This document shows positions 1-64,000 of a stretch of DNA of 64,000 nucleotides, in pieces. The notes below the pieces were generated by a model. It did no database searches. It was not told the origin of the DNA and worked only from the letters and a program-made list of their open reading frames with translations. This DNA is from an uncultured bacterium (GTDB lineage Bacteria; GCA-001730085), in assembly GCA_964565945.1 (NCBI GenBank), contig CAZMGY010000021.1, positions 44,300 through 108,299 of the forward strand. The letters are read 5' to 3'. Positions within the stretch are counted from its first letter, which is position 1, and every line of letters starts with the position of its first letter. The translations under genes were made by a program, and so were the position numbers.

Positions 1-1
1 G

Positions 2-1309
<1,308 letters not shown>

Positions 1310-1360
1310 CGTAAGCTTAAGCTTAGTTCTGATGTGGCTTGGGGGGGGGGAGTGTAAAGG

Positions 1361-1684
1361 GTGCGACGACAACATTATCGTCAACATTGGGTAGAGAGAA
1401 TTTTTCTCGATAACAGGACTCTTGCCTGTGTTCTCGTTTTGGTAGGAATGGCTATGTTCCAGCTATTGTGGCCCATTGCACGTAAAAAACAAGAGTTACA
1501 GCAAGAAATCACTATTGTTAATCGCGATATTAATGAAGTGCGGCTCTGGCGGGATTACTTGGAACAGCAAATTGATATGCTCCAAAATGATCCAGAGCAT
1601 ATCGAACGTTTGGCTCGGGATAAGCTGGGCTTAGTACGTCAAGATGAGATCGTTTATCAAATCTTGGATTCAACTCCTCGCTAG
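1361..1684 (+). CDS. ftsB: septum formation initiator, FtsB/DivIC family
   Basis: 107-aa ORF directly downstream of eno (conserved eno-ftsB synteny); one N-terminal hydrophobic helix then a heptad-like coiled coil; apparent GTG start. Confidence 0.6.
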   Translation: MRRQHYRQHWVERIFLDNRTLACVLVLVGMAMFQLLWPIARKKQELQQEITIVNRDINEVRLWRDYLEQQIDMLQNDPEHIERLARDKLGLVRQDEIVYQILDSTPR

Positions 1685-3286
1685 TGTGGTTAATGGTTAG
1701 AAGCTTTGCTTACCTTTGGTGTTTTCACCCACTGGGTGAAAAGGTTTTTTTGTTGAAACCATTATACCAGTTGGGATTTCTGTGCTTTTTTGTTTTCTAT
1801 TTTTGGATGGGGGTTATAATAGAAAGGGTAGAGTGCGGAACTGTGAGGTCGCGCAGGGGGTCTTATGAGCTGGATAACCAAGCGGTCGCTCTAATGTTGA
1901 TATGCCCAACTTGAATGTGCAAAGAAATCAAGATTTTACAACCCAATTTACCCCTCATGAAACTTGGGAGGTGGATATTGCTTTTATTCTTCGCTTGCCC
2001 TGGGGTTTGTGAAAAGGGTGAATGCTTGTTTGTGCGTGAGTCTGCCATTTGGGCCGATAGTCAACTTTATAGGGGCCGAGAGGGTCTGTTGAGGGTGATT
2101 TTTAAGAAATTTTGGCTAATGCGGGTAGTGATTTCCTGGATCTTGAGCATTGTTTTTCGTTACAAAAATTATCCTTCTCGCCTCGAGGACTTGCAATGTC
2201 TGTATATGCCACAATCTTTGAAAGTGCCCAATAAATTGGTCAAACCTTTTTTGATTCCATTTACCTTGCCTACAAACTAGTATTTTCAAAGTTAACTGCT
2301 AGTATCTTTTTTAAATCTTCTTTCACAGTATTAGTGATATGTTCATTATCGTTTAAAGACTTGCATAAAATCTTAAGTTCTTTTTTTTGATCAGCATAAT
2401 CATCCGATATTGAAAATTTACTTATAGGGCTTCCTGTTTTTTGAGCTATTAAGCAATATAGTAACAATGAGGTTGTGTTATATCCACGAGCACTGCCAAA
2501 AACATCCCCTAGAGATATGAATCGAGATTCAAGCCCTGAAACATTTTGTGGATCAAAAGGCTTAGAATAAGCATTTTCAAAAATCTTTCTATAATTAACA
2601 TTTCACCGAATGGTTTTTGACCTATAAGAAAATCATAATATTCATCTTGAGTATATTTTTTAGGGGTTTCAATTTCATTAATCTTTTTACATTCTTCTAA
2701 AAAATCAAGTGGGCTTTCTTTATTTTCTAAAATAATTTTTAAGCCCTTTGCATAATCAAAATCTAAATCCAGATTTGTTTTAAAAATCTTAAAAGCTGAC
2801 TTTAATCTACCTTCTTTTAATTCTTTGTCTAATTTTTTTTGTAGCAAGTTTTTTGAATATTCCTGTGTGATTTTATTTATTCCTTTTTTAAATTTAAAAT
2901 ATAAGAATAATAATATCGCTAAAGATACAGCCCAAATTAAAAAGTCTAATGTTCGAATAAAACTTAGAATGCCATCAAAATCTTCATATATTAGAAAAAA
3001 ACTTGCTACAAAAAAAACGAAACAATAGAACTAACTATTCCTAGTTGAAGTCCCTGATTCCAATACAAATATTCTTTTTCTTGTTGCTTATTATTACTCA
3101 TACCCTAATATTTTCCTCACAAAATCAATATCAAAACCTTTGAAATTAGCATACAGTTATGATACAATCGTTTCGTTGAGCAGGGATGAAGGCAAGCAAA
3201 AAATAATCGTTTTCAGGAACGTATTTAAGAAAGACTTGATTTTTGTGCCCACTCTTCGATACAATGATCATTCTTTATGTTTTTGG

Positions 3287-3363
3287 CGCGGGGTGGAGCA
3301 GACTGGAAGCTCGTTGGGCTCATAACCCAAAGGTCGAGGGTTCGAATCCCTCCCCCGCTACCA
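3287..3363 (+). tRNA. tRNA-Met (CAT), initiator type
   Basis: 77-nt cloverleaf read by hand: acceptor CGCGGGG/CCCCGCU with a 1-72 mismatch, D-stem GAGC/GCTC, anticodon stem with three G-C pairs next to loop CTCATAA (anticodon CAT), T-arm GAGGG-TTCGAAT-CCCTC, encoded CCA. Near-identical in layout to E. coli tRNA-fMet. Confidence 0.85.
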
Positions 3364-4477
3364 ACTCTATAGACGGCTGGCTAGAATAATTGTCATTGGC
3401 AACTAATCTGGCGAGCCCTTTTTTTATGTCTGCGTTTTTCATAGGATTCTCCTGTGAGGCTATGCTTAAAATACCGGCCAAAGAGCCGTGAAGATCAATT
3501 GATAGATCATCCTGCCCAGCTTTTGGGGTGAGGGTGATTTTCTCGATCAGCCCCCTTAAAATCAGCGCAGCTTCCCCTCTGTTTTCTTCTTGGTCTAAAG
3601 ATGCGCGTAAATCACTGATTTGCCTGCGATAGCGCTCAGCCATGGCAGGGTGAAGCATAGGCGCGGATTTTGGCGTGGCTTCGAGCAAGGTTTCCAACTC
3701 TTTGAGGCGCTCTGAGGCTCTCTCCAGATCATCTTTTATCAAATCCACGGCTACACCGTCTTTGATGGCCTGGATGATGTTCTCGCGCTCCTTAGCGAGT
3801 TTAGCAGCCTCTGCGCGGTAGCCCTTTAAGCTCTGATCATGCTGGCTTTGCAGCTTATTAAAGTGCTTCGTATATTCCGCGCAAAACACCTTCAAGAGAT
3901 CATCTCTCATGAGATGGGTTTGTAAGGCTCCGAGCACCAGAGCCTCGATGCGCTCACGTTTGATGCTCTTTTTATTGGCGCACACGCTAGAGCCTTTATT
4001 GCGGGATTGTGAGCAGCCATAGCGCTCAGAATTGATCTTGGCATAGCCACCGCCGCATATTCCGCATTTTAGTAGCCCAGAGAGCAGATAATTGGGGCGG
4101 TTATTGCGGTGCAGCCCCTTAAGGCTGGTATCAAGGGTCTTTTGACGGGATTTGGCAGCATCCCAAAGCTCCTGATCAACAATCCGTAAATCAGGCACAT
4201 CTTGCCTGATCCAATCCGCCTCATCGTTTAGGCGGGTAACGCGCTTGCCCGTAGCTGGGTCTTTGATAAAATGCTGGCGGTTCCAGATTAATTCCCCAAT
4301 ATAAAGATGGTTATTTAAGATGCCGGTTCCGCGCCTGCGATTACCATTGATGGTCGATTGCCCCCAGGCCTTGCCTGAGGGGGCAGGGATGCCGTCTTTG
4401 TTCAGCGCATCGGCAATTGCCTTGGGAGATTTATTTTTAAGGGCGTATTCTTCGAATATGCGCTTAACGATTTTGGC
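3320..4477 (-). CDS. large serine recombinase, C-terminal recombinase/zinc-ribbon portion (downstream of an in-frame stop)
   Basis: Reading frame is open from 4477 to 3320 and continuous with the 4478..5011 ORF except for one TAA at 4478-4480. Translation includes 'WGQSTINGNRRRGTGILNNHLYIGELIWNRQ' (recombinase-domain signature) and a Cys-rich 'CGICGGGY...CSQSRNKGSSVC' zinc-ribbon. The 3' end overlaps the tRNA 3' end. Confidence 0.7.
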   Translation of the reverse strand, partial: AKIVKRIFEEYALKNKSPKAIADALNKDGIPAPSGKAWGQSTINGNRRRGTGILNNHLYIGELIWNRQHFIKDPATGKRVTRLNDEADWIRQDVPDLRIVDQELWDAAKSRQKTLDTSLKGLHRNNRPNYLLSGLLKCGICGGGYAKINSERYGCSQSRNKGSSVCANKKSIKRERIEALVLGALQTHLMRDDLLKVFCAEYTKHFNKLQSQHDQSLKGYRAEAAKLAKERENIIQAIKDGVAVDLIKDDLERASERLKELETLLEATPKSAPMLHPAMAERYRRQISDLRASLDQEENRGEAALILRGLIEKITLTPKAGQDDLSIDLHGSLAGILSIASQENPMKNADIKKGLARLVANDNYSSQPSIELVAGEGFEPSTFGL

Positions 4478-5011
4478 TTAGATTTCGTTGATCTCCCGAT
4501 CACCGCGTATGGCCTCGCCCTCAGAGTTAAATTGCTTCACGACTTTATAGCCGTAAGCAATGCCGCCTCCAGATTTCCCTTTTTCAACGCGCCCGCGAAG
4601 CCCGCGCCGCGTTTTATCTGCAAGGTCTTTCAGGCACATAGCGTTCATCGTGCCTTTAAGGCCGATATGCAATGTTGAGATTTCACCTTCGGACAGAGTG
4701 ATGATTTTAACGCCAGCAAATTCCATGCGCTTATAGATACCGGCAATATCTTCCTGATCACGGGACAGGCGATCCAGCGCCTCGCAGATTAGAATATCAA
4801 ACTCACCGTTCATGGCAGCCGTTAGTAGCGATTGAATACCAGGGCGCATAAGTGATGCGCCTGATATTCCTGCATCGCTATAGCAGTTTCCTAAATCCCA
4901 GCCTTCGGCTTTGGCTTTTTCTGACGCGAGGCGGATTTGATCTTCAATCGAAGCATCGCTTTGAAGATCAGAGCTATATCTGGCATAGATGCAGGCGCGT
5001 AATTTTTTCAT
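4478..5011 (-). CDS. large serine recombinase, N-terminal resolvase/invertase catalytic domain (ends at in-frame TAA)
   Basis: 177 aa; 'CIYARYSSDLQ' catalytic-serine motif, then 'DILICEALDRLSRD' and 'KRMEFAGVKIITL', typical of the serine recombinase catalytic domain. Confidence 0.75.
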   Translation of the reverse strand: MKKLRACIYARYSSDLQSDASIEDQIRLASEKAKAEGWDLGNCYSDAGISGASLMRPGIQSLLTAAMNGEFDILICEALDRLSRDQEDIAGIYKRMEFAGVKIITLSEGEISTLHIGLKGTMNAMCLKDLADKTRRGLRGRVEKGKSGGGIAYGYKVVKQFNSEGEAIRGDREINEI

Positions 5012-5202
5012 TATTCTTCACCTTCCAATTTCTGATTTGAGAGCTGATCAGCGCAAAGCTTGTAATCTTCTTCCGCACATGTGCGGGCTAAGAGCTTTAC
5101 GAGATTAATAAGGGCTAGGTCATGATTATGACTCTCTTCCTTATGACTCTTCAAGCGCGTCTGCTTGTTTTTCCGTGCAGACTTATTCATCTGATCCCCC
5201 AT
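5011..5202 (-). CDS. hypothetical small basic protein
   Basis: 63-aa ORF immediately upstream of the recombinase gene, same strand; no recognisable motif. A directionality-factor role is speculation only. Confidence 0.25.
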   Translation of the reverse strand: MGDQMNKSARKNKQTRLKSHKEESHNHDLALINLVKLLARTCAEEDYKLCADQLSNQKLEGEE

Positions 5203-5473
5203 ATAAGGGGCGAGAACAAGATAGACCTCGCCCCCGAGAGGGAATTGGCGCGAGCAGTGGGGCTGTAAGATGCAAAGACAGTGGGTGATAATGCGCTGGC
5301 TTTGCGTAAATTCGCGCCAAATAAAAAGGGGAACATATTGCCTTCACAAAATGTACCCCTAGACTTCATGCTAGGCAGCAAAAGCTTAATAAATCCTAAA
5401 GATGCACCGTCAAACATGGCTCTCACAGCCACATTCCAAGGAGTTATTAAGATATATTTAATGCTCATAGTGC

Positions 5474-7138
5474 TCATGCGTGCCCATTAAGGTATATGCG
5501 CACAGGCAAGTTTTTTGGATAATTATTTTTGTGATAAGGGCTTTTACCTGCTAATTTTCGCCATGGCTCTATCTGGAAGTAAGCTAATTTCTCAGCTCTA
5601 ATCAAAGCTTTTCCATCAATAGCGATAAGCTGGTGGCTCATATCCATGCGCCCGATCTCATCTATGCTCATCACGGATGCGGCGCGCTCGTTAATACTTA
5701 AACGCCATGGAGAAACCGGATTATTGGGATCACGGGTAAGAGAGCGGGCTTTCATGGTTTTATTACCAATGCGAGCGCTCCATGCTTTACGATCAAGTTC
5801 CCCGCGTATGCTCCAAGCCTGCATAAAGCTTGATTGCTCTTCGATCAGGCCTGCCATTTGCTGGCCATAAATCTCAATTGGTTGGCGGCGGCTTTGAAAC
5901 ACCATCCATAGGCGCACGCCCTTGCCAGGCAATAGTGATAGCGCTTTGGAAAGATTAGGTAGCTTGCCGATATTACCCATCTCTTCTAAAAGCATCATGA
6001 TTGGTGAAGGCTTTGGCGCGGCGGCAATGGTTTCTAGTAACAATGTAGCGATCAGGCCAAGGGCAGAGCCATGGGTTTCTAATTTTGCTTCTGGCAAAAT
6101 CACATAGAGCGTGGTTTTGCCATCCAGAATATCGGATAATTTAAAATCAGAGCTGCTCATTGCCGCGCCCATAGGTGAGTGCGCGTCATAAATCTCAAGA
6201 GCGTTCATGGCGTTATCTCTAAATGCGCCATAGGTCTTGATATATTCAGATCGCAACATCTCTGCTAAGCCATTGCCGTAATCTTGAAGTAATCCGTGCA
6301 GCCAATCGCTTGAGCGCATCTCAAAGGCAATGGCTTTTTGTTTATTGCTTCCAGCCCAGATAAGTTTGCGCAAAGTTGGCAGGGTGCATTGATCAGGCAT
6401 AAACACAGCCATATATAAAAGGAATGTAATGATTAGCCTGCGCCCACCATTACGGAAGAACATACCATCGCCCATATCATTAGGCCTTTCTGCAATGAGC
6501 TGGAAGGCAATAGAGCGCGCAAGATCATGCAAGTCCTTGCCTCCGTTCTTCATCACATCAACAACCAAGATGCGCAGTGGATTAAAATTCACGCCCTTAA
6601 TGCCAAGAACATTAAAGGGATTAAAGATCAAAACATTTTGACCTCGCGCTTTACGGTACTTGGCGGTGATAGCTGTTAGCTCGCCCTTAACATCGGTAAC
6701 AAACATCGAGCCTCCAAACCAGTGCAAAAGCGCAGGAATAATTACCGAGATTGTTTTACCGGTGCGTGAAGGCGCATAGGTCAGCATGTGACCATTGCCA
6801 GTTAGGTATGGATCGTAAAAGAGCGGGGCATCTGCCATGCTGCCAACATAAAAACCACTGCGGTTTTTAATTAGCTCTTTTATGAAGCTGTCTTGGATTT
6901 CGGCCAGTCTTGCATGACCATAGCTATCAGATAGCTTGCGACTTTCATGCAATAGATTGATCTGATGCGCGGTATGTAATGACAGGGAAAGAAACTCCAT
7001 TATCTTTTTGATAAAGATAAGCAGCGCCAAGCCCATCACTGCCACGCCCCAAACATAACCGCCATTCATAGCGGCCAGCCACAATCCTGCAAGAAGCAGG
7101 ATTAGTGGCATGAGCAGGAAAATGAGGGCGGTAAACAT
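5474..7138 (-). CDS. type IV secretion coupling protein (TraG/TraD/VirD4 family ATPase)
   Basis: 554 aa; two N-terminal TM helices; Walker A-like 'YAPSRTGKTISVIIPALL'; 'MMLLEEMGNIGKLP' matches the T4CP 'DEFxNLG' Walker B region. Confidence 0.75.
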   Translation of the reverse strand: MFTALIFLLMPLILLLAGLWLAAMNGGYVWGVAVMGLALLIFIKKIMEFLSLSLHTAHQINLLHESRKLSDSYGHARLAEIQDSFIKELIKNRSGFYVGSMADAPLFYDPYLTGNGHMLTYAPSRTGKTISVIIPALLHWFGGSMFVTDVKGELTAITAKYRKARGQNVLIFNPFNVLGIKGVNFNPLRILVVDVMKNGGKDLHDLARSIAFQLIAERPNDMGDGMFFRNGGRRLIITFLLYMAVFMPDQCTLPTLRKLIWAGSNKQKAIAFEMRSSDWLHGLLQDYGNGLAEMLRSEYIKTYGAFRDNAMNALEIYDAHSPMGAAMSSSDFKLSDILDGKTTLYVILPEAKLETHGSALGLIATLLLETIAAAPKPSPIMMLLEEMGNIGKLPNLSKALSLLPGKGVRLWMVFQSRRQPIEIYGQQMAGLIEEQSSFMQAWSIRGELDRKAWSARIGNKTMKARSLTRDPNNPVSPWRLSINERAASVMSIDEIGRMDMSHQLIAIDGKALIRAEKLAYFQIEPWRKLAGKSPYHKNNYPKNLPVRIYLNGHA

Positions 7139-7142
7139 GATT

Positions 7143-8177
7143 TTATTTACCTATATGCAGGACTTGTAGGCCGGATATAGAAACGCCTAAGCTCTGGAAG
7201 AAGTTTTGCAGATCAGCATCAAGGTTATTGGTAGAGACAATTTCAAGATCAGCCAGACCCTTTAAGTGACCAGTTTCGTAATTGCCCACCCAAAACACAA
7301 AGAGCTTGGAGTTTGTTTTTGCTTTGGTGGCATTAAGGCTTTCTAATGTTTGCCCGTAATTGGCGGTGTTTATACCGTCTGTTACAACAATCGTGATATT
7401 AGGAAGATCAGTAACAAAGCCCTGAATATCAGATTCAAAGCCAGTTTCTATGGCCTTGTAGAGCGCAGTAGCACCGCCAGCTTTGAGCGGTTTATTCAAA
7501 TGATAAATCATATAGGGGCAGCTTTTTAGATAACTCATACCATTATCCGAAAGCCGCACAACATCATTGCTAAAGGTAAATATCTGGCAGCGCGCAGAGC
7601 CTGGAAGTTTTTTCATAAAATCCCTTGTGGCGCTTACCACAGCGCCCAAATGCCAATCCATTGAGCCGCTAGTATCCAGCGCAATGGCAACAGGCATGTG
7701 CAATGAGCCAAGGGATTTCATTGGCGTGTAGTTAAAGCTCAGGGGCTTAAAATCTGCGTCAAACACAGCGATATCTTTAAGCTTTGGGCTGATGACTTTA
7801 TTGTTCGCACCATAAAACAGCACACCTGCATCGCGGCCTTTCTGCTTATCACTGACACTGGCAATGCTAAGGTGGGTTACATCGCCGCCAGCAATGATGA
7901 TTACCCCCGCTTTTTTATGAACGCCAAAGGCGGTAAAGCTTCTTCCATCTTTAAGCTTTAGATCAGAGCGACGAACTTTAAGAGCCAGCAAATCATCATG
8001 GGCAGCAGATAGATCAATCTGAAAGCTAACCGTGCCAAGCGTTTTTGTTAGCACATCAGGATCACTAATCTCGATAGAAGTTGTTTGTAACTCCTGCGGT
8101 TCGATAACTTCTATCGCAAAAGCTGGATTTACGAAGAAACAAAAAACTAAAACAAACAATCGTTTGAGCTTAATCAT
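7143..8177 (-). CDS. secreted von Willebrand factor A (vWA)-domain protein
   Basis: 344 aa with signal peptide; 'VAIALDTSGSMDW' fits the MIDAS DxSxS motif of vWA domains; overlaps the upstream gene stop (operon). Confidence 0.55.
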   Translation of the reverse strand: MIKLKRLFVLVFCFFVNPAFAIEVIEPQELQTTSIEISDPDVLTKTLGTVSFQIDLSAAHDDLLALKVRRSDLKLKDGRSFTAFGVHKKAGVIIIAGGDVTHLSIASVSDKQKGRDAGVLFYGANNKVISPKLKDIAVFDADFKPLSFNYTPMKSLGSLHMPVAIALDTSGSMDWHLGAVVSATRDFMKKLPGSARCQIFTFSNDVVRLSDNGMSYLKSCPYMIYHLNKPLKAGGATALYKAIETGFESDIQGFVTDLPNITIVVTDGINTANYGQTLESLNATKAKTNSKLFVFWVGNYETGHLKGLADLEIVSTNNLDADLQNFFQSLGVSISGLQVLHIGK

Positions 8178-8869
8178 TTTGAGACCTCCAATTTAAGTCC
8201 GCCCCGAAGAGCAAATTTACTGCGCTCAATATCCATCAAACTCATGGGAATGGAGCGCTGCGCCGCTGCATTAAAACTCGGTTCTAGGAATTCTTCCCAG
8301 ACGCGCTTTTGATGAGGTGATGCCCAGTAAAAAGCTATAGAGTGAATACTCTTGTATGTAGATAGAGCCTGATTGATATCTCCCTCCAATGGCGGAGGCT
8401 GGGGCAGGGTGATTTGCGTTGTATCACTGCACGGTATTGGCGTATGGATCAGCGAAGAAAATACAATCACATGAGCGCTGGTAAATCCCTGGCGCTCAAG
8501 CGCATTGATATTGCTGGCCAGTTCCATGAATGCCCCAGGCAGATTATTACAGTTCTCTGGATTGCTCTTAATCGCATTAACCAGCTCAAGTGCGCGTTCG
8601 GGCTTGCGCTTGAGATCACTGGGAACACCCGACCAGATGGTGCGGCCAATCGAAGTGCTAATCACATCGATATGCGCACGGGCAAACTCACGCTTACGGG
8701 TTAGCCCTTTTATATGCGAGAGCAAGACCAGCTTGTATTGATCAGCATCTATTGGATCAATCAGCACGCCGCTATCATCAATGATGAGCTGGATTGTGGT
8801 GTGCGTTCCTCTAGCCATTACTGGCATTGAGAAGCAAAGGATAATTAGTAATGCAATTTTGGTTTTCAT
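8174..8869 (-). CDS. hypothetical exported protein
   Basis: ORF with internal start 'MKTKIALLIILCFSMPVMA' (signal peptide); start overlaps the upstream gene stop, stop overlaps the downstream gene start. Confidence 0.45.
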   Translation of the reverse strand: MKTKIALLIILCFSMPVMARGTHTTIQLIIDDSGVLIDPIDADQYKLVLLSHIKGLTRKREFARAHIDVISTSIGRTIWSGVPSDLKRKPERALELVNAIKSNPENCNNLPGAFMELASNINALERQGFTSAHVIVFSSLIHTPIPCSDTTQITLPQPPPLEGDINQALSTYKSIHSIAFYWASPHQKRVWEEFLEPSFNAAAQRSIPMSLMDIERSKFALRGGLKLEVSK

Positions 8870-9504
8870 TGTTCTGATCCTCCTTTTAAGGCAAGTTTGG
8901 CGCTGGGAACCATATGCGCGGTTGCCAGACCCATGGCAGCATTGGTGATGATTAGTGCTACGCTCATAATCAGCATCGGCCAAAAACTCGCCTCACCACC
9001 TGAAAAGCCAGGAATGGGAGAAGGTGCGGTTTCTTCCTTGATGCGTATATATAATGTTGCGAACTCAGTGGAGATCACGAAGAAATAGAGCAGGGCAAAC
9101 ACAGCGGTGATTACAATATGCAGCCCGTCTTTAAAGAATTTACCGCCAGCTTCGAATATCTCGCCGTGGCGCTCTAATAACTGCCCGAATAAAAATACCG
9201 GCGTAGCAACAGCGGCCAAGCCGAGCACGCCATTGATCAGCGTGCCTACAGAGATGTTGGAAAGTGCGGAGATATCCGGCAGGCCAAGAACATCAAGCAC
9301 AAACAGGTCAGAGCCAACCGTATTGACCAATGCGTAGTTACTTGTATGTAACAGCCAGTTACCTGCTTCCGCCGAGAAGATCAGGGATAATTTGCCAAAT
9401 AGCCATAACTTGTCGCTTGGCTCCAAGGGGTGCTGGTTTGAGCCGTGTTCAGGCGGCTGCCAGCTCTCGAAATTGTCGTTACTATCACTCATAAAAGCCT
9501 CCAA
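8866..9504 (-). CDS. hypothetical integral membrane protein
   Basis: 212 aa with several hydrophobic helices; first gene of a four-gene minus-strand block ending in the T4CP. Confidence 0.45.
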   Translation of the reverse strand: MEAFMSDSNDNFESWQPPEHGSNQHPLEPSDKLWLFGKLSLIFSAEAGNWLLHTSNYALVNTVGSDLFVLDVLGLPDISALSNISVGTLINGVLGLAAVATPVFLFGQLLERHGEIFEAGGKFFKDGLHIVITAVFALLYFFVISTEFATLYIRIKEETAPSPIPGFSGGEASFWPMLIMSVALIITNAAMGLATAHMVPSAKLALKGGSEQ

Positions 9505-9696
9505 CCCCTTCTAGTAAGGGGAGTTGTTTGAAATAGAGGCTTTGCGCAAAGCTTGGGGAAACTTTAATTTATTGGTTTGATGGAAGCAAAGACAGGACAC
9601 AAGACTATATTTCACTGCTATTTGCATAACATTTTGATAAACAATGAAAAATACAGGTAGAATTGGAAATTCAAACAGCAGTATTTTGAGGTTTAA

Positions 9697-10644
9697 ATGG
9701 CTAATTTAAGGAAGAACTCAGCAAAATCTGAATTTTGGAAAAAGCATGTGCAGGAGTGGAAGAAGGGGAGGCTAATTCAATCTGAATATTGTATAAAAAA
9801 TAAAATATCAGAATCTGCATTTTCCAAATGGAAAACTAAATTATTCCCAAAACAAATTGGAACGCGGCGCTTAAAACAGCTTAAAAATAAATATTATAAA
9901 AACTCGAAATTGTCTAACCAGCAAATCGAAAATTTATTTGTAGGTTTTTTATGTGATGTGCCAGCGAAAGTTGCTGCTAAAGGGAGTGATATAAGTGAGG
10001 CTACTGCTTATAAATACTATAACAAAATACGATATGATTTAGTTAATGGAGCGCTAAATTATCCGCTTTTATTTTTTGGTTCAGGGATGCTTTTGATTTT
10101 AGGGGCACCACCAGATGTACATGAGTTAGCACGCAAATTTAAACCCATAAGCCCAAGTATAAAAGGCAGAGAAAAACATATATATTACGCGCTTTGTAAT
10201 GTTTTGATTTGTCATTCTTTTCGCAAATGGACAGTTTCCGAGATATATTATTTTTGGTTTCAGGGGTTACGGGCATATTTTTTAAAGCACTATGCTAAAA
10301 GTCATGGTCTAAATGAAAGTGATTGGAATATGGCTATGGCAGTTCAGATGCAAAATAAAATTTCAATTGCAAAAATGACAGTAACAATATGGCTGGATTG
10401 GATAAAAGAGGGAGGAAATACTACCCCTTTTTCTGAGGATGTATGGGAAGCTATTCGATATCAACATGACTATCATGCTGATGCTAAATCCTGGATAAAA
10501 CCTATGCTCCATGATTTAAAATGGGTCGTAGAGAGAAATAATAATTTAAAAAGAAGTACATACTGGGATTTCTTTAAACCTAGCAAGTCAGGTATTCTTG
10601 AAGTAAATAGAAGGATTCATGAATACCTAGAAAGAACAAACTAG
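9697..10644 (+). CDS. hypothetical protein with N-terminal transposase-OrfA-like HTH
   Basis: 315 aa, very AT-rich; N-terminus 'EFWKKHVQEWKKGRLIQSEYCIKNKISESAFSKWKTKL' resembles IS3/IS66 OrfA-type HTH; remainder unrecognised. Confidence 0.4.
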   Translation: MANLRKNSAKSEFWKKHVQEWKKGRLIQSEYCIKNKISESAFSKWKTKLFPKQIGTRRLKQLKNKYYKNSKLSNQQIENLFVGFLCDVPAKVAAKGSDISEATAYKYYNKIRYDLVNGALNYPLLFFGSGMLLILGAPPDVHELARKFKPISPSIKGREKHIYYALCNVLICHSFRKWTVSEIYYFWFQGLRAYFLKHYAKSHGLNESDWNMAMAVQMQNKISIAKMTVTIWLDWIKEGGNTTPFSEDVWEAIRYQHDYHADAKSWIKPMLHDLKWVVERNNNLKRSTYWDFFKPSKSGILEVNRRIHEYLERTN

Positions 10645-11933
10645 ATTCTGAGCGCTATCTTTTGCAGCCATTTATACTTCTGTTCAAGGCTAGGACCATC
10701 CCCATATCGGGGACGGTCATATCTATGTCCCATGAGTGCAGCCTGTACTTTGTCGGGCGGCTCTACTGCCGTCAGCCGATCCTCAAAACTGTGACGCAGA
10801 CTGTATAGGCTATGATCTTCACTTGGAAGTAAATTGTTATTACGCAGAAACTTATTCAGATTTCCTGATAGCTGATCAGGTTTGCGGTAATATCGCTCAA
10901 ATCCTTTTGGTAGATTTTGAAACGCATAGAGTGATGATCCCACCAATGGCATGTAGCGTTCACTGTAGGGTGTTTTAATTTCCTTGTCTTTTTCTGCATG
11001 AATATATATGTAGGGGATATCTGTATCCAGCCTAATATCTCCTGCCTTAAAATTCAGGCCAACTAGCTCAGAGGGGCGAGCACCTAAATCGGCCATAGCG
11101 AATAGAAATAACTGACACTCTCGTTCCAACCCTTTCAGGTTGTCCATGTTTAATAATACATCTCGAATATGGTTCACCTTAAAAGGTTGTCTTTTGCTCT
11201 TTATTTCTTTGAACCTTATACGGCTGAATAATTCATCGACGCTGATGTCTGCGCCGTGATTATCTTTTGCAAAGAACAGGAGTGTTCGTAGATGCGTAAA
11301 ATCCTTGTTTGGTGAATTGGGAGATAGGCTTTCTGATTCGACGCGTTCTTGCCACCATGACCGAAATGCTAATATATCGTTTCTGGTGATTTGCTCTACT
11401 GATAGGTCGCCACATATTTTAATAAAATTACTGACAGCTTTTACTTTAGGGTTTTTCCATTTTCTTAGTTGGGATTCATTTTTTCTTGTATGATTTGGTT
11501 TTTCAAACTCGATATATGAATCTAATGCTTCGCTTATAGGAAATTTAGGTTTTTCTTTTCCTCCTAGTAAGGCAGTAACGTTTTCATCGGTCTCGGGTAT
11601 ATCCGATTGTAGCGCATCTAAACGATCAATAATCTTGCTGACATCAGAACCTGCAAGCTCTGAAATAGATTTGTACGAGAAATTGAATGTTTGGGCTGTA
11701 TGAACGGCTTTGCTATATTCATAGTCCTTATCCATCGGTATATTTTTTACGATGTTATTCCAGTAATTATCTAATTCCTCTTTTAATACTGATGCACGCT
11801 GAATGGCAACAGATTCTGATGTCGTCTTCAAGCTTACCTGTATGATCTCCTGGCCATCATAATATTTCAGATACCGTTTTGGTATTCTGTGTTTAAAGTG
11901 GAACCAGCCTTTTATTTTTATAATATGGCGCAT
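10641..11933 (-). CDS. tyrosine-type site-specific integrase/recombinase
   Basis: 430 aa; C-terminal catalytic region with 'GARPSEL' (Arg), 'LYSLRHSFEDRL' (His-x-x-Arg) and 'MGHRYDRPRYG' (His/Tyr), typical of the phage integrase family. Confidence 0.8.
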   Translation of the reverse strand: MRHIIKIKGWFHFKHRIPKRYLKYYDGQEIIQVSLKTTSESVAIQRASVLKEELDNYWNNIVKNIPMDKDYEYSKAVHTAQTFNFSYKSISELAGSDVSKIIDRLDALQSDIPETDENVTALLGGKEKPKFPISEALDSYIEFEKPNHTRKNESQLRKWKNPKVKAVSNFIKICGDLSVEQITRNDILAFRSWWQERVESESLSPNSPNKDFTHLRTLLFFAKDNHGADISVDELFSRIRFKEIKSKRQPFKVNHIRDVLLNMDNLKGLERECQLFLFAMADLGARPSELVGLNFKAGDIRLDTDIPYIYIHAEKDKEIKTPYSERYMPLVGSSLYAFQNLPKGFERYYRKPDQLSGNLNKFLRNNNLLPSEDHSLYSLRHSFEDRLTAVEPPDKVQAALMGHRYDRPRYGDGPSLEQKYKWLQKIALRI

Positions 11934-12146
11934 GTGTGACGTTTTGTGTTAAAAATGTGTGATGTTTTACTGTAACCGAATTAAGTAAAAATTCAGTTTA
12001 CGTCAACAACTTATTCTGCAAGGTAAGCTCACAAAGCGTTTCAGAAGATAGCAATTGTTAATAAATAGAGGGGAAGTGGCGGAGACTGAGGGATTCGTTT
12101 GTTGTTTTTTTGCCCTGTAACATACTGTTATGAAACAATAAAAATA

Positions 12147-12506
12147 TTAGGGTAAATAATTTGTGTGTGAAACGTGTGAAAAAATGTGTGAAATATTTTC
12201 TATGTTTTTTCTGCTAGAAACTTCTGTTGATAAGTTTTTATGGCCTATGCTTTTAGCAATGTCCAGAAGCTCATGCTTCGATTTATATTCTGTTAGTTCA
12301 TTATGCAACCGTTCAAACAATGGAAGATATCTATCACCGTAAACAGCAATGATATTTGCAAGGTGGTTATAAGCTTCCTGTAATTCAGTAAACGTTATTT
12401 TTGAGCGTTTAATTCTAACTTTTGAAAAAACATTTGCCTTATTTGATGATAAGACGGGGCTGCATTGTTTCATGCACTTTTCAATATTCCAATCTAGTGT
12501 AGGCAT
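12147..12506 (-). CDS. hypothetical protein
   Basis: 119-aa ORF, adjacent to and on the same strand as the AlpA-like gene; its 3' end coincides with TGTGTGA repeats, so the C-terminus is uncertain. Confidence 0.3.
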   Translation of the reverse strand: MPTLDWNIEKCMKQCSPVLSSNKANVFSKVRIKRSKITFTELQEAYNHLANIIAVYGDRYLPLFERLHNELTEYKSKHELLDIAKSIGHKNLSTEVSSRKNIENISHIFSHVSHTNYLP

Positions 12507-12853
12507 CAGCTTGTTTCCTTGCCACTATCCTGGCGATACGTATGCGGGCTTTTGATCCATTCATGAATATCTTTGAGATAAAAAGCCTTACGCTTAGCTT
12601 TCTTGTGTGAAGATAGCATTCTTGGCCTGGGGAATGTACCGCGTGCAATGCGCCTTCTTATCTCTTGCCTTGATATACCACAGAGCCTGACTGCAAGCTT
12701 TATTGGGATTAAGGCATTAGATTGGATCATTAGCGCGGCAGTAACTTCTGCCTCGAATGTTTTCTTTAAGCTAAATGATTTAAGTAAAAGCGTTTTCATA
12801 GGTGATTCCTTTCTACGATGTGCAGCTATTGCCACATATCTGCGTTTACTCAC
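12506..12853 (-). CDS. AlpA-like HTH DNA-binding protein (possible excisionase/regulator)
   Basis: 'IKLAVRLCGISRQEIRRRIARGTFPRPRML...AFYLKDIHEWI' resembles the prophage AlpA family (MerR-like HTH); true start may be an internal Met. Confidence 0.4.
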   Translation of the reverse strand: MSKRRYVAIAAHRRKESPMKTLLLKSFSLKKTFEAEVTAALMIQSNALIPIKLAVRLCGISRQEIRRRIARGTFPRPRMLSSHKKAKRKAFYLKDIHEWIKSPHTYRQDSGKETS

Positions 12854-13035
12854 CCATCCTTAATGATTGTGACGATGCCAGAAGCCCTCACAGTCTGATC
12901 TGCCTGTGACAGAACATATCGCCATATATCCATTACACACCATAATTACTTAATATTTTATTAACAACTCCCTTAAAAGCTACAGTGACAGCCATCTTTG
13001 TTTGCTGCAAAGCCGCATTGATCTGTGCGGCGGCA

Positions 13036-13563
13036 CTAATATAAATAACAGCTACTCTCCCCATCAATGACAATGCTCATGGGCTTGGCTGTCATAGAGA
13101 TAAAATCATCTATTAGATGCCATTTAGCGCTTGTCTTCCATTCGTTAGAATTTAGCCTAAGGGAAGCTTCTTGAAAGTAATTTTGCACTGCGGCAACATT
13201 TTTGTAGCCAATCGCAAATTCCAGCAGCGTATCGCTTTTGATCTTCTCAAAATGCAAATAAAGCGCACCGTCGCGATATTGTGCATATTCGTATGGAGTG
13301 GCAAAACTATTATTGATTTTAAGGCCACAATCTAATGTTTCTGGAGCGGCGGCTTTGACTGCCTCTATCGATACATTGATCCTGATCCAAACATCTGAGA
13401 TATCGGCTAAGGGAGATCGGACGCTGTAGGATATCCATGTATGAGTTTTATTGCCTGTTTTGCTGATGCGCGCTTTGCCAATCAACTCCCCCGCCCAGGC
13501 TCCAGAGCACAGGATTAAAGCCAGGACAAAGATGATGGTATTTTTCATGGGATTTGGCCTCAT
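13036..13563 (-). CDS. hypothetical secreted protein
   Basis: 175 aa with N-terminal signal peptide 'IIFVLALILCSGAWA'. Confidence 0.45.
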   Translation of the reverse strand: MRPNPMKNTIIFVLALILCSGAWAGELIGKARISKTGNKTHTWISYSVRSPLADISDVWIRINVSIEAVKAAAPETLDCGLKINNSFATPYEYAQYRDGALYLHFEKIKSDTLLEFAIGYKNVAAVQNYFQEASLRLNSNEWKTSAKWHLIDDFISMTAKPMSIVIDGESSCYLY

Positions 13564-13800
13564 TTAGGGATCGCCATTTAATTGGGCAATATCGCCCTTG
13601 AATAATTGCCATATTTGAAGCCCGAGGGCTTTGGCAATCTTTTCAACGGTGCCAATCTCAGGGCTGACTTCTCCGTGTTCAATCGCCCCGATATGGGTGC
13701 GGTGAAGGCCAGCACTCAAAGCCAGAGCTTCCTGCAACCATCTGCGCATCGCCCGAGCCAGCCGGATTTGATCTCCAAGGGTCTGCCGATATGTTTGCAC
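13564..13800 (-). CDS. XRE-family HTH transcriptional regulator
   Basis: 78 aa; 'LSAGLHRTHIGAIEHGEVSPEIGTVEKIAKALG' is a Cro/cI-type HTH. Confidence 0.55.
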   Translation of the reverse strand: MQTYRQTLGDQIRLARAMRRWLQEALALSAGLHRTHIGAIEHGEVSPEIGTVEKIAKALGLQIWQLFKGDIAQLNGDP

Positions 13801-13818
13801 GTGGCCGCCAGCCTGCTA

Positions 13819-13879
13819 TGATTCACATATGAATCATTATTGTAACGTAAAAATACTCCATTGAGTCACATATGGGTCA
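13819..13879. promoter_or_regulatory. paired operator-like palindromes between divergent XRE regulator genes
   Basis: Site 1 TGATTCA-CATA-TGAATCA (13819-13836, perfect 7-bp arms); site 2 TGAGTCA-CATA-TGGGTCA (13862-13879). Both lie in the 85-bp gap between divergently transcribed HTH genes. Confidence 0.5.
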
Positions 13880-13885
13880 AATAAT

Positions 13886-14086
13886 ATGAGCGTTATTATT
13901 CAGCGTTTAGCCATGAATATTCGGCGAAGGAGGGGTGATATATCGCAGCGTGCCTTTGCCAGCAAGCTAGGTATATCTCAATCCACTTTGGCGCGCATAG
14001 AAAACGCTGGCCAGAACACAACGCTCTCGACATTAGAGCAGCTCATGAAATCACTGAAATGCGATATAGGCGGGTTGTTCAAATGA
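13886..14086 (+). CDS. XRE-family HTH transcriptional regulator
   Basis: 66 aa; 'ISQRAFASKLGISQSTLARIENAGQNTTLSTLEQLMKSL' is a canonical XRE HTH. Confidence 0.55.
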   Translation: MSVIIQRLAMNIRRRRGDISQRAFASKLGISQSTLARIENAGQNTTLSTLEQLMKSLKCDIGGLFK

Positions 14087-14430
14087 GGTGTATATATAGT
14101 GAAGTACGGGAGCAGTAGGCAAGGCCGGTAGTTCCCGTCATCGCTTGCCAGCCGGTAAGGTTGCACTCAGGGCATTGTGAGCAACAGCACAATAGTTCCG
14201 CTATTGGTAAGTGCTTACGATGGGCGCAAGAAGTCGGTTGTATTACAAATTTCTGCGAATTTGCCCTCCAACCGCTATCTTGAGAAGGACGTTTCCCCGT
14301 CCGTTCTATCCTCAGGAGGCGCGCTAAGCTATCGAATTATTATTCGAGAGCAAGGGCTTATATGGTGCATTACCGGCATTGAGCCGAGTGCTGCACCAGC
14401 GAACGTGTGGCCGTTCTAATCACCACTTAT

Positions 14431-14545
14431 GGGAGCCTTCAAGCTGCCCCCAAAACCCCCATGATCAGGGGAGACTTCGCTCTCCCCTAAAGCCCCATCG
14501 AGTCAGGAGCCTTCGTGCCCCTAACAACCCAGACCAACCGTACGC
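14431..14545. repeat. degenerate tandem repeat, ~35-bp unit, ~3 copies
   Basis: Adjacent units CCCCCAAAACCCCCATGATCAGGGGAGACTTCG / CCCCTAAAGCCCCATCGAGTCAGGAGCCTTCG / CCCCTAACAACCCAGACCAACCG inside a ~650-bp GC-rich ORF-poor segment. Confidence 0.45.
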
Positions 14546-14733
14546 CGTTTGGATGCCGTGAACATTTCGGTGTTCAATGCCTACCACTGTTTCGTCAGTG
14601 GAAAACGATCAACGAGCGCCCTTGGATGCAACTGAGTTATGAAACGTCATCGCCAATGATGCAATATTCGCTATTGACATAGAGTTCGTTTTCGATTCTA
14701 ATAATCTGCATCATCGTTAATGAAGGAATTATT

Positions 14734-15330
14734 TTGAAGCTCACTGATCTTGCAATTATATCCGCTGGACACCCATTCAGAGGGAAAATACTGGAAAAAT
14801 CCGGTAGCGGTATCCGTGCCGTGCAGATGAAAGACATCTCTATTGATCAGGGTGTTTGTTGGGAGAGCGTTATCGAAACGGAGCTTTCTGGCAAAAAAAA
14901 ACCTGCTTGGCTGATGAATGGGGATATCCTTTTCGCAGCCAGAGGCGCACGTAATTATGCCGTACTGGTAGATCATATTGTAGGGAAAGTCGTTAGTGCT
15001 CCTCATTTCTATATTCTCCGTGTGAACGAGCAATCGCTTTTGCCGGAATTTCTGGTCTGGCAGCTCAATCAAAAACCCCTGCAAAACTATTTCGACAGGG
15101 CAGCGCAAGGGTCGTTTACCAAGAGCATTAAACGCTCAATTTTAGAATGTGCTGAAATCACAGTACCGCCACTAGATAACCAAAAGCAAATCGTAGGCTT
15201 GCACATGACATTGATGCAAGAAAGAAAGCTCTATTCTGAATTGACCAGAAATGCGGATAAGTTAATGAATTCTATTGCCAGCAAACTTGCGGCAGGTAAA
15301 ACTCTACAGTTAAAAGGAATAAAAATATGA
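14734..15330 (+). CDS. hsdS: type I restriction-modification specificity subunit, single-TRD (half-size HsdS)
   Basis: 198 aa; one target-recognition-like region followed by an S-subunit-type conserved helix ('QKQIVGLHMTLMQERKLYSELTRNADKLMNSIA'); stop overlaps the hsdM start (ATGA). Confidence 0.55.
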   Translation: MKLTDLAIISAGHPFRGKILEKSGSGIRAVQMKDISIDQGVCWESVIETELSGKKKPAWLMNGDILFAARGARNYAVLVDHIVGKVVSAPHFYILRVNEQSLLPEFLVWQLNQKPLQNYFDRAAQGSFTKSIKRSILECAEITVPPLDNQKQIVGLHMTLMQERKLYSELTRNADKLMNSIASKLAAGKTLQLKGIKI

Positions 15331-16850
15331 ACACACCAATAAGCCAAGATGCTATCAACAAAGCCTTATGGGGGGCATGCGATACATTCCGTGGCACGGT
15401 CAGCGCTGACACATACAAAGACTTTATCCTAACCATGTTGTTCCTGAAATACATCTCTGATGTTTGGCAGGATCACTATGACAAATACAAAGAAGAGCAT
15501 GGTGACGAGCCAGAGCTTATTCATGAAATGATGAAGAATGAGCGCTTTGTTCTTCCCGATGGATCAAGCTTTTATACCCTTTATGAAAAACGCCATGAAC
15601 CCGGCAATGGTGAGCGTATCGACCAAGCTCTTCACGCATTGGAAGAGGCTAACGGCACTAAGCTTCGTGATGCATCAAAATCCGTGTTTCAGGATATCAG
15701 TTTTAACACTGATAAGCTCGGTGAAGAAAAACAAAAAAACACCATTCTTCGCCACTTGCTGGAAGATTTTGCCAAAGATGAATTAAACCTTCGCCCCAGT
15801 CGTGTTGGATCACTCGATGTGATCGGTAACGCCTACGAATATCTGATTAAGCACTTTGCCGCAGGTGGTGGGCAAAAAGCAGGAGAATTCTATACCCCGC
15901 CCGAAGTATCTGACCTGATTGCAGAATTGCTAGACCCACAAGAAGACGACACAATTTCTGATCCGGCTTGTGGTTCTGGTTCCTTGCTCATGAAATGTGG
16001 TCGTAAAATTAAAAAGCGTTTTAACAGCAAAAAATACGCACTCTACGGGCAAGAAGCTATTGGCTCTACTTGGTCTCTGGCGAAAATGAATATGTTCCTG
16101 CATGGCGAAGACAATCACAAAATAGAGTGGGGAGATACAATCAGAAACCCTAAGCTACTGAATAAGCATGGCGGCTTGATGCATTTTGATATTGTGACGG
16201 CTAATCCTCCATTCAGTCTCGATAAATGGGGGCATGATGAAGCTGATCATGATCCGTTTGGACGTTTTCGTCGTGGTATTCCTCCAAAGACCAAAGGTGA
16301 TTATGCCTTTATTTCGCATATGATCGAAACTATGGAGCCGACTACAGGGCGTATGGGCGTTGTTGTTCCGCATGGTGTTTTGTTTCGTGGTAGCTCAGAA
16401 GGAAAAATCCGCAAACAATTGATAGAAGAAAATTTGCTTGATACGGTGATAGGACTTCCTGAAAAGCTCTTTTACGGTACAGGGATACCGGCGGCGATTC
16501 TGATCTTTAAGAAAAATAAGGCGGATAGCAATGTCCTGTTCATTGATGCCAGCCGTGAATGTAAGACGGGTAAAAACCAAAACCTACTCACGCTTGATAA
16601 TATTAAAAAAATAGTCAAGACATATAAGGTGCGTAAAAGCTTTGATAAATATTCGTATTTGGCCAATTTTGAGGAGATTGAGGAAAACGACTTTAACCTT
16701 AATATCCCGCGTTATGTCGATACTTTTGAAGAGGAAGAAGAAATTGACCTATTGGCAGTGCGTAAAGAGCGTGAAGAACTAAAAACTCAACTCGTCGAAC
16801 TGGAAACGGAAATGGATGGTTATCTCAAGGAGCTGGGTTATGGTTCCTGA
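15327..16850 (+). CDS. hsdM: type I restriction-modification DNA methyltransferase subunit M
   Basis: 507 aa; 'YTPPEVSDLIAELL', 'DPACGSGSLL' (AdoMet motif I) and 'IVTANPPFS' (NPPF motif IV) of N6-adenine MTases. Confidence 0.92.
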   Translation: MNTPISQDAINKALWGACDTFRGTVSADTYKDFILTMLFLKYISDVWQDHYDKYKEEHGDEPELIHEMMKNERFVLPDGSSFYTLYEKRHEPGNGERIDQALHALEEANGTKLRDASKSVFQDISFNTDKLGEEKQKNTILRHLLEDFAKDELNLRPSRVGSLDVIGNAYEYLIKHFAAGGGQKAGEFYTPPEVSDLIAELLDPQEDDTISDPACGSGSLLMKCGRKIKKRFNSKKYALYGQEAIGSTWSLAKMNMFLHGEDNHKIEWGDTIRNPKLLNKHGGLMHFDIVTANPPFSLDKWGHDEADHDPFGRFRRGIPPKTKGDYAFISHMIETMEPTTGRMGVVVPHGVLFRGSSEGKIRKQLIEENLLDTVIGLPEKLFYGTGIPAAILIFKKNKADSNVLFIDASRECKTGKNQNLLTLDNIKKIVKTYKVRKSFDKYSYLANFEEIEENDFNLNIPRYVDTFEEEEEIDLLAVRKEREELKTQLVELETEMDGYLKELGYGS

Positions 16851-18075
16851 TGGGTGGAAAGAAGAAAATCTTGGAACTCTTTTTGAGTTTAAAAATGGCG
16901 CTAATACTGAGGCAGCCAATTACGGTTCTGGAATTAAGTTTGTTAATGTGATGGACGTGTTTGGTAATCACTTTATTACTAGCGAGAAAATTCGTGAAAG
17001 AGTTAATCTGCCTGAAAAAAAGATTAATTTATATTTGTTAAAAATGGGCGACGTATTATTTAATAGAACGTCAGAGGTTTTCGACGAAATTGCTCTAACT
17101 GCTGTTTATATGGATACTTCACCAGCAATATTTGGTGGCTTCGTTATTAGGGGGCGACCTAAGGCTAACGAACTTGACTTTAAATTTTGTATTTATTGTT
17201 TTTCATCTTATAGAGTCCGTAAGGAATCTATAAGAAGAGGGCAAGGGGTAATACGATCGAACATTGGTCAAAAAGACCTACAGTATGTTCCGTTGTTAGT
17301 TCCTCCTATTATAGAACAAAAGAAAATAGCCAAAATATTATTGACTTGGGATCGAGCGATTGAGGTAACAGAAAAACTAATCAGCAATAGTCAGCAACAA
17401 AAAAAGTCCCTCATGCAACAACTCATCACTGGCAAAAAACGCCTTCTGGGATTTAGTGATGAATGGGAAAAGATTCGATTAAAGCCTCTTTTAGAGGAGG
17501 GAAAGGCTAGAAATAAAGATAGTTCAATACAACGAGTATTAAGTGTTACTAATCATAGCGGTTTTGTATTACCAGAAGATCAATTTTCAAAACGTGTGGC
17601 GAGCAGTAATGTCAGTAACTATAAAATAGTTAAACGTGGAGAATTTGCATATAACCCATCTCGTATAAACGTTGGTTCATTTGCGCGTCTTGATGATTAT
17701 GATGAGGGTATTCTTAGCCCAATGTATGTTGTTTTCAGTGTTAAGAAAGATTCGCTATTTAGTGACTTTTTCTTTCAGTGGATGTCATCACATCACGCAA
17801 AACAACGTATTCTTTCAAGTACGCAGGGATCGGTAAGAGATTCAGTCAGTTTTCAAGCACTTTGTGCGTTCCCGTTTTTGCTTCCATCACTAAAAGAACA
17901 ACGAAAAATTGCGTCAGTTCTTTTATCTGCGGATAAAGAAATTGAAACTCTTCAACAAAAACTCGAATACCTCAGCCAAGAAAAAAAGGCGCTGATGCAA
18001 CAACTCCTCACTGGCAAACGCCGTGTGAAAATTGATGAAGATGGTATTTCTCAGAAGGAGGTTGTGCGTGCCTGA
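16840..18075 (+). CDS. hsdS: type I restriction-modification specificity subunit S (two TRDs)
   Basis: Two variable regions, each followed by a conserved repeat ('QKKSLMQQLITGKKRLLGF' and 'EKKALMQQLLTGKRRV'); start overlaps the hsdM 3' end. Confidence 0.85.
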   Translation: MVPDGWKEENLGTLFEFKNGANTEAANYGSGIKFVNVMDVFGNHFITSEKIRERVNLPEKKINLYLLKMGDVLFNRTSEVFDEIALTAVYMDTSPAIFGGFVIRGRPKANELDFKFCIYCFSSYRVRKESIRRGQGVIRSNIGQKDLQYVPLLVPPIIEQKKIAKILLTWDRAIEVTEKLISNSQQQKKSLMQQLITGKKRLLGFSDEWEKIRLKPLLEEGKARNKDSSIQRVLSVTNHSGFVLPEDQFSKRVASSNVSNYKIVKRGEFAYNPSRINVGSFARLDDYDEGILSPMYVVFSVKKDSLFSDFFFQWMSSHHAKQRILSSTQGSVRDSVSFQALCAFPFLLPSLKEQRKIASVLLSADKEIETLQQKLEYLSQEKKALMQQLLTGKRRVKIDEDGISQKEVVRA

Positions 18076-19144
18076 TATTATTTCATTTGAAGCCGCTATT
18101 GCGGAGTCAGAACAATATAAAAAACGTCATTTATTGCTAGGCAATGGTTTTAGTATTGGCTGTCGAGCTGACATATTTCATTATGAGTCTCTTTTTGGGG
18201 AAGCTGATTTTTCGGCAATTCCTGAGGCTAAACAGGTTTTTGAATCTTTACAGACACAGGATTTTGAAGTTGCAATTCGCGCACTTGAGAATGGTTCAAA
18301 AATTCTACCTATCTATGTGCCCAATGATGACGCAAGCGTTCAGGCAATGAGTAATCATGCTATTGCGCTTAAAGATTTGTTAGTTGCCACAATTGCTGGC
18401 AACCATCCTCCTAATCCTAATGCAATAGATGATCCAGAGTTTTGGGCTTGCCGACAGTTTTTAAGTTATTTCCTCGCTTCGGATAAGGGAGGACATGTCT
18501 TCACTCTAAACTATGACTTATTACTGTATTGGGCATTGATGCATGATGACAATCCATTTGATGAGGAAGTGGTGGAGCTGAACAAGAATGATGGGTTCGG
18601 AAATGATGAAGATGATCCAGAAGCGGATTATGTTCTCTGGCAAGGTGAGACCTCCGCGCATAGTGCAAATATACTTTTTCTGCACGGTGCACTTCATCTA
18701 TTTGACTCGGGTGCAGAGCTACAGAAATATACTTGGGTTCGTAAGGGTGAACCATTGGTGGATCAAGCGCGCACTGCAATAGCTGCGAATAAATTCCCTC
18801 TTTTTGTCGCGGAAGGAACAAGTACACAAAAGAAAAACAAAATTCGCCATAACGCATATCTTTACCAGTGTTTTAAGGTTCTGACAGCCAACGCACAGAC
18901 TGGCACGCACTGTTTTTTCATATTTGGACATTCGTTAGCTGATAGTGATGACCACATCCTAAAACGTCTTGGTAAAGGCCGTTTTAAGAAATTATATGTA
19001 GGTATTTTTGGTGATGCGGATACGCCAGAAAATAGGAATGTGATTGCACGCGCAAATGCTATCGCAGCACTTAGACATGATAGGTATCCTCTTGAGGTGG
19101 TGTTTTTCGATTCCTCATCCGCTAATGTTTGGGGGAATGATTAA
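18068..19144 (+). CDS. DUF4917 / SIR2-like domain protein embedded in the type I R-M operon
   Basis: Gly-rich 'LLLGNGFSIG', 'LFLHGALHLFD' and 'IFGHSLADSDDHIL' resemble the SIR2-like/DUF4917 arrangement (from memory, not searched). AGGAGG RBS and GTG at 18068; the track ORF starts at 18032. Overlaps hsdS and hsdR stops/starts. Confidence 0.6.
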   Translation: MPDIISFEAAIAESEQYKKRHLLLGNGFSIGCRADIFHYESLFGEADFSAIPEAKQVFESLQTQDFEVAIRALENGSKILPIYVPNDDASVQAMSNHAIALKDLLVATIAGNHPPNPNAIDDPEFWACRQFLSYFLASDKGGHVFTLNYDLLLYWALMHDDNPFDEEVVELNKNDGFGNDEDDPEADYVLWQGETSAHSANILFLHGALHLFDSGAELQKYTWVRKGEPLVDQARTAIAANKFPLFVAEGTSTQKKNKIRHNAYLYQCFKVLTANAQTGTHCFFIFGHSLADSDDHILKRLGKGRFKKLYVGIFGDADTPENRNVIARANAIAALRHDRYPLEVVFFDSSSANVWGND

Positions 19145-22100
19145 TGGCTTTGATTCCCAAATTCCAAGAAGAATACAGCGCGAAAATTCCAGCATTAACG
19201 CTGCTTCATAATCTTGGTTGGACGTTCTTATCACCCGAGCAAGCTTTATCCGCTCGCAATGGCAAAACCAGTGAGGTGGTTTTACGTGAAGTGTTGAGAG
19301 AAGAACTTCGAAAACGCCGTTTTACTTTTGCAGGGAAAGAACGCGTTTTTTCTGAAAATGCTATTGATAATGTTATTGCGGAACTATGCGCGCCAGCTTT
19401 GAACGAAGGCTTAGGTGTTGCTAATGAAAGAATATATAACCATTTGCTTTATGGTATATCGGTAAAAGAGTTTATTGACGGTAAGAAAGTAAATCCAACA
19501 ATCCAAATTATTGACTGGGACAATGTTGATAATAATAGTTTTCTTTTTACCGAAGAATTTAGTGTTTTAAGAACGGGTGAAGTTGAATCCCGTAGACCAG
19601 ATATTGTTTGTTTTGTGAATGGATTGCCATTTGCAGTGATCGAAGCAAAACGTCCTGATGGTCATACCAATAAGGGATTGACCATTGATGAAGGTATTTC
19701 CCAGAATATCCGCAATCAACGCAATGATGAAATCCCTCATTTATTTGCATACTCCCAACTTCTTTTTTCAATCAATGGGGCTGATGGTCGTTATGGCACG
19801 CAAGGTACATCAAAACCGTTTTGGGCACCTTGGCGCGAAGAAGATATTTCTGAAGGAGAATTTTATATCCTGAAAAATAAAGCATTGAGTTCTGATGCAA
19901 AAGATACACTGTTTTCGCATAGACCAAAGCAGGATCGTAAGTGGTATGAAGAGCTTATAGTTGGTGGCGAACTTGCCGTTACTGAACAAGACAAAATGCT
20001 CATAAGTCTTCTTTCTCCATCACGGTTGATTGAAATGACAAGATATTTTGTATTGTTCGATAAAAAAATAGGGAAAGTGGCAGCACGATATCAGCAAGTA
20101 TTTGGTATTAAGCGTCTGATCGAGAGAATTAATACAAAAGATAATAAGGGCGTGCGTCAGGGTGGTGTTATATGGCACACCACTGGCTCTGGTAAATCTT
20201 TTACCATGGTCTTCTTGTCGAAAGCTCTTATCTTGCATGGCTCATTGAAGCAGTGCCGTATCGTGGTCGTAACTGATCGTGTTGATTTGGAAAGCCAGTT
20301 AAGTACGACCTTTAGTACAGGCGGAGAACTTGCCAGCAAGAAGGATAAAGCAGCCGCTATTGCAACATCTGGAAGAATGTTAGCAGAACAGATTTCTAAA
20401 GGTAATGAGCGAATAATGTTTTCTATTATTAACAAATTTGCTGTCGCCGCCAAAATGCAAGAGTGTCATAACCTAAGCTCTGACATTATCGTTCTTATTG
20501 ATGAAGGACATCGTTCGCAAGGCGGTGAAAACTTTATCCGTATGCGCAATGCTCTGCCTAATGCAGCTTTTATTGCATTTACAGGAACGCCGTTGTTAAA
20601 AGATGATAAAACGGAAAATAAATTCGGCTCGATTGTTCATGCCTATACGATGCAAAGAGCAGTTGAAGACAAAGCTGTTACACCTCTGCTATATGAAGAA
20701 CGTATCCCTGATCTTGATGTAAATGAACGAGCGATTGATAGTTGGTTTGATCGGATTACAGAGGGTCTCACAGATGAGCAGAAGACGGATTTAAAAAAGA
20801 AATTTGCCAAGAAAGGACACCTTTATCAATCCGAAGATCGTATTCGTTTGATTGCTTATGATATAGCTAATCATTTTGTGAAGAATATTGATGATGGACT
20901 TAAGGGGCAGATTGCTTGTGATAGTAAATTATCAGCCATTAAATATAAGCAATTCATGGATGAGCTTGGTCTGTTTAAATCTGCGGTTGTAATGTCTGCG
21001 CCAGATACCAGAGAGGGCAACACAGATGTTGATGAAGCTACTATCCATGAGGTGGCTAAGTGGTGGAAGGAAAATGTAGGATCACAGGATGAGAAAAGTT
21101 ACACAAAAAATATTGTTAAGCGATTTGAGGAAGATAATGACCTTAAAATTATAATCGTAGTTGATAAGTTACTTACTGGATTTGATGAACCGAGAAATAC
21201 AGTTCTTTACATTGATAAGCCCCTCAAAGAGCACAGCCTGATTCAAGCTATAGCGCGAGTTAATCGTTTGCATGAGAAAAAGAAATTCGGTTTGCTTATT
21301 GATTATCGCGGTATTCTGGCAGAGCTTGATACCACAATAGCTAAATATCAGGATTTGGCTAGCCGTACTCAAGGTAGATTTGATATTGAAGACCTTGAAG
21401 GTCTCTATCAACAAATGAGCACCGAATATAAAAAACTACCGCGTTTGTATAAAGATTTATTAGCAATATTCAAGAATGTTAAAAATAAAGGCGATATTGA
21501 ACAGCTTCGTCAGGTTATAGTTCCAAAAGTACAAGAACAACATGGTGAAATGGTAGATATTAATTTAAAAGCACGTGAAGACTTCTATGATCGATTAAGT
21601 GAGTTTGCTAATTGTTTGAAAGTTGCTTTGCAATCAGCTAGTTTTTATGAAGATAAAAGCTTCACAGAACAGGACAGAAAGCACTACAAAGAAACTGTTA
21701 AACAATATTCATCATTGCGTCAACTTGCCAAGGCTGATGCGGGTGAGACAGTCGATTACGACGAATATGCCGAGCAAGTAAAGAAGCTGATGGATAAGCA
21801 TGTTGTCGGTGTGGAGGTTAAAGAACCTGATGGTGTTTATGAAGTAGGTAAGATGGGTAAATCTGATCCAAAAGACTGGTCAGAAGATAAAACTCGAAAC
21901 GAAACCGATATTATAAAAACTCGTATTACTCGCATGATAGAGCAAAGCTTGCGTGATGATCCTTATGCGCAAGAAGTTTTTTCTAAGCTACTTAAGCAGG
22001 TAATAGAGGAAGCAGAAACCTTGTTTGACCATCCGTTGAAGCAATACATGCTGTTTAAAGAATTTGAAGAAAAAGTCGAAAAACGTGAAGTCGATAGTTT

Positions 22101-22419
22101 GCCTGATAAGTTTGCAGATAATAAGCACGCACAAGCCTACTATGGTGTTTTGAAAATGTATGTTGGCGAAAACCTTTCTACCATAGATGAAGAACTATCT
22201 GACCGATGGGTGGGGCTTTCTTTCAATGTAGATGAGATTATTACGAATGCTATAGCCGAGCACTCAATAAATCCCCAAAACATTGAATCCGAAATTCGAA
22301 ACAAGCTACTTCCTATGATCTTTAGTGAGTGTAAGAAAGTAGGTTCAGGAATAGATCAGACTAAGGCAATAACTGAAAGAATTGTTCAGATTGTACGCGT
22401 AGGACTAAATCACTCATGA
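19144..22419 (+). CDS. hsdR: type I restriction enzyme R subunit (endonuclease/helicase)
   Basis: 1091 aa; helicase Walker A 'TTGSGKSFTM' and DEAD-box-like 'VLIDEGHRSQ'; start overlaps the upstream stop (TAATG). Confidence 0.92.
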   Translation: MALIPKFQEEYSAKIPALTLLHNLGWTFLSPEQALSARNGKTSEVVLREVLREELRKRRFTFAGKERVFSENAIDNVIAELCAPALNEGLGVANERIYNHLLYGISVKEFIDGKKVNPTIQIIDWDNVDNNSFLFTEEFSVLRTGEVESRRPDIVCFVNGLPFAVIEAKRPDGHTNKGLTIDEGISQNIRNQRNDEIPHLFAYSQLLFSINGADGRYGTQGTSKPFWAPWREEDISEGEFYILKNKALSSDAKDTLFSHRPKQDRKWYEELIVGGELAVTEQDKMLISLLSPSRLIEMTRYFVLFDKKIGKVAARYQQVFGIKRLIERINTKDNKGVRQGGVIWHTTGSGKSFTMVFLSKALILHGSLKQCRIVVVTDRVDLESQLSTTFSTGGELASKKDKAAAIATSGRMLAEQISKGNERIMFSIINKFAVAAKMQECHNLSSDIIVLIDEGHRSQGGENFIRMRNALPNAAFIAFTGTPLLKDDKTENKFGSIVHAYTMQRAVEDKAVTPLLYEERIPDLDVNERAIDSWFDRITEGLTDEQKTDLKKKFAKKGHLYQSEDRIRLIAYDIANHFVKNIDDGLKGQIACDSKLSAIKYKQFMDELGLFKSAVVMSAPDTREGNTDVDEATIHEVAKWWKENVGSQDEKSYTKNIVKRFEEDNDLKIIIVVDKLLTGFDEPRNTVLYIDKPLKEHSLIQAIARVNRLHEKKKFGLLIDYRGILAELDTTIAKYQDLASRTQGRFDIEDLEGLYQQMSTEYKKLPRLYKDLLAIFKNVKNKGDIEQLRQVIVPKVQEQHGEMVDINLKAREDFYDRLSEFANCLKVALQSASFYEDKSFTEQDRKHYKETVKQYSSLRQLAKADAGETVDYDEYAEQVKKLMDKHVVGVEVKEPDGVYEVGKMGKSDPKDWSEDKTRNETDIIKTRITRMIEQSLRDDPYAQEVFSKLLKQVIEEAETLFDHPLKQYMLFKEFEEKVEKREVDSLPDKFADNKHAQAYYGVLKMYVGENLSTIDEELSDRWVGLSFNVDEIITNAIAEHSINPQNIESEIRNKLLPMIFSECKKVGSGIDQTKAITERIVQIVRVGLNHS

Positions 22420-23165
22420 GGAATTTAGCTACACACAGGAATGGTTCAATTCAATATGGAGATACAGCCATTAATTTTTCTATTGAACCCAGAGCAACAG
22501 ATGCACCAAAAGTTTTAATAAAAGTACATCCAGATTGCCGCGTTGTAGCACTTGCACCACCGATGGCATCTCATGATGAAATTATGCAGGCGGTAAAGAA
22601 ACGAGCACGATGGGTTTGTAAACAAATGCGGTACTTTGATAAACAACGCGAAAATATTCTCCCGCGTCACTATGTTAGTGGCGAAAGTCATTTCTATCTT
22701 GGGCGTAGGCATCTATTAAAGGTTCAAGAAAATGCTCAAGATACTCCCAAGGTGAAGTTGCTACGGGGTGTTTTGGAAGTTCAAGTACGCAAAGTAAGCC
22801 CAGAAAAAATAAAAGCAATGCTTTTTGATTGGTATAGAGTTCGTGCTAAAGAAGTATTTGATCGTAGGCTAGAAGAAGTTGTTTCTAAAACATTGTGGGT
22901 AAATGATAAGCCATCTATTCACCTTCTTTCTATGCAGACGCAATGGGGGAGTTGCTCGCCGAAAGGTCAGTTGACAATTAATCCTCATTTGGTGAAAGCA
23001 CCAAGAGATTGTATTGATTATGTGCTACTTCATGAGCTTTGCCATATTGCAGAACATAATCATAGTGAACGGTTCTATCGGCTAATGAAGCAAGTTATGC
23101 CTCATTGGGAAAAAGTAAAAGAAAGACTCGATGGTATGGCTTACTTTTATTTGAACGATACTTAA
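22416..23165 (+). CDS. M48-family zinc metallopeptidase (DUF45/YgjP-like), R-M associated
   Basis: 249 aa; HExxH zinc motif in 'YVLLHELCHIAEHNHSERF'; ATGA overlap with the hsdR stop. Confidence 0.8.
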   Translation: MRNLATHRNGSIQYGDTAINFSIEPRATDAPKVLIKVHPDCRVVALAPPMASHDEIMQAVKKRARWVCKQMRYFDKQRENILPRHYVSGESHFYLGRRHLLKVQENAQDTPKVKLLRGVLEVQVRKVSPEKIKAMLFDWYRVRAKEVFDRRLEEVVSKTLWVNDKPSIHLLSMQTQWGSCSPKGQLTINPHLVKAPRDCIDYVLLHELCHIAEHNHSERFYRLMKQVMPHWEKVKERLDGMAYFYLNDT

Positions 23166-23283
23166 GGGTTTTCATTGATTACGCATTACTGGGAACTAAC
23201 GATTGCTTGATAAATGGCTATTCGCATAGTTTTTGTTAAAAATTGAGTGCTAACCAATAGCGGACATAAGCAAAGGAGATATC

Positions 23284-26200
23284 TTGGGGAAAAAAGAAGC
23301 AAGGCGCACTAAGTCAAAGTCAACACCGCGTCAAACAGGTGGGGCAGGATACGACTTCGAAGATTTGATTGCAGCCTGGATGATGGTGAAGATGCTGCGT
23401 GAGATTAGGTTGCCAGGTGTTGAGGAGTTTGGTACAGCGATTCAATGGCAAGCGGAAGTGTTAGGTTGGGAACAGATCGATGACCTTCTGGTTACATGTG
23501 TGGTTGAAGAAGAAAAGAAAAAGCAGCTAGCCATCTCTTGTAAAAGCAACATGCAAGTTAGTGGGTCTGGGCTTCCATTTGATTTTCTCAAAAATGCTTG
23601 GTCACTATGGATAAAAGGCGAGCCTTTTAATAAGGAAAATGATTGCATGATGTTGGTTCAGAAAGGCAGCAATCAAAATTTTTTTACTGCTTGGGCAGAC
23701 CTAAAATATTGGTGTTCTGAGGGCGATGTAGAAACGGCTCTAGCACGAATTACAGCTTCTCAGAAACATAGTAAAATATACAATGGCGTTAAGGCTCCTG
23801 ATAAAAGCAGTAATTATACAAACGAAGATACTATTGCGCTTATACGCAGTTTAGAAGTTATTCCTGCAGATTTTCATTTAGCTAGTTCGGAATACGAAGA
23901 CACTTCATTATCCCATTGTCGTGATCTTTTGCAGGATGGCTCTGAAGAGACTGCAAAAAAGCTATGGGACTGGCTTCTCAAGAAAGCTAAAGTCAAACGT
24001 ATCTCAGGTGGAACATTACAGCTATCAGAGTTGTGGCAAGAATTGGTTCCAGCATTTGATTTAAAAGACCATCCAAACTTTCTTTCATCATGGAAGTCTC
24101 TTAAAGCTATATCCGAAGAATATAAGAGATCAATCGAAATTGAATTGCCTAATGGTCATAGTGTCATAAGGCCTGCCGAAGAAGACCTGATAGAGCATCT
24201 TAGAGATGGTCCAATATGTATTGTATATGGTAGCTCTGGAAGGGGTAAATCGGCGGTTGTTAAATCTACTTTAGATAAGAAGCTATCTGATTGGAATCAG
24301 GTTTGGTTTTCTCCGGAAAACCTAGACTTAGCTTCAAGTGAAAGGACTCGCTCAGAAGTGGGATTGCTTAGACCTTTGCAGGATGTACTTGCTCACTCAT
24401 CGGAAGAAAAAAATGTCCTAATTATAGATTCTGCTGAGAGGATTAACCCCGATAGCAGAAAAATTGTAAAGTCGCTTATTTCCAACCTATTGATACACAA
24501 TGGCGAACAGAAGAGTCGTTTGAACTGGCGAGTTATCATTGTTGGGCAAACCGAGGCTTGGGCATCTGGCAATTTTCATGAAATTTCAGGACTCTCTTCT
24601 ATTCAGCCTATAGAAATTTCTTCCCTTGACCCTTCGGATGTCAGAGCAGCTTTGCATTCAAGCAATCACTTATCTTGGCTTGCTTCGGATAACGAAGCGC
24701 TTATAGCCTTAGGTAACTTGAAAACTTTGGCTTGGGTAATGCGAGCTGGAACCATTTTTCCAAAAGGGGGAATGAATAGCATATCGTTGCCTGCAATCGC
24801 TGATCGTTTATGGTCGTATTGGACAAAAGATAAAATAAAACTTCAGAATCTTCTGATGCAACTTGCTGAACGTGAAGCTCAATTTGAACGTAGCTTTCCT
24901 ATCAGTGGGTTTGGTATTGATGTAAGCCAAGCTCTTGATGAAGGTTTGGAATGCTTGCCACTACGAAAAAGAAAAGAGACTAATTCAATCGAGTTTGAGC
25001 ATGACCTGGGTGCTGATTGGGCAAGGTTTCAGCGTTTAAAAGAAATAAAAAATGACATAAGCTCTTGGGCACCATTTGCTAGCAACCCTCTCTGGCATAA
25101 TGCTTTGCGCATGATGGGGCAACTCCTATTACGAGAAAAAACTGAACAAGGAACACTATGGGATGTTGTTTATGATGAAGCAGAAAAAACAAAAGTTGAA
25201 AATCCTTTAGCAGCAGATATTCTCTTAGATTCTTTGTGCCTTGATCCATTTGCTGCGCATTATCTTAATGAGCGGTCGGATATACTTTTTGCAGATAACG
25301 GGGCTCGTTTAAACCGCTTATTAAAACGTTTTCATCATATAGCGACCGTTTCAAATGTCTCTAGCGAGTCCTTGGACATTGATCCCTCGCTAAAATTGTA
25401 TTTAGAAGACATGCAAAGGTTGCCAATCTATGGTCGTTGGCCACAAATTGCACAATTTCTTTCAGATCACAAAGAACAAGTTTCCAGCCTAATCTCACCA
25501 ACTATTTCAAAACTATGTGAGACTTGGCTTACAACAACACCTCTCTATCTTGATCCTGAGGCAAATACGCCGATGCCCTATAGAAAGGTATTTGCAGAGC
25601 TTGCTTTAAGCACGGTAAGGACTTTACAACTTGAGCAAAAGAAAGGGCACTTGTGGCTCACAGATGACAGCGAAAAGCCTCTTTATGGGGCAGCATTTGC
25701 GGCTGTAAACGATCTTCCTGACGAAGTCTGCGAATGGGCTTTAGAAATGGCCTGTAGAAGACCTTGCAAAAAAGAAATACCTGAAGCGCTTGCAGCCTAT
25801 CGAGAAGAAAGAAGAAAAGAACATAGAGAAAAATTGCGCACTGATAAGGCTTATCCTGAAAGGCACGAGCGTTTACGTTCAATGCCTTCCGGTATTTCAA
25901 GCCATAGAGATTTACCTCCATGGCCATTAGGGCCACAAGGTAGTGTAGATAATACTTTTCGAGATTATTGCTTGAACTCAAACTCCATGGCTAGGCTGAT
26001 GTATCTAAGGCCAGAAGTTGCAAGCGAGTGCCTTCTTGCAATGCTAATAGATTATTCGCGTAGCCCTCTCCGAGATGATTTAGGTCTAGTGTATAGTCAC
26101 ACAGGATACCCTACGGCATATTGGAAAAGTCCATTTTTCCAGTTTTTACAGTTGAATAGCACTATAGCCATGGATTCCCTTATTTCGCTCGTTAATTTTT

Positions 26201-28536
26201 GTACAGATCGATGGGCAGATGATTTTGAGAGCGATTATAGTCTAGAGGTAAGTCTACGAGATGGTCAAAAACAAAGTTTGAAAGGAAACGGACATGTTTT
26301 CTCCTGGTCTCAAGAAAGCTCCACATCTAACGGACAGCTCTACTGTGCGTTAGCAGCACTAGAAAAATGGATTTATATTGAAATTGATAAGGACGCAGAT
26401 GTAGAGCCTGCGCTCAAGAGACTTATCGAAAACTCAAATTCTGTTGCAATAATAGGCGTGCTCCTAAATGTCGGTAAATACAAACCAAGCTTATTTACAA
26501 GCGCATTACAACCTTTTTTAGGGGTATATGAATTCTATCAAGCCGATGACAACCGCCTTCTAGATGCCGGGCATTGGTATGATGCTGGGGCATGGCCGTG
26601 TGAGGGTGAAAAAATATTTGAAATGGCCAAAGAGTGGCACTTTGCTCCGCACCGGAAAATTCCGTTGCGGCAATTAGCTGTTCAACTTGCTCTCAGTGAT
26701 AAAGAGACAGCCTCTTTTATTAAGGAAGCTTCTGAAAGTTGGGAAACACATTCAGTCGAGGAAAAATATGATTTAGAGGTAAGGATATTAAAAGCTGAAC
26801 TTGATCCTGAAAATTATAAGCCAGAAAAAGACCAACAATCTGGGCAGACATTATTGAGGTGTTATTACCCAGACAAGCTACAGAAGGACATAGAAGATTT
26901 TCAGAAAAGAAAAAGTCCGAGATGGCATGCTGTTACTATACCTATTCAATGTGAAGAATTATTGGCTTCGTCTCATAACATTACTGATGAAGAGGCTGAG
27001 AGATTAGCTTCTGCACTCAATGTTGTTCCTATAGAAGAAGATGAAGAGAGCATCCTCGCGACAGAAGCGGCGATCGCAGCTACGTTGTTAATAAAGGCAC
27101 CTAGCTGGCTAGACAAAAACCCTGATCTTAAAAAGAAAACAAATGAAATTATTCAAAATATAATTTCTAGTATTGGAGACACCTTAGAATCTTTGAGAGC
27201 TACCGGACATCTTATGAGTGATAGGTCGCTTGCCTTTGCCACTCATGTTGTTGTTGAAGAATTTATAAACAACCCGTCCCATGATAGGGACGTAGATGCT
27301 TCTGTATTAAGAATTTTAACCAGTGGTGACAACCAGGCTGTCTTCATTTTGATGAATGCGGCTTATCAAAATAGAGATAAGCTAGGTGATCGCTGGTGGC
27401 GTCTCATACAAATATCAATCTTTTGTGCTGGACTTAATAGCCTTAGTCCGGGCTTTAGAGAAGATGAAGATAAATCGATTGAATTACGTTGGGCGCGTTG
27501 GTTGATATGGTTGCGCACCCGTGATTTAAACGTTTCAGTAAATGCAGAAGCTATTGACCCAATCGGATTAGCGGTTCGTGTGGATCGTTTAAAAATGGCT
27601 CGTATTAAACGGCTATTTGGAAAAGATACAGACGGACGTTTGCGTTACTATCATCGAGGGTTTTTTGGCCTTGAGACCTACACGTTGGATAAAATGTTTT
27701 CATGGATGCTGAGTGATCATGGGCAAGGGGCTGACAATAGTTCGGATGTGCGTCTCTTAACTCAAAAACTTTGGGTGTTCGAAGCTTGGAGAAAGCAAAA
27801 AAGCGAAGAAGCCAACGATGAAGATAATGACCGTGATAGCCTTCCAAGCGATTTAGGTTACTCGCTTCTTCAAAAGCTATCAAAGCTTATGCTGACTGCA
27901 CAAAAAGATGAAGCGTCTAAGATTTGGAAGCCGATACTTTCTATGGGCGTAGATGGTCATCATTCTATTGAGCATTTCATTGATGGGTGGCTGCTAGGAG
28001 TGGTTCAAACCAAAAATACAAACTCCCTTTCTCAGTTTTGGAGAGAATTAATTGAGTTTGCGCTCTTATCTCCCAACTGGTCTCCCAATAAATATTGGTA
28101 TAAAGGAGAAGAGTTATTTCGACATCTTTTAGGATTTGGCTTGATTAATCTTGCGGAGTTTGAAGGTGCTCAAAACATTATTTTCGAAATAAAGGATCTG
28201 TATAAACGTTGGGCTGATACACACCTTTCTCAGGAAGAGGAAAATATAGCAGGCTTTGCATATTTTCTTTCCTCTAAAGTGGGGGCACCTATTCGGTATG
28301 ATGGTCTGCTGTGGATCAGAGACTCCTTGCGACCTCCCAATCCTGCATATTGGCGTCGAATGGAAACCGGACGCTCTCTTGTTGATCTTTTGGATGTTAT
28401 CATTACCGAAGAAACTAAACAAATATCTTCAGATTCTGAGTTTCGCGATGCGTTATTGAGGGTTGCAGCACATTTGGCTGATAGGCAAGTTCCTATTGCA
28501 TTATTGTTGCAAGAGAAGATTCGCCAGGTGCATTAG
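23284..28536 (+). CDS. very large (1750 aa) P-loop NTPase of unknown function; candidate defense protein
   Basis: Single uninterrupted ORF, AAGGAG RBS and apparent TTG start; Walker A 'YGSSGRGKSAVVKS' near residue ~320 and Walker B-like 'VLIIDSAERI' ~60 aa later; long helical C-terminus; no family recognised by eye. Confidence 0.8.
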   Translation: MGKKEARRTKSKSTPRQTGGAGYDFEDLIAAWMMVKMLREIRLPGVEEFGTAIQWQAEVLGWEQIDDLLVTCVVEEEKKKQLAISCKSNMQVSGSGLPFDFLKNAWSLWIKGEPFNKENDCMMLVQKGSNQNFFTAWADLKYWCSEGDVETALARITASQKHSKIYNGVKAPDKSSNYTNEDTIALIRSLEVIPADFHLASSEYEDTSLSHCRDLLQDGSEETAKKLWDWLLKKAKVKRISGGTLQLSELWQELVPAFDLKDHPNFLSSWKSLKAISEEYKRSIEIELPNGHSVIRPAEEDLIEHLRDGPICIVYGSSGRGKSAVVKSTLDKKLSDWNQVWFSPENLDLASSERTRSEVGLLRPLQDVLAHSSEEKNVLIIDSAERINPDSRKIVKSLISNLLIHNGEQKSRLNWRVIIVGQTEAWASGNFHEISGLSSIQPIEISSLDPSDVRAALHSSNHLSWLASDNEALIALGNLKTLAWVMRAGTIFPKGGMNSISLPAIADRLWSYWTKDKIKLQNLLMQLAEREAQFERSFPISGFGIDVSQALDEGLECLPLRKRKETNSIEFEHDLGADWARFQRLKEIKNDISSWAPFASNPLWHNALRMMGQLLLREKTEQGTLWDVVYDEAEKTKVENPLAADILLDSLCLDPFAAHYLNERSDILFADNGARLNRLLKRFHHIATVSNVSSESLDIDPSLKLYLEDMQRLPIYGRWPQIAQFLSDHKEQVSSLISPTISKLCETWLTTTPLYLDPEANTPMPYRKVFAELALSTVRTLQLEQKKGHLWLTDDSEKPLYGAAFAAVNDLPDEVCEWALEMACRRPCKKEIPEALAAYREERRKEHREKLRTDKAYPERHERLRSMPSGISSHRDLPPWPLGPQGSVDNTFRDYCLNSNSMARLMYLRPEVASECLLAMLIDYSRSPLRDDLGLVYSHTGYPTAYWKSPFFQFLQLNSTIAMDSLISLVNFCTDRWADDFESDYSLEVSLRDGQKQSLKGNGHVFSWSQESSTSNGQLYCALAALEKWIYIEIDKDADVEPALKRLIENSNSVAIIGVLLNVGKYKPSLFTSALQPFLGVYEFYQADDNRLLDAGHWYDAGAWPCEGEKIFEMAKEWHFAPHRKIPLRQLAVQLALSDKETASFIKEASESWETHSVEEKYDLEVRILKAELDPENYKPEKDQQSGQTLLRCYYPDKLQKDIEDFQKRKSPRWHAVTIPIQCEELLASSHNITDEEAERLASALNVVPIEEDEESILATEAAIAATLLIKAPSWLDKNPDLKKKTNEIIQNIISSIGDTLESLRATGHLMSDRSLAFATHVVVEEFINNPSHDRDVDASVLRILTSGDNQAVFILMNAAYQNRDKLGDRWWRLIQISIFCAGLNSLSPGFREDEDKSIELRWARWLIWLRTRDLNVSVNAEAIDPIGLAVRVDRLKMARIKRLFGKDTDGRLRYYHRGFFGLETYTLDKMFSWMLSDHGQGADNSSDVRLLTQKLWVFEAWRKQKSEEANDEDNDRDSLPSDLGYSLLQKLSKLMLTAQKDEASKIWKPILSMGVDGHHSIEHFIDGWLLGVVQTKNTNSLSQFWRELIEFALLSPNWSPNKYWYKGEELFRHLLGFGLINLAEFEGAQNIIFEIKDLYKRWADTHLSQEEENIAGFAYFLSSKVGAPIRYDGLLWIRDSLRPPNPAYWRRMETGRSLVDLLDVIITEETKQISSDSEFRDALLRVAAHLADRQVPIALLLQEKIRQVH

Positions 28537-28597
28537 AAGTTTTATTGAATTATCAAACCAAACAATAACAATTTACGTTCACTTTGCACTTTAGTGA

Positions 28598-28810
28598 TTA
28601 CAGGTTACTTTGTGCGTAGTAATCGAGGTAAACCTCTTCAACCTTGTTTCCATTTGGTACTTTGACATCATGATGACCAGTGTCTAATTTTCCCTTTTCA
28701 ATTTGATCTGCAAGTGATCGTAATACCCAAGCCACGGCTTTGCCATTGCTGCAATCAATCTCTATATCGCATTTTAACCGTTCTTCGAAGTCTGGATCAC
28801 CATCGAGCAT
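28598..28810 (-). CDS. hypothetical small protein
   Basis: 70-aa ORF with AAGGAG RBS 9 nt upstream of ATG; convergent with the large NTPase gene. Confidence 0.4.
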   Translation of the reverse strand: MLDGDPDFEERLKCDIEIDCSNGKAVAWVLRSLADQIEKGKLDTGHHDVKVPNGNKVEEVYLDYYAQSNL

Positions 28811-28920
28811 GTTTTAAACTCCTTTGCTGAGCTTTTTTTATATTTGTAGGGCTTCGCTATAGAGCATGATGTGAAAACATTAATGACGAGGTCAGTTTCA
28901 GCTTTTTGACAGAAAAAGCT

Positions 28921-29100
28921 TCAAGGGCATGGTGGCATATAAGTCAATTCACTTTGAATATTTTCAATAGATGCTAAAGCATTTCTTCTTTGATGCGTAT
29001 GAGGTTCACTCATCGCAAGTTCGTTAAAAGCATTTCTTAAATATCCATGTAGCTCACTTTCGTTTTTTGCTGCCAATTCAAATCTTGTTACCAGTCTCAT
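28921..29100 (-). CDS. hypothetical small protein
   Basis: 59 aa from internal Met 'MRLVTRFELAAKNESELHGYLRNAF...' with AGGAGG RBS 6 nt upstream. Confidence 0.4.
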   Translation of the reverse strand: MRLVTRFELAAKNESELHGYLRNAFNELAMSEPHTHQRRNALASIENIQSELTYMPPCP

Positions 29101-29558
29101 TTTTACCTCCTGTTTGTGGAGGTCGCGTTTATTCACGACCTTTGTTAAAGCCGCTTGTGCGCTGGAAAAATGGACTGCACCTTTGGTCGAAATATATGGA
29201 GAAGCGTGGCAAATCTCATGCTTGCAGTTCTAATGATCTCAAGTGCTTAAATAGGTTTTATAAAAGTCTGATAAAAACGCCCCTCATACAAAAGAGTAAG
29301 AGAGGCTGAATAACTAAATTGTTGGCTCACTTGAAAAAAATAAGAGAGCCAGTTGGTTTAATAGAAAAGATGAAGGACGCTGCGCCCCCTCAAATTCAAG
29401 AATAATGACGGTTTCCATTTGGGTAAGTCTCAAATAGACCCTCCGCAATTTTTCTGGATTTTTTCACCCCCGCCTAGTCGCCCTAGTCGGCAGAAGTTCA
29501 GGCGCGAGGCAAAAACGCTTCGCTAAGAACTTCAAAACCGAATTTAGGAGATAATAAA

Positions 29559-30071
29559 ATGAGTGCAGAAATTAGAATTTATGTGGCATGTTTGGCAGCG
29601 TATAACGGCGGTAGATTGCATGGCGTTTGGATTGACGCAACCGATGAGCTGGACGATATTCAAGAGCAAGTAAATATGATGCTAAAAGAAAGCCCAGAGC
29701 CAGACGCAGAAGAATGGGCGATACATGATTACGAGGGTTTTGGTGGTTATAGCGTTAGCGAATATTCAGGGTTTGAAGAGCTTCACGATGTTGCGTCTTT
29801 TATTGAAGAATATCCAGAAATTGGTGGGGAGCTTTTAGATCATTGCTCAGACCTTGAAGAAGCCAGGAAAGCCATAGAAGAAAGCTATGCAGGATGCCAT
29901 AAATCACTTGCAGATTTTGCCGAGGAAACAACCGAGGAAACAACCGAAATTCCTGAGCATTTACGGTATTACATTGATTATGAAAAAATGGGGCGTGATA
30001 TGGAAATGAGCGGAGACGTTTACACAATTGAAACAGGTTATGAGGAAGTGCATATATTTTGGAATCATTAA
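29559..30071 (+). CDS. ardA: antirestriction protein ArdA
   Basis: 170 aa, acidic; 'IYVACLAAYNGGRLHGVWIDATD', 'EEWAIHDYEGFGG' and 'LRYYIDYEKMGRDMEMSGDVYTIE' parallel the conserved ArdA blocks (e.g. Tn916 ArdA). Confidence 0.85.
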   Translation: MSAEIRIYVACLAAYNGGRLHGVWIDATDELDDIQEQVNMMLKESPEPDAEEWAIHDYEGFGGYSVSEYSGFEELHDVASFIEEYPEIGGELLDHCSDLEEARKAIEESYAGCHKSLADFAEETTEETTEIPEHLRYYIDYEKMGRDMEMSGDVYTIETGYEEVHIFWNH

Positions 30072-30095
30072 AATAAATAATTATCCAAACATTTA

Positions 30096-30119
30096 AGGGC
30101 TCTTCGGAGCCTTTTTTTT
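30096..30119 (+). terminator. rho-independent terminator downstream of ardA
   Basis: GGGCTC-TTCG-GAGCCT hairpin (UUCG tetraloop) followed by a T8 run. Confidence 0.6.
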
Positions 30120-30349
30120 AGTGCTTAAAAAAATCGCCACCGAAAGATGGTACTTTTCGGCGGTTGGTGAGCGTTTCGTCGCTCAATCTCGACCACTGTT
30201 TTGCCAGTGGATTACGACAAGGGTAATATTTATTGTTTGGTAGTTATATGTTTATAGGTGTAACCACTTCTATAATTTGGTGCATTAAGATAGTCTAGTT
30301 ATGTGAGGGGTTAGATATGAAGATAATTGAAGTATCAGGAATATAGAAA

Positions 30350-31393
30350 ATGAAAACTGGTCGAAATGATCCTTGTCCTTGTGGTAGTGGAAAAAAATAT
30401 AAGCATTGTTGCCTATCTGTAGCGCGCGCAGTAAATGATGAATTAAGTGATTTGTTGTCAGAACAAGAATTTGACTCAATAGAAGAGATGCAGGCAGCAG
30501 CAGATACCCTTGTGGCAAAACAAAACCTGAAAGCACAAGATTATTTTCTTGGGCTGTCTTCTGAACAAGTTTATCGAATGCTTAATTTTGCCTATGACAC
30601 ACCTGAGCTTTTTCAATTTTCTGATCAACTATCCGTAGAGCCTGACGCACCCATCTTGATGTTAATGAATGGTATTGTTTCAGCTATTGATGACAAGGGA
30701 TTAACGGCAACAAAAGCCAGGGGTGGTCTGCCTCAAAAACTCTGTAGAGAAATATGGGATGATTACAGCAAATTATATGCTGATGATACTTTCGCTTCCT
30801 TTCACAAGGTCAATAAAGAAGATGATTTTTTTGAATTACATGTAACGCGCGTTATTCTTGAGTTGGCAGGATTTCTTCGCAAAACCAAGGGGCGCTTCTA
30901 TTTAACCAAAAAATATCAAAAGCTCGCCAGCAAGTCAGGGTTAAAAGGTCTTTATCCCATTATTTTTAAAACTTATTGTAGTGAGTTTAATTGGGGCTAC
31001 TGGGATCATTACAATGATGTTCTCTTTATACAGCAATCGTTTTTATTTACTCTGTATTTGTTAAAGCAACATGGCGAGAAGATGACTTTTACTTCGGTCT
31101 ATGAGGATGATTTTCTGCGAGCCGTCCCTATGGTGGTTGATAAAATGGAAGGGTCGTCTTATTCCACCCCAGAAGAAGACTTGCGCCGTTGTTATTCCTC
31201 TAGGGCGATTAAGCGCTTTTTAGTGTTTTTAGGGTTAGCAGAGCTAGAAGTCATTAAGAACAATAAACATTATGACTATCATTATAAGATCAAAAAAACA
31301 CCGCTTTTTGATGCTGTGGTACATTTCAATTTTTTAGGCTCAAAAATCGGTAAGACAATTCATTCAAGTGTTCACAGCGATCATTTGCATTGA
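30350..31393 (+). CDS. SEC-C motif domain protein
   Basis: 347 aa; N-terminal 'DPCPCGSGKKYKHCC' SEC-C metal-binding motif; remainder unrecognised. Confidence 0.55.
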   Translation: MKTGRNDPCPCGSGKKYKHCCLSVARAVNDELSDLLSEQEFDSIEEMQAAADTLVAKQNLKAQDYFLGLSSEQVYRMLNFAYDTPELFQFSDQLSVEPDAPILMLMNGIVSAIDDKGLTATKARGGLPQKLCREIWDDYSKLYADDTFASFHKVNKEDDFFELHVTRVILELAGFLRKTKGRFYLTKKYQKLASKSGLKGLYPIIFKTYCSEFNWGYWDHYNDVLFIQQSFLFTLYLLKQHGEKMTFTSVYEDDFLRAVPMVVDKMEGSSYSTPEEDLRRCYSSRAIKRFLVFLGLAELEVIKNNKHYDYHYKIKKTPLFDAVVHFNFLGSKIGKTIHSSVHSDHLH

Positions 31394-31625
31394 GCGGGGA
31401 AAATAGATCAATAAGTTTGAAACTAGCTGCATATGCACACTTAGAGTGTGCAAAAGCGCAGATATTTAAACTTACCTGGTGCCTGTTGGTTAGAAACCAT
31501 TTTAAAAAAACATAATAAAAACAAGGGAAAATGGTTCTGGCCCCTAATAACGTCATGTTAATAGAAGTAAAAACTTGACGATATTGGTGGTATAGAGTAC
31601 GCTATTAAGGTAAGGAGAAATAGCC

Positions 31626-32351
31626 ATGAGTATTGCACAAGCCATTGAAAATTCGGTTAAATCCATGCCTTCTGGCCAGATTTTTGGCTATCAGGAGTTG
31701 CCTAGCTACGCTAAATCACCAGGGGCTGTGATTAAGGCGATTAGCCGTCTGGTGGCTGATAAGAGGTTGGAACGGTTTTCTAAGGGCAAGTTTTACGTAC
31801 CCAAAAAAGGCATGTTAGGTGCTAGAAAACCCTCAGATAGTGAGTTGATCCGTTCAATGTTGTACAAGGACGGGCGTTTGCGTGGTTATGTGACTGGCCT
31901 ATCTCTCTATAATCAACTGGGTCTTACAACGCAGGTGCCGCGCACAATTACGGTTGCCTATAACGGTGGTCGTCAGAAAAAAGAATATGGAACAATTCGT
32001 ATTAAGACGGTCGTTACACGTGTTCCGATTAAGGAAAAGGACGTTAAGCTTCTTCAATATTTGGACGCGCTTAAAGACATAAAAAAAATTCTAGATTCTG
32101 ATGTAAATCTTTCTCTTAAGATTATTCGCGGCTATATATCTAAGTTATCTGATCGTGAGCGTAGTCGTTTGGTGGAACTGGCGCTAAATTACTATAACCC
32201 TCAAGTCAGAGCATTGGTTGGCTTATTGTTCACAGATTTAAAACTCTCGGTTCCAAGCTCTTTGGCTCACTCACTTAACCCAACAACGACCTATAAGCTT
32301 AAGCTGGATCGCTCAATGTGGCCAATGGCCAAAGAATGGAATATCCAATAA
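31626..32351 (+). CDS. AbiEi-like antitoxin / regulator (partner of the AbiEii nucleotidyltransferase)
   Basis: 241-aa gene with GGAG RBS; stop overlaps the AbiEii start (TAATG). Assignment is mainly by operon partner; the sequence may equally be a DUF6088-type partner. Confidence 0.5.
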   Translation: MSIAQAIENSVKSMPSGQIFGYQELPSYAKSPGAVIKAISRLVADKRLERFSKGKFYVPKKGMLGARKPSDSELIRSMLYKDGRLRGYVTGLSLYNQLGLTTQVPRTITVAYNGGRQKKEYGTIRIKTVVTRVPIKEKDVKLLQYLDALKDIKKILDSDVNLSLKIIRGYISKLSDRERSRLVELALNYYNPQVRALVGLLFTDLKLSVPSSLAHSLNPTTTYKLKLDRSMWPMAKEWNIQ

Positions 32352-33151
32352 TGAATTTACATGAGGATGATGAAGCATTTGCAGAATTAGTCGCTGTAAC
32401 CGCTGAAACAATAGGCTTGCCGCAGGTCTATGTTGAAAAAGATTATTGGGTTACAAAAGCGCTTAAGAATTTATCAGAATCCAAGCATGTAGGTGAAGTG
32501 GTCTTTAAGGGTGGTACATCTTTATCCAAGGCCTATAGGTTAATTGATCGTTTTTCAGAAGATATTGATTTGGCTGTACTTGCAGGCGGCAAAGGTGATT
32601 CTGCACGTAAGAAACTACTTAAGAGCGTAGAGACTACTGCCAGCGAAGGCCTGATATGTGTGAAAGATGATGCACGGGAATCCAAAGGCTCAAAATTTCG
32701 TAAAACAGTTTATCAATATCCGCGAAGTATAGAAGGTGGTGACTTTGGGCAAGCATCTCCTGAATTATTGATCGAGGTTAATACATTTACCAATCCTGAG
32801 CCTTTTGAAACGCGGGAGCTGCAAACATTTATTGCCGAAGTTCTTACTGAAAAAGGCGAAACAGATTTAATAGCACAATATGTGCTTGAAGGTTTTCCTG
32901 TAAATGTATTGTCGGTCAGGCGTACCCTTGTTGAGAAAATGCTTGGTGTAATTAAAGATAGTTATCATGAAGACCCCGTTGCAAGGATGTCTGTTCGAAT
33001 TCGACACATATATGATGTTTGTCTGATATTAAAGAATGATGAATATCGCGACTTTATTGCTAGCGATGAATTTATGTCGCTATGTAATATTTGTATTGAG
33101 GATGAAAAGGCAGGGTTTTTGCCCCCTCTGATTGTTTCGATACACCATTAG
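32351..33151 (+). CDS. nucleotidyltransferase AbiEii/AbiGii toxin family protein (DUF1814), apparently frameshifted near the 3' end
   Basis: 'VVFKGGTSLSKAYRLIDRFSEDIDL' is the DUF1814/AbiEii hallmark; a second frame (33106-33303) continues protein-like after a T5C5 tract. Confidence 0.7.
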   Translation: MNLHEDDEAFAELVAVTAETIGLPQVYVEKDYWVTKALKNLSESKHVGEVVFKGGTSLSKAYRLIDRFSEDIDLAVLAGGKGDSARKKLLKSVETTASEGLICVKDDARESKGSKFRKTVYQYPRSIEGGDFGQASPELLIEVNTFTNPEPFETRELQTFIAEVLTEKGETDLIAQYVLEGFPVNVLSVRRTLVEKMLGVIKDSYHEDPVARMSVRIRHIYDVCLILKNDEYRDFIASDEFMSLCNICIEDEKAGFLPPLIVSIHH

Positions 33152-33306
33152 TAGATGCGCCATTATTTTTCAGATTTAAGGATTGGAGTTCCTCTCTTAA
33201 TAATATATATACCGGCGCATTTTCAGATTTGGTGTATGGTGATCTACCAGCAATGGACGAGATTGAAGAAACGTTTAATTTTATCAAAGAGAATTTGAAG
33301 TAATTA

Positions 33307-33627
33307 CTAAAAAATCCTTGATATTGGGAATTCACTATCTAATAAATTTAAAATATCTTGTGGCAGATATTCCATTGGATCGTCATAGCCAATTCGATAT
33401 TGAGGATTATCAACTGGCATATATTCAATTCCATCTTTGCAAACTGAGTAGATGATTGTGTTATGCGGAGACCACCGCGAATATTTCACGGCGTAACCGG
33501 CATCTTCTAGAACCTGCGCAATGATCGGTGTTTTAACGTCGCCATCGCCATCATCAAAACCAAACTTAGAAAAAGCCTCGCTCCAGTGATAAGAATTGCC
33601 GCAGGATTTACATTTCAAATCGTTCAT
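33307..33627 (-). CDS. hypothetical protein
   Basis: 106-aa ORF with a 'CKSCGN' Cys pair; no recognised family. Confidence 0.35.
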   Translation of the reverse strand: MNDLKCKSCGNSYHWSEAFSKFGFDDGDGDVKTPIIAQVLEDAGYAVKYSRWSPHNTIIYSVCKDGIEYMPVDNPQYRIGYDDPMEYLPQDILNLLDSEFPISRIF

Positions 33628-33641
33628 ATTCTTTCCTTTCC

Positions 33642-34160
33642 TTAAATCTCCGGCTCAAAATCGATATCTTGAGCAGGGGTATCAAAGCCCATGCCTTGCT
33701 CCTGGCTTTTGCCGTGGGATTTACTGCGCTCTGCAACGCGGGCTTTCTTCTTCTCATGGGATTTTAGGTGCGATAAATCGCGGATTAACTTGGCACGCTC
33801 TTCCTCATGTTTTTTATGTAGCGAGTTAAACTGTATTTGTAGTTTCTGGCGCATTTCTAATTGCTTATGGATCAGCTCTTCACGCTCTGCTTGGTCGCGC
33901 TTATGCGCCTGCCAGGTTTCACCGTCATTAGCTTTGCGCTGCTTCCAATAGGAGCCATTTAGCTTGTCCCATAGACCTTTAAAACCTTTGCGTATCTGCG
34001 ATACCCTAAGGGCTTCTTCCTTTTGCCAGCGGGATTCCTGATAGGCGTTTTGCGCGGCTCGGTCTTTTCGGTGCTGCAATGTCATAGCGGCCTTGGTTTT
34101 AAGTAGAGGCACTAATTCTTTATTGTGATCTTTATCCAGCTCGCCGATGAATTTCTTCAA
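33642..34160 (-). CDS. mobilization relaxase, C-terminal charged portion (split gene)
   Basis: Highly charged K/R/E/Q-rich coiled-coil-like sequence; its frame stays open upstream to ~34278 and overlaps the end of the N-terminal relaxase ORF in a +1 frame. Confidence 0.5.
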   Translation of the reverse strand: MKKFIGELDKDHNKELVPLLKTKAAMTLQHRKDRAAQNAYQESRWQKEEALRVSQIRKGFKGLWDKLNGSYWKQRKANDGETWQAHKRDQAEREELIHKQLEMRQKLQIQFNSLHKKHEEERAKLIRDLSHLKSHEKKKARVAERSKSHGKSQEQGMGFDTPAQDIDFEPEI

Positions 34161-34272
34161 TAGGGTTGATGTTTTTCCACTGATCTTATTCTTAACTGTT
34201 TCAACGCTCGGCAGGTCTTCTGCTTTGCCAAGACGTTTTTCTATTTTTTTTTCTTCGCTGTGAGCTGGCGGG

Positions 34273-34962
34273 TTAGAGAATAAACCTCACCGTGTATATA
34301 TCTATAGCTACAAAGCCGCGCTTATCTCCTTTGGCCAGCCAGTAGCCAGATTCCAGGAGCGCTTGCTCAAAGCTTTTCTTATCATCCGACCTTGCCCAGC
34401 ATTGCTGTAAGTTGGCCTTGATGGTCTTGGGGTTTTGATTTGTGCGCGCCGCTTGCTGCCACTCAGCCCTTGTGAAGTTGAGCGGGTTTTTCTGGCTCTT
34501 ATCAATAAAGCCTTTGGGCAGTTGCCAACCATGATCTAAATAAAGCTGTTTTGATATATCTTTGAGCTTATTTTTAAAAAAGGGCTGATCAATTGCCTTC
34601 ATTTCTTTGGCATCAATGCGGCTCCAAACACAATGCGCATGACGGCGGCCATGTTTTTCATGAAAGACAATGACGCGGGGCTGATTTTCAAGCCCCAGCT
34701 TTTTCTCTATTTTTGTTAGTGCATCCTCAAATGCAGCTACCAGCACTTTTTCATTTTGTGGTGGTGATAGCGATAGGGAGAACATGAAACGTGAACATCT
34801 TGTACCTTTGCTAATCGCATGGATTTCATTAAGTGCGCCGCCTATTGTTTCACTGGCAAAACCCGATACTTCATGCACCCGCACATGCTCATTTTGCTCA
34901 CCATTCATGAGGTGCTTTGCCATTTGGCGTGCGCCGCCGCGTTTACTCGCCTTGATGATCAT
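34273..34962 (-). CDS. mobilization relaxase N-terminal nuclease domain (MobA/MobL-like)
   Basis: Start 'MIIKASKRGGARQMAKHLMNGEQ...' and three-His motif 'VIVFHEKHGRRHAHCVWSRID' typical of MOB relaxases. Confidence 0.65.
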   Translation of the reverse strand: MIIKASKRGGARQMAKHLMNGEQNEHVRVHEVSGFASETIGGALNEIHAISKGTRCSRFMFSLSLSPPQNEKVLVAAFEDALTKIEKKLGLENQPRVIVFHEKHGRRHAHCVWSRIDAKEMKAIDQPFFKNKLKDISKQLYLDHGWQLPKGFIDKSQKNPLNFTRAEWQQAARTNQNPKTIKANLQQCWARSDDKKSFEQALLESGYWLAKGDKRGFVAIDIYTVRFIL

Positions 34963-35353
34963 CTTCTTTTTCCTGCAAACCCAGAGCGCGGGTGAGGGTA
35001 TTTCTAATCCAGTGAACCGAGCGGCTGGCCTCATTTAAGGCCTTTAGCACATCTATATTCACAGGCAGGGAACCTGAATTTGCAGCCCTAGCAAGCTGAT
35101 TGATATTGTTAGCTATACGAGATTGCCCAAAGGCAGCTAGCAGTCTGGCTAATTCTTTTTGGTCTTTGACGGGCTTCTTGCCCCGTGTTCTATTTTTGGG
35201 GATTTCATCACCAAAGAGAAGAAAGCGAATATAGGCAGATAGCGGGCGATCACCTGCGGCCAGCTCTAATGTCTTTCTTTCATCCTCAGTGAAGCGAATA
35301 CAATATGGGGAGGGGTATGTATATTTTTGATCCGTAGGGGTTTTTTTAGACAT
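34943..35353 (-). CDS. mobC: mobilization protein MobC-like
   Basis: 'LARLLAAFGQSRIANNINQLARAANSG' resembles the MobC signature; sits immediately upstream of, and overlaps, the relaxase gene. Confidence 0.55.
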   Translation of the reverse strand: MSKKTPTDQKYTYPSPYCIRFTEDERKTLELAAGDRPLSAYIRFLLFGDEIPKNRTRGKKPVKDQKELARLLAAFGQSRIANNINQLARAANSGSLPVNIDVLKALNEASRSVHWIRNTLTRALGLQEKEDDHQGE

Positions 35354-35783
35354 TTTTCTGTCCCCCTGTTGCCGGAAGGGCAGAGTTACTGGTAGAATAC
35401 GCATCCTTTGAAGAGCGGACTCCCTCTATTGCAGATAGTAGCGCCTCTTCTTGTAGCGGATCAGCAGCAATATCATAGCAGTTACCAGCGGTAGATAGCG
35501 TTGGCAACCAGCCCCCGCTACCAAATATAATCTATACCACAGTAGCCTTTAAGCTTATTGTGGTTTTTTTGTTTATGCTCAAATTCGGTTTGGGCTAACA
35601 CTGTGCTAACAAAATATTTTTACTCTTCTTTATTGTTATCTCACCCACTCTTTAATTTTTAACCTTTTTGTAACTTCAATTTATTAAATTCCTTATTACA
35701 AAAAAACTTTTAAATAAAAAGTCCCCCTGAGTAGATATGATATAATCACTTAAATTATGCACTGTTATAAGGATTAAACTTTA

Positions 35784-36038
35784 ATGAACATAGAAACTTT
35801 AAATCTATTAATTAAAGATGGCGAAGGCATTCGTGTCAAATTTAAGGAGAAATATTCTTCTAAAATAGCCCGTGATATAGTCGCATTTTCACATACTAAA
35901 GGCGGATATATTTTGCTTGGGGTTACGGAAAAGCTTATTGAAAGAAAATATCCCTTTTTTTTTCAACAGAACCCCCTAAATCCCCCTTATCAGAGGGTAT
36001 CTTATGTTTGTTTAAGAACTAAGTCAGCACCAAGTTAA
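35784..36038 (+). pseudogene. truncated AlbA_2/Schlafen-like (divergent AAA) domain gene fragment
   Basis: 84 aa; 'EGIRVKFKEKYSSKIARDIVAFSHTKGGYILLGVTE' resembles the N-terminus of AlbA_2-domain proteins, but the ORF stops after ~80 aa; flanked by 22-bp direct repeats. Confidence 0.35.
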
Positions 36039-36119
36039 AAATCTCGGCTAACACCATGCTAACAAAACACCCCAAACCATCAAAAAGCAACATCAACCAA
36101 GACAAAAATAAAAAGCCCC

Positions 36120-36161
36120 TAACCCAAAGGCCGAGGGTTCGAATCCCTCCCCCCGCTACCA
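36120..36161 (+). repeat. attR-like direct repeat of the tRNA-Met 3' end
   Basis: TAACCCAAAGGCCGAGGGTTCGAATCCCTCCCCCCGCTACCA matches tRNA positions 3323-3363 with one substitution and one extra C. Confidence 0.8.
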
Positions 36162-36187
36162 AAAATTCATTTTTAAAGGAGACAGCT

Positions 36188-37291
36188 ATGTGGAATCGTC
36201 ATAATCAGGATGGTTTAGCTCGCACTGGTTCACTTCATTTATCTCATGGTGATGTGCCCACTCCAGCCTTTATGCCTGTAGGGACACAAGCTAGCGTCAA
36301 AACAGTTACCCCCGATGAGCTTAAAGCCATCGGGTATCAGCTTATTTTAGGCAATACGTATCATTTGAATTTGCGCCCAGGAATAGCCCTAATTCAAGAG
36401 TTCGGTGGGTTACACCGTTTTATGAATTGGGACCGAGGAATATTGACCGACAGCGGGGGCTTTCAGGTGTTTAGTTTGGCGCCTTTACGCAAAATCACCT
36501 CTGAAGGGGTAATTTTTCAGTCGCATATCGATGGCTCGACTCACCTTTTAACTCCAGAAAACGTGATTGATAAACAGCTCGCGATGGGAGTGGATATTGC
36601 TATGGTTTTGGATGAATGTCCACCTTTTCCTGCGGAGCGCTCTTATGTAGAAACATCGATGCAGGTCACCCTCGATTGGGCCAAACGCAGCCGGACTTAT
36701 CATCCTAAGGGAAGCTCTGGACCTAAACTTTTTGGCATTGTGCAAGGAGGCATGCATGCCGATTTACGTAAGCAATGTGTGGAGCAACTAATCGATTTGG
36801 ATTTTGAGGGCTATGCAATGGGGGGGCTTAGCGTTGGGGAAAATAAAGCGCTTATGTATGAGATGTTTAGTTTAGTGGCGGATATCCTTCCCCAAGATTC
36901 TCCTCGCTATCTGATGGGTATTGGAACACCCGAAGACCTTCTTGAAGGAGTGGCTTGTGGTGTTGACATGTTTGATTGTGTTTTGCCGTCACGCAATGCG
37001 CGCAATGGGACTCTTTTCACGTGGCAAGGTAAGGTAATAATTAAAAATCAGCGTTGGGAAAAAGTGCAAGATCCGATTGACCCAACATGTACTTGTTACA
37101 CGTGCAAAAATTTCAGTGCGGGTTATTTGCGTCATTTATTTCGCTCTAGAGAAATCTTATCGTTGCGCTTGAATACCTTGCATAATTTGCACTTTTTTTA
37201 TCAACTCATGCATCAAGCGAGACAAGCGATTAGCGAACAAAGGTTTGGGCTATTTAAGGAAAAGTGTTTGGAGGCCTGGTCCCAAACTTAA
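36188..37291 (+). CDS. tgt: queuine tRNA-ribosyltransferase
   Basis: 'GGFQVFSL', 'MGIGTPEDLLEGVACGVDMFDCVLPSRNARNG' and zinc site 'CTCYTCKNFSAGYLRHL'; AGGAG RBS upstream of ATG at 36188 (track ORF starts earlier at 36056, across the att repeat). Confidence 0.9.
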   Translation: MWNRHNQDGLARTGSLHLSHGDVPTPAFMPVGTQASVKTVTPDELKAIGYQLILGNTYHLNLRPGIALIQEFGGLHRFMNWDRGILTDSGGFQVFSLAPLRKITSEGVIFQSHIDGSTHLLTPENVIDKQLAMGVDIAMVLDECPPFPAERSYVETSMQVTLDWAKRSRTYHPKGSSGPKLFGIVQGGMHADLRKQCVEQLIDLDFEGYAMGGLSVGENKALMYEMFSLVADILPQDSPRYLMGIGTPEDLLEGVACGVDMFDCVLPSRNARNGTLFTWQGKVIIKNQRWEKVQDPIDPTCTCYTCKNFSAGYLRHLFRSREILSLRLNTLHNLHFFYQLMHQARQAISEQRFGLFKEKCLEAWSQT

Positions 37292-37327
37292 TTAAAATAA
37301 ACGACTAATAAAGATCAACAAGAGGCG

Positions 37328-38003
37328 CTACCAAATAAAGAATACTTTGTTAGCTGGGTTTTTATATGTATCGAATGTTGAATAGGCCTTATCTCTGCCG
37401 TTGTCTTTGAATGCCCCAGTGCTCCCCATCAAGTTTTGGTGACTAAATTTAGAGAAACTGCTTTGCCTCCAAGGCTTGCCCGAGGCGGTAATAATACCCT
37501 CTTTGTTTAGTTCAGCCACTATCGCTTTTGGGGATTTATTTTTATAGGCGTAATCTTCAAATATGTGCCAACTGATACTGGCTTGCTCCCCGATGATTTC
37601 ACAATCACCTCGAATAGCCTCACCTTCGGAATTCTGTTTTTTCATCACCTTATAACCATAAGTTAAACCACCGCTGGATTTTCTTTTTTCAACACGTTCT
37701 CGTAATCCACGGCCTGTTTTATCGGCAAGGTTTTTGAGGAAACAGGGCATTCATCGTTCTTTTTAGCCTAATATGAAGTGCTAAGATTTTACCTTTGCTG
37801 AGCGTAAAAATTTAAACTCCTGCAAATTCCATGCGTTTAAACAGACCCGCAATATTTTCCTGATCACGAAAAAGATAATTGAACGCCTCGGCTACCAAGA
37901 TATCAAATTCATCATTCATGGCAGCCGCCATAAGGGCTTGAATACCTGGACACAAAAGGGAGAGGCCCCCAGATATTCCAGCATCGATGTATGACATACC
38001 CAT
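37328..38003 (-). pseudogene. degraded large serine recombinase (remnant paralog of the island recombinase)
   Basis: Two short ORFs (37812-38003, 37328-37750) align to residues ~45-320 of the 3320-5011 recombinase ('DILVAEAFNYLFRDQENIAGLFKRMEFAGV' vs 'DILICEALDRLSRDQEDIAGIYKRMEFAGV'); catalytic N-terminus missing, frame broken. Confidence 0.6.
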
Positions 38004-38585
38004 GTTCCACCCTTGGCGTTGTGCTTTTTCGTTGCAAAGTCTGATTTGATCTTCGCAAGCCTAAAAAAGAACTGGTACAGTAGTAGCATTATCAGACTCG
38101 TAGTGAAACTTAACAGGATATTTTAAATTACATAGTGATATTTTATAATGGCCTGCGTTTGCATTCTCATTTGGGTTATATCAGCCCCAATGACTACGAA
38201 GCAGTAACATGGCCAAACTGAGTAAAGTTGCTTAACTGGCCTGTACACATCCATTAGACCATTCCATTTAGAAGATGATGTGCTAAACCATAGCAGCCGT
38301 TCTCACTTTAGGACTTACATGACCCAATACAATGGATGTGACCAATTAGCAAAAATCGTTATATTTTAGAAAAATGTAATGCTTGAGAGTGTATGGGTAG
38401 ATTTTAGTTTATTTTGCAAATACAGCTACAATCATATATACTCGTCAAGGATTATTTATACTTGGAGATACGTTGTGGACATGTCTAAGTTCTCTGAGCT
38501 TTGATTCACAGCAAAGCTTCAAATAAAAAGTTAAGGAACTTTCAAAGAAAATAGCTTTTATCATCAAAAACAGAAGGATGTCATT

Positions 38586-39701
38586 GTGAGACTCGTTGTA
38601 TTGTTTAGTGGATTATTATTGTTAGGGCTAGGGATCTCACAAGTCTCTGATCTCGGATCTTACATGCCCTTTTTAACCAACATAACACTAATATGTTTAG
38701 CCTATATTATGATTGAAGTGGGCTTAGAATTTAAAATTCGTAAAGATAAGCTAGCAGAATATGGGAAAGATTATCTGATCGCAGCAACAGCCGCCAGCTT
38801 CCCGTGGATTCTCTGTGCCTTATACTTTATTTTCGTTCTTAATGTTCCTTATAAAGAAGCTTGGCTCGTTAGCCGATTTTCGGCGCCGACATCAGCAGGA
38901 TTACTATTTGCAATGCTTCTAGCAGCAGGATTAGGGTCCACTTGGGTTTTTAAAAAAGTTGAGGTTTTGGCGATCTTCGACGACTTAGATACCATTCTTC
39001 TGCTGATTCCTTTACAGTTTATACTCGTAGGCTTTAAGCCAGAACTCCTCATCGCCATCATTGTCATTGCTGCGCTCTTGAGCGTCGCTTATAAACTTCT
39101 TCATCAGGTCAATTTTCCGTATACCAAAGGCTGGATGATTTTTTATTCGGTCGCCATTGTTTCTATATGTAAAGGATTGGAACATATAGCACACATCCAC
39201 ATTGAAGTGCTTATCCCTGCTTTCTGCTTTGGTTGCGTGATAAAACACAACGTCTCCCAAGCCAAAGCAACCAAAGAACAATCCAGTCCGTTTGATATTG
39301 CCTTAAAGTCTCTTTTTATGTTTTTGGTCGGTACCTCCTTGCCCAAAATTGACTTTACGGCCTTAGATTGGCAAACAACGGCTCTTCATGTCATCATCAT
39401 TACGATCATTTCCAACATCGGCAAATGCTTTCCGATTTTGTGCTACAAAAACCAAGCAACACTCAAAGAGAGAATTGCCGTTGGCATTAGTCTCTTCCCT
39501 CGAGGAGAAGTTGGTGCAGCCGTTCTTCTTATAGCTATTGGTTATAAATTTACTGGCATCGCCACGACACTTGCAGGGCTTAGCCTTGCGCTTAACCTGA
39601 TTCTGACTGGTTTATTTATTATGATTGTAATTTCACTGGTTAAACCAAAAACAGACGATAAAAAGAACGACAACAACGCTTATGCCTCTTCGAGAAACTG
39701 A
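38586..39701 (+). CDS. cation:proton antiporter-like integral membrane protein
   Basis: 371 aa, ~10-12 predicted TM helices; 'EVGLEF' and 'FPRGEVGAAVLLIAIG' resemble Na+/H+ exchanger family motifs. Confidence 0.5.
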   Translation: MRLVVLFSGLLLLGLGISQVSDLGSYMPFLTNITLICLAYIMIEVGLEFKIRKDKLAEYGKDYLIAATAASFPWILCALYFIFVLNVPYKEAWLVSRFSAPTSAGLLFAMLLAAGLGSTWVFKKVEVLAIFDDLDTILLLIPLQFILVGFKPELLIAIIVIAALLSVAYKLLHQVNFPYTKGWMIFYSVAIVSICKGLEHIAHIHIEVLIPAFCFGCVIKHNVSQAKATKEQSSPFDIALKSLFMFLVGTSLPKIDFTALDWQTTALHVIIITIISNIGKCFPILCYKNQATLKERIAVGISLFPRGEVGAAVLLIAIGYKFTGIATTLAGLSLALNLILTGLFIMIVISLVKPKTDDKKNDNNAYASSRN

Positions 39702-40741
39702 GTATCCTTAATCCATAAAGCTAAGTAGGGCTCCGTTTCTCCCTGGTGTCGCATTAAACACAAAAAGGGTTTATCAACGATATATCGACGGTCCGACACA
39801 AAATCCAAATGGTTCATGTGAATATTTTGCGTCATAAAAGGGATGTCTTTCACTTGCCAGTACTCCCCATCGGCACGAACTTCAAAGCGATAATCTTGAA
39901 CAACCTTGGATAAAAACCAACTCTTTTTTGTTTTATTTTGCACACCATTATCTTGAAGGTCGGGAACAAGTGAATGGCTATCAACGGCTATTTGAGGAAT
40001 ATGAAGTTGATCTCCTGGCATAAAAAACATTTGCTGCCCGCCATCAACAATTCTCTTAAGAACATATTTAACCGTATCTTGAAAGGTCGCCAAAGGCGCA
40101 ACCTTAGCAATGTACATCTCATCGTTATAATCCTGCAACGTTAAACCAACAATAAAATCATCAGGGTTGTTATACTCAATCACATTTACTTTTTGCATAG
40201 GATCTTCTCCTAAGTTACCCTGATAGTCCAACAACATTCCTTTCACAGGGGTATGTTTATCTCCTACCGAAAACAATAAAGGCTGTCCCGTAGAAAATAA
40301 AGTTTGAGGCAAAGATACATGCCGACCCAATCCGATATAACCGAGGACATCCAAAAGCCCTAGCCCTCCCTCAAAATCTGGCATTTCAACACCTATAGAA
40401 CTTTCTCTTTTTTGTTTAAATGTTTCTGCAATATCTTTCAATAAGTATCCATAAAATACATCAGTCATGGCAACCTTTTCGGGAAAAAGTGTTTTAGAAA
40501 TTTTAGACTGATTCATGCGATCTTGATAAGACACATTCCTAAAAAACTGCACATCTTCTTTAACAATATCTTCTTGCATAATCTTCCAAAACTGGATCAT
40601 TAACGGAGAATAAAGAATATTTTGGGTTGTCAGTAAATCATCCAGCCACCACACCGTCGAAGAAGATTTGCTTGTTTCAGCAGCAAAACTTATGGCCGTT
40701 CCACACAGTAAAATTAACGCAATCAAATATTTTCCAATCAT
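39680..40741 (-). CDS. hypothetical exported protein
   Basis: ORF with signal-peptide-like start 'MIGKYLIALILLCGTAISFA'; no confident family assignment. Confidence 0.45.
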   Translation of the reverse strand: MIGKYLIALILLCGTAISFAAETSKSSSTVWWLDDLLTTQNILYSPLMIQFWKIMQEDIVKEDVQFFRNVSYQDRMNQSKISKTLFPEKVAMTDVFYGYLLKDIAETFKQKRESSIGVEMPDFEGGLGLLDVLGYIGLGRHVSLPQTLFSTGQPLLFSVGDKHTPVKGMLLDYQGNLGEDPMQKVNVIEYNNPDDFIVGLTLQDYNDEMYIAKVAPLATFQDTVKYVLKRIVDGGQQMFFMPGDQLHIPQIAVDSHSLVPDLQDNGVQNKTKKSWFLSKVVQDYRFEVRADGEYWQVKDIPFMTQNIHMNHLDFVSDRRYIVDKPFLCLMRHQGETEPYLALWIKDTQFLEEA

Positions 40742-40994
40742 AACCACAGCTTCCTTTTTTTTGCCACCCATTGCTATTCGACTCCACGATCCACCCATAA
40801 GTATTCTTGAATATTGCGTTCATAAGAGCATTGAAAAGCCCTCCACAAAACACACGCCACTTTGGGAACATTGTCAGATAAAGTCACCGAGGAAAGCTCC
40901 CAACGATTACGAGACAAATAAATATCTTTGCACGGTAAAACACCCCCCAAGAGCTGCCCTTCAGGAGTTAAAGAGTCTCACAATGTGTCTGTTG

Positions 40995-41324
40995 TCATAA
41001 AACAGACACATTGTCCTTTAGCCATTGTTCATACGCAGGATTAAGAATATTCATCGACCCTTCCAAAATGCAGGGACATTGATAGGGGTGCTGTTCAAGA
41101 ATTTTATCAATCATACTTTGTTTGAATTTATCTAAGGTCTTAAATATAACCACAACTTCTTGAGTTTCTTCCAACTGCCCATCCCAAGCATAAAAACACT
41201 CAACTCCAGGCAAAATCTGAACACAGGCCACTTTACGCTCAACAACAAGCTGGCGCGACACACTACGTGCGCTTTCAATATCGGGGAACGTCACATACAA
41301 AATAGCGAGCCTGGCCATGATCAC
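40995..41324 (-). CDS. cutA: divalent-cation tolerance protein CutA
   Basis: 109 aa; 'VACVQILPGVECFYAWDG' and 'HPYQCPCI' match conserved CutA1 blocks. Confidence 0.7.
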   Translation of the reverse strand: MIMARLAILYVTFPDIESARSVSRQLVVERKVACVQILPGVECFYAWDGQLEETQEVVVIFKTLDKFKQSMIDKILEQHPYQCPCILEGSMNILNPAYEQWLKDNVSVL

Positions 41325-41342
41325 ACTTTCTTCATTTATAAT

Positions 41343-42383
41343 TTAAACAAACTCTGTCATCAAATCTAAGGAGGTTTTCTGCCTCCAAGAATCTATATTA
41401 TAGCCCAACTCTTTTGCCTGATCAAAACCTTGTTGACTCTGGTTAGTTTGTCCCAATACAGCATACGCTGCCGCTCGAGCAGCCAAAGCTGACGCAAATT
41501 GAGGATCGATCTCAATGGCTCGCGATAAATCTTGAATGGCTGTAGATATATTACCTAGTTTTAAATAATTCAAAGCACGATGATAGTAAGCATCCTCACG
41601 ACGAGGAGACTCCTCTAATAAGAGATCCCAATCTAACACTGTTAGGCGAATCGTTTTATACCTTTCTAAAAAATTCCCTCCACCATACCTGGGAAGTAAC
41701 AAATTAAACACAGGTTCCTTATCAAACAAATGTTCCTCAATCACAACCTCACCATCAATGAAAAAACGGTTTGATTTGTGAAGTCCCTGCTCTGTATAAA
41801 TTTTGGCCACCCCCTGTTTTTGACCATGAACATAGTTGATTTCAAAAGCCAAAATACCCTTAGCGAAAAACTCTTTCATGACCCCTTGTAATTTCCCTTG
41901 AACAAACAACATTTCTCGTCGTAAGGTCCCTTGCTCATCATACTCACGCACTTCTCCATCCCATAACCCATTTTTGAAATAATACTCCGCTAATGTCGTA
42001 CCATCCAGGTAGTATTCAATATACTTTCCATGTTTTTGACCTTGTTTATGTTGTACAAAAACCTGTAACTGTCCATTTTCGTAATACTGATAGCTATCAC
42101 CATCTAGAATATCATTTTGATAGCGATAGGAATAATGAACTTGCCCATTCGGATAAAATTCCTGTGCAACACCCTGCTTTTTGCCTTTTTCAAAGTGAAC
42201 AATCTGCATGAGCGATCCATCTTCAAAATAAACACGGCTCTCTCCTTGCTCAAGGCTATTCTCCAAAGTTTGTTCAAAACGCAAAGCCCCGCTAGGATAA
42301 TACTCTTGAATAGCTTCTGCGCACAAATCACCTGCATAGAAGTTTATGAACCACAAGATAGACAACGCTGCAATGTATTTCAT
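41343..42383 (-). CDS. MORN/YwqK-like repeat protein with C-terminal TPR-like region
   Basis: Signal peptide, then repeated ~23-aa 'YxxNGQ...G..xxYYENG' units and a C-terminal TPR-like 'AYYHRALNYLKLGNISTAIQDLSRAIEIDP'. Confidence 0.55.
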   Translation of the reverse strand: MKYIAALSILWFINFYAGDLCAEAIQEYYPSGALRFEQTLENSLEQGESRVYFEDGSLMQIVHFEKGKKQGVAQEFYPNGQVHYSYRYQNDILDGDSYQYYENGQLQVFVQHKQGQKHGKYIEYYLDGTTLAEYYFKNGLWDGEVREYDEQGTLRREMLFVQGKLQGVMKEFFAKGILAFEINYVHGQKQGVAKIYTEQGLHKSNRFFIDGEVVIEEHLFDKEPVFNLLLPRYGGGNFLERYKTIRLTVLDWDLLLEESPRREDAYYHRALNYLKLGNISTAIQDLSRAIEIDPQFASALAARAAAYAVLGQTNQSQQGFDQAKELGYNIDSWRQKTSLDLMTEFV

Positions 42384-42504
42384 ACCTCTCCGTCTGCTAT
42401 CTAGAGGCTTCATTTCCTTGCATCATATCTTAAGATATAAAAACGAGCAGGGCTGTACCCCTGCTCGTTTTTAACTCGCAACCCTCGACCCAAGAGGCCC
42501 CACA

Positions 42505-42831
42505 TTATCTAAAAACAATGTTTTCAGGCTCAATAATAGGCTCATATGCATCTGGAATAGGTAAAGGAAACGTCACAACTTCATAAGCACCTACAAGGCC
42601 TCTTGCAACAGTCATTCCAATTCCTCGAGCTAATCCTAAAGTAATTCCCATAATAGGATTAGACTCTTTGGTCTCCTCCATCACCTGATAAGGAACTTCG
42701 ACCCAACCAGTTACGATGTTACCTACCCCACGAACAAGTTTATTTCCAGCATGATCTGCATGCCCAGAACCAGCCCCAACAGACAGACCTACAACCAATA
42801 CAAATGCTACTAGTACGCAAGCCTTATTCAT
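42505..42831 (-). CDS. small exported hypothetical protein
   Basis: 108 aa with signal peptide and Gly-rich 'VRGVGNIVTGWVEVP' segment. Confidence 0.45.
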   Translation of the reverse strand: MNKACVLVAFVLVVGLSVGAGSGHADHAGNKLVRGVGNIVTGWVEVPYQVMEETKESNPIMGITLGLARGIGMTVARGLVGAYEVVTFPLPIPDAYEPIIEPENIVFR

Positions 42832-42933
42832 CTGGTTTCTCCTTTATGTTTATTACTAAACGTAAGCATAGCACAAAATGTTTCAACGAAACAAGTTTCA
42901 TTATATAAAATGCAATAAGAATTATTAATTCCC

Positions 42934-44340
42934 TTATAACCGATAAATTCGATAACCTTTCGCCACCATAATTTCCTCGCAAGTATCCAAAATATGGTTC
43001 AAAAAATCTTTGTGATGCCCATAGTTTTCCACTTCTGTCATCACAAAATACCGCGCCCCTTGCGCACGATAAGCCTCAAACTCTGTAATCAAATGCTTCG
43101 TATCCAAGCCCTTAAAGAGATTAATGGTCCAACCTTGGCGGTGACAATAATACAAGCGACGGGTCGCAATCACCAAATCATCTTTTTCAGCATAGTTTTG
43201 CAAATCTTCACCAGCCTCTTGCGTATATCGATAATGCTCGGACAAGGAATAGGCCCTCGACAACTGCATCACCACGGAAATAATCAAAATAACATTTACC
43301 GTAGTCTTGATCCACTTGGCCACTTCTTTGGAAAAACCCATTTCCCCCTTACCCAGCTCAGCACCGATATAAATCGAAGCCATCGCCAAAAAAGGAAGCA
43401 AATAAAACTTCTCTCGAACCCCCGTTTGATCCGTCATCAACAAAAGATAAATACCAAAACTCCCCATCCATATCGGCACAACACCTAAGTCCTCTTTCCG
43501 ATTTTTCCATAACGCCCAGAAAAAAAAGAAAAACCCTAATGGTGTTAATGTTTTCCCCGCCAAAAAGCCAAACATTTTTTCCCAATACCGCCCTGAAATT
43601 AAAAGATCCAAGGAAAAAAAGCGCCACAAGTCTCCTCCTAATAAAGCATGCCCTTGTCCAGTATCCCCCTGGGTTAAGTACTGCCAAATGCCCACAAGGA
43701 AAAAGGGAACAAAACACAAAACCCAAATCTGTTTTTGCCACAAAAATTCGCGCCTATTTTTTCGATAAAGCTGATACACCAAAGGAACCATTAAATAACA
43801 AGAAGACGGCCTGAGCAGCATTGCACAAGCACACAACAATGTCGACCAAAGCCATTCCCAGCGTCCTCCATGAGATGTCCAGCAATGCATGTAATACAAA
43901 GCACCTAGGGAACAACAGACAATCGCTGATTCAGGCAAATAAACCCGGGTGTACAAAATGCTCAAAGGCGATAACCAATAGACCAAACAGGCCCATATTG
44001 CTTCTTTACGTCCCAACATCATTTTAGTCCACAAAAAGAGGAAACGTAAACTTGCTAAACCAAACATAATCGCCAATAAACGTCCCCCCCATTCATGTAC
44101 ATTCCCCGTCAAAATATAGGTGAGGCCTAAAAGATAGGGATAAACCGTGCTGTGAGCAAAATCATAGAACAGCACAGATCGATGAAAGTGCCCTAAATAC
44201 AAATCCCTGGCTAACCAAGCCATTTGTGTTTGCGCCAGGGGCTCAACTTCCAATAAAGGTAATGTTATATAGGTAAGTCTTAAAATAAGCCCTCCAATAA
44301 CGCCCCATAGTAAACGGCGACTATACGTTTCCAACATCAC
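42934..44340 (-). CDS. polytopic membrane glycosyltransferase (GT39/ArnT-PMT-like)
   Basis: 468 aa, many TM helices; N-terminal region resembles ArnT/PMT-type GT-C transferases. Confidence 0.5.
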   Translation of the reverse strand: MMLETYSRRLLWGVIGGLILRLTYITLPLLEVEPLAQTQMAWLARDLYLGHFHRSVLFYDFAHSTVYPYLLGLTYILTGNVHEWGGRLLAIMFGLASLRFLFLWTKMMLGRKEAIWACLVYWLSPLSILYTRVYLPESAIVCCSLGALYYMHCWTSHGGRWEWLWSTLLCACAMLLRPSSCYLMVPLVYQLYRKNRREFLWQKQIWVLCFVPFFLVGIWQYLTQGDTGQGHALLGGDLWRFFSLDLLISGRYWEKMFGFLAGKTLTPLGFFFFFWALWKNRKEDLGVVPIWMGSFGIYLLLMTDQTGVREKFYLLPFLAMASIYIGAELGKGEMGFSKEVAKWIKTTVNVILIISVVMQLSRAYSLSEHYRYTQEAGEDLQNYAEKDDLVIATRRLYYCHRQGWTINLFKGLDTKHLITEFEAYRAQGARYFVMTEVENYGHHKDFLNHILDTCEEIMVAKGYRIYRL

Positions 44341-45260
44341 GAGTCAAAGCCTCCACAAGAGAATTTCTAACACATATCATCCCACTTAAATTGCGATCTT
44401 CAGGATAAAGTTACGTCGAATCAGAAGAAAAACAACCACCCTTCAAATAAAGATGCACATCAACAATAGGCTTATGCTTTAAAGCAAAAGAATAAAACAA
44501 CATCAACAAACCGTAGCTTAGCCAAGTCAATGCAAAAAAGGCTTCCCCAAAAAACCCCCCAAAGTTAACGAAAGCACCCCAAGAGATGGAGCAATCATAG
44601 CCACTTGCTTAATCAAGATAAGTCTCGAAGCAAAATGATTGGGATCAACAATATCATTGATCATATATATAATGGAAGACAATAGGCAAAAAGGATTAAA
44701 TTCTTGATCCACTGCTGAACCCTCATCAGACAAATAATAACCACAATTCAACTCCCGTCTTCGCTTCTTTGGATCCGTATATTATCCCATACTACTGGTT
44801 ATTTTTAAACTTCTGACGCAATGCCCGAAGAGGCTATCGTTTAATTTGCTTTAAAGCATCAATAAATGGCGTTTAGATCACTTTAAAATAGTCATTCTAG
44901 GGTTCACTTCGAAATTGTCACATGCCAGTTAAAGCTTTTAACTGCTCACAGTGGTAAGCCTTGGGCCATTTGAATGCCATCACGATCCACAGACATCGGT
45001 TTCCCCAAAAAACAACCCACAAGCCTAAGAAGCCCAACAAGCCTCCAAACTTTTCTGGCTATCGCCGTGTTAACACATTATTCTCAGCATCAGCCACAAG
45101 ATCACCCTATTTATTCTGAGAGTTCTCACCCCAGATCAAAAGTGGAATATTCATTTGCACCGCAATCCGCACAGGAATCGTAAAAATGATCAAATGTTCT
45201 GGCTAAGCGATTAACTCGTGAGCACACATGTTGAAGACTCTTATATCGTGACCCAAAATC

Positions 45261-46019
45261 TCAGTAAATACAGCCTGTTCGATGTAAAACTCTCTTGCGC
45301 CGTACTTTGATCCGCCACTTGTGCCACTTGCGCCAAGGATAGCGCCTCCACCACTTGCGCCAAAACACGCGCCGATTGGCCTTTTCGAAGTTATAGTTTA
45401 ATTGTTCTTTAACAGCGTCCACCGTTTTGCTCCCATAATGATGAATACAAACATCCGTTGTCACTGCCGTTTTTAAACCACAAGACTGCATCCTTAAAAA
45501 AAAGTCTTCATCCTCATATTTGCCCCAGCGAAAATTTTCATCAAAAAGACCCACCTCATCAAAAAGCGTCTTTCTTGCAAACAAAGCAACCCCACGAAAT
45601 TCATCTTCGAACACAGTGCCCTCAAATACTTTACGATAACGCTTATTTTCTTGCTCCAAGTCGTAATCCATGGAACCTTCTTTTATCGCTGGAGAAACCA
45701 ACGCATAGGCATGCGATTGATAAAAGTGCTTAAGGCGCAGCAACCAATCACAAGGCACGTCAATATCATTGTTCACAATGCACACAAACTCACCACGTGC
45801 CGCACGCACACCTTGATTCCATGCTGCCGCACAACCTTGGTTCTTTTCGTTACGAATAAGTATTGCCTCAACACCTTCTAAATAATGTTGCGTTTCCTCC
45901 TGAGAGCCATTATCAATTAAAATCAACTCCAAGGACTCAAGAGGCGTCTTGAGGATCGAAACGATGCTTTGCTCTGTCCATTCCAAGTTATCTTTAACCG
46001 CCATAACCACCGATATCAT
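45261..46019 (-). CDS. glycosyltransferase family 2
   Basis: 'ILIDNGSQEETQ' and 'VCIVNNDIDV' fit GT2 DxD-type motifs; start overlaps the upstream gene stop. Confidence 0.65.
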   Translation of the reverse strand: MISVVMAVKDNLEWTEQSIVSILKTPLESLELILIDNGSQEETQHYLEGVEAILIRNEKNQGCAAAWNQGVRAARGEFVCIVNNDIDVPCDWLLRLKHFYQSHAYALVSPAIKEGSMDYDLEQENKRYRKVFEGTVFEDEFRGVALFARKTLFDEVGLFDENFRWGKYEDEDFFLRMQSCGLKTAVTTDVCIHHYGSKTVDAVKEQLNYNFEKANRRVFWRKWWRRYPWRKWHKWRIKVRRKRVLHRTGCIY

Positions 46020-48532
46020 AACGCCAACTCCACATCCTGATCCACATAACCTGCATCGAGCAAGAGTGCTTGTTTTTGGGCATATAAATAATTTCGGTGC
46101 GTCAAAATATGCTGCGCATAGATGGGACATTTTTTTTGATAGGCTTTGAAAAAGGCTATCTCATGAAGAAGCAATAAACCTTCGGGAAAAGCACCCCACA
46201 TTTGTGAAATATTCTTTAACAACTGTCGTTGCGTCAAAGCACCGTTCAAGCGAACATGCCCATGATCTATTAAGTAAAACGTCCATTTGTGCTCGAAACT
46301 TTTAAGCACCAAGATATTGTCAGGCGTAAGATCATTGTGAAAAACATCCTTAGCATGCAAATCCCCAATAAAATCCCCAAGGTGACTCATAAACTGCAGT
46401 CTTTCTTTTTCGGTTTTGAGTGAACTGTAAAAAAATTTATCCGCATTTTGACTATCTGCCAAATAACGCATCACCAAGATACGCTTACGATAAAGATAAG
46501 CAATAGGCTTAGGAACTCGAACGCCAGCAAAAAAAAGGTTCACCGAATGTTGCCACTCGCGATGCATTTGCCCAATTTTCTTTAAAGACATACCCTTAAT
46601 TTGTTTGCAACACAGGTGTCCCGTCAGGCTTAACTCGTGAAACACACGATAGGAGTGACTTTGTTTCAAAATATGCTCAGCACCAACATAGTCGGCTGAA
46701 CGAACAAGATTGGGAAGTTGAGCAAAAACACGTTTATAGCGAGGCATCCACTCGCCAATCATATTTCTTTGAACTTGAGCAATCTTGAGTGGGTACACGC
46801 GCAAAAAAGGTTTTTGATTGGCACATATTTTTTGAGAGATTCTATCAATATTTTCAAAGTACTTGCGCCAATGATGTGGAAAAAAGTTACGTTCCTTTTG
46901 GTATTGATTTAAAAAATAAAATTTTTCCGCCAAGGACAAAGCATCGCCAATAGAGCTATAAAGATAAACAAAGTTCATGACGACATTGTTAAGCGATATG
47001 TGTTCTACAAAATGAACCCGATGCAAATCGATAACATAAAACCATCTTTGCCCTTTGTCGTCATCCACTAATATGTTCGCGACATCTAAGTCCCGATGAT
47101 AAAAACCGTGATTATGCATATGCGCCATAAAATCTGCAAACTGCTTAATGATAGCACGCCGTTCTAAAACAGTTTTTTTCTTAAAGGTCTCACGATACTC
47201 CAAACCATCTTTCATAGGCATCATATCTTCAACAATAAAAATACTTTCTTGAACGACTCCAAACCTTCTTCGTTCTGCATACAAAATAGGGGTAGGTGTC
47301 AATATCCTTCTATGCTTTAATTGCCAAGAGGTCTTCCACTCGGTAAATCCTTTGGCTTTTTGTTTAAAAGTTTTAAGTTTATCTTTAAACCGTTTGAACA
47401 AATACACCTTAACAACTAATGGGTACGTCACTCCTTTGTATTCGTAAGAGCGCCTAAGCACCTGGTGATAATCCGATTGACGTATAGATTCGCCCACACA
47501 AATCGTTTGATCCATCACATCTCGTTCAATCATATGCAGCAGGTTGGGGGGGTAACCTTCGTTACCTATAAAGTTCCATCCATGTTTATTTTCGCACACA
47601 TGAGGCAATATATCATTCAAATGAGACAAGCCTTCGTGAAGAGGACAGCCACGCAAATGCCAGTAGATCAACCGCCAATAGGTTTGAGACTTAGACGAAA
47701 CCACGCCATGAAACACAGCATTCACAGCATAACGAAAGAAAAGCCATTGTTTAATAAAACGTAAAGTCCCCGCTTTAAAACCGCGCCGCCTCAAAAAAAG
47801 GTAAAGACTTTTGTGGTACTCTATCCGCGAAGCTAAGGGATACTTTTTCGCACTCTGTCCAGAATGATGAACAACCGTGACCTGAGGCAAAAACATAACC
47901 CGATAACCTTGCCGATTCAAACGCCAACACAAGTCGGTTTCTTCCATATAAAAAAAGTAACCTTCGTCATAACCTTGCATAGTATGAAAGATCTCTTTAC
48001 GAATACAAAAACAAGCCCCGACAAGACTCTCAACTTTTATAGGTTGAGAGTAAGTTTTTCGTTTATGAGGAAATTTTTTGGGGTGCAAAAATCTTAAAAT
48101 ATTTTTGTTGAGCAATAAAGATGCTATCGACGGATAATTGTCCACACTATTTCTCTTACGACCTTGAGCATCAACAAAGGCGGGCCCACAAGCGCCCACA
48201 TCGGGGTTGTCTTTTAAAAACCGAATCATCAATTCAATACTTTTCGGCAAAACCCTGGTATCGACATTCAGAAAAATGAGATATTCCCCTTTGGCCTTAC
48301 GAGCGGCCTTATTGCAAGCTTTAGCAAACCCATAGTTGGTTGTATTTTGAATCCAGAGGATCTTCTCACTCTCTTTAAGTGCAACATAGGGATCATCGTT
48401 AGAAGCATTGTCGATCACAATTACTTCATAAGACAACTCAGTCTGTGCTGATCGAATCGCTTGCAAGCATTCTTTCAGCAGCAGTGCAGAATTAAAGTTA
48501 ACAATAATAATAGAAATATCACATTTCTTCAT
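46016..48532 (-). CDS. fusion protein: N-terminal GT2 glycosyltransferase + C-terminal lipopolysaccharide-kinase-like domain(s)
   Basis: 838 aa; N-terminus 'ISIIIVNFNSALLLKECLQ...VIVIDNASND' is GT2; C-terminal part has two kinase-like catalytic loops, 'FYHRDLDVANILVDD' and 'VFHNDLTPDNILVL'. Confidence 0.65.
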   Translation of the reverse strand: MKKCDISIIIVNFNSALLLKECLQAIRSAQTELSYEVIVIDNASNDDPYVALKESEKILWIQNTTNYGFAKACNKAARKAKGEYLIFLNVDTRVLPKSIELMIRFLKDNPDVGACGPAFVDAQGRKRNSVDNYPSIASLLLNKNILRFLHPKKFPHKRKTYSQPIKVESLVGACFCIRKEIFHTMQGYDEGYFFYMEETDLCWRLNRQGYRVMFLPQVTVVHHSGQSAKKYPLASRIEYHKSLYLFLRRRGFKAGTLRFIKQWLFFRYAVNAVFHGVVSSKSQTYWRLIYWHLRGCPLHEGLSHLNDILPHVCENKHGWNFIGNEGYPPNLLHMIERDVMDQTICVGESIRQSDYHQVLRRSYEYKGVTYPLVVKVYLFKRFKDKLKTFKQKAKGFTEWKTSWQLKHRRILTPTPILYAERRRFGVVQESIFIVEDMMPMKDGLEYRETFKKKTVLERRAIIKQFADFMAHMHNHGFYHRDLDVANILVDDDKGQRWFYVIDLHRVHFVEHISLNNVVMNFVYLYSSIGDALSLAEKFYFLNQYQKERNFFPHHWRKYFENIDRISQKICANQKPFLRVYPLKIAQVQRNMIGEWMPRYKRVFAQLPNLVRSADYVGAEHILKQSHSYRVFHELSLTGHLCCKQIKGMSLKKIGQMHREWQHSVNLFFAGVRVPKPIAYLYRKRILVMRYLADSQNADKFFYSSLKTEKERLQFMSHLGDFIGDLHAKDVFHNDLTPDNILVLKSFEHKWTFYLIDHGHVRLNGALTQRQLLKNISQMWGAFPEGLLLLHEIAFFKAYQKKCPIYAQHILTHRNYLYAQKQALLLDAGYVDQDVELAL

Positions 48533-49388
48533 AAGAAGACCTCTCCTTTACCTGTGCCTCCCACAACTTTGCATATTTATAAAAGTCATGCGCCGCACTT
48601 AGACCAGAAAAAATCAATCCACTGACTCCATCCAAAAAGCCCCTTTTTAGCAGATAAAGCTTAAAAAAACGTACATGCCAAATAAATAGCAAGCGAATAA
48701 AGTTCATTCGTTTACCACGCCCTAGCTCTTTCTGCACATAAAGGTCACCATAGGTTTTAAACTTACTTAAATAATGACTTAAATTTTGATAAGGGTAATG
48801 TTCGATTACAACTTCAGACATAGGAAGCACCAGACCTTTAATATCCAAAGACTCATGCACAGGTGTTTGTTCAAAGCGGTGCTCAGATTGATTGCGAAAT
48901 AGCCTAACAATAAGTTCACGCCCCAAACAATGATCCAACCATCGTCCTAAAAAAAAGGTGCGACGACGAAGCAGTACCCCCGCAGCGGACTTCTTATGTT
49001 CAAGAACCTGCTTCAGATCAAACCCCTCCTTAACTTTAAGAATCTCGTCCGAGTCCATCCACAAAACCCAATCTGAGGATACCTGGTTGAGAGCGATATT
49101 TTTTTGCTCGGCATAGCCCAACCATTCTTGCTCAATCACCTTGGCGCCCAAAGATTTGGCATATGTCACCGTCTCATCGCTGCTTCCCGAATCAACCACA
49201 ATAAGCTCATCCGCCCAGGGCTTAACACTATCCAAGCACTTCTTTAAGGCTTCGGCACAATTCAACGTTATAACAATGACACTTAAATGAATCAACTTAA
49301 AACCACTTTCTTCATTAGAGGAGCTACCGTCTTTAACACTTGCTCGACACGAATATCTTTCATACACGCCATTGTTCCCAAAGGACAT
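48519..49388 (-). CDS. glycosyltransferase family 2
   Basis: 'LSVIVITLNCAEALKKCLDSV...LIVVDSGSSDETV' GT2 motif; 5' end overlaps the heptosyltransferase gene, so the true start is probably internal. Confidence 0.6.
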   Translation of the reverse strand: MSFGNNGVYERYSCRASVKDGSSSNEESGFKLIHLSVIVITLNCAEALKKCLDSVKPWADELIVVDSGSSDETVTYAKSLGAKVIEQEWLGYAEQKNIALNQVSSDWVLWMDSDEILKVKEGFDLKQVLEHKKSAAGVLLRRRTFFLGRWLDHCLGRELIVRLFRNQSEHRFEQTPVHESLDIKGLVLPMSEVVIEHYPYQNLSHYLSKFKTYGDLYVQKELGRGKRMNFIRLLFIWHVRFFKLYLLKRGFLDGVSGLIFSGLSAAHDFYKYAKLWEAQVKERSSYEEM

Positions 49389-50335
49389 GTTCGCTTAAAA
49401 CAAGGCGAACAATCGAGCTTAGAATACACCACATTAACCGTGCTGCCTAGGGGCTGTGTGAATTCTGGCAACGTCGACCCAAAAATCACAACGGTTTCTA
49501 CATCAAGGGCAGCTGAAACATGCGCCAGTCCAGAATCATTGCCAATAAAAATCCGACATAAAGCCAACAATATTTGCACTTCTTTTAAATCTGTTTGCCC
49601 ACAAAGGTTAATAAAAACGTGTTCCGATCCTCTCATCACAAACCTAGCCTTGTCGGCATCTTTCGCCATTCCTAGCAACAAAATTTTAGCATTATACTTT
49701 TTGTGAAGCTCCAAACCCAAATAGCGATATCGCTCAGGGGACCAATCCTTAGCGGGCCCATAGGCTGAACTAATACCCAAAGCCATCAGGGGTTGATCTA
49801 CCCATTGATAAATTTTTTTCAATTGAGCTTTCTTTTTTTGCTTTTCCAAACTAGGCACAGTCAACGAAAGGGATATTTTTGGAGGCTCTTTCTTGGTCCA
49901 TAAAGGAAAAGCAAGAGCCATAAAGTGACGGCTTTGGTGTTTTTGACGCTGATCTTTGGGAAAGGGCAAAGCTTTGTTCAATAAAAACCCTCGCCCTTCT
50001 TTTTGGTAACCGATACGGTAGCTTATGCTGGCACAAGCAATTAATAAGGCCGAAAAAAAAGAGTTGGGGCACAGGATAGCAAGATCAATTTTATCTTTCC
50101 TAAGCATGCGAGCCGTTAACAACAATGCTTTCAAGCGATATTTTTTATCCCATACAACAACACGATCCGCTTGGTCTTGAAACAAATAGATATCCTTCAA
50201 ATGCTTAGGCGTTAAAACAATAAGCTCCGCTTGAGGGTACATATCTCTCAGCAATCCTAAAAGAGGCCTGGCCATCACAGCATCACCCAGCCAATTAGGC
50301 ATCATTAATAAAATACGTTCTACTTTTTCCATCAC
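49292..50335 (-). CDS. ADP-heptose:LPS heptosyltransferase (GT9)
   Basis: 'LLMMPNWLGDAVMARPLL' and 'FIGNDSGLAHVSAALDVETVVIFGST' are typical of the WaaC/WaaF family. Confidence 0.75.
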   Translation of the reverse strand: MMEKVERILLMMPNWLGDAVMARPLLGLLRDMYPQAELIVLTPKHLKDIYLFQDQADRVVVWDKKYRLKALLLTARMLRKDKIDLAILCPNSFFSALLIACASISYRIGYQKEGRGFLLNKALPFPKDQRQKHQSRHFMALAFPLWTKKEPPKISLSLTVPSLEKQKKKAQLKKIYQWVDQPLMALGISSAYGPAKDWSPERYRYLGLELHKKYNAKILLLGMAKDADKARFVMRGSEHVFINLCGQTDLKEVQILLALCRIFIGNDSGLAHVSAALDVETVVIFGSTLPEFTQPLGSTVNVVYSKLDCSPCFKRTCPLGTMACMKDIRVEQVLKTVAPLMKKVVLS

Positions 50336-50499
50336 TTATGTAACCAAAACCACCTCTCTGCATCCTTTTCTCCAACGAGACGCTAAACACCTTTGTGTTA
50401 GATGCTCAATAGCCTCATCCCACTCATAGCCTTCCTGATAATCTAGAGACTCAATCTCCAGATCAAATTAAAACACATGCTGACCATACTTTATCTCGT

Positions 50500-50862
50500 T
50501 CATTGTAGAACATCACAAGAGAGACGCCCAACTTTACCGCCAAAGTTGCATGTGTCGTAAACGTTTGTGCTTTTCGCCAAAAAAAAAGTCCTCGCATCTC
50601 CATGATCTCCAGTATTTTGATCCACCACTTCTCTCACCTGAGCCACCTCTTGCACCTCATACATTACGTAACGCTTCCAAGTTGTTTGAAACTTAGCAGA
50701 ACAGCGAATCTCCCCTACAGTGATCATAAATTCTTGAAACACCGCTTGCACGGTTCGATCAATATCATGCGGATTTGGCCCCACAGGAAGATTAGATTGT
50801 CTTAAATCATTCTCCACTACCTTTTGCTCGTGAAGATAATAAACGTGACAGTATAGTCCCAA
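50500..50862 (-). CDS. hypothetical protein
   Basis: 120-aa ORF between the heptosyltransferase and waaA genes; no recognised motif. Confidence 0.25.
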   Translation of the reverse strand: MGLYCHVYYLHEQKVVENDLRQSNLPVGPNPHDIDRTVQAVFQEFMITVGEIRCSAKFQTTWKRYVMYEVQEVAQVREVVDQNTGDHGDARTFFLAKSTNVYDTCNFGGKVGRLSCDVLQ

Positions 50863-50999
50863 GACCTCTCCCTAGGATCCTCATCCACGTATAGGGCAAA
50901 CAGAAACAAACCGCTTGAACTCCCCTCAAACCAAGGTAACCTAAATAGTCAAGACAACGCATACCCCATTATAATATAAAAAAGACTGCGCTTACAGGC

Positions 51000-52289
51000 C
51001 TAATGAGGCAAGGTGCGCCTAATCACGTCGAGCGCTTGATCAATCACATGTTTATCGCGACTCACGCACGCCCAAGCGTTTTGTCCCAAAGTTTCTCTCG
51101 TTAACTCATTTTGGGCCAAGCGAAGAACAGCACCCTTAAGATCTTCACGAGAAGCAAGCTGCTCCACAGCATGGTGACGCAATAGATCTTCGACAATATC
51201 TGTGAAATTAAACATATACGGCCCACAAATGATCGCTCGACTCCAAACGGCAGCCTCCAAAGGATTTTGTCCACCATGCTTGACCCAACTCCCCCCCATC
51301 ACAACCATATCGGCCAAAGCATACAAATCAAATAAGTCTCCAATCGTATCCACCAAGCAAACATCCTTGCTCCATATCTCGGCACCACTCTGTTGACAAT
51401 CTGACAAATACGCCCAAGACAAAGACGTTTGAGCAAGCAAATATTCCACCTCAGGACATCGTTCAGGGTGACGTGGCGCCAAAATAAGCCTCCACTTTGC
51501 ATCCATCTGGTTATTTAGGTTTTCAAAAGCTGCTAGCATCACCTCATCTTCTCCAGCGTGAGTGCTTGCTGCAAGCAAAATTCGCACAGACGCCTCCTCT
51601 TTATTTTTGACCGAATACACGGGCTTTTGCTGCTCTTTGCGAGCTAGGGCCGCTTCATACTTAAAATGCCCTAAAGCAAGAACTTGCTCAGCGCAAACTC
51701 CTAAAGCCTCAAAACGCTCCTTGTCGCGAGACGTTTGCACCAAAATTATCGTCAACTTCTTGAGGAACGGACGTAAAAACCATCGACCTTTACGATAGTT
51801 TTGAAATGACCCGTCCGACAAGCGCGCGTTCATTAGAATCACGGGACAAGGCGATAAATGTAAAAGACTAGGCCAAATCTCTGTTTCCATAATCAACGTG
51901 AGTCTTGGGCTGACAATTTGATAAAATGACCTAAGAGCGAAAGGAAAATCAAGAGGAACATAAAGAACCTGTGCAATGTCTTTCAATCGCTTTTGAGCCA
52001 AGTTCTGGCCAGTTCGTGTGGTTGTAGTCACAACGAGCTGAAAAGGTGGCCAATCGGCCTTAAGACGACGAATAAGTGGCTCGGCTGCAAGGAACTCTCC
52101 CACTGAAACACAATGCACCCACAGGTTCGCTTGCCGAACAAGCTGTTGCTTAAGCGGTTCACTATACAGCCCCAAGCGCTGCTTTAAACCCGCACGATGC
52201 TTTGGACTCCTCCACAAATGAAGTGCGATCAAGGGCAAGCCCAACAAACTGATTAATTGTAAAGCAAACGAATAAACAAAAAAGACCAT
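51000..52289 (-). CDS. waaA: 3-deoxy-D-manno-octulosonic acid (Kdo) transferase
   Basis: 'LWVHCVSVGEFLAAEPLIRRL' matches the WaaA/KdtA 'HxxSxGE' N-terminal signature. Confidence 0.8.
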   Translation of the reverse strand: MVFFVYSFALQLISLLGLPLIALHLWRSPKHRAGLKQRLGLYSEPLKQQLVRQANLWVHCVSVGEFLAAEPLIRRLKADWPPFQLVVTTTTRTGQNLAQKRLKDIAQVLYVPLDFPFALRSFYQIVSPRLTLIMETEIWPSLLHLSPCPVILMNARLSDGSFQNYRKGRWFLRPFLKKLTIILVQTSRDKERFEALGVCAEQVLALGHFKYEAALARKEQQKPVYSVKNKEEASVRILLAASTHAGEDEVMLAAFENLNNQMDAKWRLILAPRHPERCPEVEYLLAQTSLSWAYLSDCQQSGAEIWSKDVCLVDTIGDLFDLYALADMVVMGGSWVKHGGQNPLEAAVWSRAIICGPYMFNFTDIVEDLLRHHAVEQLASREDLKGAVLRLAQNELTRETLGQNAWACVSRDKHVIDQALDVIRRTLPH

Positions 52290-52331
52290 ACATTACCCTC
52301 TCACAAGGTGAGCCTAATATACCAGGTTCAG

Positions 52332-52371
52332 AAAAAAAGCAACCCCAGCTTTGCAAGAAAACCAGGGTTGC
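52332..52371 (-). terminator. rho-independent terminator downstream of the outer-membrane protein gene
   Basis: On the minus-strand transcript, GCAACCCUGG...CUGGGGUUGC forms a ~10-bp stem followed by U7. Confidence 0.55.
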
Positions 52372-52404
52372 TTTAATATGTAAAGACTTTGTATTAAGTA
52401 AGTC

Positions 52405-53766
52405 TTAGAATTCAACAGTTACGCTGCTAACCAATTCGTAAGCGTCGTCAGAGTGAGCATCTGTGAACCCATTACCTGAATTAAGGAAAGATCCTTGGAA
52501 AGAGAACATTACATCTTCTGTGTAATCATAAGTCACAGAACCAATAAGTTCAACACCCAAGTTTTTTCCAGGACCATCATGGATTTTTTCATCGAAATGA
52601 GCATACACCAAGCTTACACCAGCTTCGATATCTTCGAAAGGTACGAAAGAAACAGAAGCAGTCACACCATGAATGTTTCCAGATCCACCTCTTAGATTAT
52701 CATCGATCACAGCATCTGTACGATTAGCCAATTGATCAATGAGGTTTCCAATTCCACGAACATAGTGAGTCGCAGACCAAGCTTTGTTCTTACCATCGCC
52801 AAGGTCACCATCACCAGAACGATAATCATAGTACAAGCTTACTTTTGGCTCATACTCATTGTGAAATACGTAAGAACCACCAATGATCGCAGCCCAAGCT
52901 TTGCGGTCTTCATGCACCCTGAAGATATCCTCTCCCTGATTAAAAGCCACGATTTCATTCCCAAATTGGTAAGCCAATTCAGCTTCCATATGAAGGCTTT
53001 CGTCTATCGAGACCACTGGCCCCTCAATACGAGCACCAATCGTGTGGATACCATCATCCTGAAGGTTAGATGTGCTACCTTCTTGAGTTATACGATCTTC
53101 AGCATGTTGAAAAACCCAGTATCCAGAAGCCATAACTTCGGAAGGGAATATATAGTCAACGTTGATACCGTAAAGAGTTGTGTCAGCCTCATCGGACATA
53201 CTCCCTGCACCAGTAGCAGCTTCAAAACTTTCATCGATACGAGCGATGAAGAAATCAAGCATTACCAGATCCAAGTCCAATTGAGCACGGATCGCATCGA
53301 ATCCAGACTCAAGACCATACCAAGCGTTATCCAAGCCAGAGTTAATATTAACGTTAGGAATACCATCAGCGATAACCAATCCAGATCCCCATACAATCTC
53401 TTGACGACCAATGGTCAATGTCAAAGGAGAGTATAAGAACTCAGACAATTGTACGTAAGCCAAGTCAATATCAATATCATCTTCACTAACATTGCTACCG
53501 ATGTTATCCGCACCGTCCCATTCGCGTTGATTCAAGAAACGAACGTAAGTTTTTACGTTATCTGTCAAATCAGCTTCAAAGTAAACGCGAGTTTGAGAGA
53601 AAAAAGAGTTGCCAGAAACTTTCTCCTTATCGCTCAAAGTCATCGTACTGTTTTTCAAATAAGTCGCGGTGAAATCCCCACCCACTTTAATCGACTGCGT
53701 TTCCGCAAACGCAGGCGTTGCAACGGCAAAAGCCAAAGCAACGGCACTTAGTAACATTCTTTTCAT
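52405..53766 (-). CDS. outer-membrane beta-barrel protein (porin-like)
   Basis: 453 aa; signal peptide 'LLSAVALAFAVATPAFA'; alternating-polarity strands; C-terminal '...SVTVEF' ending in Phe. Confidence 0.65.
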   Translation of the reverse strand: MKRMLLSAVALAFAVATPAFAETQSIKVGGDFTATYLKNSTMTLSDKEKVSGNSFFSQTRVYFEADLTDNVKTYVRFLNQREWDGADNIGSNVSEDDIDIDLAYVQLSEFLYSPLTLTIGRQEIVWGSGLVIADGIPNVNINSGLDNAWYGLESGFDAIRAQLDLDLVMLDFFIARIDESFEAATGAGSMSDEADTTLYGINVDYIFPSEVMASGYWVFQHAEDRITQEGSTSNLQDDGIHTIGARIEGPVVSIDESLHMEAELAYQFGNEIVAFNQGEDIFRVHEDRKAWAAIIGGSYVFHNEYEPKVSLYYDYRSGDGDLGDGKNKAWSATHYVRGIGNLIDQLANRTDAVIDDNLRGGSGNIHGVTASVSFVPFEDIEAGVSLVYAHFDEKIHDGPGKNLGVELIGSVTYDYTEDVMFSFQGSFLNSGNGFTDAHSDDAYELVSSVTVEF

Positions 53767-54091
53767 TGTCTTTACTCCTTAAAAGTAACCTCCGAACCTC
53801 CCAGTTCAAAGTATCTATCCTTAACAATCAACACCATTGCTGATTGAATATTTCAAGCACCAGGTAAAGCATTCGGCGACAAAGCGAAACTGCCTCCACC
53901 TCCCTTCTTGTCTTTTTTCGACTACTCTACGATGTTATAAGCATTTTACAAAGATCATAAGCACACATTCCTACAAGAGAAAATGTAACACGCACAACAA
54001 TTTGTGTCAACTCTTTTTTCTTTTAACTTGACAACTATTTTGGCTTCGTATTATTCTACATGCGACCTAAGCGAAAAATAGGATAAGGCTT

Positions 54092-54817
54092 ATGATCTAT
54101 TTTCTTATACCAATATACAATGATGCCAACAATATACTTAATATCATTAAGGAGTACAAACAGTTCTTTAAAAAAAAAGACAGTAGTTATCTATTGCTAT
54201 TTATCAATGACTGTAGCAGCGATAATATCAAAGATATTTTTTCCACCATTAATTCACCAAAGGTGAAATGTATCCACTTTGATCACAATCGTGGCCCAGG
54301 AGCTGTTATCAAAGACGCTATTCACTTAATTGCCCCCAAACTCAAAGACGACGATATTGTGATTGTTCGCGAAGCCGACCAAGCCAATAATGGCTCACAA
54401 ACACTGCACATGATGCTCAACAAAATGCACGAAGGCTATGATGTTGTCACTGCGTCTATCTTTGCACCTGGAGGACGTATGGTCGGAGTTCCTTTCCACC
54501 GTTTCTTAATGACACAAGTTTGCAACGCCCTCTATCGCATCTTTTTTTACGTGCGTGGCGTTAAACTTTTCACGATTTTTTTTCGAGCTTACCGCGGTCA
54601 AGTCCTCAGACAACTAGTCAAGCAAGAACCCGAAACATTTATTAGCTCCAACGGTTTTGGGTTTTCCTCGGAGTTGCTCGTTAAATGCATCCAAAATCAT
54701 TATCTGATTTGTGAAGTCCCTATCGTCCTTCGTTTGGATTTAAACCAGAAAAAAAGTACTCTCAAAATCAAAAGAACCCTTCAAGAGCATATTCGCATCA
54801 TACGGAACAACTTATGA
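54092..54817 (+). CDS. glycosyltransferase family 2 (polyprenyl-phosphate sugar transferase-like)
   Basis: 241 aa; N-terminal 'IYFLIPIYND...LLLFINDCSSDN' GT2-type fold signature; stop overlaps the next gene start. Confidence 0.5.
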   Translation: MIYFLIPIYNDANNILNIIKEYKQFFKKKDSSYLLLFINDCSSDNIKDIFSTINSPKVKCIHFDHNRGPGAVIKDAIHLIAPKLKDDDIVIVREADQANNGSQTLHMMLNKMHEGYDVVTASIFAPGGRMVGVPFHRFLMTQVCNALYRIFFYVRGVKLFTIFFRAYRGQVLRQLVKQEPETFISSNGFGFSSELLVKCIQNHYLICEVPIVLRLDLNQKKSTLKIKRTLQEHIRIIRNNL

Positions 54818-56076
54818 TTCGCTTCATATCCCTCGCCCTTATTATTCGAATAGTTCTGATCCCCATCACATTTCATGGCGATCTAATCTGGGTGCAAACA
54901 TGGCCAAGCCTCTGGGCTTTCTTTGGACACTTTGATGGGTACGGCTACATGGTTGAAAACTATGCCGAACTTTTGCAAACTTATGGCGTTTTTTATTATG
55001 GACCTTTCACCTACCTTACCATAGGTCTCTGGCAACATATCGCCCAACTGTTTGCTCCCGACATGGGCATGTGGCTCATCGATGTGCTCAATCAAACCCA
55101 GGACACACTCACATCTCAAACCCTTCTTACCACACCAACAGCCTCAATCAAATCTTTTCTGACATGGTTTAAAATCCCCTATCTTCTGGCCGATCTCACG
55201 TGCGGAGCACTCCTTTGGATCTTAGCCCCTTCGCAACGCAAAACCTCTCTCCTGCTGTGGGGACTAAATCCCGCTCTCATTTATGCCACCTACATGTTTG
55301 GTCAGCTTGATATTTTTATCGCTCTTAGTCTTCTCGGTTTTTTCTATTCTTATAAAAGAAATCGCCTCCACTTGGCCTTTATTTGCTTAGGTATCGGCTT
55401 TGCTTATAAGAATGCCACCTTGTTTGTTATCGCTCCAGCTCTTATTTTGTGTAACACCAATTTGCGAAGTTTTATTCGCTATTCGCTATGTTTTGCCATA
55501 CCGATTGTGCTAAGCACGGGTCTGTTTTGGATTCATTCACCATCTATTTTAGGCTGGCTACTGCCAGGTGTTATTCAGGACAAGCTCGTAGGTCACAACG
55601 AAGTGGAATGGGGCAAAATTATCAAGCTAGGCCTTCTGGCTTTTAACTACGGCCTTTTACTTATCCATTGTTTCCGTATTAAACTTCGCGCACCCCACGT
55701 AGATATCTATCAACAACTGATTTATACGTTCACAGCATCGTTTCTACTCGTCTATTGTTTTTTATCCGTCACGGTTCACTATTTTGTTTGGAGCTTACCT
55801 TGCCTTATCCTTTTAGCTCTCAACGAACCCAAATACACCAAATACATTTGGATTTTGACTGGATGCATGATGCTTTACAAAATCAAAAAAGCATCTATGT
55901 GCTTAGGCTTGTTTGCTCCCCTCAATCCCGAATTTTTTTATGCACTTCCAGGACTTCAAGACATCCCTGGCCCCATTACGTGGAAAAACCTCGTCAAAAT
56001 CTTTCGCGTCGGTTTTATTGTGACCAGTTTTTTTATTATGTATGAGTGCTTCAAGCCCGCACAAGCTAAGAAATAG
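54814..56076 (+). CDS. polytopic integral membrane protein (possible GT-C-type transferase)
   Basis: 420 aa, ~10 hydrophobic helices; translationally coupled to the preceding GT2 gene. Confidence 0.45.
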   Translation: MIRFISLALIIRIVLIPITFHGDLIWVQTWPSLWAFFGHFDGYGYMVENYAELLQTYGVFYYGPFTYLTIGLWQHIAQLFAPDMGMWLIDVLNQTQDTLTSQTLLTTPTASIKSFLTWFKIPYLLADLTCGALLWILAPSQRKTSLLLWGLNPALIYATYMFGQLDIFIALSLLGFFYSYKRNRLHLAFICLGIGFAYKNATLFVIAPALILCNTNLRSFIRYSLCFAIPIVLSTGLFWIHSPSILGWLLPGVIQDKLVGHNEVEWGKIIKLGLLAFNYGLLLIHCFRIKLRAPHVDIYQQLIYTFTASFLLVYCFLSVTVHYFVWSLPCLILLALNEPKYTKYIWILTGCMMLYKIKKASMCLGLFAPLNPEFFYALPGLQDIPGPITWKNLVKIFRVGFIVTSFFIMYECFKPAQAKK

Positions 56077-56683
56077 CCTCTAATTTTTGCATCAGCTCTT
56101 GCGCCGACATTTTTTTGCTGGCATCTAGCGGTTCCCCTAAAGTAATCATCACCGTAGAAAAAGGCTTAGGGATATAATGCCGATCCCATGATGAATTCAA
56201 ACGCCAGTATGACGTCAATTGGCACGACAGGGGGTAAATAGGACGCTGGAGCGCTTTGGCAAGAAAAAGCGCTCCAGGTTTTACCTGATGCGCGGGCCCG
56301 CTAGGACCATCCACCGCAATTACATAACAGGGATTATGGGCCTCTTGCTTAAGCATGTACAGCAGGGCTTTAGCACCGCCGCGAGTACTGGAACCATGAA
56401 TCGCCCTATAGCCCAAATAGTTACTGATCTTGGCAACCAGTCGCCCCTCGGGGCTTCCGCTCACAAGAGCGCCTATATCATAAAAACAGAAGGGTCCCAC
56501 CATAGAAAGGATCCGGTCATGCCATATAATAAAAACGGCCTTCGACAAAGGTCTGTTGTCCAAAAACGTTTGAGCCTCTTCACTACTCCAACGAATACGT
56601 AGCGTTCGACTCCACAACCACACAAGGAACGCTACATAAGGGGCTAATAGATGAAGGAAACATTTAAGATGAGAGTTTTTCAT
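56066..56683 (-). CDS. lysophospholipid acyltransferase-family protein (DUF374-like)
   Basis: 'VFIIWHDRIL', 'GYRAIHGSSTRGGAKAL' and 'VIAVDGPSGPAHQVKPG' resemble the DUF374 acyltransferase family often linked to lipid A genes. Confidence 0.6.
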   Translation of the reverse strand: MKNSHLKCFLHLLAPYVAFLVWLWSRTLRIRWSSEEAQTFLDNRPLSKAVFIIWHDRILSMVGPFCFYDIGALVSGSPEGRLVAKISNYLGYRAIHGSSTRGGAKALLYMLKQEAHNPCYVIAVDGPSGPAHQVKPGALFLAKALQRPIYPLSCQLTSYWRLNSSWDRHYIPKPFSTVMITLGEPLDASKKMSAQELMQKLEAIS

Positions 56684-58529
56684 GACTAACCTGCATTTGA
56701 TACATTTTTTTGTAGACCCCGTTTCGCTCGATAAGTTCTTGATGCGTTCCCCTTTCGACGACATGATGATTATCGAACACCAAAATATAGTCAGCATGTT
56801 GCACCGTCGCTAAACGATGCGCCACGACAAAAACTGTTCGTCCTTCCATCAGTAGATCAATAGCTTCTTGAACCATCCGTTCGGTCTGTATATCCAACGC
56901 CGATGTCGCTTCGTCCAAGATAAGAATCTGCGGGTTCTGATACAAGGCGCGTGCAATCGCTAATCGTTGTCGTTCTCCTCCTGAAAGTCTTATACCTCGA
57001 TCACCAATAATGGTGTAATACCCTTTATCCATCTTTTCAATGAACGAGGACGCCTTGGCTAACGCAGCCACCGATTGAACCTTTTGCTCATCCACATCAT
57101 CAGAACCATAGGCAATGTTTGCCATCACTGTATCGTGAAACATCATAACGTCTTGAGAAACTATTCCCATCAAAGAACGCAAATCTTGCAACCAGTAATC
57201 TTTGATATTATAGCCATCAATCAAAATACGTCCTTCGGCAGGGTCATAGAAACGAGGCAACAAGTTCAACAAAGAGGTTTTACCCGAACCACTCGGTCCA
57301 ACCAAGGCGATCACCTGTCCTTTGTTGACCTTAAAGTCAATATCGTGCACCACATAATCGCCTTCTTGGTAGGCCACAGCGATATTTTCAAACACAATAT
57401 CGGACTGAAACACAACGATGGGCTGAGGTTTAGCCACCTCTCGAATACGCGGTTGTTCCTTAAAAATTTCAAAAACACGATCGGCCGAAGCCAAAGCCTG
57501 TTGAATCATGCCGTAGGCTTTCCCAATTCTTTTAAAAGGCTGCAACAAGGATCCCACCACGACAATAAATAAAAAGAATTCTCCTGTCGTTAACCCTCCC
57601 GACAAAACTTCCCGCCCCCCAACAATCAAAAAGAAGACTATACTGACCCCAACCATCACTTCCATCAAAGGAGAAATCACCGCATGCCGCTTGACAATCT
57701 TCAGAGTCATGCGATAAAAACGCTTCGTTTCGTCGGTAAATTTTTGCACTTCACGCTTCTCACTGCAAAAAGCCTTCACCTCCTTCACTCCTGTTAAACC
57801 TTCTTGCAAAATACTTGTCATGCGACCTAGCTTCTCTTGACTTTGATCGCTCATACGACGAATCCTAGAACCAATGCGTATAATGGGCCAAACAAACAAG
57901 GGAAAAAGAATCAAAGCAAAAATCGCCAACCTCCAATTAAGCCACAAAGCCATCGCAGCATACATAAATACATTGAACGTATGAAACAAGATCATCGCCC
58001 ACCCCTCAGCCACCGCATGATGCACTTGAGCTGTATCGTTAGTCACACGGGTCATCAAGTGCCCCACATGCTGTTTATGAAAATAATCTAAAGATAGGCA
58101 ATGTAAATGCGCATAAACATCATCTCGAATATCTTTTACCACTTGATGACTAATGCTCTCCATGAGGTATTCTTTAAAAAACATGAATGCCCCTTTCAAA
58201 AAAAGCATCGTCATTAAAAGTATCGCTATCCAGAGCAACAACTCTTTGCAAGACTTTTGAGCCACAAAATGATCGACTCTTTGCTTAAAACTTTTTTCCA
58301 CATGTTCCAAATAAGTCCCTTTTAGAACAGCTTCGTCTTTTTCTAAATCAAAAACAACCCCATCAAAACTTTGATTCACAAACACACGATCCATCAAAGG
58401 CACCACTAAACTAATAGAACTTCCACTCATAATCGTGGTTCCTAAAATGGCAAAAATGGCCACGATTAATTTCGTCCAATGGTGACCAATATAAGTATAA
58501 ATTGGATGAATAGATCCCTTAAAATTCAT
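56664..58529 (-). CDS. msbA: lipid A export ABC transporter ATP-binding/permease protein
   Basis: N-terminal six-helix permease domain plus ABC ATPase with 'GPSGSGKT' and signature 'LSGGERQRLAIARAL...LILDEATSALD'. Confidence 0.85.
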   Translation of the reverse strand: MNFKGSIHPIYTYIGHHWTKLIVAIFAILGTTIMSGSSISLVVPLMDRVFVNQSFDGVVFDLEKDEAVLKGTYLEHVEKSFKQRVDHFVAQKSCKELLLWIAILLMTMLFLKGAFMFFKEYLMESISHQVVKDIRDDVYAHLHCLSLDYFHKQHVGHLMTRVTNDTAQVHHAVAEGWAMILFHTFNVFMYAAMALWLNWRLAIFALILFPLFVWPIIRIGSRIRRMSDQSQEKLGRMTSILQEGLTGVKEVKAFCSEKREVQKFTDETKRFYRMTLKIVKRHAVISPLMEVMVGVSIVFFLIVGGREVLSGGLTTGEFFLFIVVVGSLLQPFKRIGKAYGMIQQALASADRVFEIFKEQPRIREVAKPQPIVVFQSDIVFENIAVAYQEGDYVVHDIDFKVNKGQVIALVGPSGSGKTSLLNLLPRFYDPAEGRILIDGYNIKDYWLQDLRSLMGIVSQDVMMFHDTVMANIAYGSDDVDEQKVQSVAALAKASSFIEKMDKGYYTIIGDRGIRLSGGERQRLAIARALYQNPQILILDEATSALDIQTERMVQEAIDLLMEGRTVFVVAHRLATVQHADYILVFDNHHVVERGTHQELIERNGVYKKMYQMQVSHEKLSS

Positions 58530-59631
58530 ACAACACTTCCCTTGCCGCTCGCACATTTGCGCCTGGGGGGCCCAGTTGTTTTTTCACATCATTCATATCG
58601 GCAATCATCCGTTCGTATGTATCGCGATCTTGCACAATAGCTAAAACGTTATGAGCCATATCTTCGGCTTTTGCACGCCCCTGGATCATTTCGGGAACAA
58701 TTATCTTTTTGGCAAGGATATTCACAATGCCAATATGTTTAATTTTAAGCAAGAATTTACTCATGGCCCACGTTATCCACGTGGTTGTGTAGACAATCAC
58801 CATAGGAACGCCCAAACAAGCACATTCCAACACCGCCGTTCCCGCAGCCACAATAACCGCCGCACTTTGCTTCATCACATCATAGGCGGACGTTACAACT
58901 TTAACATGAATGCCCTCTTGGTTCATCACATTCTCAATTTCTAGTTGGCATGAGTCATTGACCGCAGGAATTACAAAAGAAAATTCTTTAGGGAAAAACC
59001 GTGTTGACTTAAGCATTTCTGGAAGATTTTTTTGAATTTCTTTCACACGACTCCCTGGCAACAAACCAATCTGCTTAGAATACGCTGGGAAGCTTCGCAA
59101 AGGTACATCTTGAAACTCTTTGCGGTCTAACAAAGGATGTCCAACAAAAACCGCTCTGTCATAGCCCCTCGTCCGATAGAACTCTTCTTCGAAGGGCAAA
59201 ATCACCAAAACTTTATCCATAAACTGCTTAATTTGTATCAAACGACTTTCGCGCCACGCCCAAATTTGAGGAGAAATATAATAGACCATCCTAATCTTCA
59301 TCAATTTTGCAATTTTGGCCACTCGCATATTAAATCCCGGGTAATCGATAAAAATAAGCGTATCGGGATTGTATTCCTTAAGCCACTTCACCGTTTGCCC
59401 CAGCAAGTGACGAAACACAACATAATGGCGCAACACTTCAACAAAACCAACAACGGCCAACGGCATCATATTGTACAGAAGTTCGCACCCAGCTTCCTTC
59501 ATTTTAGCACCACCCAAACCGACAATCCGAATATTTGGATCCTTATCTTTGAGCGAACGAATCAACGCGGCACCATGCATATCCCCAGAAGGTTCACCTG
59601 CAATGATAAAAAGGGTTTTAGAGTCACTCAC
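58519..59631 (-). CDS. lpxB: lipid-A-disaccharide synthase
   Basis: 'LFIIAGEPSGDMHGAALIRSL' N-terminal LpxB signature; start uncertain (GTG near 59631 or upstream ATG at 59679). Confidence 0.8.
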   Translation of the reverse strand: MSDSKTLFIIAGEPSGDMHGAALIRSLKDKDPNIRIVGLGGAKMKEAGCELLYNMMPLAVVGFVEVLRHYVVFRHLLGQTVKWLKEYNPDTLIFIDYPGFNMRVAKIAKLMKIRMVYYISPQIWAWRESRLIQIKQFMDKVLVILPFEEEFYRTRGYDRAVFVGHPLLDRKEFQDVPLRSFPAYSKQIGLLPGSRVKEIQKNLPEMLKSTRFFPKEFSFVIPAVNDSCQLEIENVMNQEGIHVKVVTSAYDVMKQSAAVIVAAGTAVLECACLGVPMVIVYTTTWITWAMSKFLLKIKHIGIVNILAKKIIVPEMIQGRAKAEDMAHNVLAIVQDRDTYERMIADMNDVKKQLGPPGANVRAAREVLYEF

Positions 59632-60446
59632 AATATTTTTCCTTCCGTATACCCATAAAGAAGAATACCTTTGCCACATGCCGTCTGAATAACCAGGTCT
59701 TTGTCCGCCAAAATGGTTTTCTGAGCCTCAACAGCCAAAACAGCACCCCCCGCTTGCTCCATGGTAATCAATGTATCGCAACCAATCGTCGGAACATCAA
59801 AGCGCATATCCTGATCTGGCTTACTAACTTTAATCACGACAAAACCTCGCCCCACAAGATGTCCCGCCCGTACAATGGCTTGATCCGTTCCCTCCAGGGC
59901 CTCCACCGCTATAACATTTTTTTGCTTAACAACCAAAGCCTGCCCAATATCTAAACCCGCCACTTGCTTGGCCAAAGAAAATCCAAACAGAATATCTTCA
60001 CGTTGCTCATCGGTCAAAGATAAATCAGTCATCCTTCCCCGACAAGCCATATGATCTTTAAGAAAGTGCGTTGAGTCCATAATGGAAAATCCATAAGTCT
60101 CAATTGTTCGAACAACACTTAAAAGAAGTGTATCATCCTGAAAAGAAGACGCATTTTGCAATATATTCTCTACATCTTCGTCGTGAGGAACATTATTATA
60201 AATATGAGTTTTGTGAATTTTTCCCACTAAAGTTATATGCTTCACCTGATTGAGCTTAAAAAAAAGCATGGCTTTTTTAAGCTCACCAACACTTAACCAC
60301 GTGACTTTGTCAGCAAAAGCTTCAATTTCTTCGGAAGCTTCTTCCTTAATAGCAACAACATAAACCTTAACACCTCGCATTTTAGCACTTTGCATAACAA
60401 GACGCGGCACAATACCATAGCCTGCAATCAAACCAATTTTTTTCAT
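59628..60446 (-). CDS. lpxI: UDP-2,3-diacylglucosamine hydrolase, LpxI family (DUF1009)
   Basis: 272 aa; 'IGLIAGYGIVP' N-terminus and 'DMRFDVPTIG' C-terminal block; located between lpxA and lpxB as in lpxI-containing clusters. Confidence 0.6.
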   Translation of the reverse strand: MKKIGLIAGYGIVPRLVMQSAKMRGVKVYVVAIKEEASEEIEAFADKVTWLSVGELKKAMLFFKLNQVKHITLVGKIHKTHIYNNVPHDEDVENILQNASSFQDDTLLLSVVRTIETYGFSIMDSTHFLKDHMACRGRMTDLSLTDEQREDILFGFSLAKQVAGLDIGQALVVKQKNVIAVEALEGTDQAIVRAGHLVGRGFVVIKVSKPDQDMRFDVPTIGCDTLITMEQAGGAVLAVEAQKTILADKDLVIQTACGKGILLYGYTEGKIL

Positions 60447-61225
60447 CGAGTGTATCCTCTTTGTGAACGCCCCTCCCCTAAAAAGTCTAGAATAACCTGA
60501 ATTACAGGCCCTGAAGCATATTTTTGATGTATTTTAGATATGGCATCTGCTACGGTTAACGTACTACGAAAAATCCATTTATGCGCCTGCTTGATAGCCA
60601 TAATATCATCTTCACTAAACCCACGTCTTTTCAAACCCACAATATTAACACTGCTCATTTTGGAAGGGTTCCCCCCCACAAGCCCATAAGGAACAACATC
60701 CTGCAGAATAGGGCTCATTCCTCCAATCATGGCATGAGCGCCAATCCGAACAAACTGATGAATTCCTGAAAGCCCACCAATCATGGCATAATCATCAACA
60801 GTCACATAGCCCCCCAGAGTTGCGAGATTAGCCAAAGTCACATTATTTTTAATCTTACAATTATGTGCCACATGAGAAAAGGCCATCAGAAAACAATCCC
60901 TCCCCACCGAAGTAACCTCTCCCTCAGAAGCTCCAGGATTAATCGTTACACTCTCACGAACGGTGGTGCGCTCACCAATAGTTAAATAACTTTCACATGG
61001 CTTATATCTTAAATCTTGCGGTGCCGAACCAATGCTGGCATGCGGATAAATAAGACTCTCTTTGCCAATGGTCGTATAGCCCTCCACCACAACGTGACTC
61101 ATAATCTTAGCCCTTGCATGGATTTTGACATGAGGACCAATGACAGCATAGGAACCAACAGTCACATCACTATCAAGCTGAGCTTGCGGATCAATAATAG
61201 CTGTGGGGTGAATTTGCGACGGCAT
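60443..61225 (-). CDS. lpxA: acyl-ACP:UDP-N-acetylglucosamine O-acyltransferase
   Basis: 260 aa; hexapeptide-repeat left-handed beta-helix; 'IHPTAIIDPQAQL' start typical of LpxA. Confidence 0.9.
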   Translation of the reverse strand: MPSQIHPTAIIDPQAQLDSDVTVGSYAVIGPHVKIHARAKIMSHVVVEGYTTIGKESLIYPHASIGSAPQDLRYKPCESYLTIGERTTVRESVTINPGASEGEVTSVGRDCFLMAFSHVAHNCKIKNNVTLANLATLGGYVTVDDYAMIGGLSGIHQFVRIGAHAMIGGMSPILQDVVPYGLVGGNPSKMSSVNIVGLKRRGFSEDDIMAIKQAHKWIFRSTLTVADAISKIHQKYASGPVIQVILDFLGEGRSQRGYTR

Positions 61226-62556
61226 TATTGAATCTCGTCAACAAATGCAAACTTAAACTGTCCTTCTGCAACTACTTCATCATTCACAAAGGCCTGCCCT
61301 TCGATAGCTTTTATCTTGTTGCGCATCCGAACTATCTCTACTTTAAGAAGTAAGGTATCTCCAGGGCGAACCGGGCGACGAAATTTAACCTGATCCAAAC
61401 TCATGAAATAAGCTATTTTCCCATCATTCCCACTTTTCTCTGTCATCAAACAAGCTGCCGTCTGGGCCAAAGCTTCTAAAATAAGAACGCCCGGCATAAC
61501 AGGGTGTCCTGGGAAGTGTCCTTGAAAAAAGGACTCATTAATCGACACATTTTTTAAACCCGTCGCTTTCGTGTGGCCATCAGTTTCAATAATGCGATCA
61601 ATCAATAAAAAAGGATATCGATGAGGAATAATTTTTTTAATTTGGTTAATATCTAAAGGCTCCCCAGACTTAATTAAGCTCTCTTCTCCACTCGTACCTT
61701 CTCCTGTCTGAGTTATTTTGTGCTTCTTTAAAGCTTTGACTAATTCTACATTCAAGCTGTGCCCCGACTTATGTGCAATCACATGAGCCTTAACTCTTTG
61801 CCCTAGCAAAGTCAGGTCTCCTATTATATCTAAAATTTTGTGCCGCACAAACTCATCCTCGAAACGAATACTTTCGTTAAGCACTCCCGTCTCGGTCACA
61901 ACCACCGCATTATCTAAACTACCACCTTTAATTAAGTCGGCTTTACGCAAAAAATCAATCTCAAAGTCAAAACAAAAGGTCCGTGCCGAAGAAATCTCTT
62001 CCAAAAAGCTTTCTTCCGAATAATTATACGATTTGGCCTGTTGTGCCAAATAGGAATGGTCATACTCGATGGTGAAAGAAATTCGAAGCCCATCATAAGG
62101 CAAAGCCACCATAAACATATCCTTCGTCTCGATCGTCACAGGCTCCTTCAAGTTCAAATAAGACCTTGGCTTGGTTTGTTCAACAAGTCCCACTTCGAGA
62201 AAGGCTCGACAAAAGTCTACGCTGCTACCATCTAAAGCAGGAATCTCATCACTAGTTAATTCTAAAATAGCATTATCCATCCCAATCCCAGTTAAAGCCG
62301 ACATCAAGTGCTCTATCGTATGAACCACTGCACCATCCTTGGCAACCGTTGTTCCTCGGGATGTATTAACAACATAATCAACTTCCACAGGAATTTCGGG
62401 GCAACCATCCAAGTCCGTGCGAACAAAAACAAAGCCCTTATCTTCAGGAGCAGGCTTTACCACTAAAGACACTTCGTGTCCCGTATGCAAACCTATTCCC
62501 TTAAACAAAACACACGAAGCAAGGGTGTGCTGCATTGGTGTATTAGTGAGAGTCAC
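61225..62556 (-). CDS. lpxC/fabZ: bifunctional UDP-3-O-acyl-GlcNAc deacetylase / 3-hydroxyacyl-ACP dehydratase (LpxC-FabZ fusion)
   Basis: 443 aa; N-terminal '[16 protein letters not shown]...[11 protein letters not shown]' (LpxC) and C-terminal '[11 protein letters not shown]...[23 protein letters not shown]' (FabZ hotdog). Confidence 0.9.
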
Positions 62557-63607
62557 GCAACTTCTCCTCTAGTTGCTCAATTTGTAATTGCAAGGCCTTT
62601 AACGTTTGGTACATTTCTGGAAGTTTACTTCTTAAGACCATTCTCTTTTTTTCCTCATTATGCTTAATCGCGGGAAACCCGAAATAATGGCCTTTGCTTT
62701 TAAGCGTCTTTGTTACACAGCTCCTAGCCGCCAAGGTAATATGTGAAGCAACCTTCAAATGACCGAGCACAAGCGATCTTGCAGCCATAGTCACATAATT
62801 TCCTATCGACACGCTCCCGGCAATCCCCGACTGCGCCACAATAATACAACCCCAACCAATTTTAACATTGTGAGCAATTTGAACCTGATTATCAATTTTG
62901 GTTCCTACTCCAACCACCGTCGCATCAAAACGGGCCCGATCAATGGTCACATTGGCACCTATTTCAACATCATCTTCAATACGCACAATGCCCAACTGAG
63001 GGATCTTAACAACCTGCTTCTGTATCGTCACGTATCCAAAACCATCACTGCCAAGCACAGACCCACTGTGAATAATAACACGATCACCTAGCCAAGATCC
63101 TTCTCGAATAACAACCGAAGGATAAATATAACAGTCAACTCCCAGTCTTGAACGTGCACCCACAAAAGAACCCGCTTCTATAACAGTCCCCGCACCAACC
63201 TCAACCCCAGCTTCAATAACAACGTAAGGTCCAATGCTCACGTCCTTAGCCACAACGGCAGATGCATCAATTTCAGCCTTATCCGAAATTCCAGTCGGCA
63301 ATGACCGCAAAGGTTCTAAATATTTTTCCGCGATTTTGGCAAACGACCAGGAAGCATTTTGGGTCACAATGCAGGTCTTGCCTTCAAGGAGACTTTCGCT
63401 CTCAACAACAAACACCGACGCTTGACTTTGTTGGGCAAAAAAGCGATACCTCTGATCCGAAAAAAAAGTAATATCTCCTGGTTGTGCATCTTCAATTCTG
63501 CCTAAACGCTGGACAACCAAATTGGCATCACCCACAACCCGACCATTGACCCATGCGGCCAAATCCGCAACTGTCGGACATGGGGATACAAAAGACTTAG
63601 ACTCCAT
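62543..63607 (-). CDS. lpxD: UDP-3-O-acylglucosamine N-acyltransferase
   Basis: N-terminal '[14 protein letters not shown]' region and long hexapeptide-repeat beta-helix; position between skp and lpxC. Confidence 0.85.
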
Positions 63608-64000
63608 AAGATGACGCCAGCTCTTGCAACACTTCATCGGTTATATCTAGTCCTTTTTTCGAAAACAAAACAAAGGCTTCACTATTGTTTAAAATTAGGT
63701 CATAACCTTTATTATCGCCCACAGAGGTGACGACTTTTTTAACATCATTAATCACTTTTTCTCTTAGACGCATATCTAAGGTTTTAAGCTCTTTATTAAT
63801 ATTAATGACGTATTCTTGAAGCTTTTTGATTTTGGTATCAATCTCTTCGCTTTTCTTCTCTTTTTCGGAGTCACTCAAAATTACCGATTTGTTTTCGTAA
63901 TCTTCGCGCAACTTAGCCACTTCTTGCTTTTGAGCATCAATTTCGGCTTGATGTTCCGACGTCTCCTTTTTGAGCTGTTCAACCACATCTCTCATTCCTT
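63597..64000 (-). CDS. skp: OmpH/Skp-family periplasmic chaperone (5' end beyond window)
   Basis: Coiled-coil K/E-rich sequence upstream of lpxD in the conserved skp-lpxD arrangement; the ORF runs off the window edge. Confidence 0.55.

Follow-up and report, generated by a model that had tools for sequence, protein, structure and literature searches.

The locus described here raises the question of whether an AbiE toxin-antitoxin pair, carried on an integrated element of an uncultured bacterium, still includes a working toxin gene and, if it does not, whether the break is a genuine mutation, a switch built into the gene or an error of sequencing. The stretch of DNA that we analysed, referred to here as the window, comprises 64,000 nucleotides of contig CAZMGY010000021.1 (assembly GCA_964565945.1), and all coordinates are positions within it (Table 1). 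A first-pass annotation, made from the nucleotide sequence, had described abiEii as frameshifted near its 3´ end and had offered three readings: a recent frameshift that inactivates or alters the toxin, a slippage-prone switch, or a sequencing error. Our data support the first of these. We consider it likely, with a probability of roughly 0.85, that abiEii is a genuine and fairly recent pseudogene, which arose through a 1-nt deletion as part of the ordinary decay of the element that carries it.

Table 1. Features of the abiE locus and of the element around it, given as positions in the window.
Feature	Position	Strand	Basis and remarks
tRNA-Met, integration target	3287..3363	+	ARAGORN
Large serine recombinase pseudogene	3320..5011	-	CAA to TAA nonsense at 4478-4480 cuts the Resolvase domain (177 aa) from the rest
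Left 13-bp att core CCCCCGCTACCAA	3352..3364	.	Direct repeat; tRNA-Met 3´ end
abiEi antitoxin gene, intact, 241 aa	31626..32351	+	PADLOC AbiEi PDLC02226, E 2.5e-48; Pfam DUF6088
abiEii, in-frame part	32351..33118	+	Codons 1-256, ...EDEKAGF; Pfam PF08843; PADLOC AbiEii PDLC02292; invariant G54, G55, S69, D71, K196, D222
T5 run, site of the 1-nt deletion	33116..33120	+	Alignment of the window and L001-L005 (T5) with L006-L010 (T6)
Out-of-frame tail LPPLIVSIHH and premature TAG stop	33119..33151	+	
Stranded 3´ part of abiEii, -1 frame	33121..33303	+	60 codons and stop; last four helices of the C-terminal lobe
Relaxase pseudogene, two ORFs	33642..35034	-	+2 (TA) and -1 indel; L006 ortholog is an intact 427-aa ORF
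Right 13-bp att core CCCCCGCTACCAA	35512..35524	.	Direct repeat

The two genes are tightly arranged, with the TAA stop codon of abiEi overlapping the ATG of abiEii (ATAATG, 32349-32353), and the same pair is found at five related loci (L006-L010). The abiEii reading frame, from 32351 to 33151, yields a product of 266 aa that ends in ...AGFLPPLIVSIHH (equivalently, ...EDEKAGFLPPLIVSIHH); the length of 267 given previously counts the stop codon. Translation reproduced both the stop at 33151 and the reported continuation from 33106 to 33303, an open frame that reads KGRVFAPSDCFDTPLVDAPLFFRFKDW...FIKENLK (KGRVFAPSDCFDTPLVDAPLFFRFKDWSSSLNNIYTGAFSDLVYGDLPAMDEIEETFNFIKENLK in full, followed by a stop) and lies in the -1 (equivalently, +2) frame relative to abiEii. 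One extra base fuses the two frames and gives an AbiEii of 317 aa.

The lesion had been assigned to a T5C5 tract. The tract exists as described, with GGG at 33113-33115, five T residues, G at 33121 and five C residues at 33122-33126, and the T run was indeed hit, but the C run has to be removed from the claim. The closest intact ortholog (P0001; 317 aa, 98% identical, from loci L006-L010) has GCA GGG TTT TTT GTC CCC where the window has GCA GGG TTT TTG CCC CC, and in the DNA alignment GGGTTTTTTG stands opposite GGGTTTTTG. The alignment thus sets T6 and GTCCCC in this ortholog against T5 in the window, which places the lesion in the T run, as a 1-nt deletion from a former T6, with the C run uninvolved. 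In the intact gene, the T6 run encodes a conserved Gly-Phe-Phe, the two phenylalanine codons being Phe253-Phe254 of the intact protein. The stranded 3´ part differs from the intact ortholog at two residues (A/V and F/S).

Comparison with homologs bears out the frameshift, since both the repaired protein and the isolated downstream frame match full-length AbiEii proteins. A search of a 5.8-billion-protein collection with the repaired 317-aa protein retrieved 7041 homologs, and almost all of the best 120 are 316-330 aa in length and cover the query completely, with identities as low as 62%. More than 100 full-length AbiEii homologs of this size align with the repaired protein from end to end, in agreement with the proposal that a single added base restores a normal length. 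When the stranded part (33121-33303) is taken alone, it matches residues 260-316 of a full-length homolog that is 75% identical (P0017), with an E value of 4e-28, and the downstream open frame is therefore not a product of chance. A comparison with orthologs had been set beforehand as a test of the frameshift, and here the orthologs do not end at residue 266; among the best 120 of the 7041 homologs, no natural protein ends at the point of truncation in the window. Similarly, for eight of the nine relatives that are closest among species-representative genomes, the match extends over the full protein and stays in one reading frame. The few shorter matches are unlike the gene in the window: P0074 lacks its N-terminus, and P0058 has an internal deletion and keeps the conserved C-terminus. 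The abiEii allele of the window is absent from the genome-contig collection, where the best matches are 74-75% identical (in Kangiella and Thiohalomonadales, for example), and a megablast search with 31400-33700 gave no match in the plasmid collection. A relative with 81% identity, on a Thiogranum MAG contig (L019, 1250-1852), matches residues 1-201 only and may be a further member of the toxin family that was disrupted independently.

What the deletion removes, and what it leaves, can be read from the conserved features of the protein. The product of the window matches Pfam PF08843 (E 6.4e-30, 105 bits for a cut-off of 22.5) and the PADLOC AbiEii model PDLC02292 (E 6.9e-79); no NCBIfam model matches either AbiEi or AbiEii. 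The definitions of the nucleotidyltransferase (NTase) motifs, including hG[GS]x15DhD for motifs I and II, were taken from Dy et al., 2014 (PMC3985639), and the position of the phosphoacceptor from a 2026 structure paper (bioRxiv 10.64898/2026.01.19.700257). Motif I corresponds to G54-G55 and motif II, exactly 15 residues on, to D71-I-D73 (FKGGTS...DID); motif III is K196, motif IV is D222, and S69 is the candidate phosphoacceptor. All four motifs and this serine lie upstream of the frameshift. In an alignment of 64 sequences, the residues marked in Table 1 are invariant and D73 is found in at least 90%.

The lost part is also conserved. Whereas the intact ortholog covers positions 1-282 of the 283 in PDLC02292, the truncated product covers 1-231, such that about 18% of the profile is missing, and ten columns of the lost part are invariant in the 64-sequence alignment (L267, A270, P271, F273, W279, Y287, F291, L294, V295 and P300). 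In an AlphaFold2 model of the intact ortholog (mean pLDDT 90.6, pTM 0.88), the break coincides with the end of helix 239-254, and four helices in the C-terminal lobe, 260-264, 271-287, 290-294 and 302-316, belong to the lost part. Over its full length, the model aligns with MenT3/TglT (Rv1045) and MenT4 (Foldseek probability 1.00, E about 6e-6, TM 0.58-0.64); a sequence search of the PDB gave no significant match, the only weak one being to AbiGII (9hlo_B, E 0.037). The protein encoded in the window belongs to the AbiEii family by descent, in truncated form, and the complete bi-lobed fold with its C-terminal helices is absent from it. Without the four conserved C-terminal-lobe helices, the 266-aa protein would most likely be misfolded, unstable or inactive as a tRNA-modifying toxin.

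One alternative accepts the mutation as real and takes the 266-aa protein to remain active, perhaps in altered form, as a toxin or defence effector that an intact AbiEi keeps in check. The retention of the four catalytic motifs and the phosphoacceptor serine would suit this explanation, as would the fixation of the allele in all carriers found (the window and five further assemblies) and the condition of abiEi, which has the length of its L006 ortholog and an omega of 0.195. These points have to be set against the removal of ten invariant positions and four packed helices with nearly a fifth of the family profile, against the lack of a homolog with the same end among the best 120 of 7041, and against the lesions in the recombinase and relaxase nearby, which argue for neutral decay. 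We found no published C-terminal truncation of an AbiEii or MenT toxin in the papers that we consulted. On balance, we regard an active truncated toxin as unlikely.

A second alternative, which we judge to be very improbable, is that the T run serves as a deliberate switch, either as a phase-variable ON/OFF tract or as a site where programmed -1 slippage, ribosomal or transcriptional, would give both the 266-aa and the 317-aa protein. The lesion does fall within a homopolymer, and a -1 shift would restore the frame, with the stranded 3´ part still intact. However, five or six T residues are short for a contingency tract, and every assembly of the allele has T5, with no length polymorphism among near-identical copies and no T6 variant in the protein collection or the JGI metagenomes. 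The T run is not conserved in relatives, which have TTC TTT (L011 and L018) or T7 (GGT TTT TTT, L014), nor is the layout in two ORFs, given that the homologs of 316-330 aa, numbering more than 100 among the best 120 of 7041, are single ORFs. The zero frame, GCA GGG TTT TTG CCC, lacks an in-register X XXY YYZ slippery heptamer, and downstream (33110-33210) the predicted folding is no stronger than that of shuffled sequences (MFE -13.8 kcal/mol, mean after shuffling -16.2, z = +0.81), which gives no sign of a stimulatory RNA structure. In addition, two other genes of the element, encoding the recombinase and the relaxase, carry plain inactivating lesions. A milder version, in which T5/T6 would be a low-frequency reversible switch, or a site of transcriptional or ribosomal slippage, by which a minority of cells regain the 317-aa toxin, has an equally slim chance of being correct; if it were true, the switch would keep an Abi toxin mostly OFF, as a form of bet-hedging for an abortive-infection system that a mobile element carries.

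The T5 allele is documented well beyond the window. Five Logan assemblies of separate SRA runs, with accessions in three separate ranges (SRR12008128, SRR12008134, SRR12008135, SRR19987513 and SRR30621489), all have T5 and differ from the window by 0-1 SNP across abiEii, and three of these five loci match window positions 29351-35541 at 99.87-99.98% identity. The truncated 266-aa protein (P0003) is on record from seven contigs, and a 226-kb NCBI contig is given as a source of it. In the sister lineage (L006-L010), T6 was assembled consistently in five other samples. The 5.8-billion-protein collection contains no 317-aa protein that is more than 98% identical, and the P0001 and P0003 clusters have one member each. 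A search of JGI metagenomes for the exact DNA pattern, T5 or T6 in the background of the allele, found nothing. Although homopolymers are well known for spurious indels and the downstream frame is undamaged, the presence of the same allele in five independent SRA assemblies makes a sequencing or assembly error in a truly intact gene the least probable of the explanations that we considered, and we have discarded this part of the first-pass annotation.

For the favored reading, in which abiEii is a recent pseudogene, the pattern of substitutions gives an indication of age. Upstream of the shift, abiEii differs from its L006 ortholog by 19 synonymous and 4 non-synonymous substitutions (omega 0.056), and we conclude that purifying selection acted strongly on the gene while most of this divergence built up. 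In the stranded part there are 1 synonymous and 2 non-synonymous substitutions; because this part has no stop codon and only these three differences, the lesion is young. Three substitutions are too few for a statistical demonstration of relaxed selection downstream of the shift. The change from Ser to Phe at residue 274 (intact numbering) is found only in the window, the homologs compared and the alignment consensus having Ser, and, as a single observation, it fits relaxed constraint.

The events probably proceeded as follows. Replication slippage took one T from the T6 run in the Phe-Phe codons, and the resulting shift exchanges the last 64-66 residues for the nonsense tail LPPLIVSIHH and strands the true 3´ end in the -1 frame. 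The truncated product keeps the NTase catalytic motifs, without the four conserved helices of the C-terminal lobe. The abiEi gene, encoding the antitoxin/repressor, stays intact, as expected for the 'safe' order of toxin-antitoxin decay, and the loss of abiEii forms part of a wider decay of the 32-kb element at tRNA-Met, with the recombinase and relaxase also inactivated.

The element that contains the abiE pair extends from 3365 to 35511 (about 32.15 kb). Empty sites in other SRA runs (L095, L096 and L100) join 3364 directly to 35512, and a related element (L006) has a circular or attP-like junction at 5274-5286. The genes on either side are chromosomal, encoding enolase, Tgt, a Na+/H+ exchanger and an LPS-core cluster; the best named relative of Tgt (66% identical) belongs to 'PVC group bacterium (ex Bugula neritina AB1)'. 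Besides AbiE, the element encodes a large serine recombinase, a TraG-like coupling protein, a type I restriction-modification system, a 1750-aa STAND-type NTPase, ArdA, a SEC-C/Y4jL_N protein, a relaxase and MobC. Because no type IV secretion genes are present among the annotated ORFs, several of which have no family match, the element looks like an integrative mobilizable element.

Judged from its genes, the element is immobilised, and the abiEii frameshift is one of at least three predicted inactivating lesions that it carries. The nonsense allele of the recombinase is also present in SRR12008128 (L103). In the relaxase, alignment and the gene calls of L001-L003 compared with L006 resolve a part of 216-253 aa and a part of 172 aa, with a 1-nt deletion in an A-rich run. 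The recombinase of L006 has a TAA of its own, at a different Gln codon and in one assembly only, and the stops in the window and in L006 appear to be two independent nonsense mutations in related elements. These two in-frame TAA codons at Gln positions of the recombinases also raised the possibility of stop-codon recoding. We set this aside because the stops are at different sites, each opposite CAA in the other lineage, which is the pattern expected of simple C to T nonsense mutation, and because other genes of the window end normally. What looked like a third recombinase lesion, a deletion in L007, is a 100-N scaffold gap.

A number of further observations concern the ends of the element and its neighborhood. 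The contigs of L001-L003 end at window position 35541 and that of L103 at 3335, exactly 30 nt across the respective att core, and 30 nt is one k-1 length if the Logan assemblies used k = 31. Such ends suggest a branch in the assembly graph, with genomes that have the island and genomes that lack it in the same samples, and this coexistence could reflect a mixture of strains or excision. Just upstream of tgt, at 36120-36162, there is a second partial tRNA-Met 3´ end that is 95% identical to 3323-3364, and beyond tgt, at 37463-38054, there is a recombinase-like remnant with about 71% identity to 4358-4945. These two sequences probably remain from an earlier integration event at this locus.

Other observations relate to the cargo. 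Defence genes occupy 14734-28536 and include the type I restriction-modification genes (hsdS/hsdM/hsdS, DUF4917 and hsdR) and a gene for a YgjP-like protein; the 1750-aa ORF (23284-28536) has weak STAND NTPase and Avs4-like matches, far under the Avs4 family cut-off. A tyrosine-integrase-like ORF with DUF6538 and Phage_int_SAM_5 domains (10641-11933, minus strand) lies inside this serine-recombinase element and could be the trace of a second insertion, nested within the first, by which the restriction-modification and STAND genes arrived. The anti-restriction gene ardA is at 29559-30071, and the SEC-C/Y4jL_N gene, between ardA and abiEi at 30350-31393, is missing from the related element L006. 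Also missing from L006 is a 106-aa ORF without a family match (33307-33627), which is convergent with abiEii, its stop codon and the end of the restored abiEii frame lying 3 nt apart.

Our findings mainly serve the correct annotation of the locus, and the abiEii pseudogene makes no open question testable. The locus should be described as an abiEii pseudogene with an orphan, intact abiEi; it is not a functional AbiE defence system, and it should therefore be excluded from the defence-system counts of the genome. It also provides a clean example of the order expected for toxin-antitoxin decay, in which the toxin decays first while the antitoxin persists. The retained abiEi is possibly an anti-addiction or regulatory gene.

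Three comparisons place the locus among known systems. Like the AbiE systems of Streptococcus agalactiae and Lactococcus lactis (PMC3985639), which have been reclassified as Type VII (bioRxiv 10.64898/2026.01.19.700257), the pair in the window is bicistronic, with an AbiEi-type antitoxin upstream of a DUF1814/PF08843 NTase toxin and with overlapping stop and start codons. The likeness extends to an exact fit to hG[GS]x15DhD, to the Lys of motif III and the Asp of motif IV, and to a Ser two residues before motif II, as with the T65 phosphoacceptor. Unlike in the studied systems, the toxin gene is broken by a 1-nt deletion, with the last 66 residues lost; the proteins are only distantly related in sequence, and the antitoxin belongs to Pfam DUF6088. 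The second comparison is with MenT3/TglT (Rv1045) and MenT4 of Mycobacterium tuberculosis, DUF1814 tRNA nucleotidyltransferase toxins that are the best structural matches and share the bi-lobed NTase fold, although their sequence identity to the intact ortholog is only 13-16%. The Mycobacterium MenT genes form intact chromosomal toxin-antitoxin loci, in contrast to the broken abiEii of the window. The third comparison is one of condition: decayed toxin-antitoxin loci leave an orphan antitoxin on a degenerating integrated element, the toxin having been lost first. In the window, too, the toxin is lost and the antitoxin kept, on an element with a dead recombinase and a dead relaxase, and the locus is an ordinary case of this category.

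Follow-up and report, generated by a model that had tools for sequence, protein, structure and literature searches.

Two Small Indels Interrupt the Relaxase Gene of an Apparently Decaying Integrative Mobilizable Element at tRNA-Met

The relaxase gene of a mobilization module in a 64,000-nt stretch of DNA from an uncultured bacterium (contig CAZMGY010000021.1; the whole stretch is hereafter called the window) is spread over three reading frames, rather than two, by a pair of small indels lying about 50 nt apart. In all probability it represents an ordinary, recently inactivated pseudogene that arose by two small slippage mutations within a decaying integrative mobilizable element (IME). Together with mobC it forms the DNA-processing module of this IME, which is about 32 kb long and sits at the 3′ end of a tRNA-Met gene. 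A first-pass annotation of the window had described a relaxase divided between two overlapping frames and had offered two explanations, a frameshift pseudogene or a programmed +1 shift; it is the pseudogene that the comparison with related loci supports.

The mobC-Relaxase Module

The gene mobC (34943–35353, minus strand) begins with an ATG at 35353, ends with the TAA at 34945–34943 and encodes an apparently intact relaxosome accessory protein of 136 aa, which matches Pfam MobC with 32.4 bits, also has a NikA-like match and shares 95% identity with the equally long MobC of contig L001. It overlaps the start of the relaxase gene by 20 nt, and in 81 of 85 loci mobC immediately precedes the relaxase. 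The relaxase itself (33642–34962, minus strand; MobA/VirD2-like) contains the nuclease domain PF03432 at residues 23–146, scoring 59.1 bits and thus above the gathering threshold of 24.6, so that the module proposed in the first-pass annotation is confirmed by profile matches to both of its proteins. The three-histidine motif noted there (HEKHGRRHAHCVW, H101-x6-H108-x-H110) is also correct, and it is invariant in 14 homologues as well as in the relatives from a Sphingobium plasmid and from pTF4.1.

Across the aligned members of the relaxase clade no invariant tyrosine was found in the first ∼260 residues. Invariant in the clade is His17, within the sequence A-x-H-L-x-N-x-E-x-N-E-H, at what we take to be roughly the position of the catalytic tyrosine in RP4 TraI and R1162 MobA. 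A histidine nucleophile has reportedly been described for MobM, and by analogy His17 may act as the nucleophile of this relaxase. The match to NCBIfam NF041893, the MOBP equivalog TraI/MobA(P), is weak and falls below the curated threshold (30.3 bits against a cut-off of 250), which would make the protein only a distant relative of TraI/MobA(P), and a PDB sequence search with the family profile returned zero matches, so that no relative of solved structure is detectable by sequence. The relaxase belongs to a divergent, little-studied clade of the PF03432 superfamily. Its relatives come mostly from marine gammaproteobacterial metagenome bins, and literature searches returned no description of either the clade or the element family.

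Three Reading Frames and Two Lesions

From the homologous start codon, ATG at 34962, a first frame (frame A, 34273–34962, minus strand) runs through 229 codons, including the nuclease domain and its histidine motif, to a TAA at 34275–34273, as the first-pass annotation had stated. Its last seven codons (TVRFIL*) are out-of-frame read-through beyond the first lesion. The C-terminal ∼200 codons of the gene (IEKRLGK...DFEPEI*) lie in frame C (33642–34243, minus strand; stop codon at 33644–33642), and in every full-length homologue the C-terminus is collinear with them. This part had been assigned to the +1 frame and described as open from ∼34278 to 33642; frame and end are right, but the frame is already open from 34286. 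Frames A and C overlap over GGTTTATTCTC, the ∼11 nt reported earlier.

Between the two lies a third frame that had escaped notice. Frame B (34241–34294, minus strand), the true frame between the lesions, comprises 17 codons whose translation (34294–34244) reads HGEVYSLTRQLTAKKKK, followed by a TAG at 34243–34241. At the nucleotide level it is near-identical to the intact gene of L001, and it holds the GEVYSLTRQ block that is invariant in the relaxase family, the invariant positions in a 14-sequence alignment being G224, E225, V226, Y227, L229, R231, Q232 and K238.

When frames A, B and C were joined by hand, undoing both indels, a product of 439 codons free of other stops was obtained and used as search query. 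Its best match is the intact relaxase P0001 (92% identity), and more than 100 homologues of 424–455 aa span it end to end, most of them with 100% query coverage. The junction in the joined translation, GFVAIDIHGEVYSLTRQLTAKKK(K/E)IEKRLGK, follows P0001 residue for residue in the protein alignment. The idea that the two annotated ORFs are pieces of one relaxase of ∼440 aa is therefore well founded. Two outcomes that would have spoken against it did not occur: the homologues continue past ∼230 aa, and what the C-terminal ORF encodes is the normal C-terminus of the relaxase family.

The alignment to intact relaxases recommended in the first-pass annotation located not a single +1 junction but two indels, of +2 and −1 nt, which interrupt the ∼440-aa ORF in the window. 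They were placed by nucleotide alignment to L001 and L002, the contigs encoding P0001 (88% identity). Lesion 1 (34295–34301, minus strand) is an ATATATA run with an extra TA relative to intact relatives, which have GATATTCAC or GATATACAT. Where L001 reads GAT ATT CAC, the window reads GATATATACAC, that is GATAT[AT]ACAC with the two bracketed bases in excess. Lesion 2 (34244–34252, minus strand) is an A9 homopolymer in which one base has been lost from the A6-G-A3 of L001, shifting the reading from frame B to frame C; AAGAAAAAAGAAATA in L001 corresponds here to AAGAAAAAAAAATA in the window or, in its wider context, AAGAAAAAAGAAATAG to AAGAAAAAAAAATAG. No A run longer than 7 was found at this lysine-rich site among the related loci. 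Were the gene intact, the two sites would read GATATACAC and an in-frame A/G tract.

Both indels have the form of classic slipped-strand products. We infer that the relaxase was knocked out by two independent events of this kind, one probably duplicating a TA within (TA)n and the other removing 1 nt to leave A9. Because of the two lesions, translation from the normal start ends at 34273 and yields a protein of 229 aa, which lacks the GEVYSLTRQ block and the entire C-terminal half. More generally, an apparent case of two overlapping frames may conceal two indels and a third frame.

Timing of the Probable Inactivation

Comparison of the repaired relaxase with those of L001, L006 and L007 gave dN/dS values of 0.09–0.11 (0.06–0.08 for the N-terminal and 0.11–0.17 for the C-terminal half), next to 0.07–0.09 for pairs of intact genes. 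As nearly all of the divergence arose under purifying selection and no further stops have accumulated, a dN/dS of ∼0.1 suggests that inactivation was recent, a low value that would also fit a relaxase still in use. Relaxase loss is not rare in the family, since 4 of 84 relatives (L008, L034, L036 and L075) contain in-frame stops of their own.

Alternative Explanations for the Split Gene

The split relaxase was found only in the window and in a near-twin, L003, a Logan contig from SRR19984992, which codes for an identical 229-aa N-terminal product, shows 3 SNPs and no gaps against the window over 11,269 nt and carries both indels in identical form. This contig bears most directly on the possibility that the gene is in truth intact and that both indels are sequencing or assembly errors in repeat tracts, which we regard as unlikely. 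The two lesions do lie in low-complexity runs (ATATATA and A9), that is in error-prone sequencing contexts, which counts against a pseudogene, and the repaired ORF is otherwise perfect, with its low dN/dS. However, two non-identical assemblies share both indels, the Logan assembly having been built independently and reading the same at both sites, which argues against an artefact, even if L003 and the window may go back to one sample or to closely related ones. Moreover, sequencing platforms do not typically insert 2 nt into a TA run of 7 nt, the island also carries a substitution-type nonsense mutation (CAA to TAA) in its recombinase and an indel in AbiEii, and the flanking chromosome has long, tightly packed ORFs.

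If the lesions are real, the fragments might still have a function. The 229-aa product retains the whole PF03432 domain and, judged from this, might have kept nicking activity; it could then be a stand-alone nickase working with MobC, while expression of the C-terminal ORF (TTG at 34160, 172 aa) would be independent of it. A separate downstream ORF of 147 aa does exist in the gene calls of L003. Such an organization is nevertheless found in none of more than 100 proteins and 84 loci, the invariant block 224–238 would be missing from both products, and the downstream ORF would start only ∼37 residues past the junction, at a TTG, so that we hold a functional split to be very unlikely. Recoding, by a ribosomal +1 frameshift at the 11-nt overlap or by transcriptional slippage on A9, appears extremely unlikely. 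Runs such as A9 are known slippage sites, long enough for RNA polymerase to slip and so bring part of the transcripts back into the second frame, and an SD-like GGTGAGG stands 6 nt upstream of CTC TAA, loosely resembling the prfB shift site. A direct shift from frame A to frame C at the overlap, as first envisaged, would however skip the GEVYSLTRQ block, exchanging HGEVYSLTRQLTAKKK for out-of-frame residues with the loss of eight invariant positions. Two separate shifts are required and not one, and the first of them (+2 or −1 within 34321–34276) has no recognisable slippery heptamer. Genuine programmed shifts are conserved across homologues; here, the relaxase lies in a single tblastn frame in all 84 other loci (relatives at 44–92% identity), none of which is shifted or shows a long run of A here, and the shift is therefore neither conserved nor programmed.

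A variant of these ideas would treat (TA)3.5 and A9 as reversible switches, with replication slippage reverting the TA tract and transcriptional slippage bypassing the A9 tract, such that a sub-population still makes full-length relaxase and the island remains mobilizable at a low rate. We see hardly any chance for it. Frameshifts in poly(A) tracts are reported to be partly rescued by transcriptional slippage in insect endosymbiont genomes, and the loss of 1 nt giving A9, where an extra A would restore the frame, resembles them; the TA insertion ∼50 nt upstream differs in not being a homopolymer and lies beyond rescue by slippage on the A run. An inactivated relaxase thus remains our strongly preferred reading, and the two ORFs should be annotated together, under one label, as a single relaxase pseudogene.

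Borders and Integration of the Island

The left-hand end of the island lies in a tRNA-Met gene (anticodon CAT; 3287–3364, plus strand), the 3′ end of which contains the attL core at 3352–3364; an Rfam search returned this tRNA as its sole match. The right-hand end is the attR core CCCCCGCTACCAA (35512–35524, plus strand), a duplicate of the tRNA-Met 3′ end. From these 13-bp cores the island extends from ∼3364 to 35524. Around the core, a three-way alignment shows the expected arrangement of attL, attR and attP. The island of the window is circularly permuted in L001: positions 106–4507 of L001 match window 7749–3352 and its positions 4495–6380 match window 35524–33642, the two segments overlapping by 13 nt. 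The attP junction is likewise present in L006, L019, L021 and L027. In L024, the region upstream of mobC (about 2290–2590) has two tRNA-Met 3′-end cores ∼100 nt apart, one of them within a full tRNA-like sequence, which points to tandem att sites, or remnants of them, at the same target.

The circular form has the gene order T4CP, two small ORFs, serine recombinase, mobC, relaxase, AbiEii with its partner, and ArdA. The VirD4/TraG-type coupling protein gene (T4CP; 5474–7138, minus strand), for which the first-pass annotation gave correct coordinates, had there been called distant. It looks so only because the element is integrated, and in the circular form it adjoins the module and belongs to it. 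With 554 aa, the same length as in L001, and Pfam matches to T4SS-DNA_transf (184 bits) and TraG-D_C, it is apparently intact.

A large serine recombinase (3320–5011, minus strand; Resolvase and Zn_ribbon_recom domains) adjoins attL. It lies in a single frame and is a pseudogene with a premature TAA at 4480–4478, where L001 has CAA; the recombinases of L006 (654–2471), L019, L021 and L027 are intact, with ∼607 aa. L001 and L002 carry a different CAA-to-TAA nonsense mutation (L001 3712–3714, compared with window 4478–4480), and the integrase has thus been inactivated independently in two close lineages, although L001 is in the circular (attP) configuration. The recombinase ORF also spans the att core, the last ∼55 codons of the intact relatives lying beyond attP, towards mobC. 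The C-terminus is therefore exchanged upon integration, and in the window the protein ends in ...VAGEGFEPSTFGL* inside the tRNA, while the detached tail segment beside mobC retains 70% protein identity. Such an arrangement could amount to an integration-dependent switch of integrase form.

Cargo Genes and Host

Further decay is seen in the AbiEii toxin gene (32351–33303, plus strand), a pseudogene in which a T run near 33121 has lost 1 nt, so that the last ∼40 codons are read in a different frame; its partner gene (DUF6088, 31626–32351) looks intact. Pfam assigns to the remaining cargo a VWA protein, a tyrosine-integrase-like ORF, type I R-M genes, DUF4917, a YgjP peptidase, a STAND-like NTPase of 1750 aa and ArdA, and a SEC-C/Y4jL protein is known from the precomputed Pfam annotation of L003. 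The first-pass annotation had listed no other T4SS genes, and indeed no mating-pore (VirB/Tra) proteins were detected in Pfam scans of island ORFs of at least 90 aa, seven of which had no match of any kind.

Several of these genes deserve separate mention. A 430-aa ORF with DUF6538 and Phage_int_SAM_5 matches (10641–11933, minus strand) lies mid-island beside Pfam-negative ORFs (8174–13563) and might mark a second, nested element. The defence cargo occupies 14734–28536 (plus strand), in the order hsdS fragment, hsdM, hsdS, DUF4917, hsdR, YgjP-like peptidase and STAND/AAA NTPase, the domain matches of the last being weak. Beginning 12 nt past the relaxase stop, an ORF of 106 aa with a CxxC motif (MNDLKCKSCGNSYHW...; 33307–33627, minus strand) has no match in Pfam or NCBIfam; a similar one follows the relaxase in L031 and is absent from L001.

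The chromosomal part of the window encodes an 838-aa glycosyltransferase-kinase fusion (46016–48532, minus strand), whose best named relative, at 41%, is from a PVC-group bacterium of the bryozoan Bugula neritina. The host appears to be from a poorly sampled lineage, unlike the mostly gammaproteobacterial bins that carry the island relatives.

Search for an Origin of Transfer

The first-pass annotation had proposed to look for oriT in 35354–35780. The outer part of this interval, 35525–35780, is chromosomal flank outside the element, and in the island-side sequence of 158 nt between attR and mobC (35354–35511, minus strand) no oriT was identified. These 158 nt are conserved in ∼26 relatives and correspond to the recombinase tail (∼55 codons) of the circular-form relatives; since they encode this tail and substitutions fall mainly at third codon positions, their conservation reflects mostly coding constraint. 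Inverted-repeat scans of 35300–35800 and of the L001 junction gave weak or imperfect repeats alone, and RNAalifold found no consensus structure in the region upstream of mobC. Two candidates were considered and dismissed. The k-mers most shared upstream of mobC proved to be the tRNA-derived att core and recombinase-tail coding sequence, and a hairpin of 7–8 bp over the mobC Shine-Dalgarno sequence, seen in several relatives, differs in register between them and is absent from the window. A block TATCTACC, which aligns with TATCCTGC in L012, bears what we take to be a resemblance to MOBP nic sites; because it is part of a coding sequence and varies at third positions, we do not claim it as nic.

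Element Class and Comparison With Known Systems

In intact relatives, a single MobA/VirD2-like relaxase of ∼440 aa, aided by MobC, would nick the excised circle, and the VirD4-type coupling protein would then pass the DNA to the mating pore of a helper element. The first-pass annotation had seen the island as a mobilizable element in need of such a helper T4SS. Its gene content bears this out; with relaxase and recombinase both broken, however, the copy in the window is more likely immobilised and decaying than still active as a mobilizable element. Most likely it has become fixed in the chromosome, its mobilization and excision activities presumably lost, and it should be annotated as a decayed IME at tRNA-Met. 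The relaxase split as such is ordinary gene decay. Of greater interest is probably the wider element family, with its attP-spanning serine integrase, its tRNA-Met target and its poorly typed, Tyr-less clade of relaxases.

The nearest typed relative of the relaxase is that of pTF4.1, a plasmid of Acidithiobacillus ferrooxidans, and MOB-suite assigns this relaxase to MOBP. As in the window, mobC is immediately upstream of the relaxase gene there and overlaps it, and the N-terminal nuclease domain carries the HxxxxxxHxH motif, identity amounting to 36% over the first 237 aa; in contrast, the C-terminal half of the window relaxase is different and shorter, and its gene is broken. The relative from the Sphingobium plasmid, 42% identical, is not recognised as a relaxase by MOB-suite.

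At the level of the whole element, the comparison is with IMEs that have their own relaxase and a VirD4 coupling protein but no mating pore, as defined in a review (PMC5704250). The island resembles these in having a site-specific recombinase at one end and att repeats derived from a tRNA 3′ end, in combining a relaxase, the accessory protein MobC and a VirD4-type T4CP with no T4SS genes found for mating-pair formation, and in its defence cargo of type I R-M, STAND NTPase, AbiE and ArdA. It differs in its integrase, which is a large serine recombinase with an ORF that extends across attP. The genes for excision and mobilization are not intact, the recombinase being interrupted by its TAA and the relaxase by two frameshifts. 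Decayed IMEs are commonly reported (PMC5704250), and it is these that the window copy, having neither an intact relaxase nor an intact recombinase, resembles.
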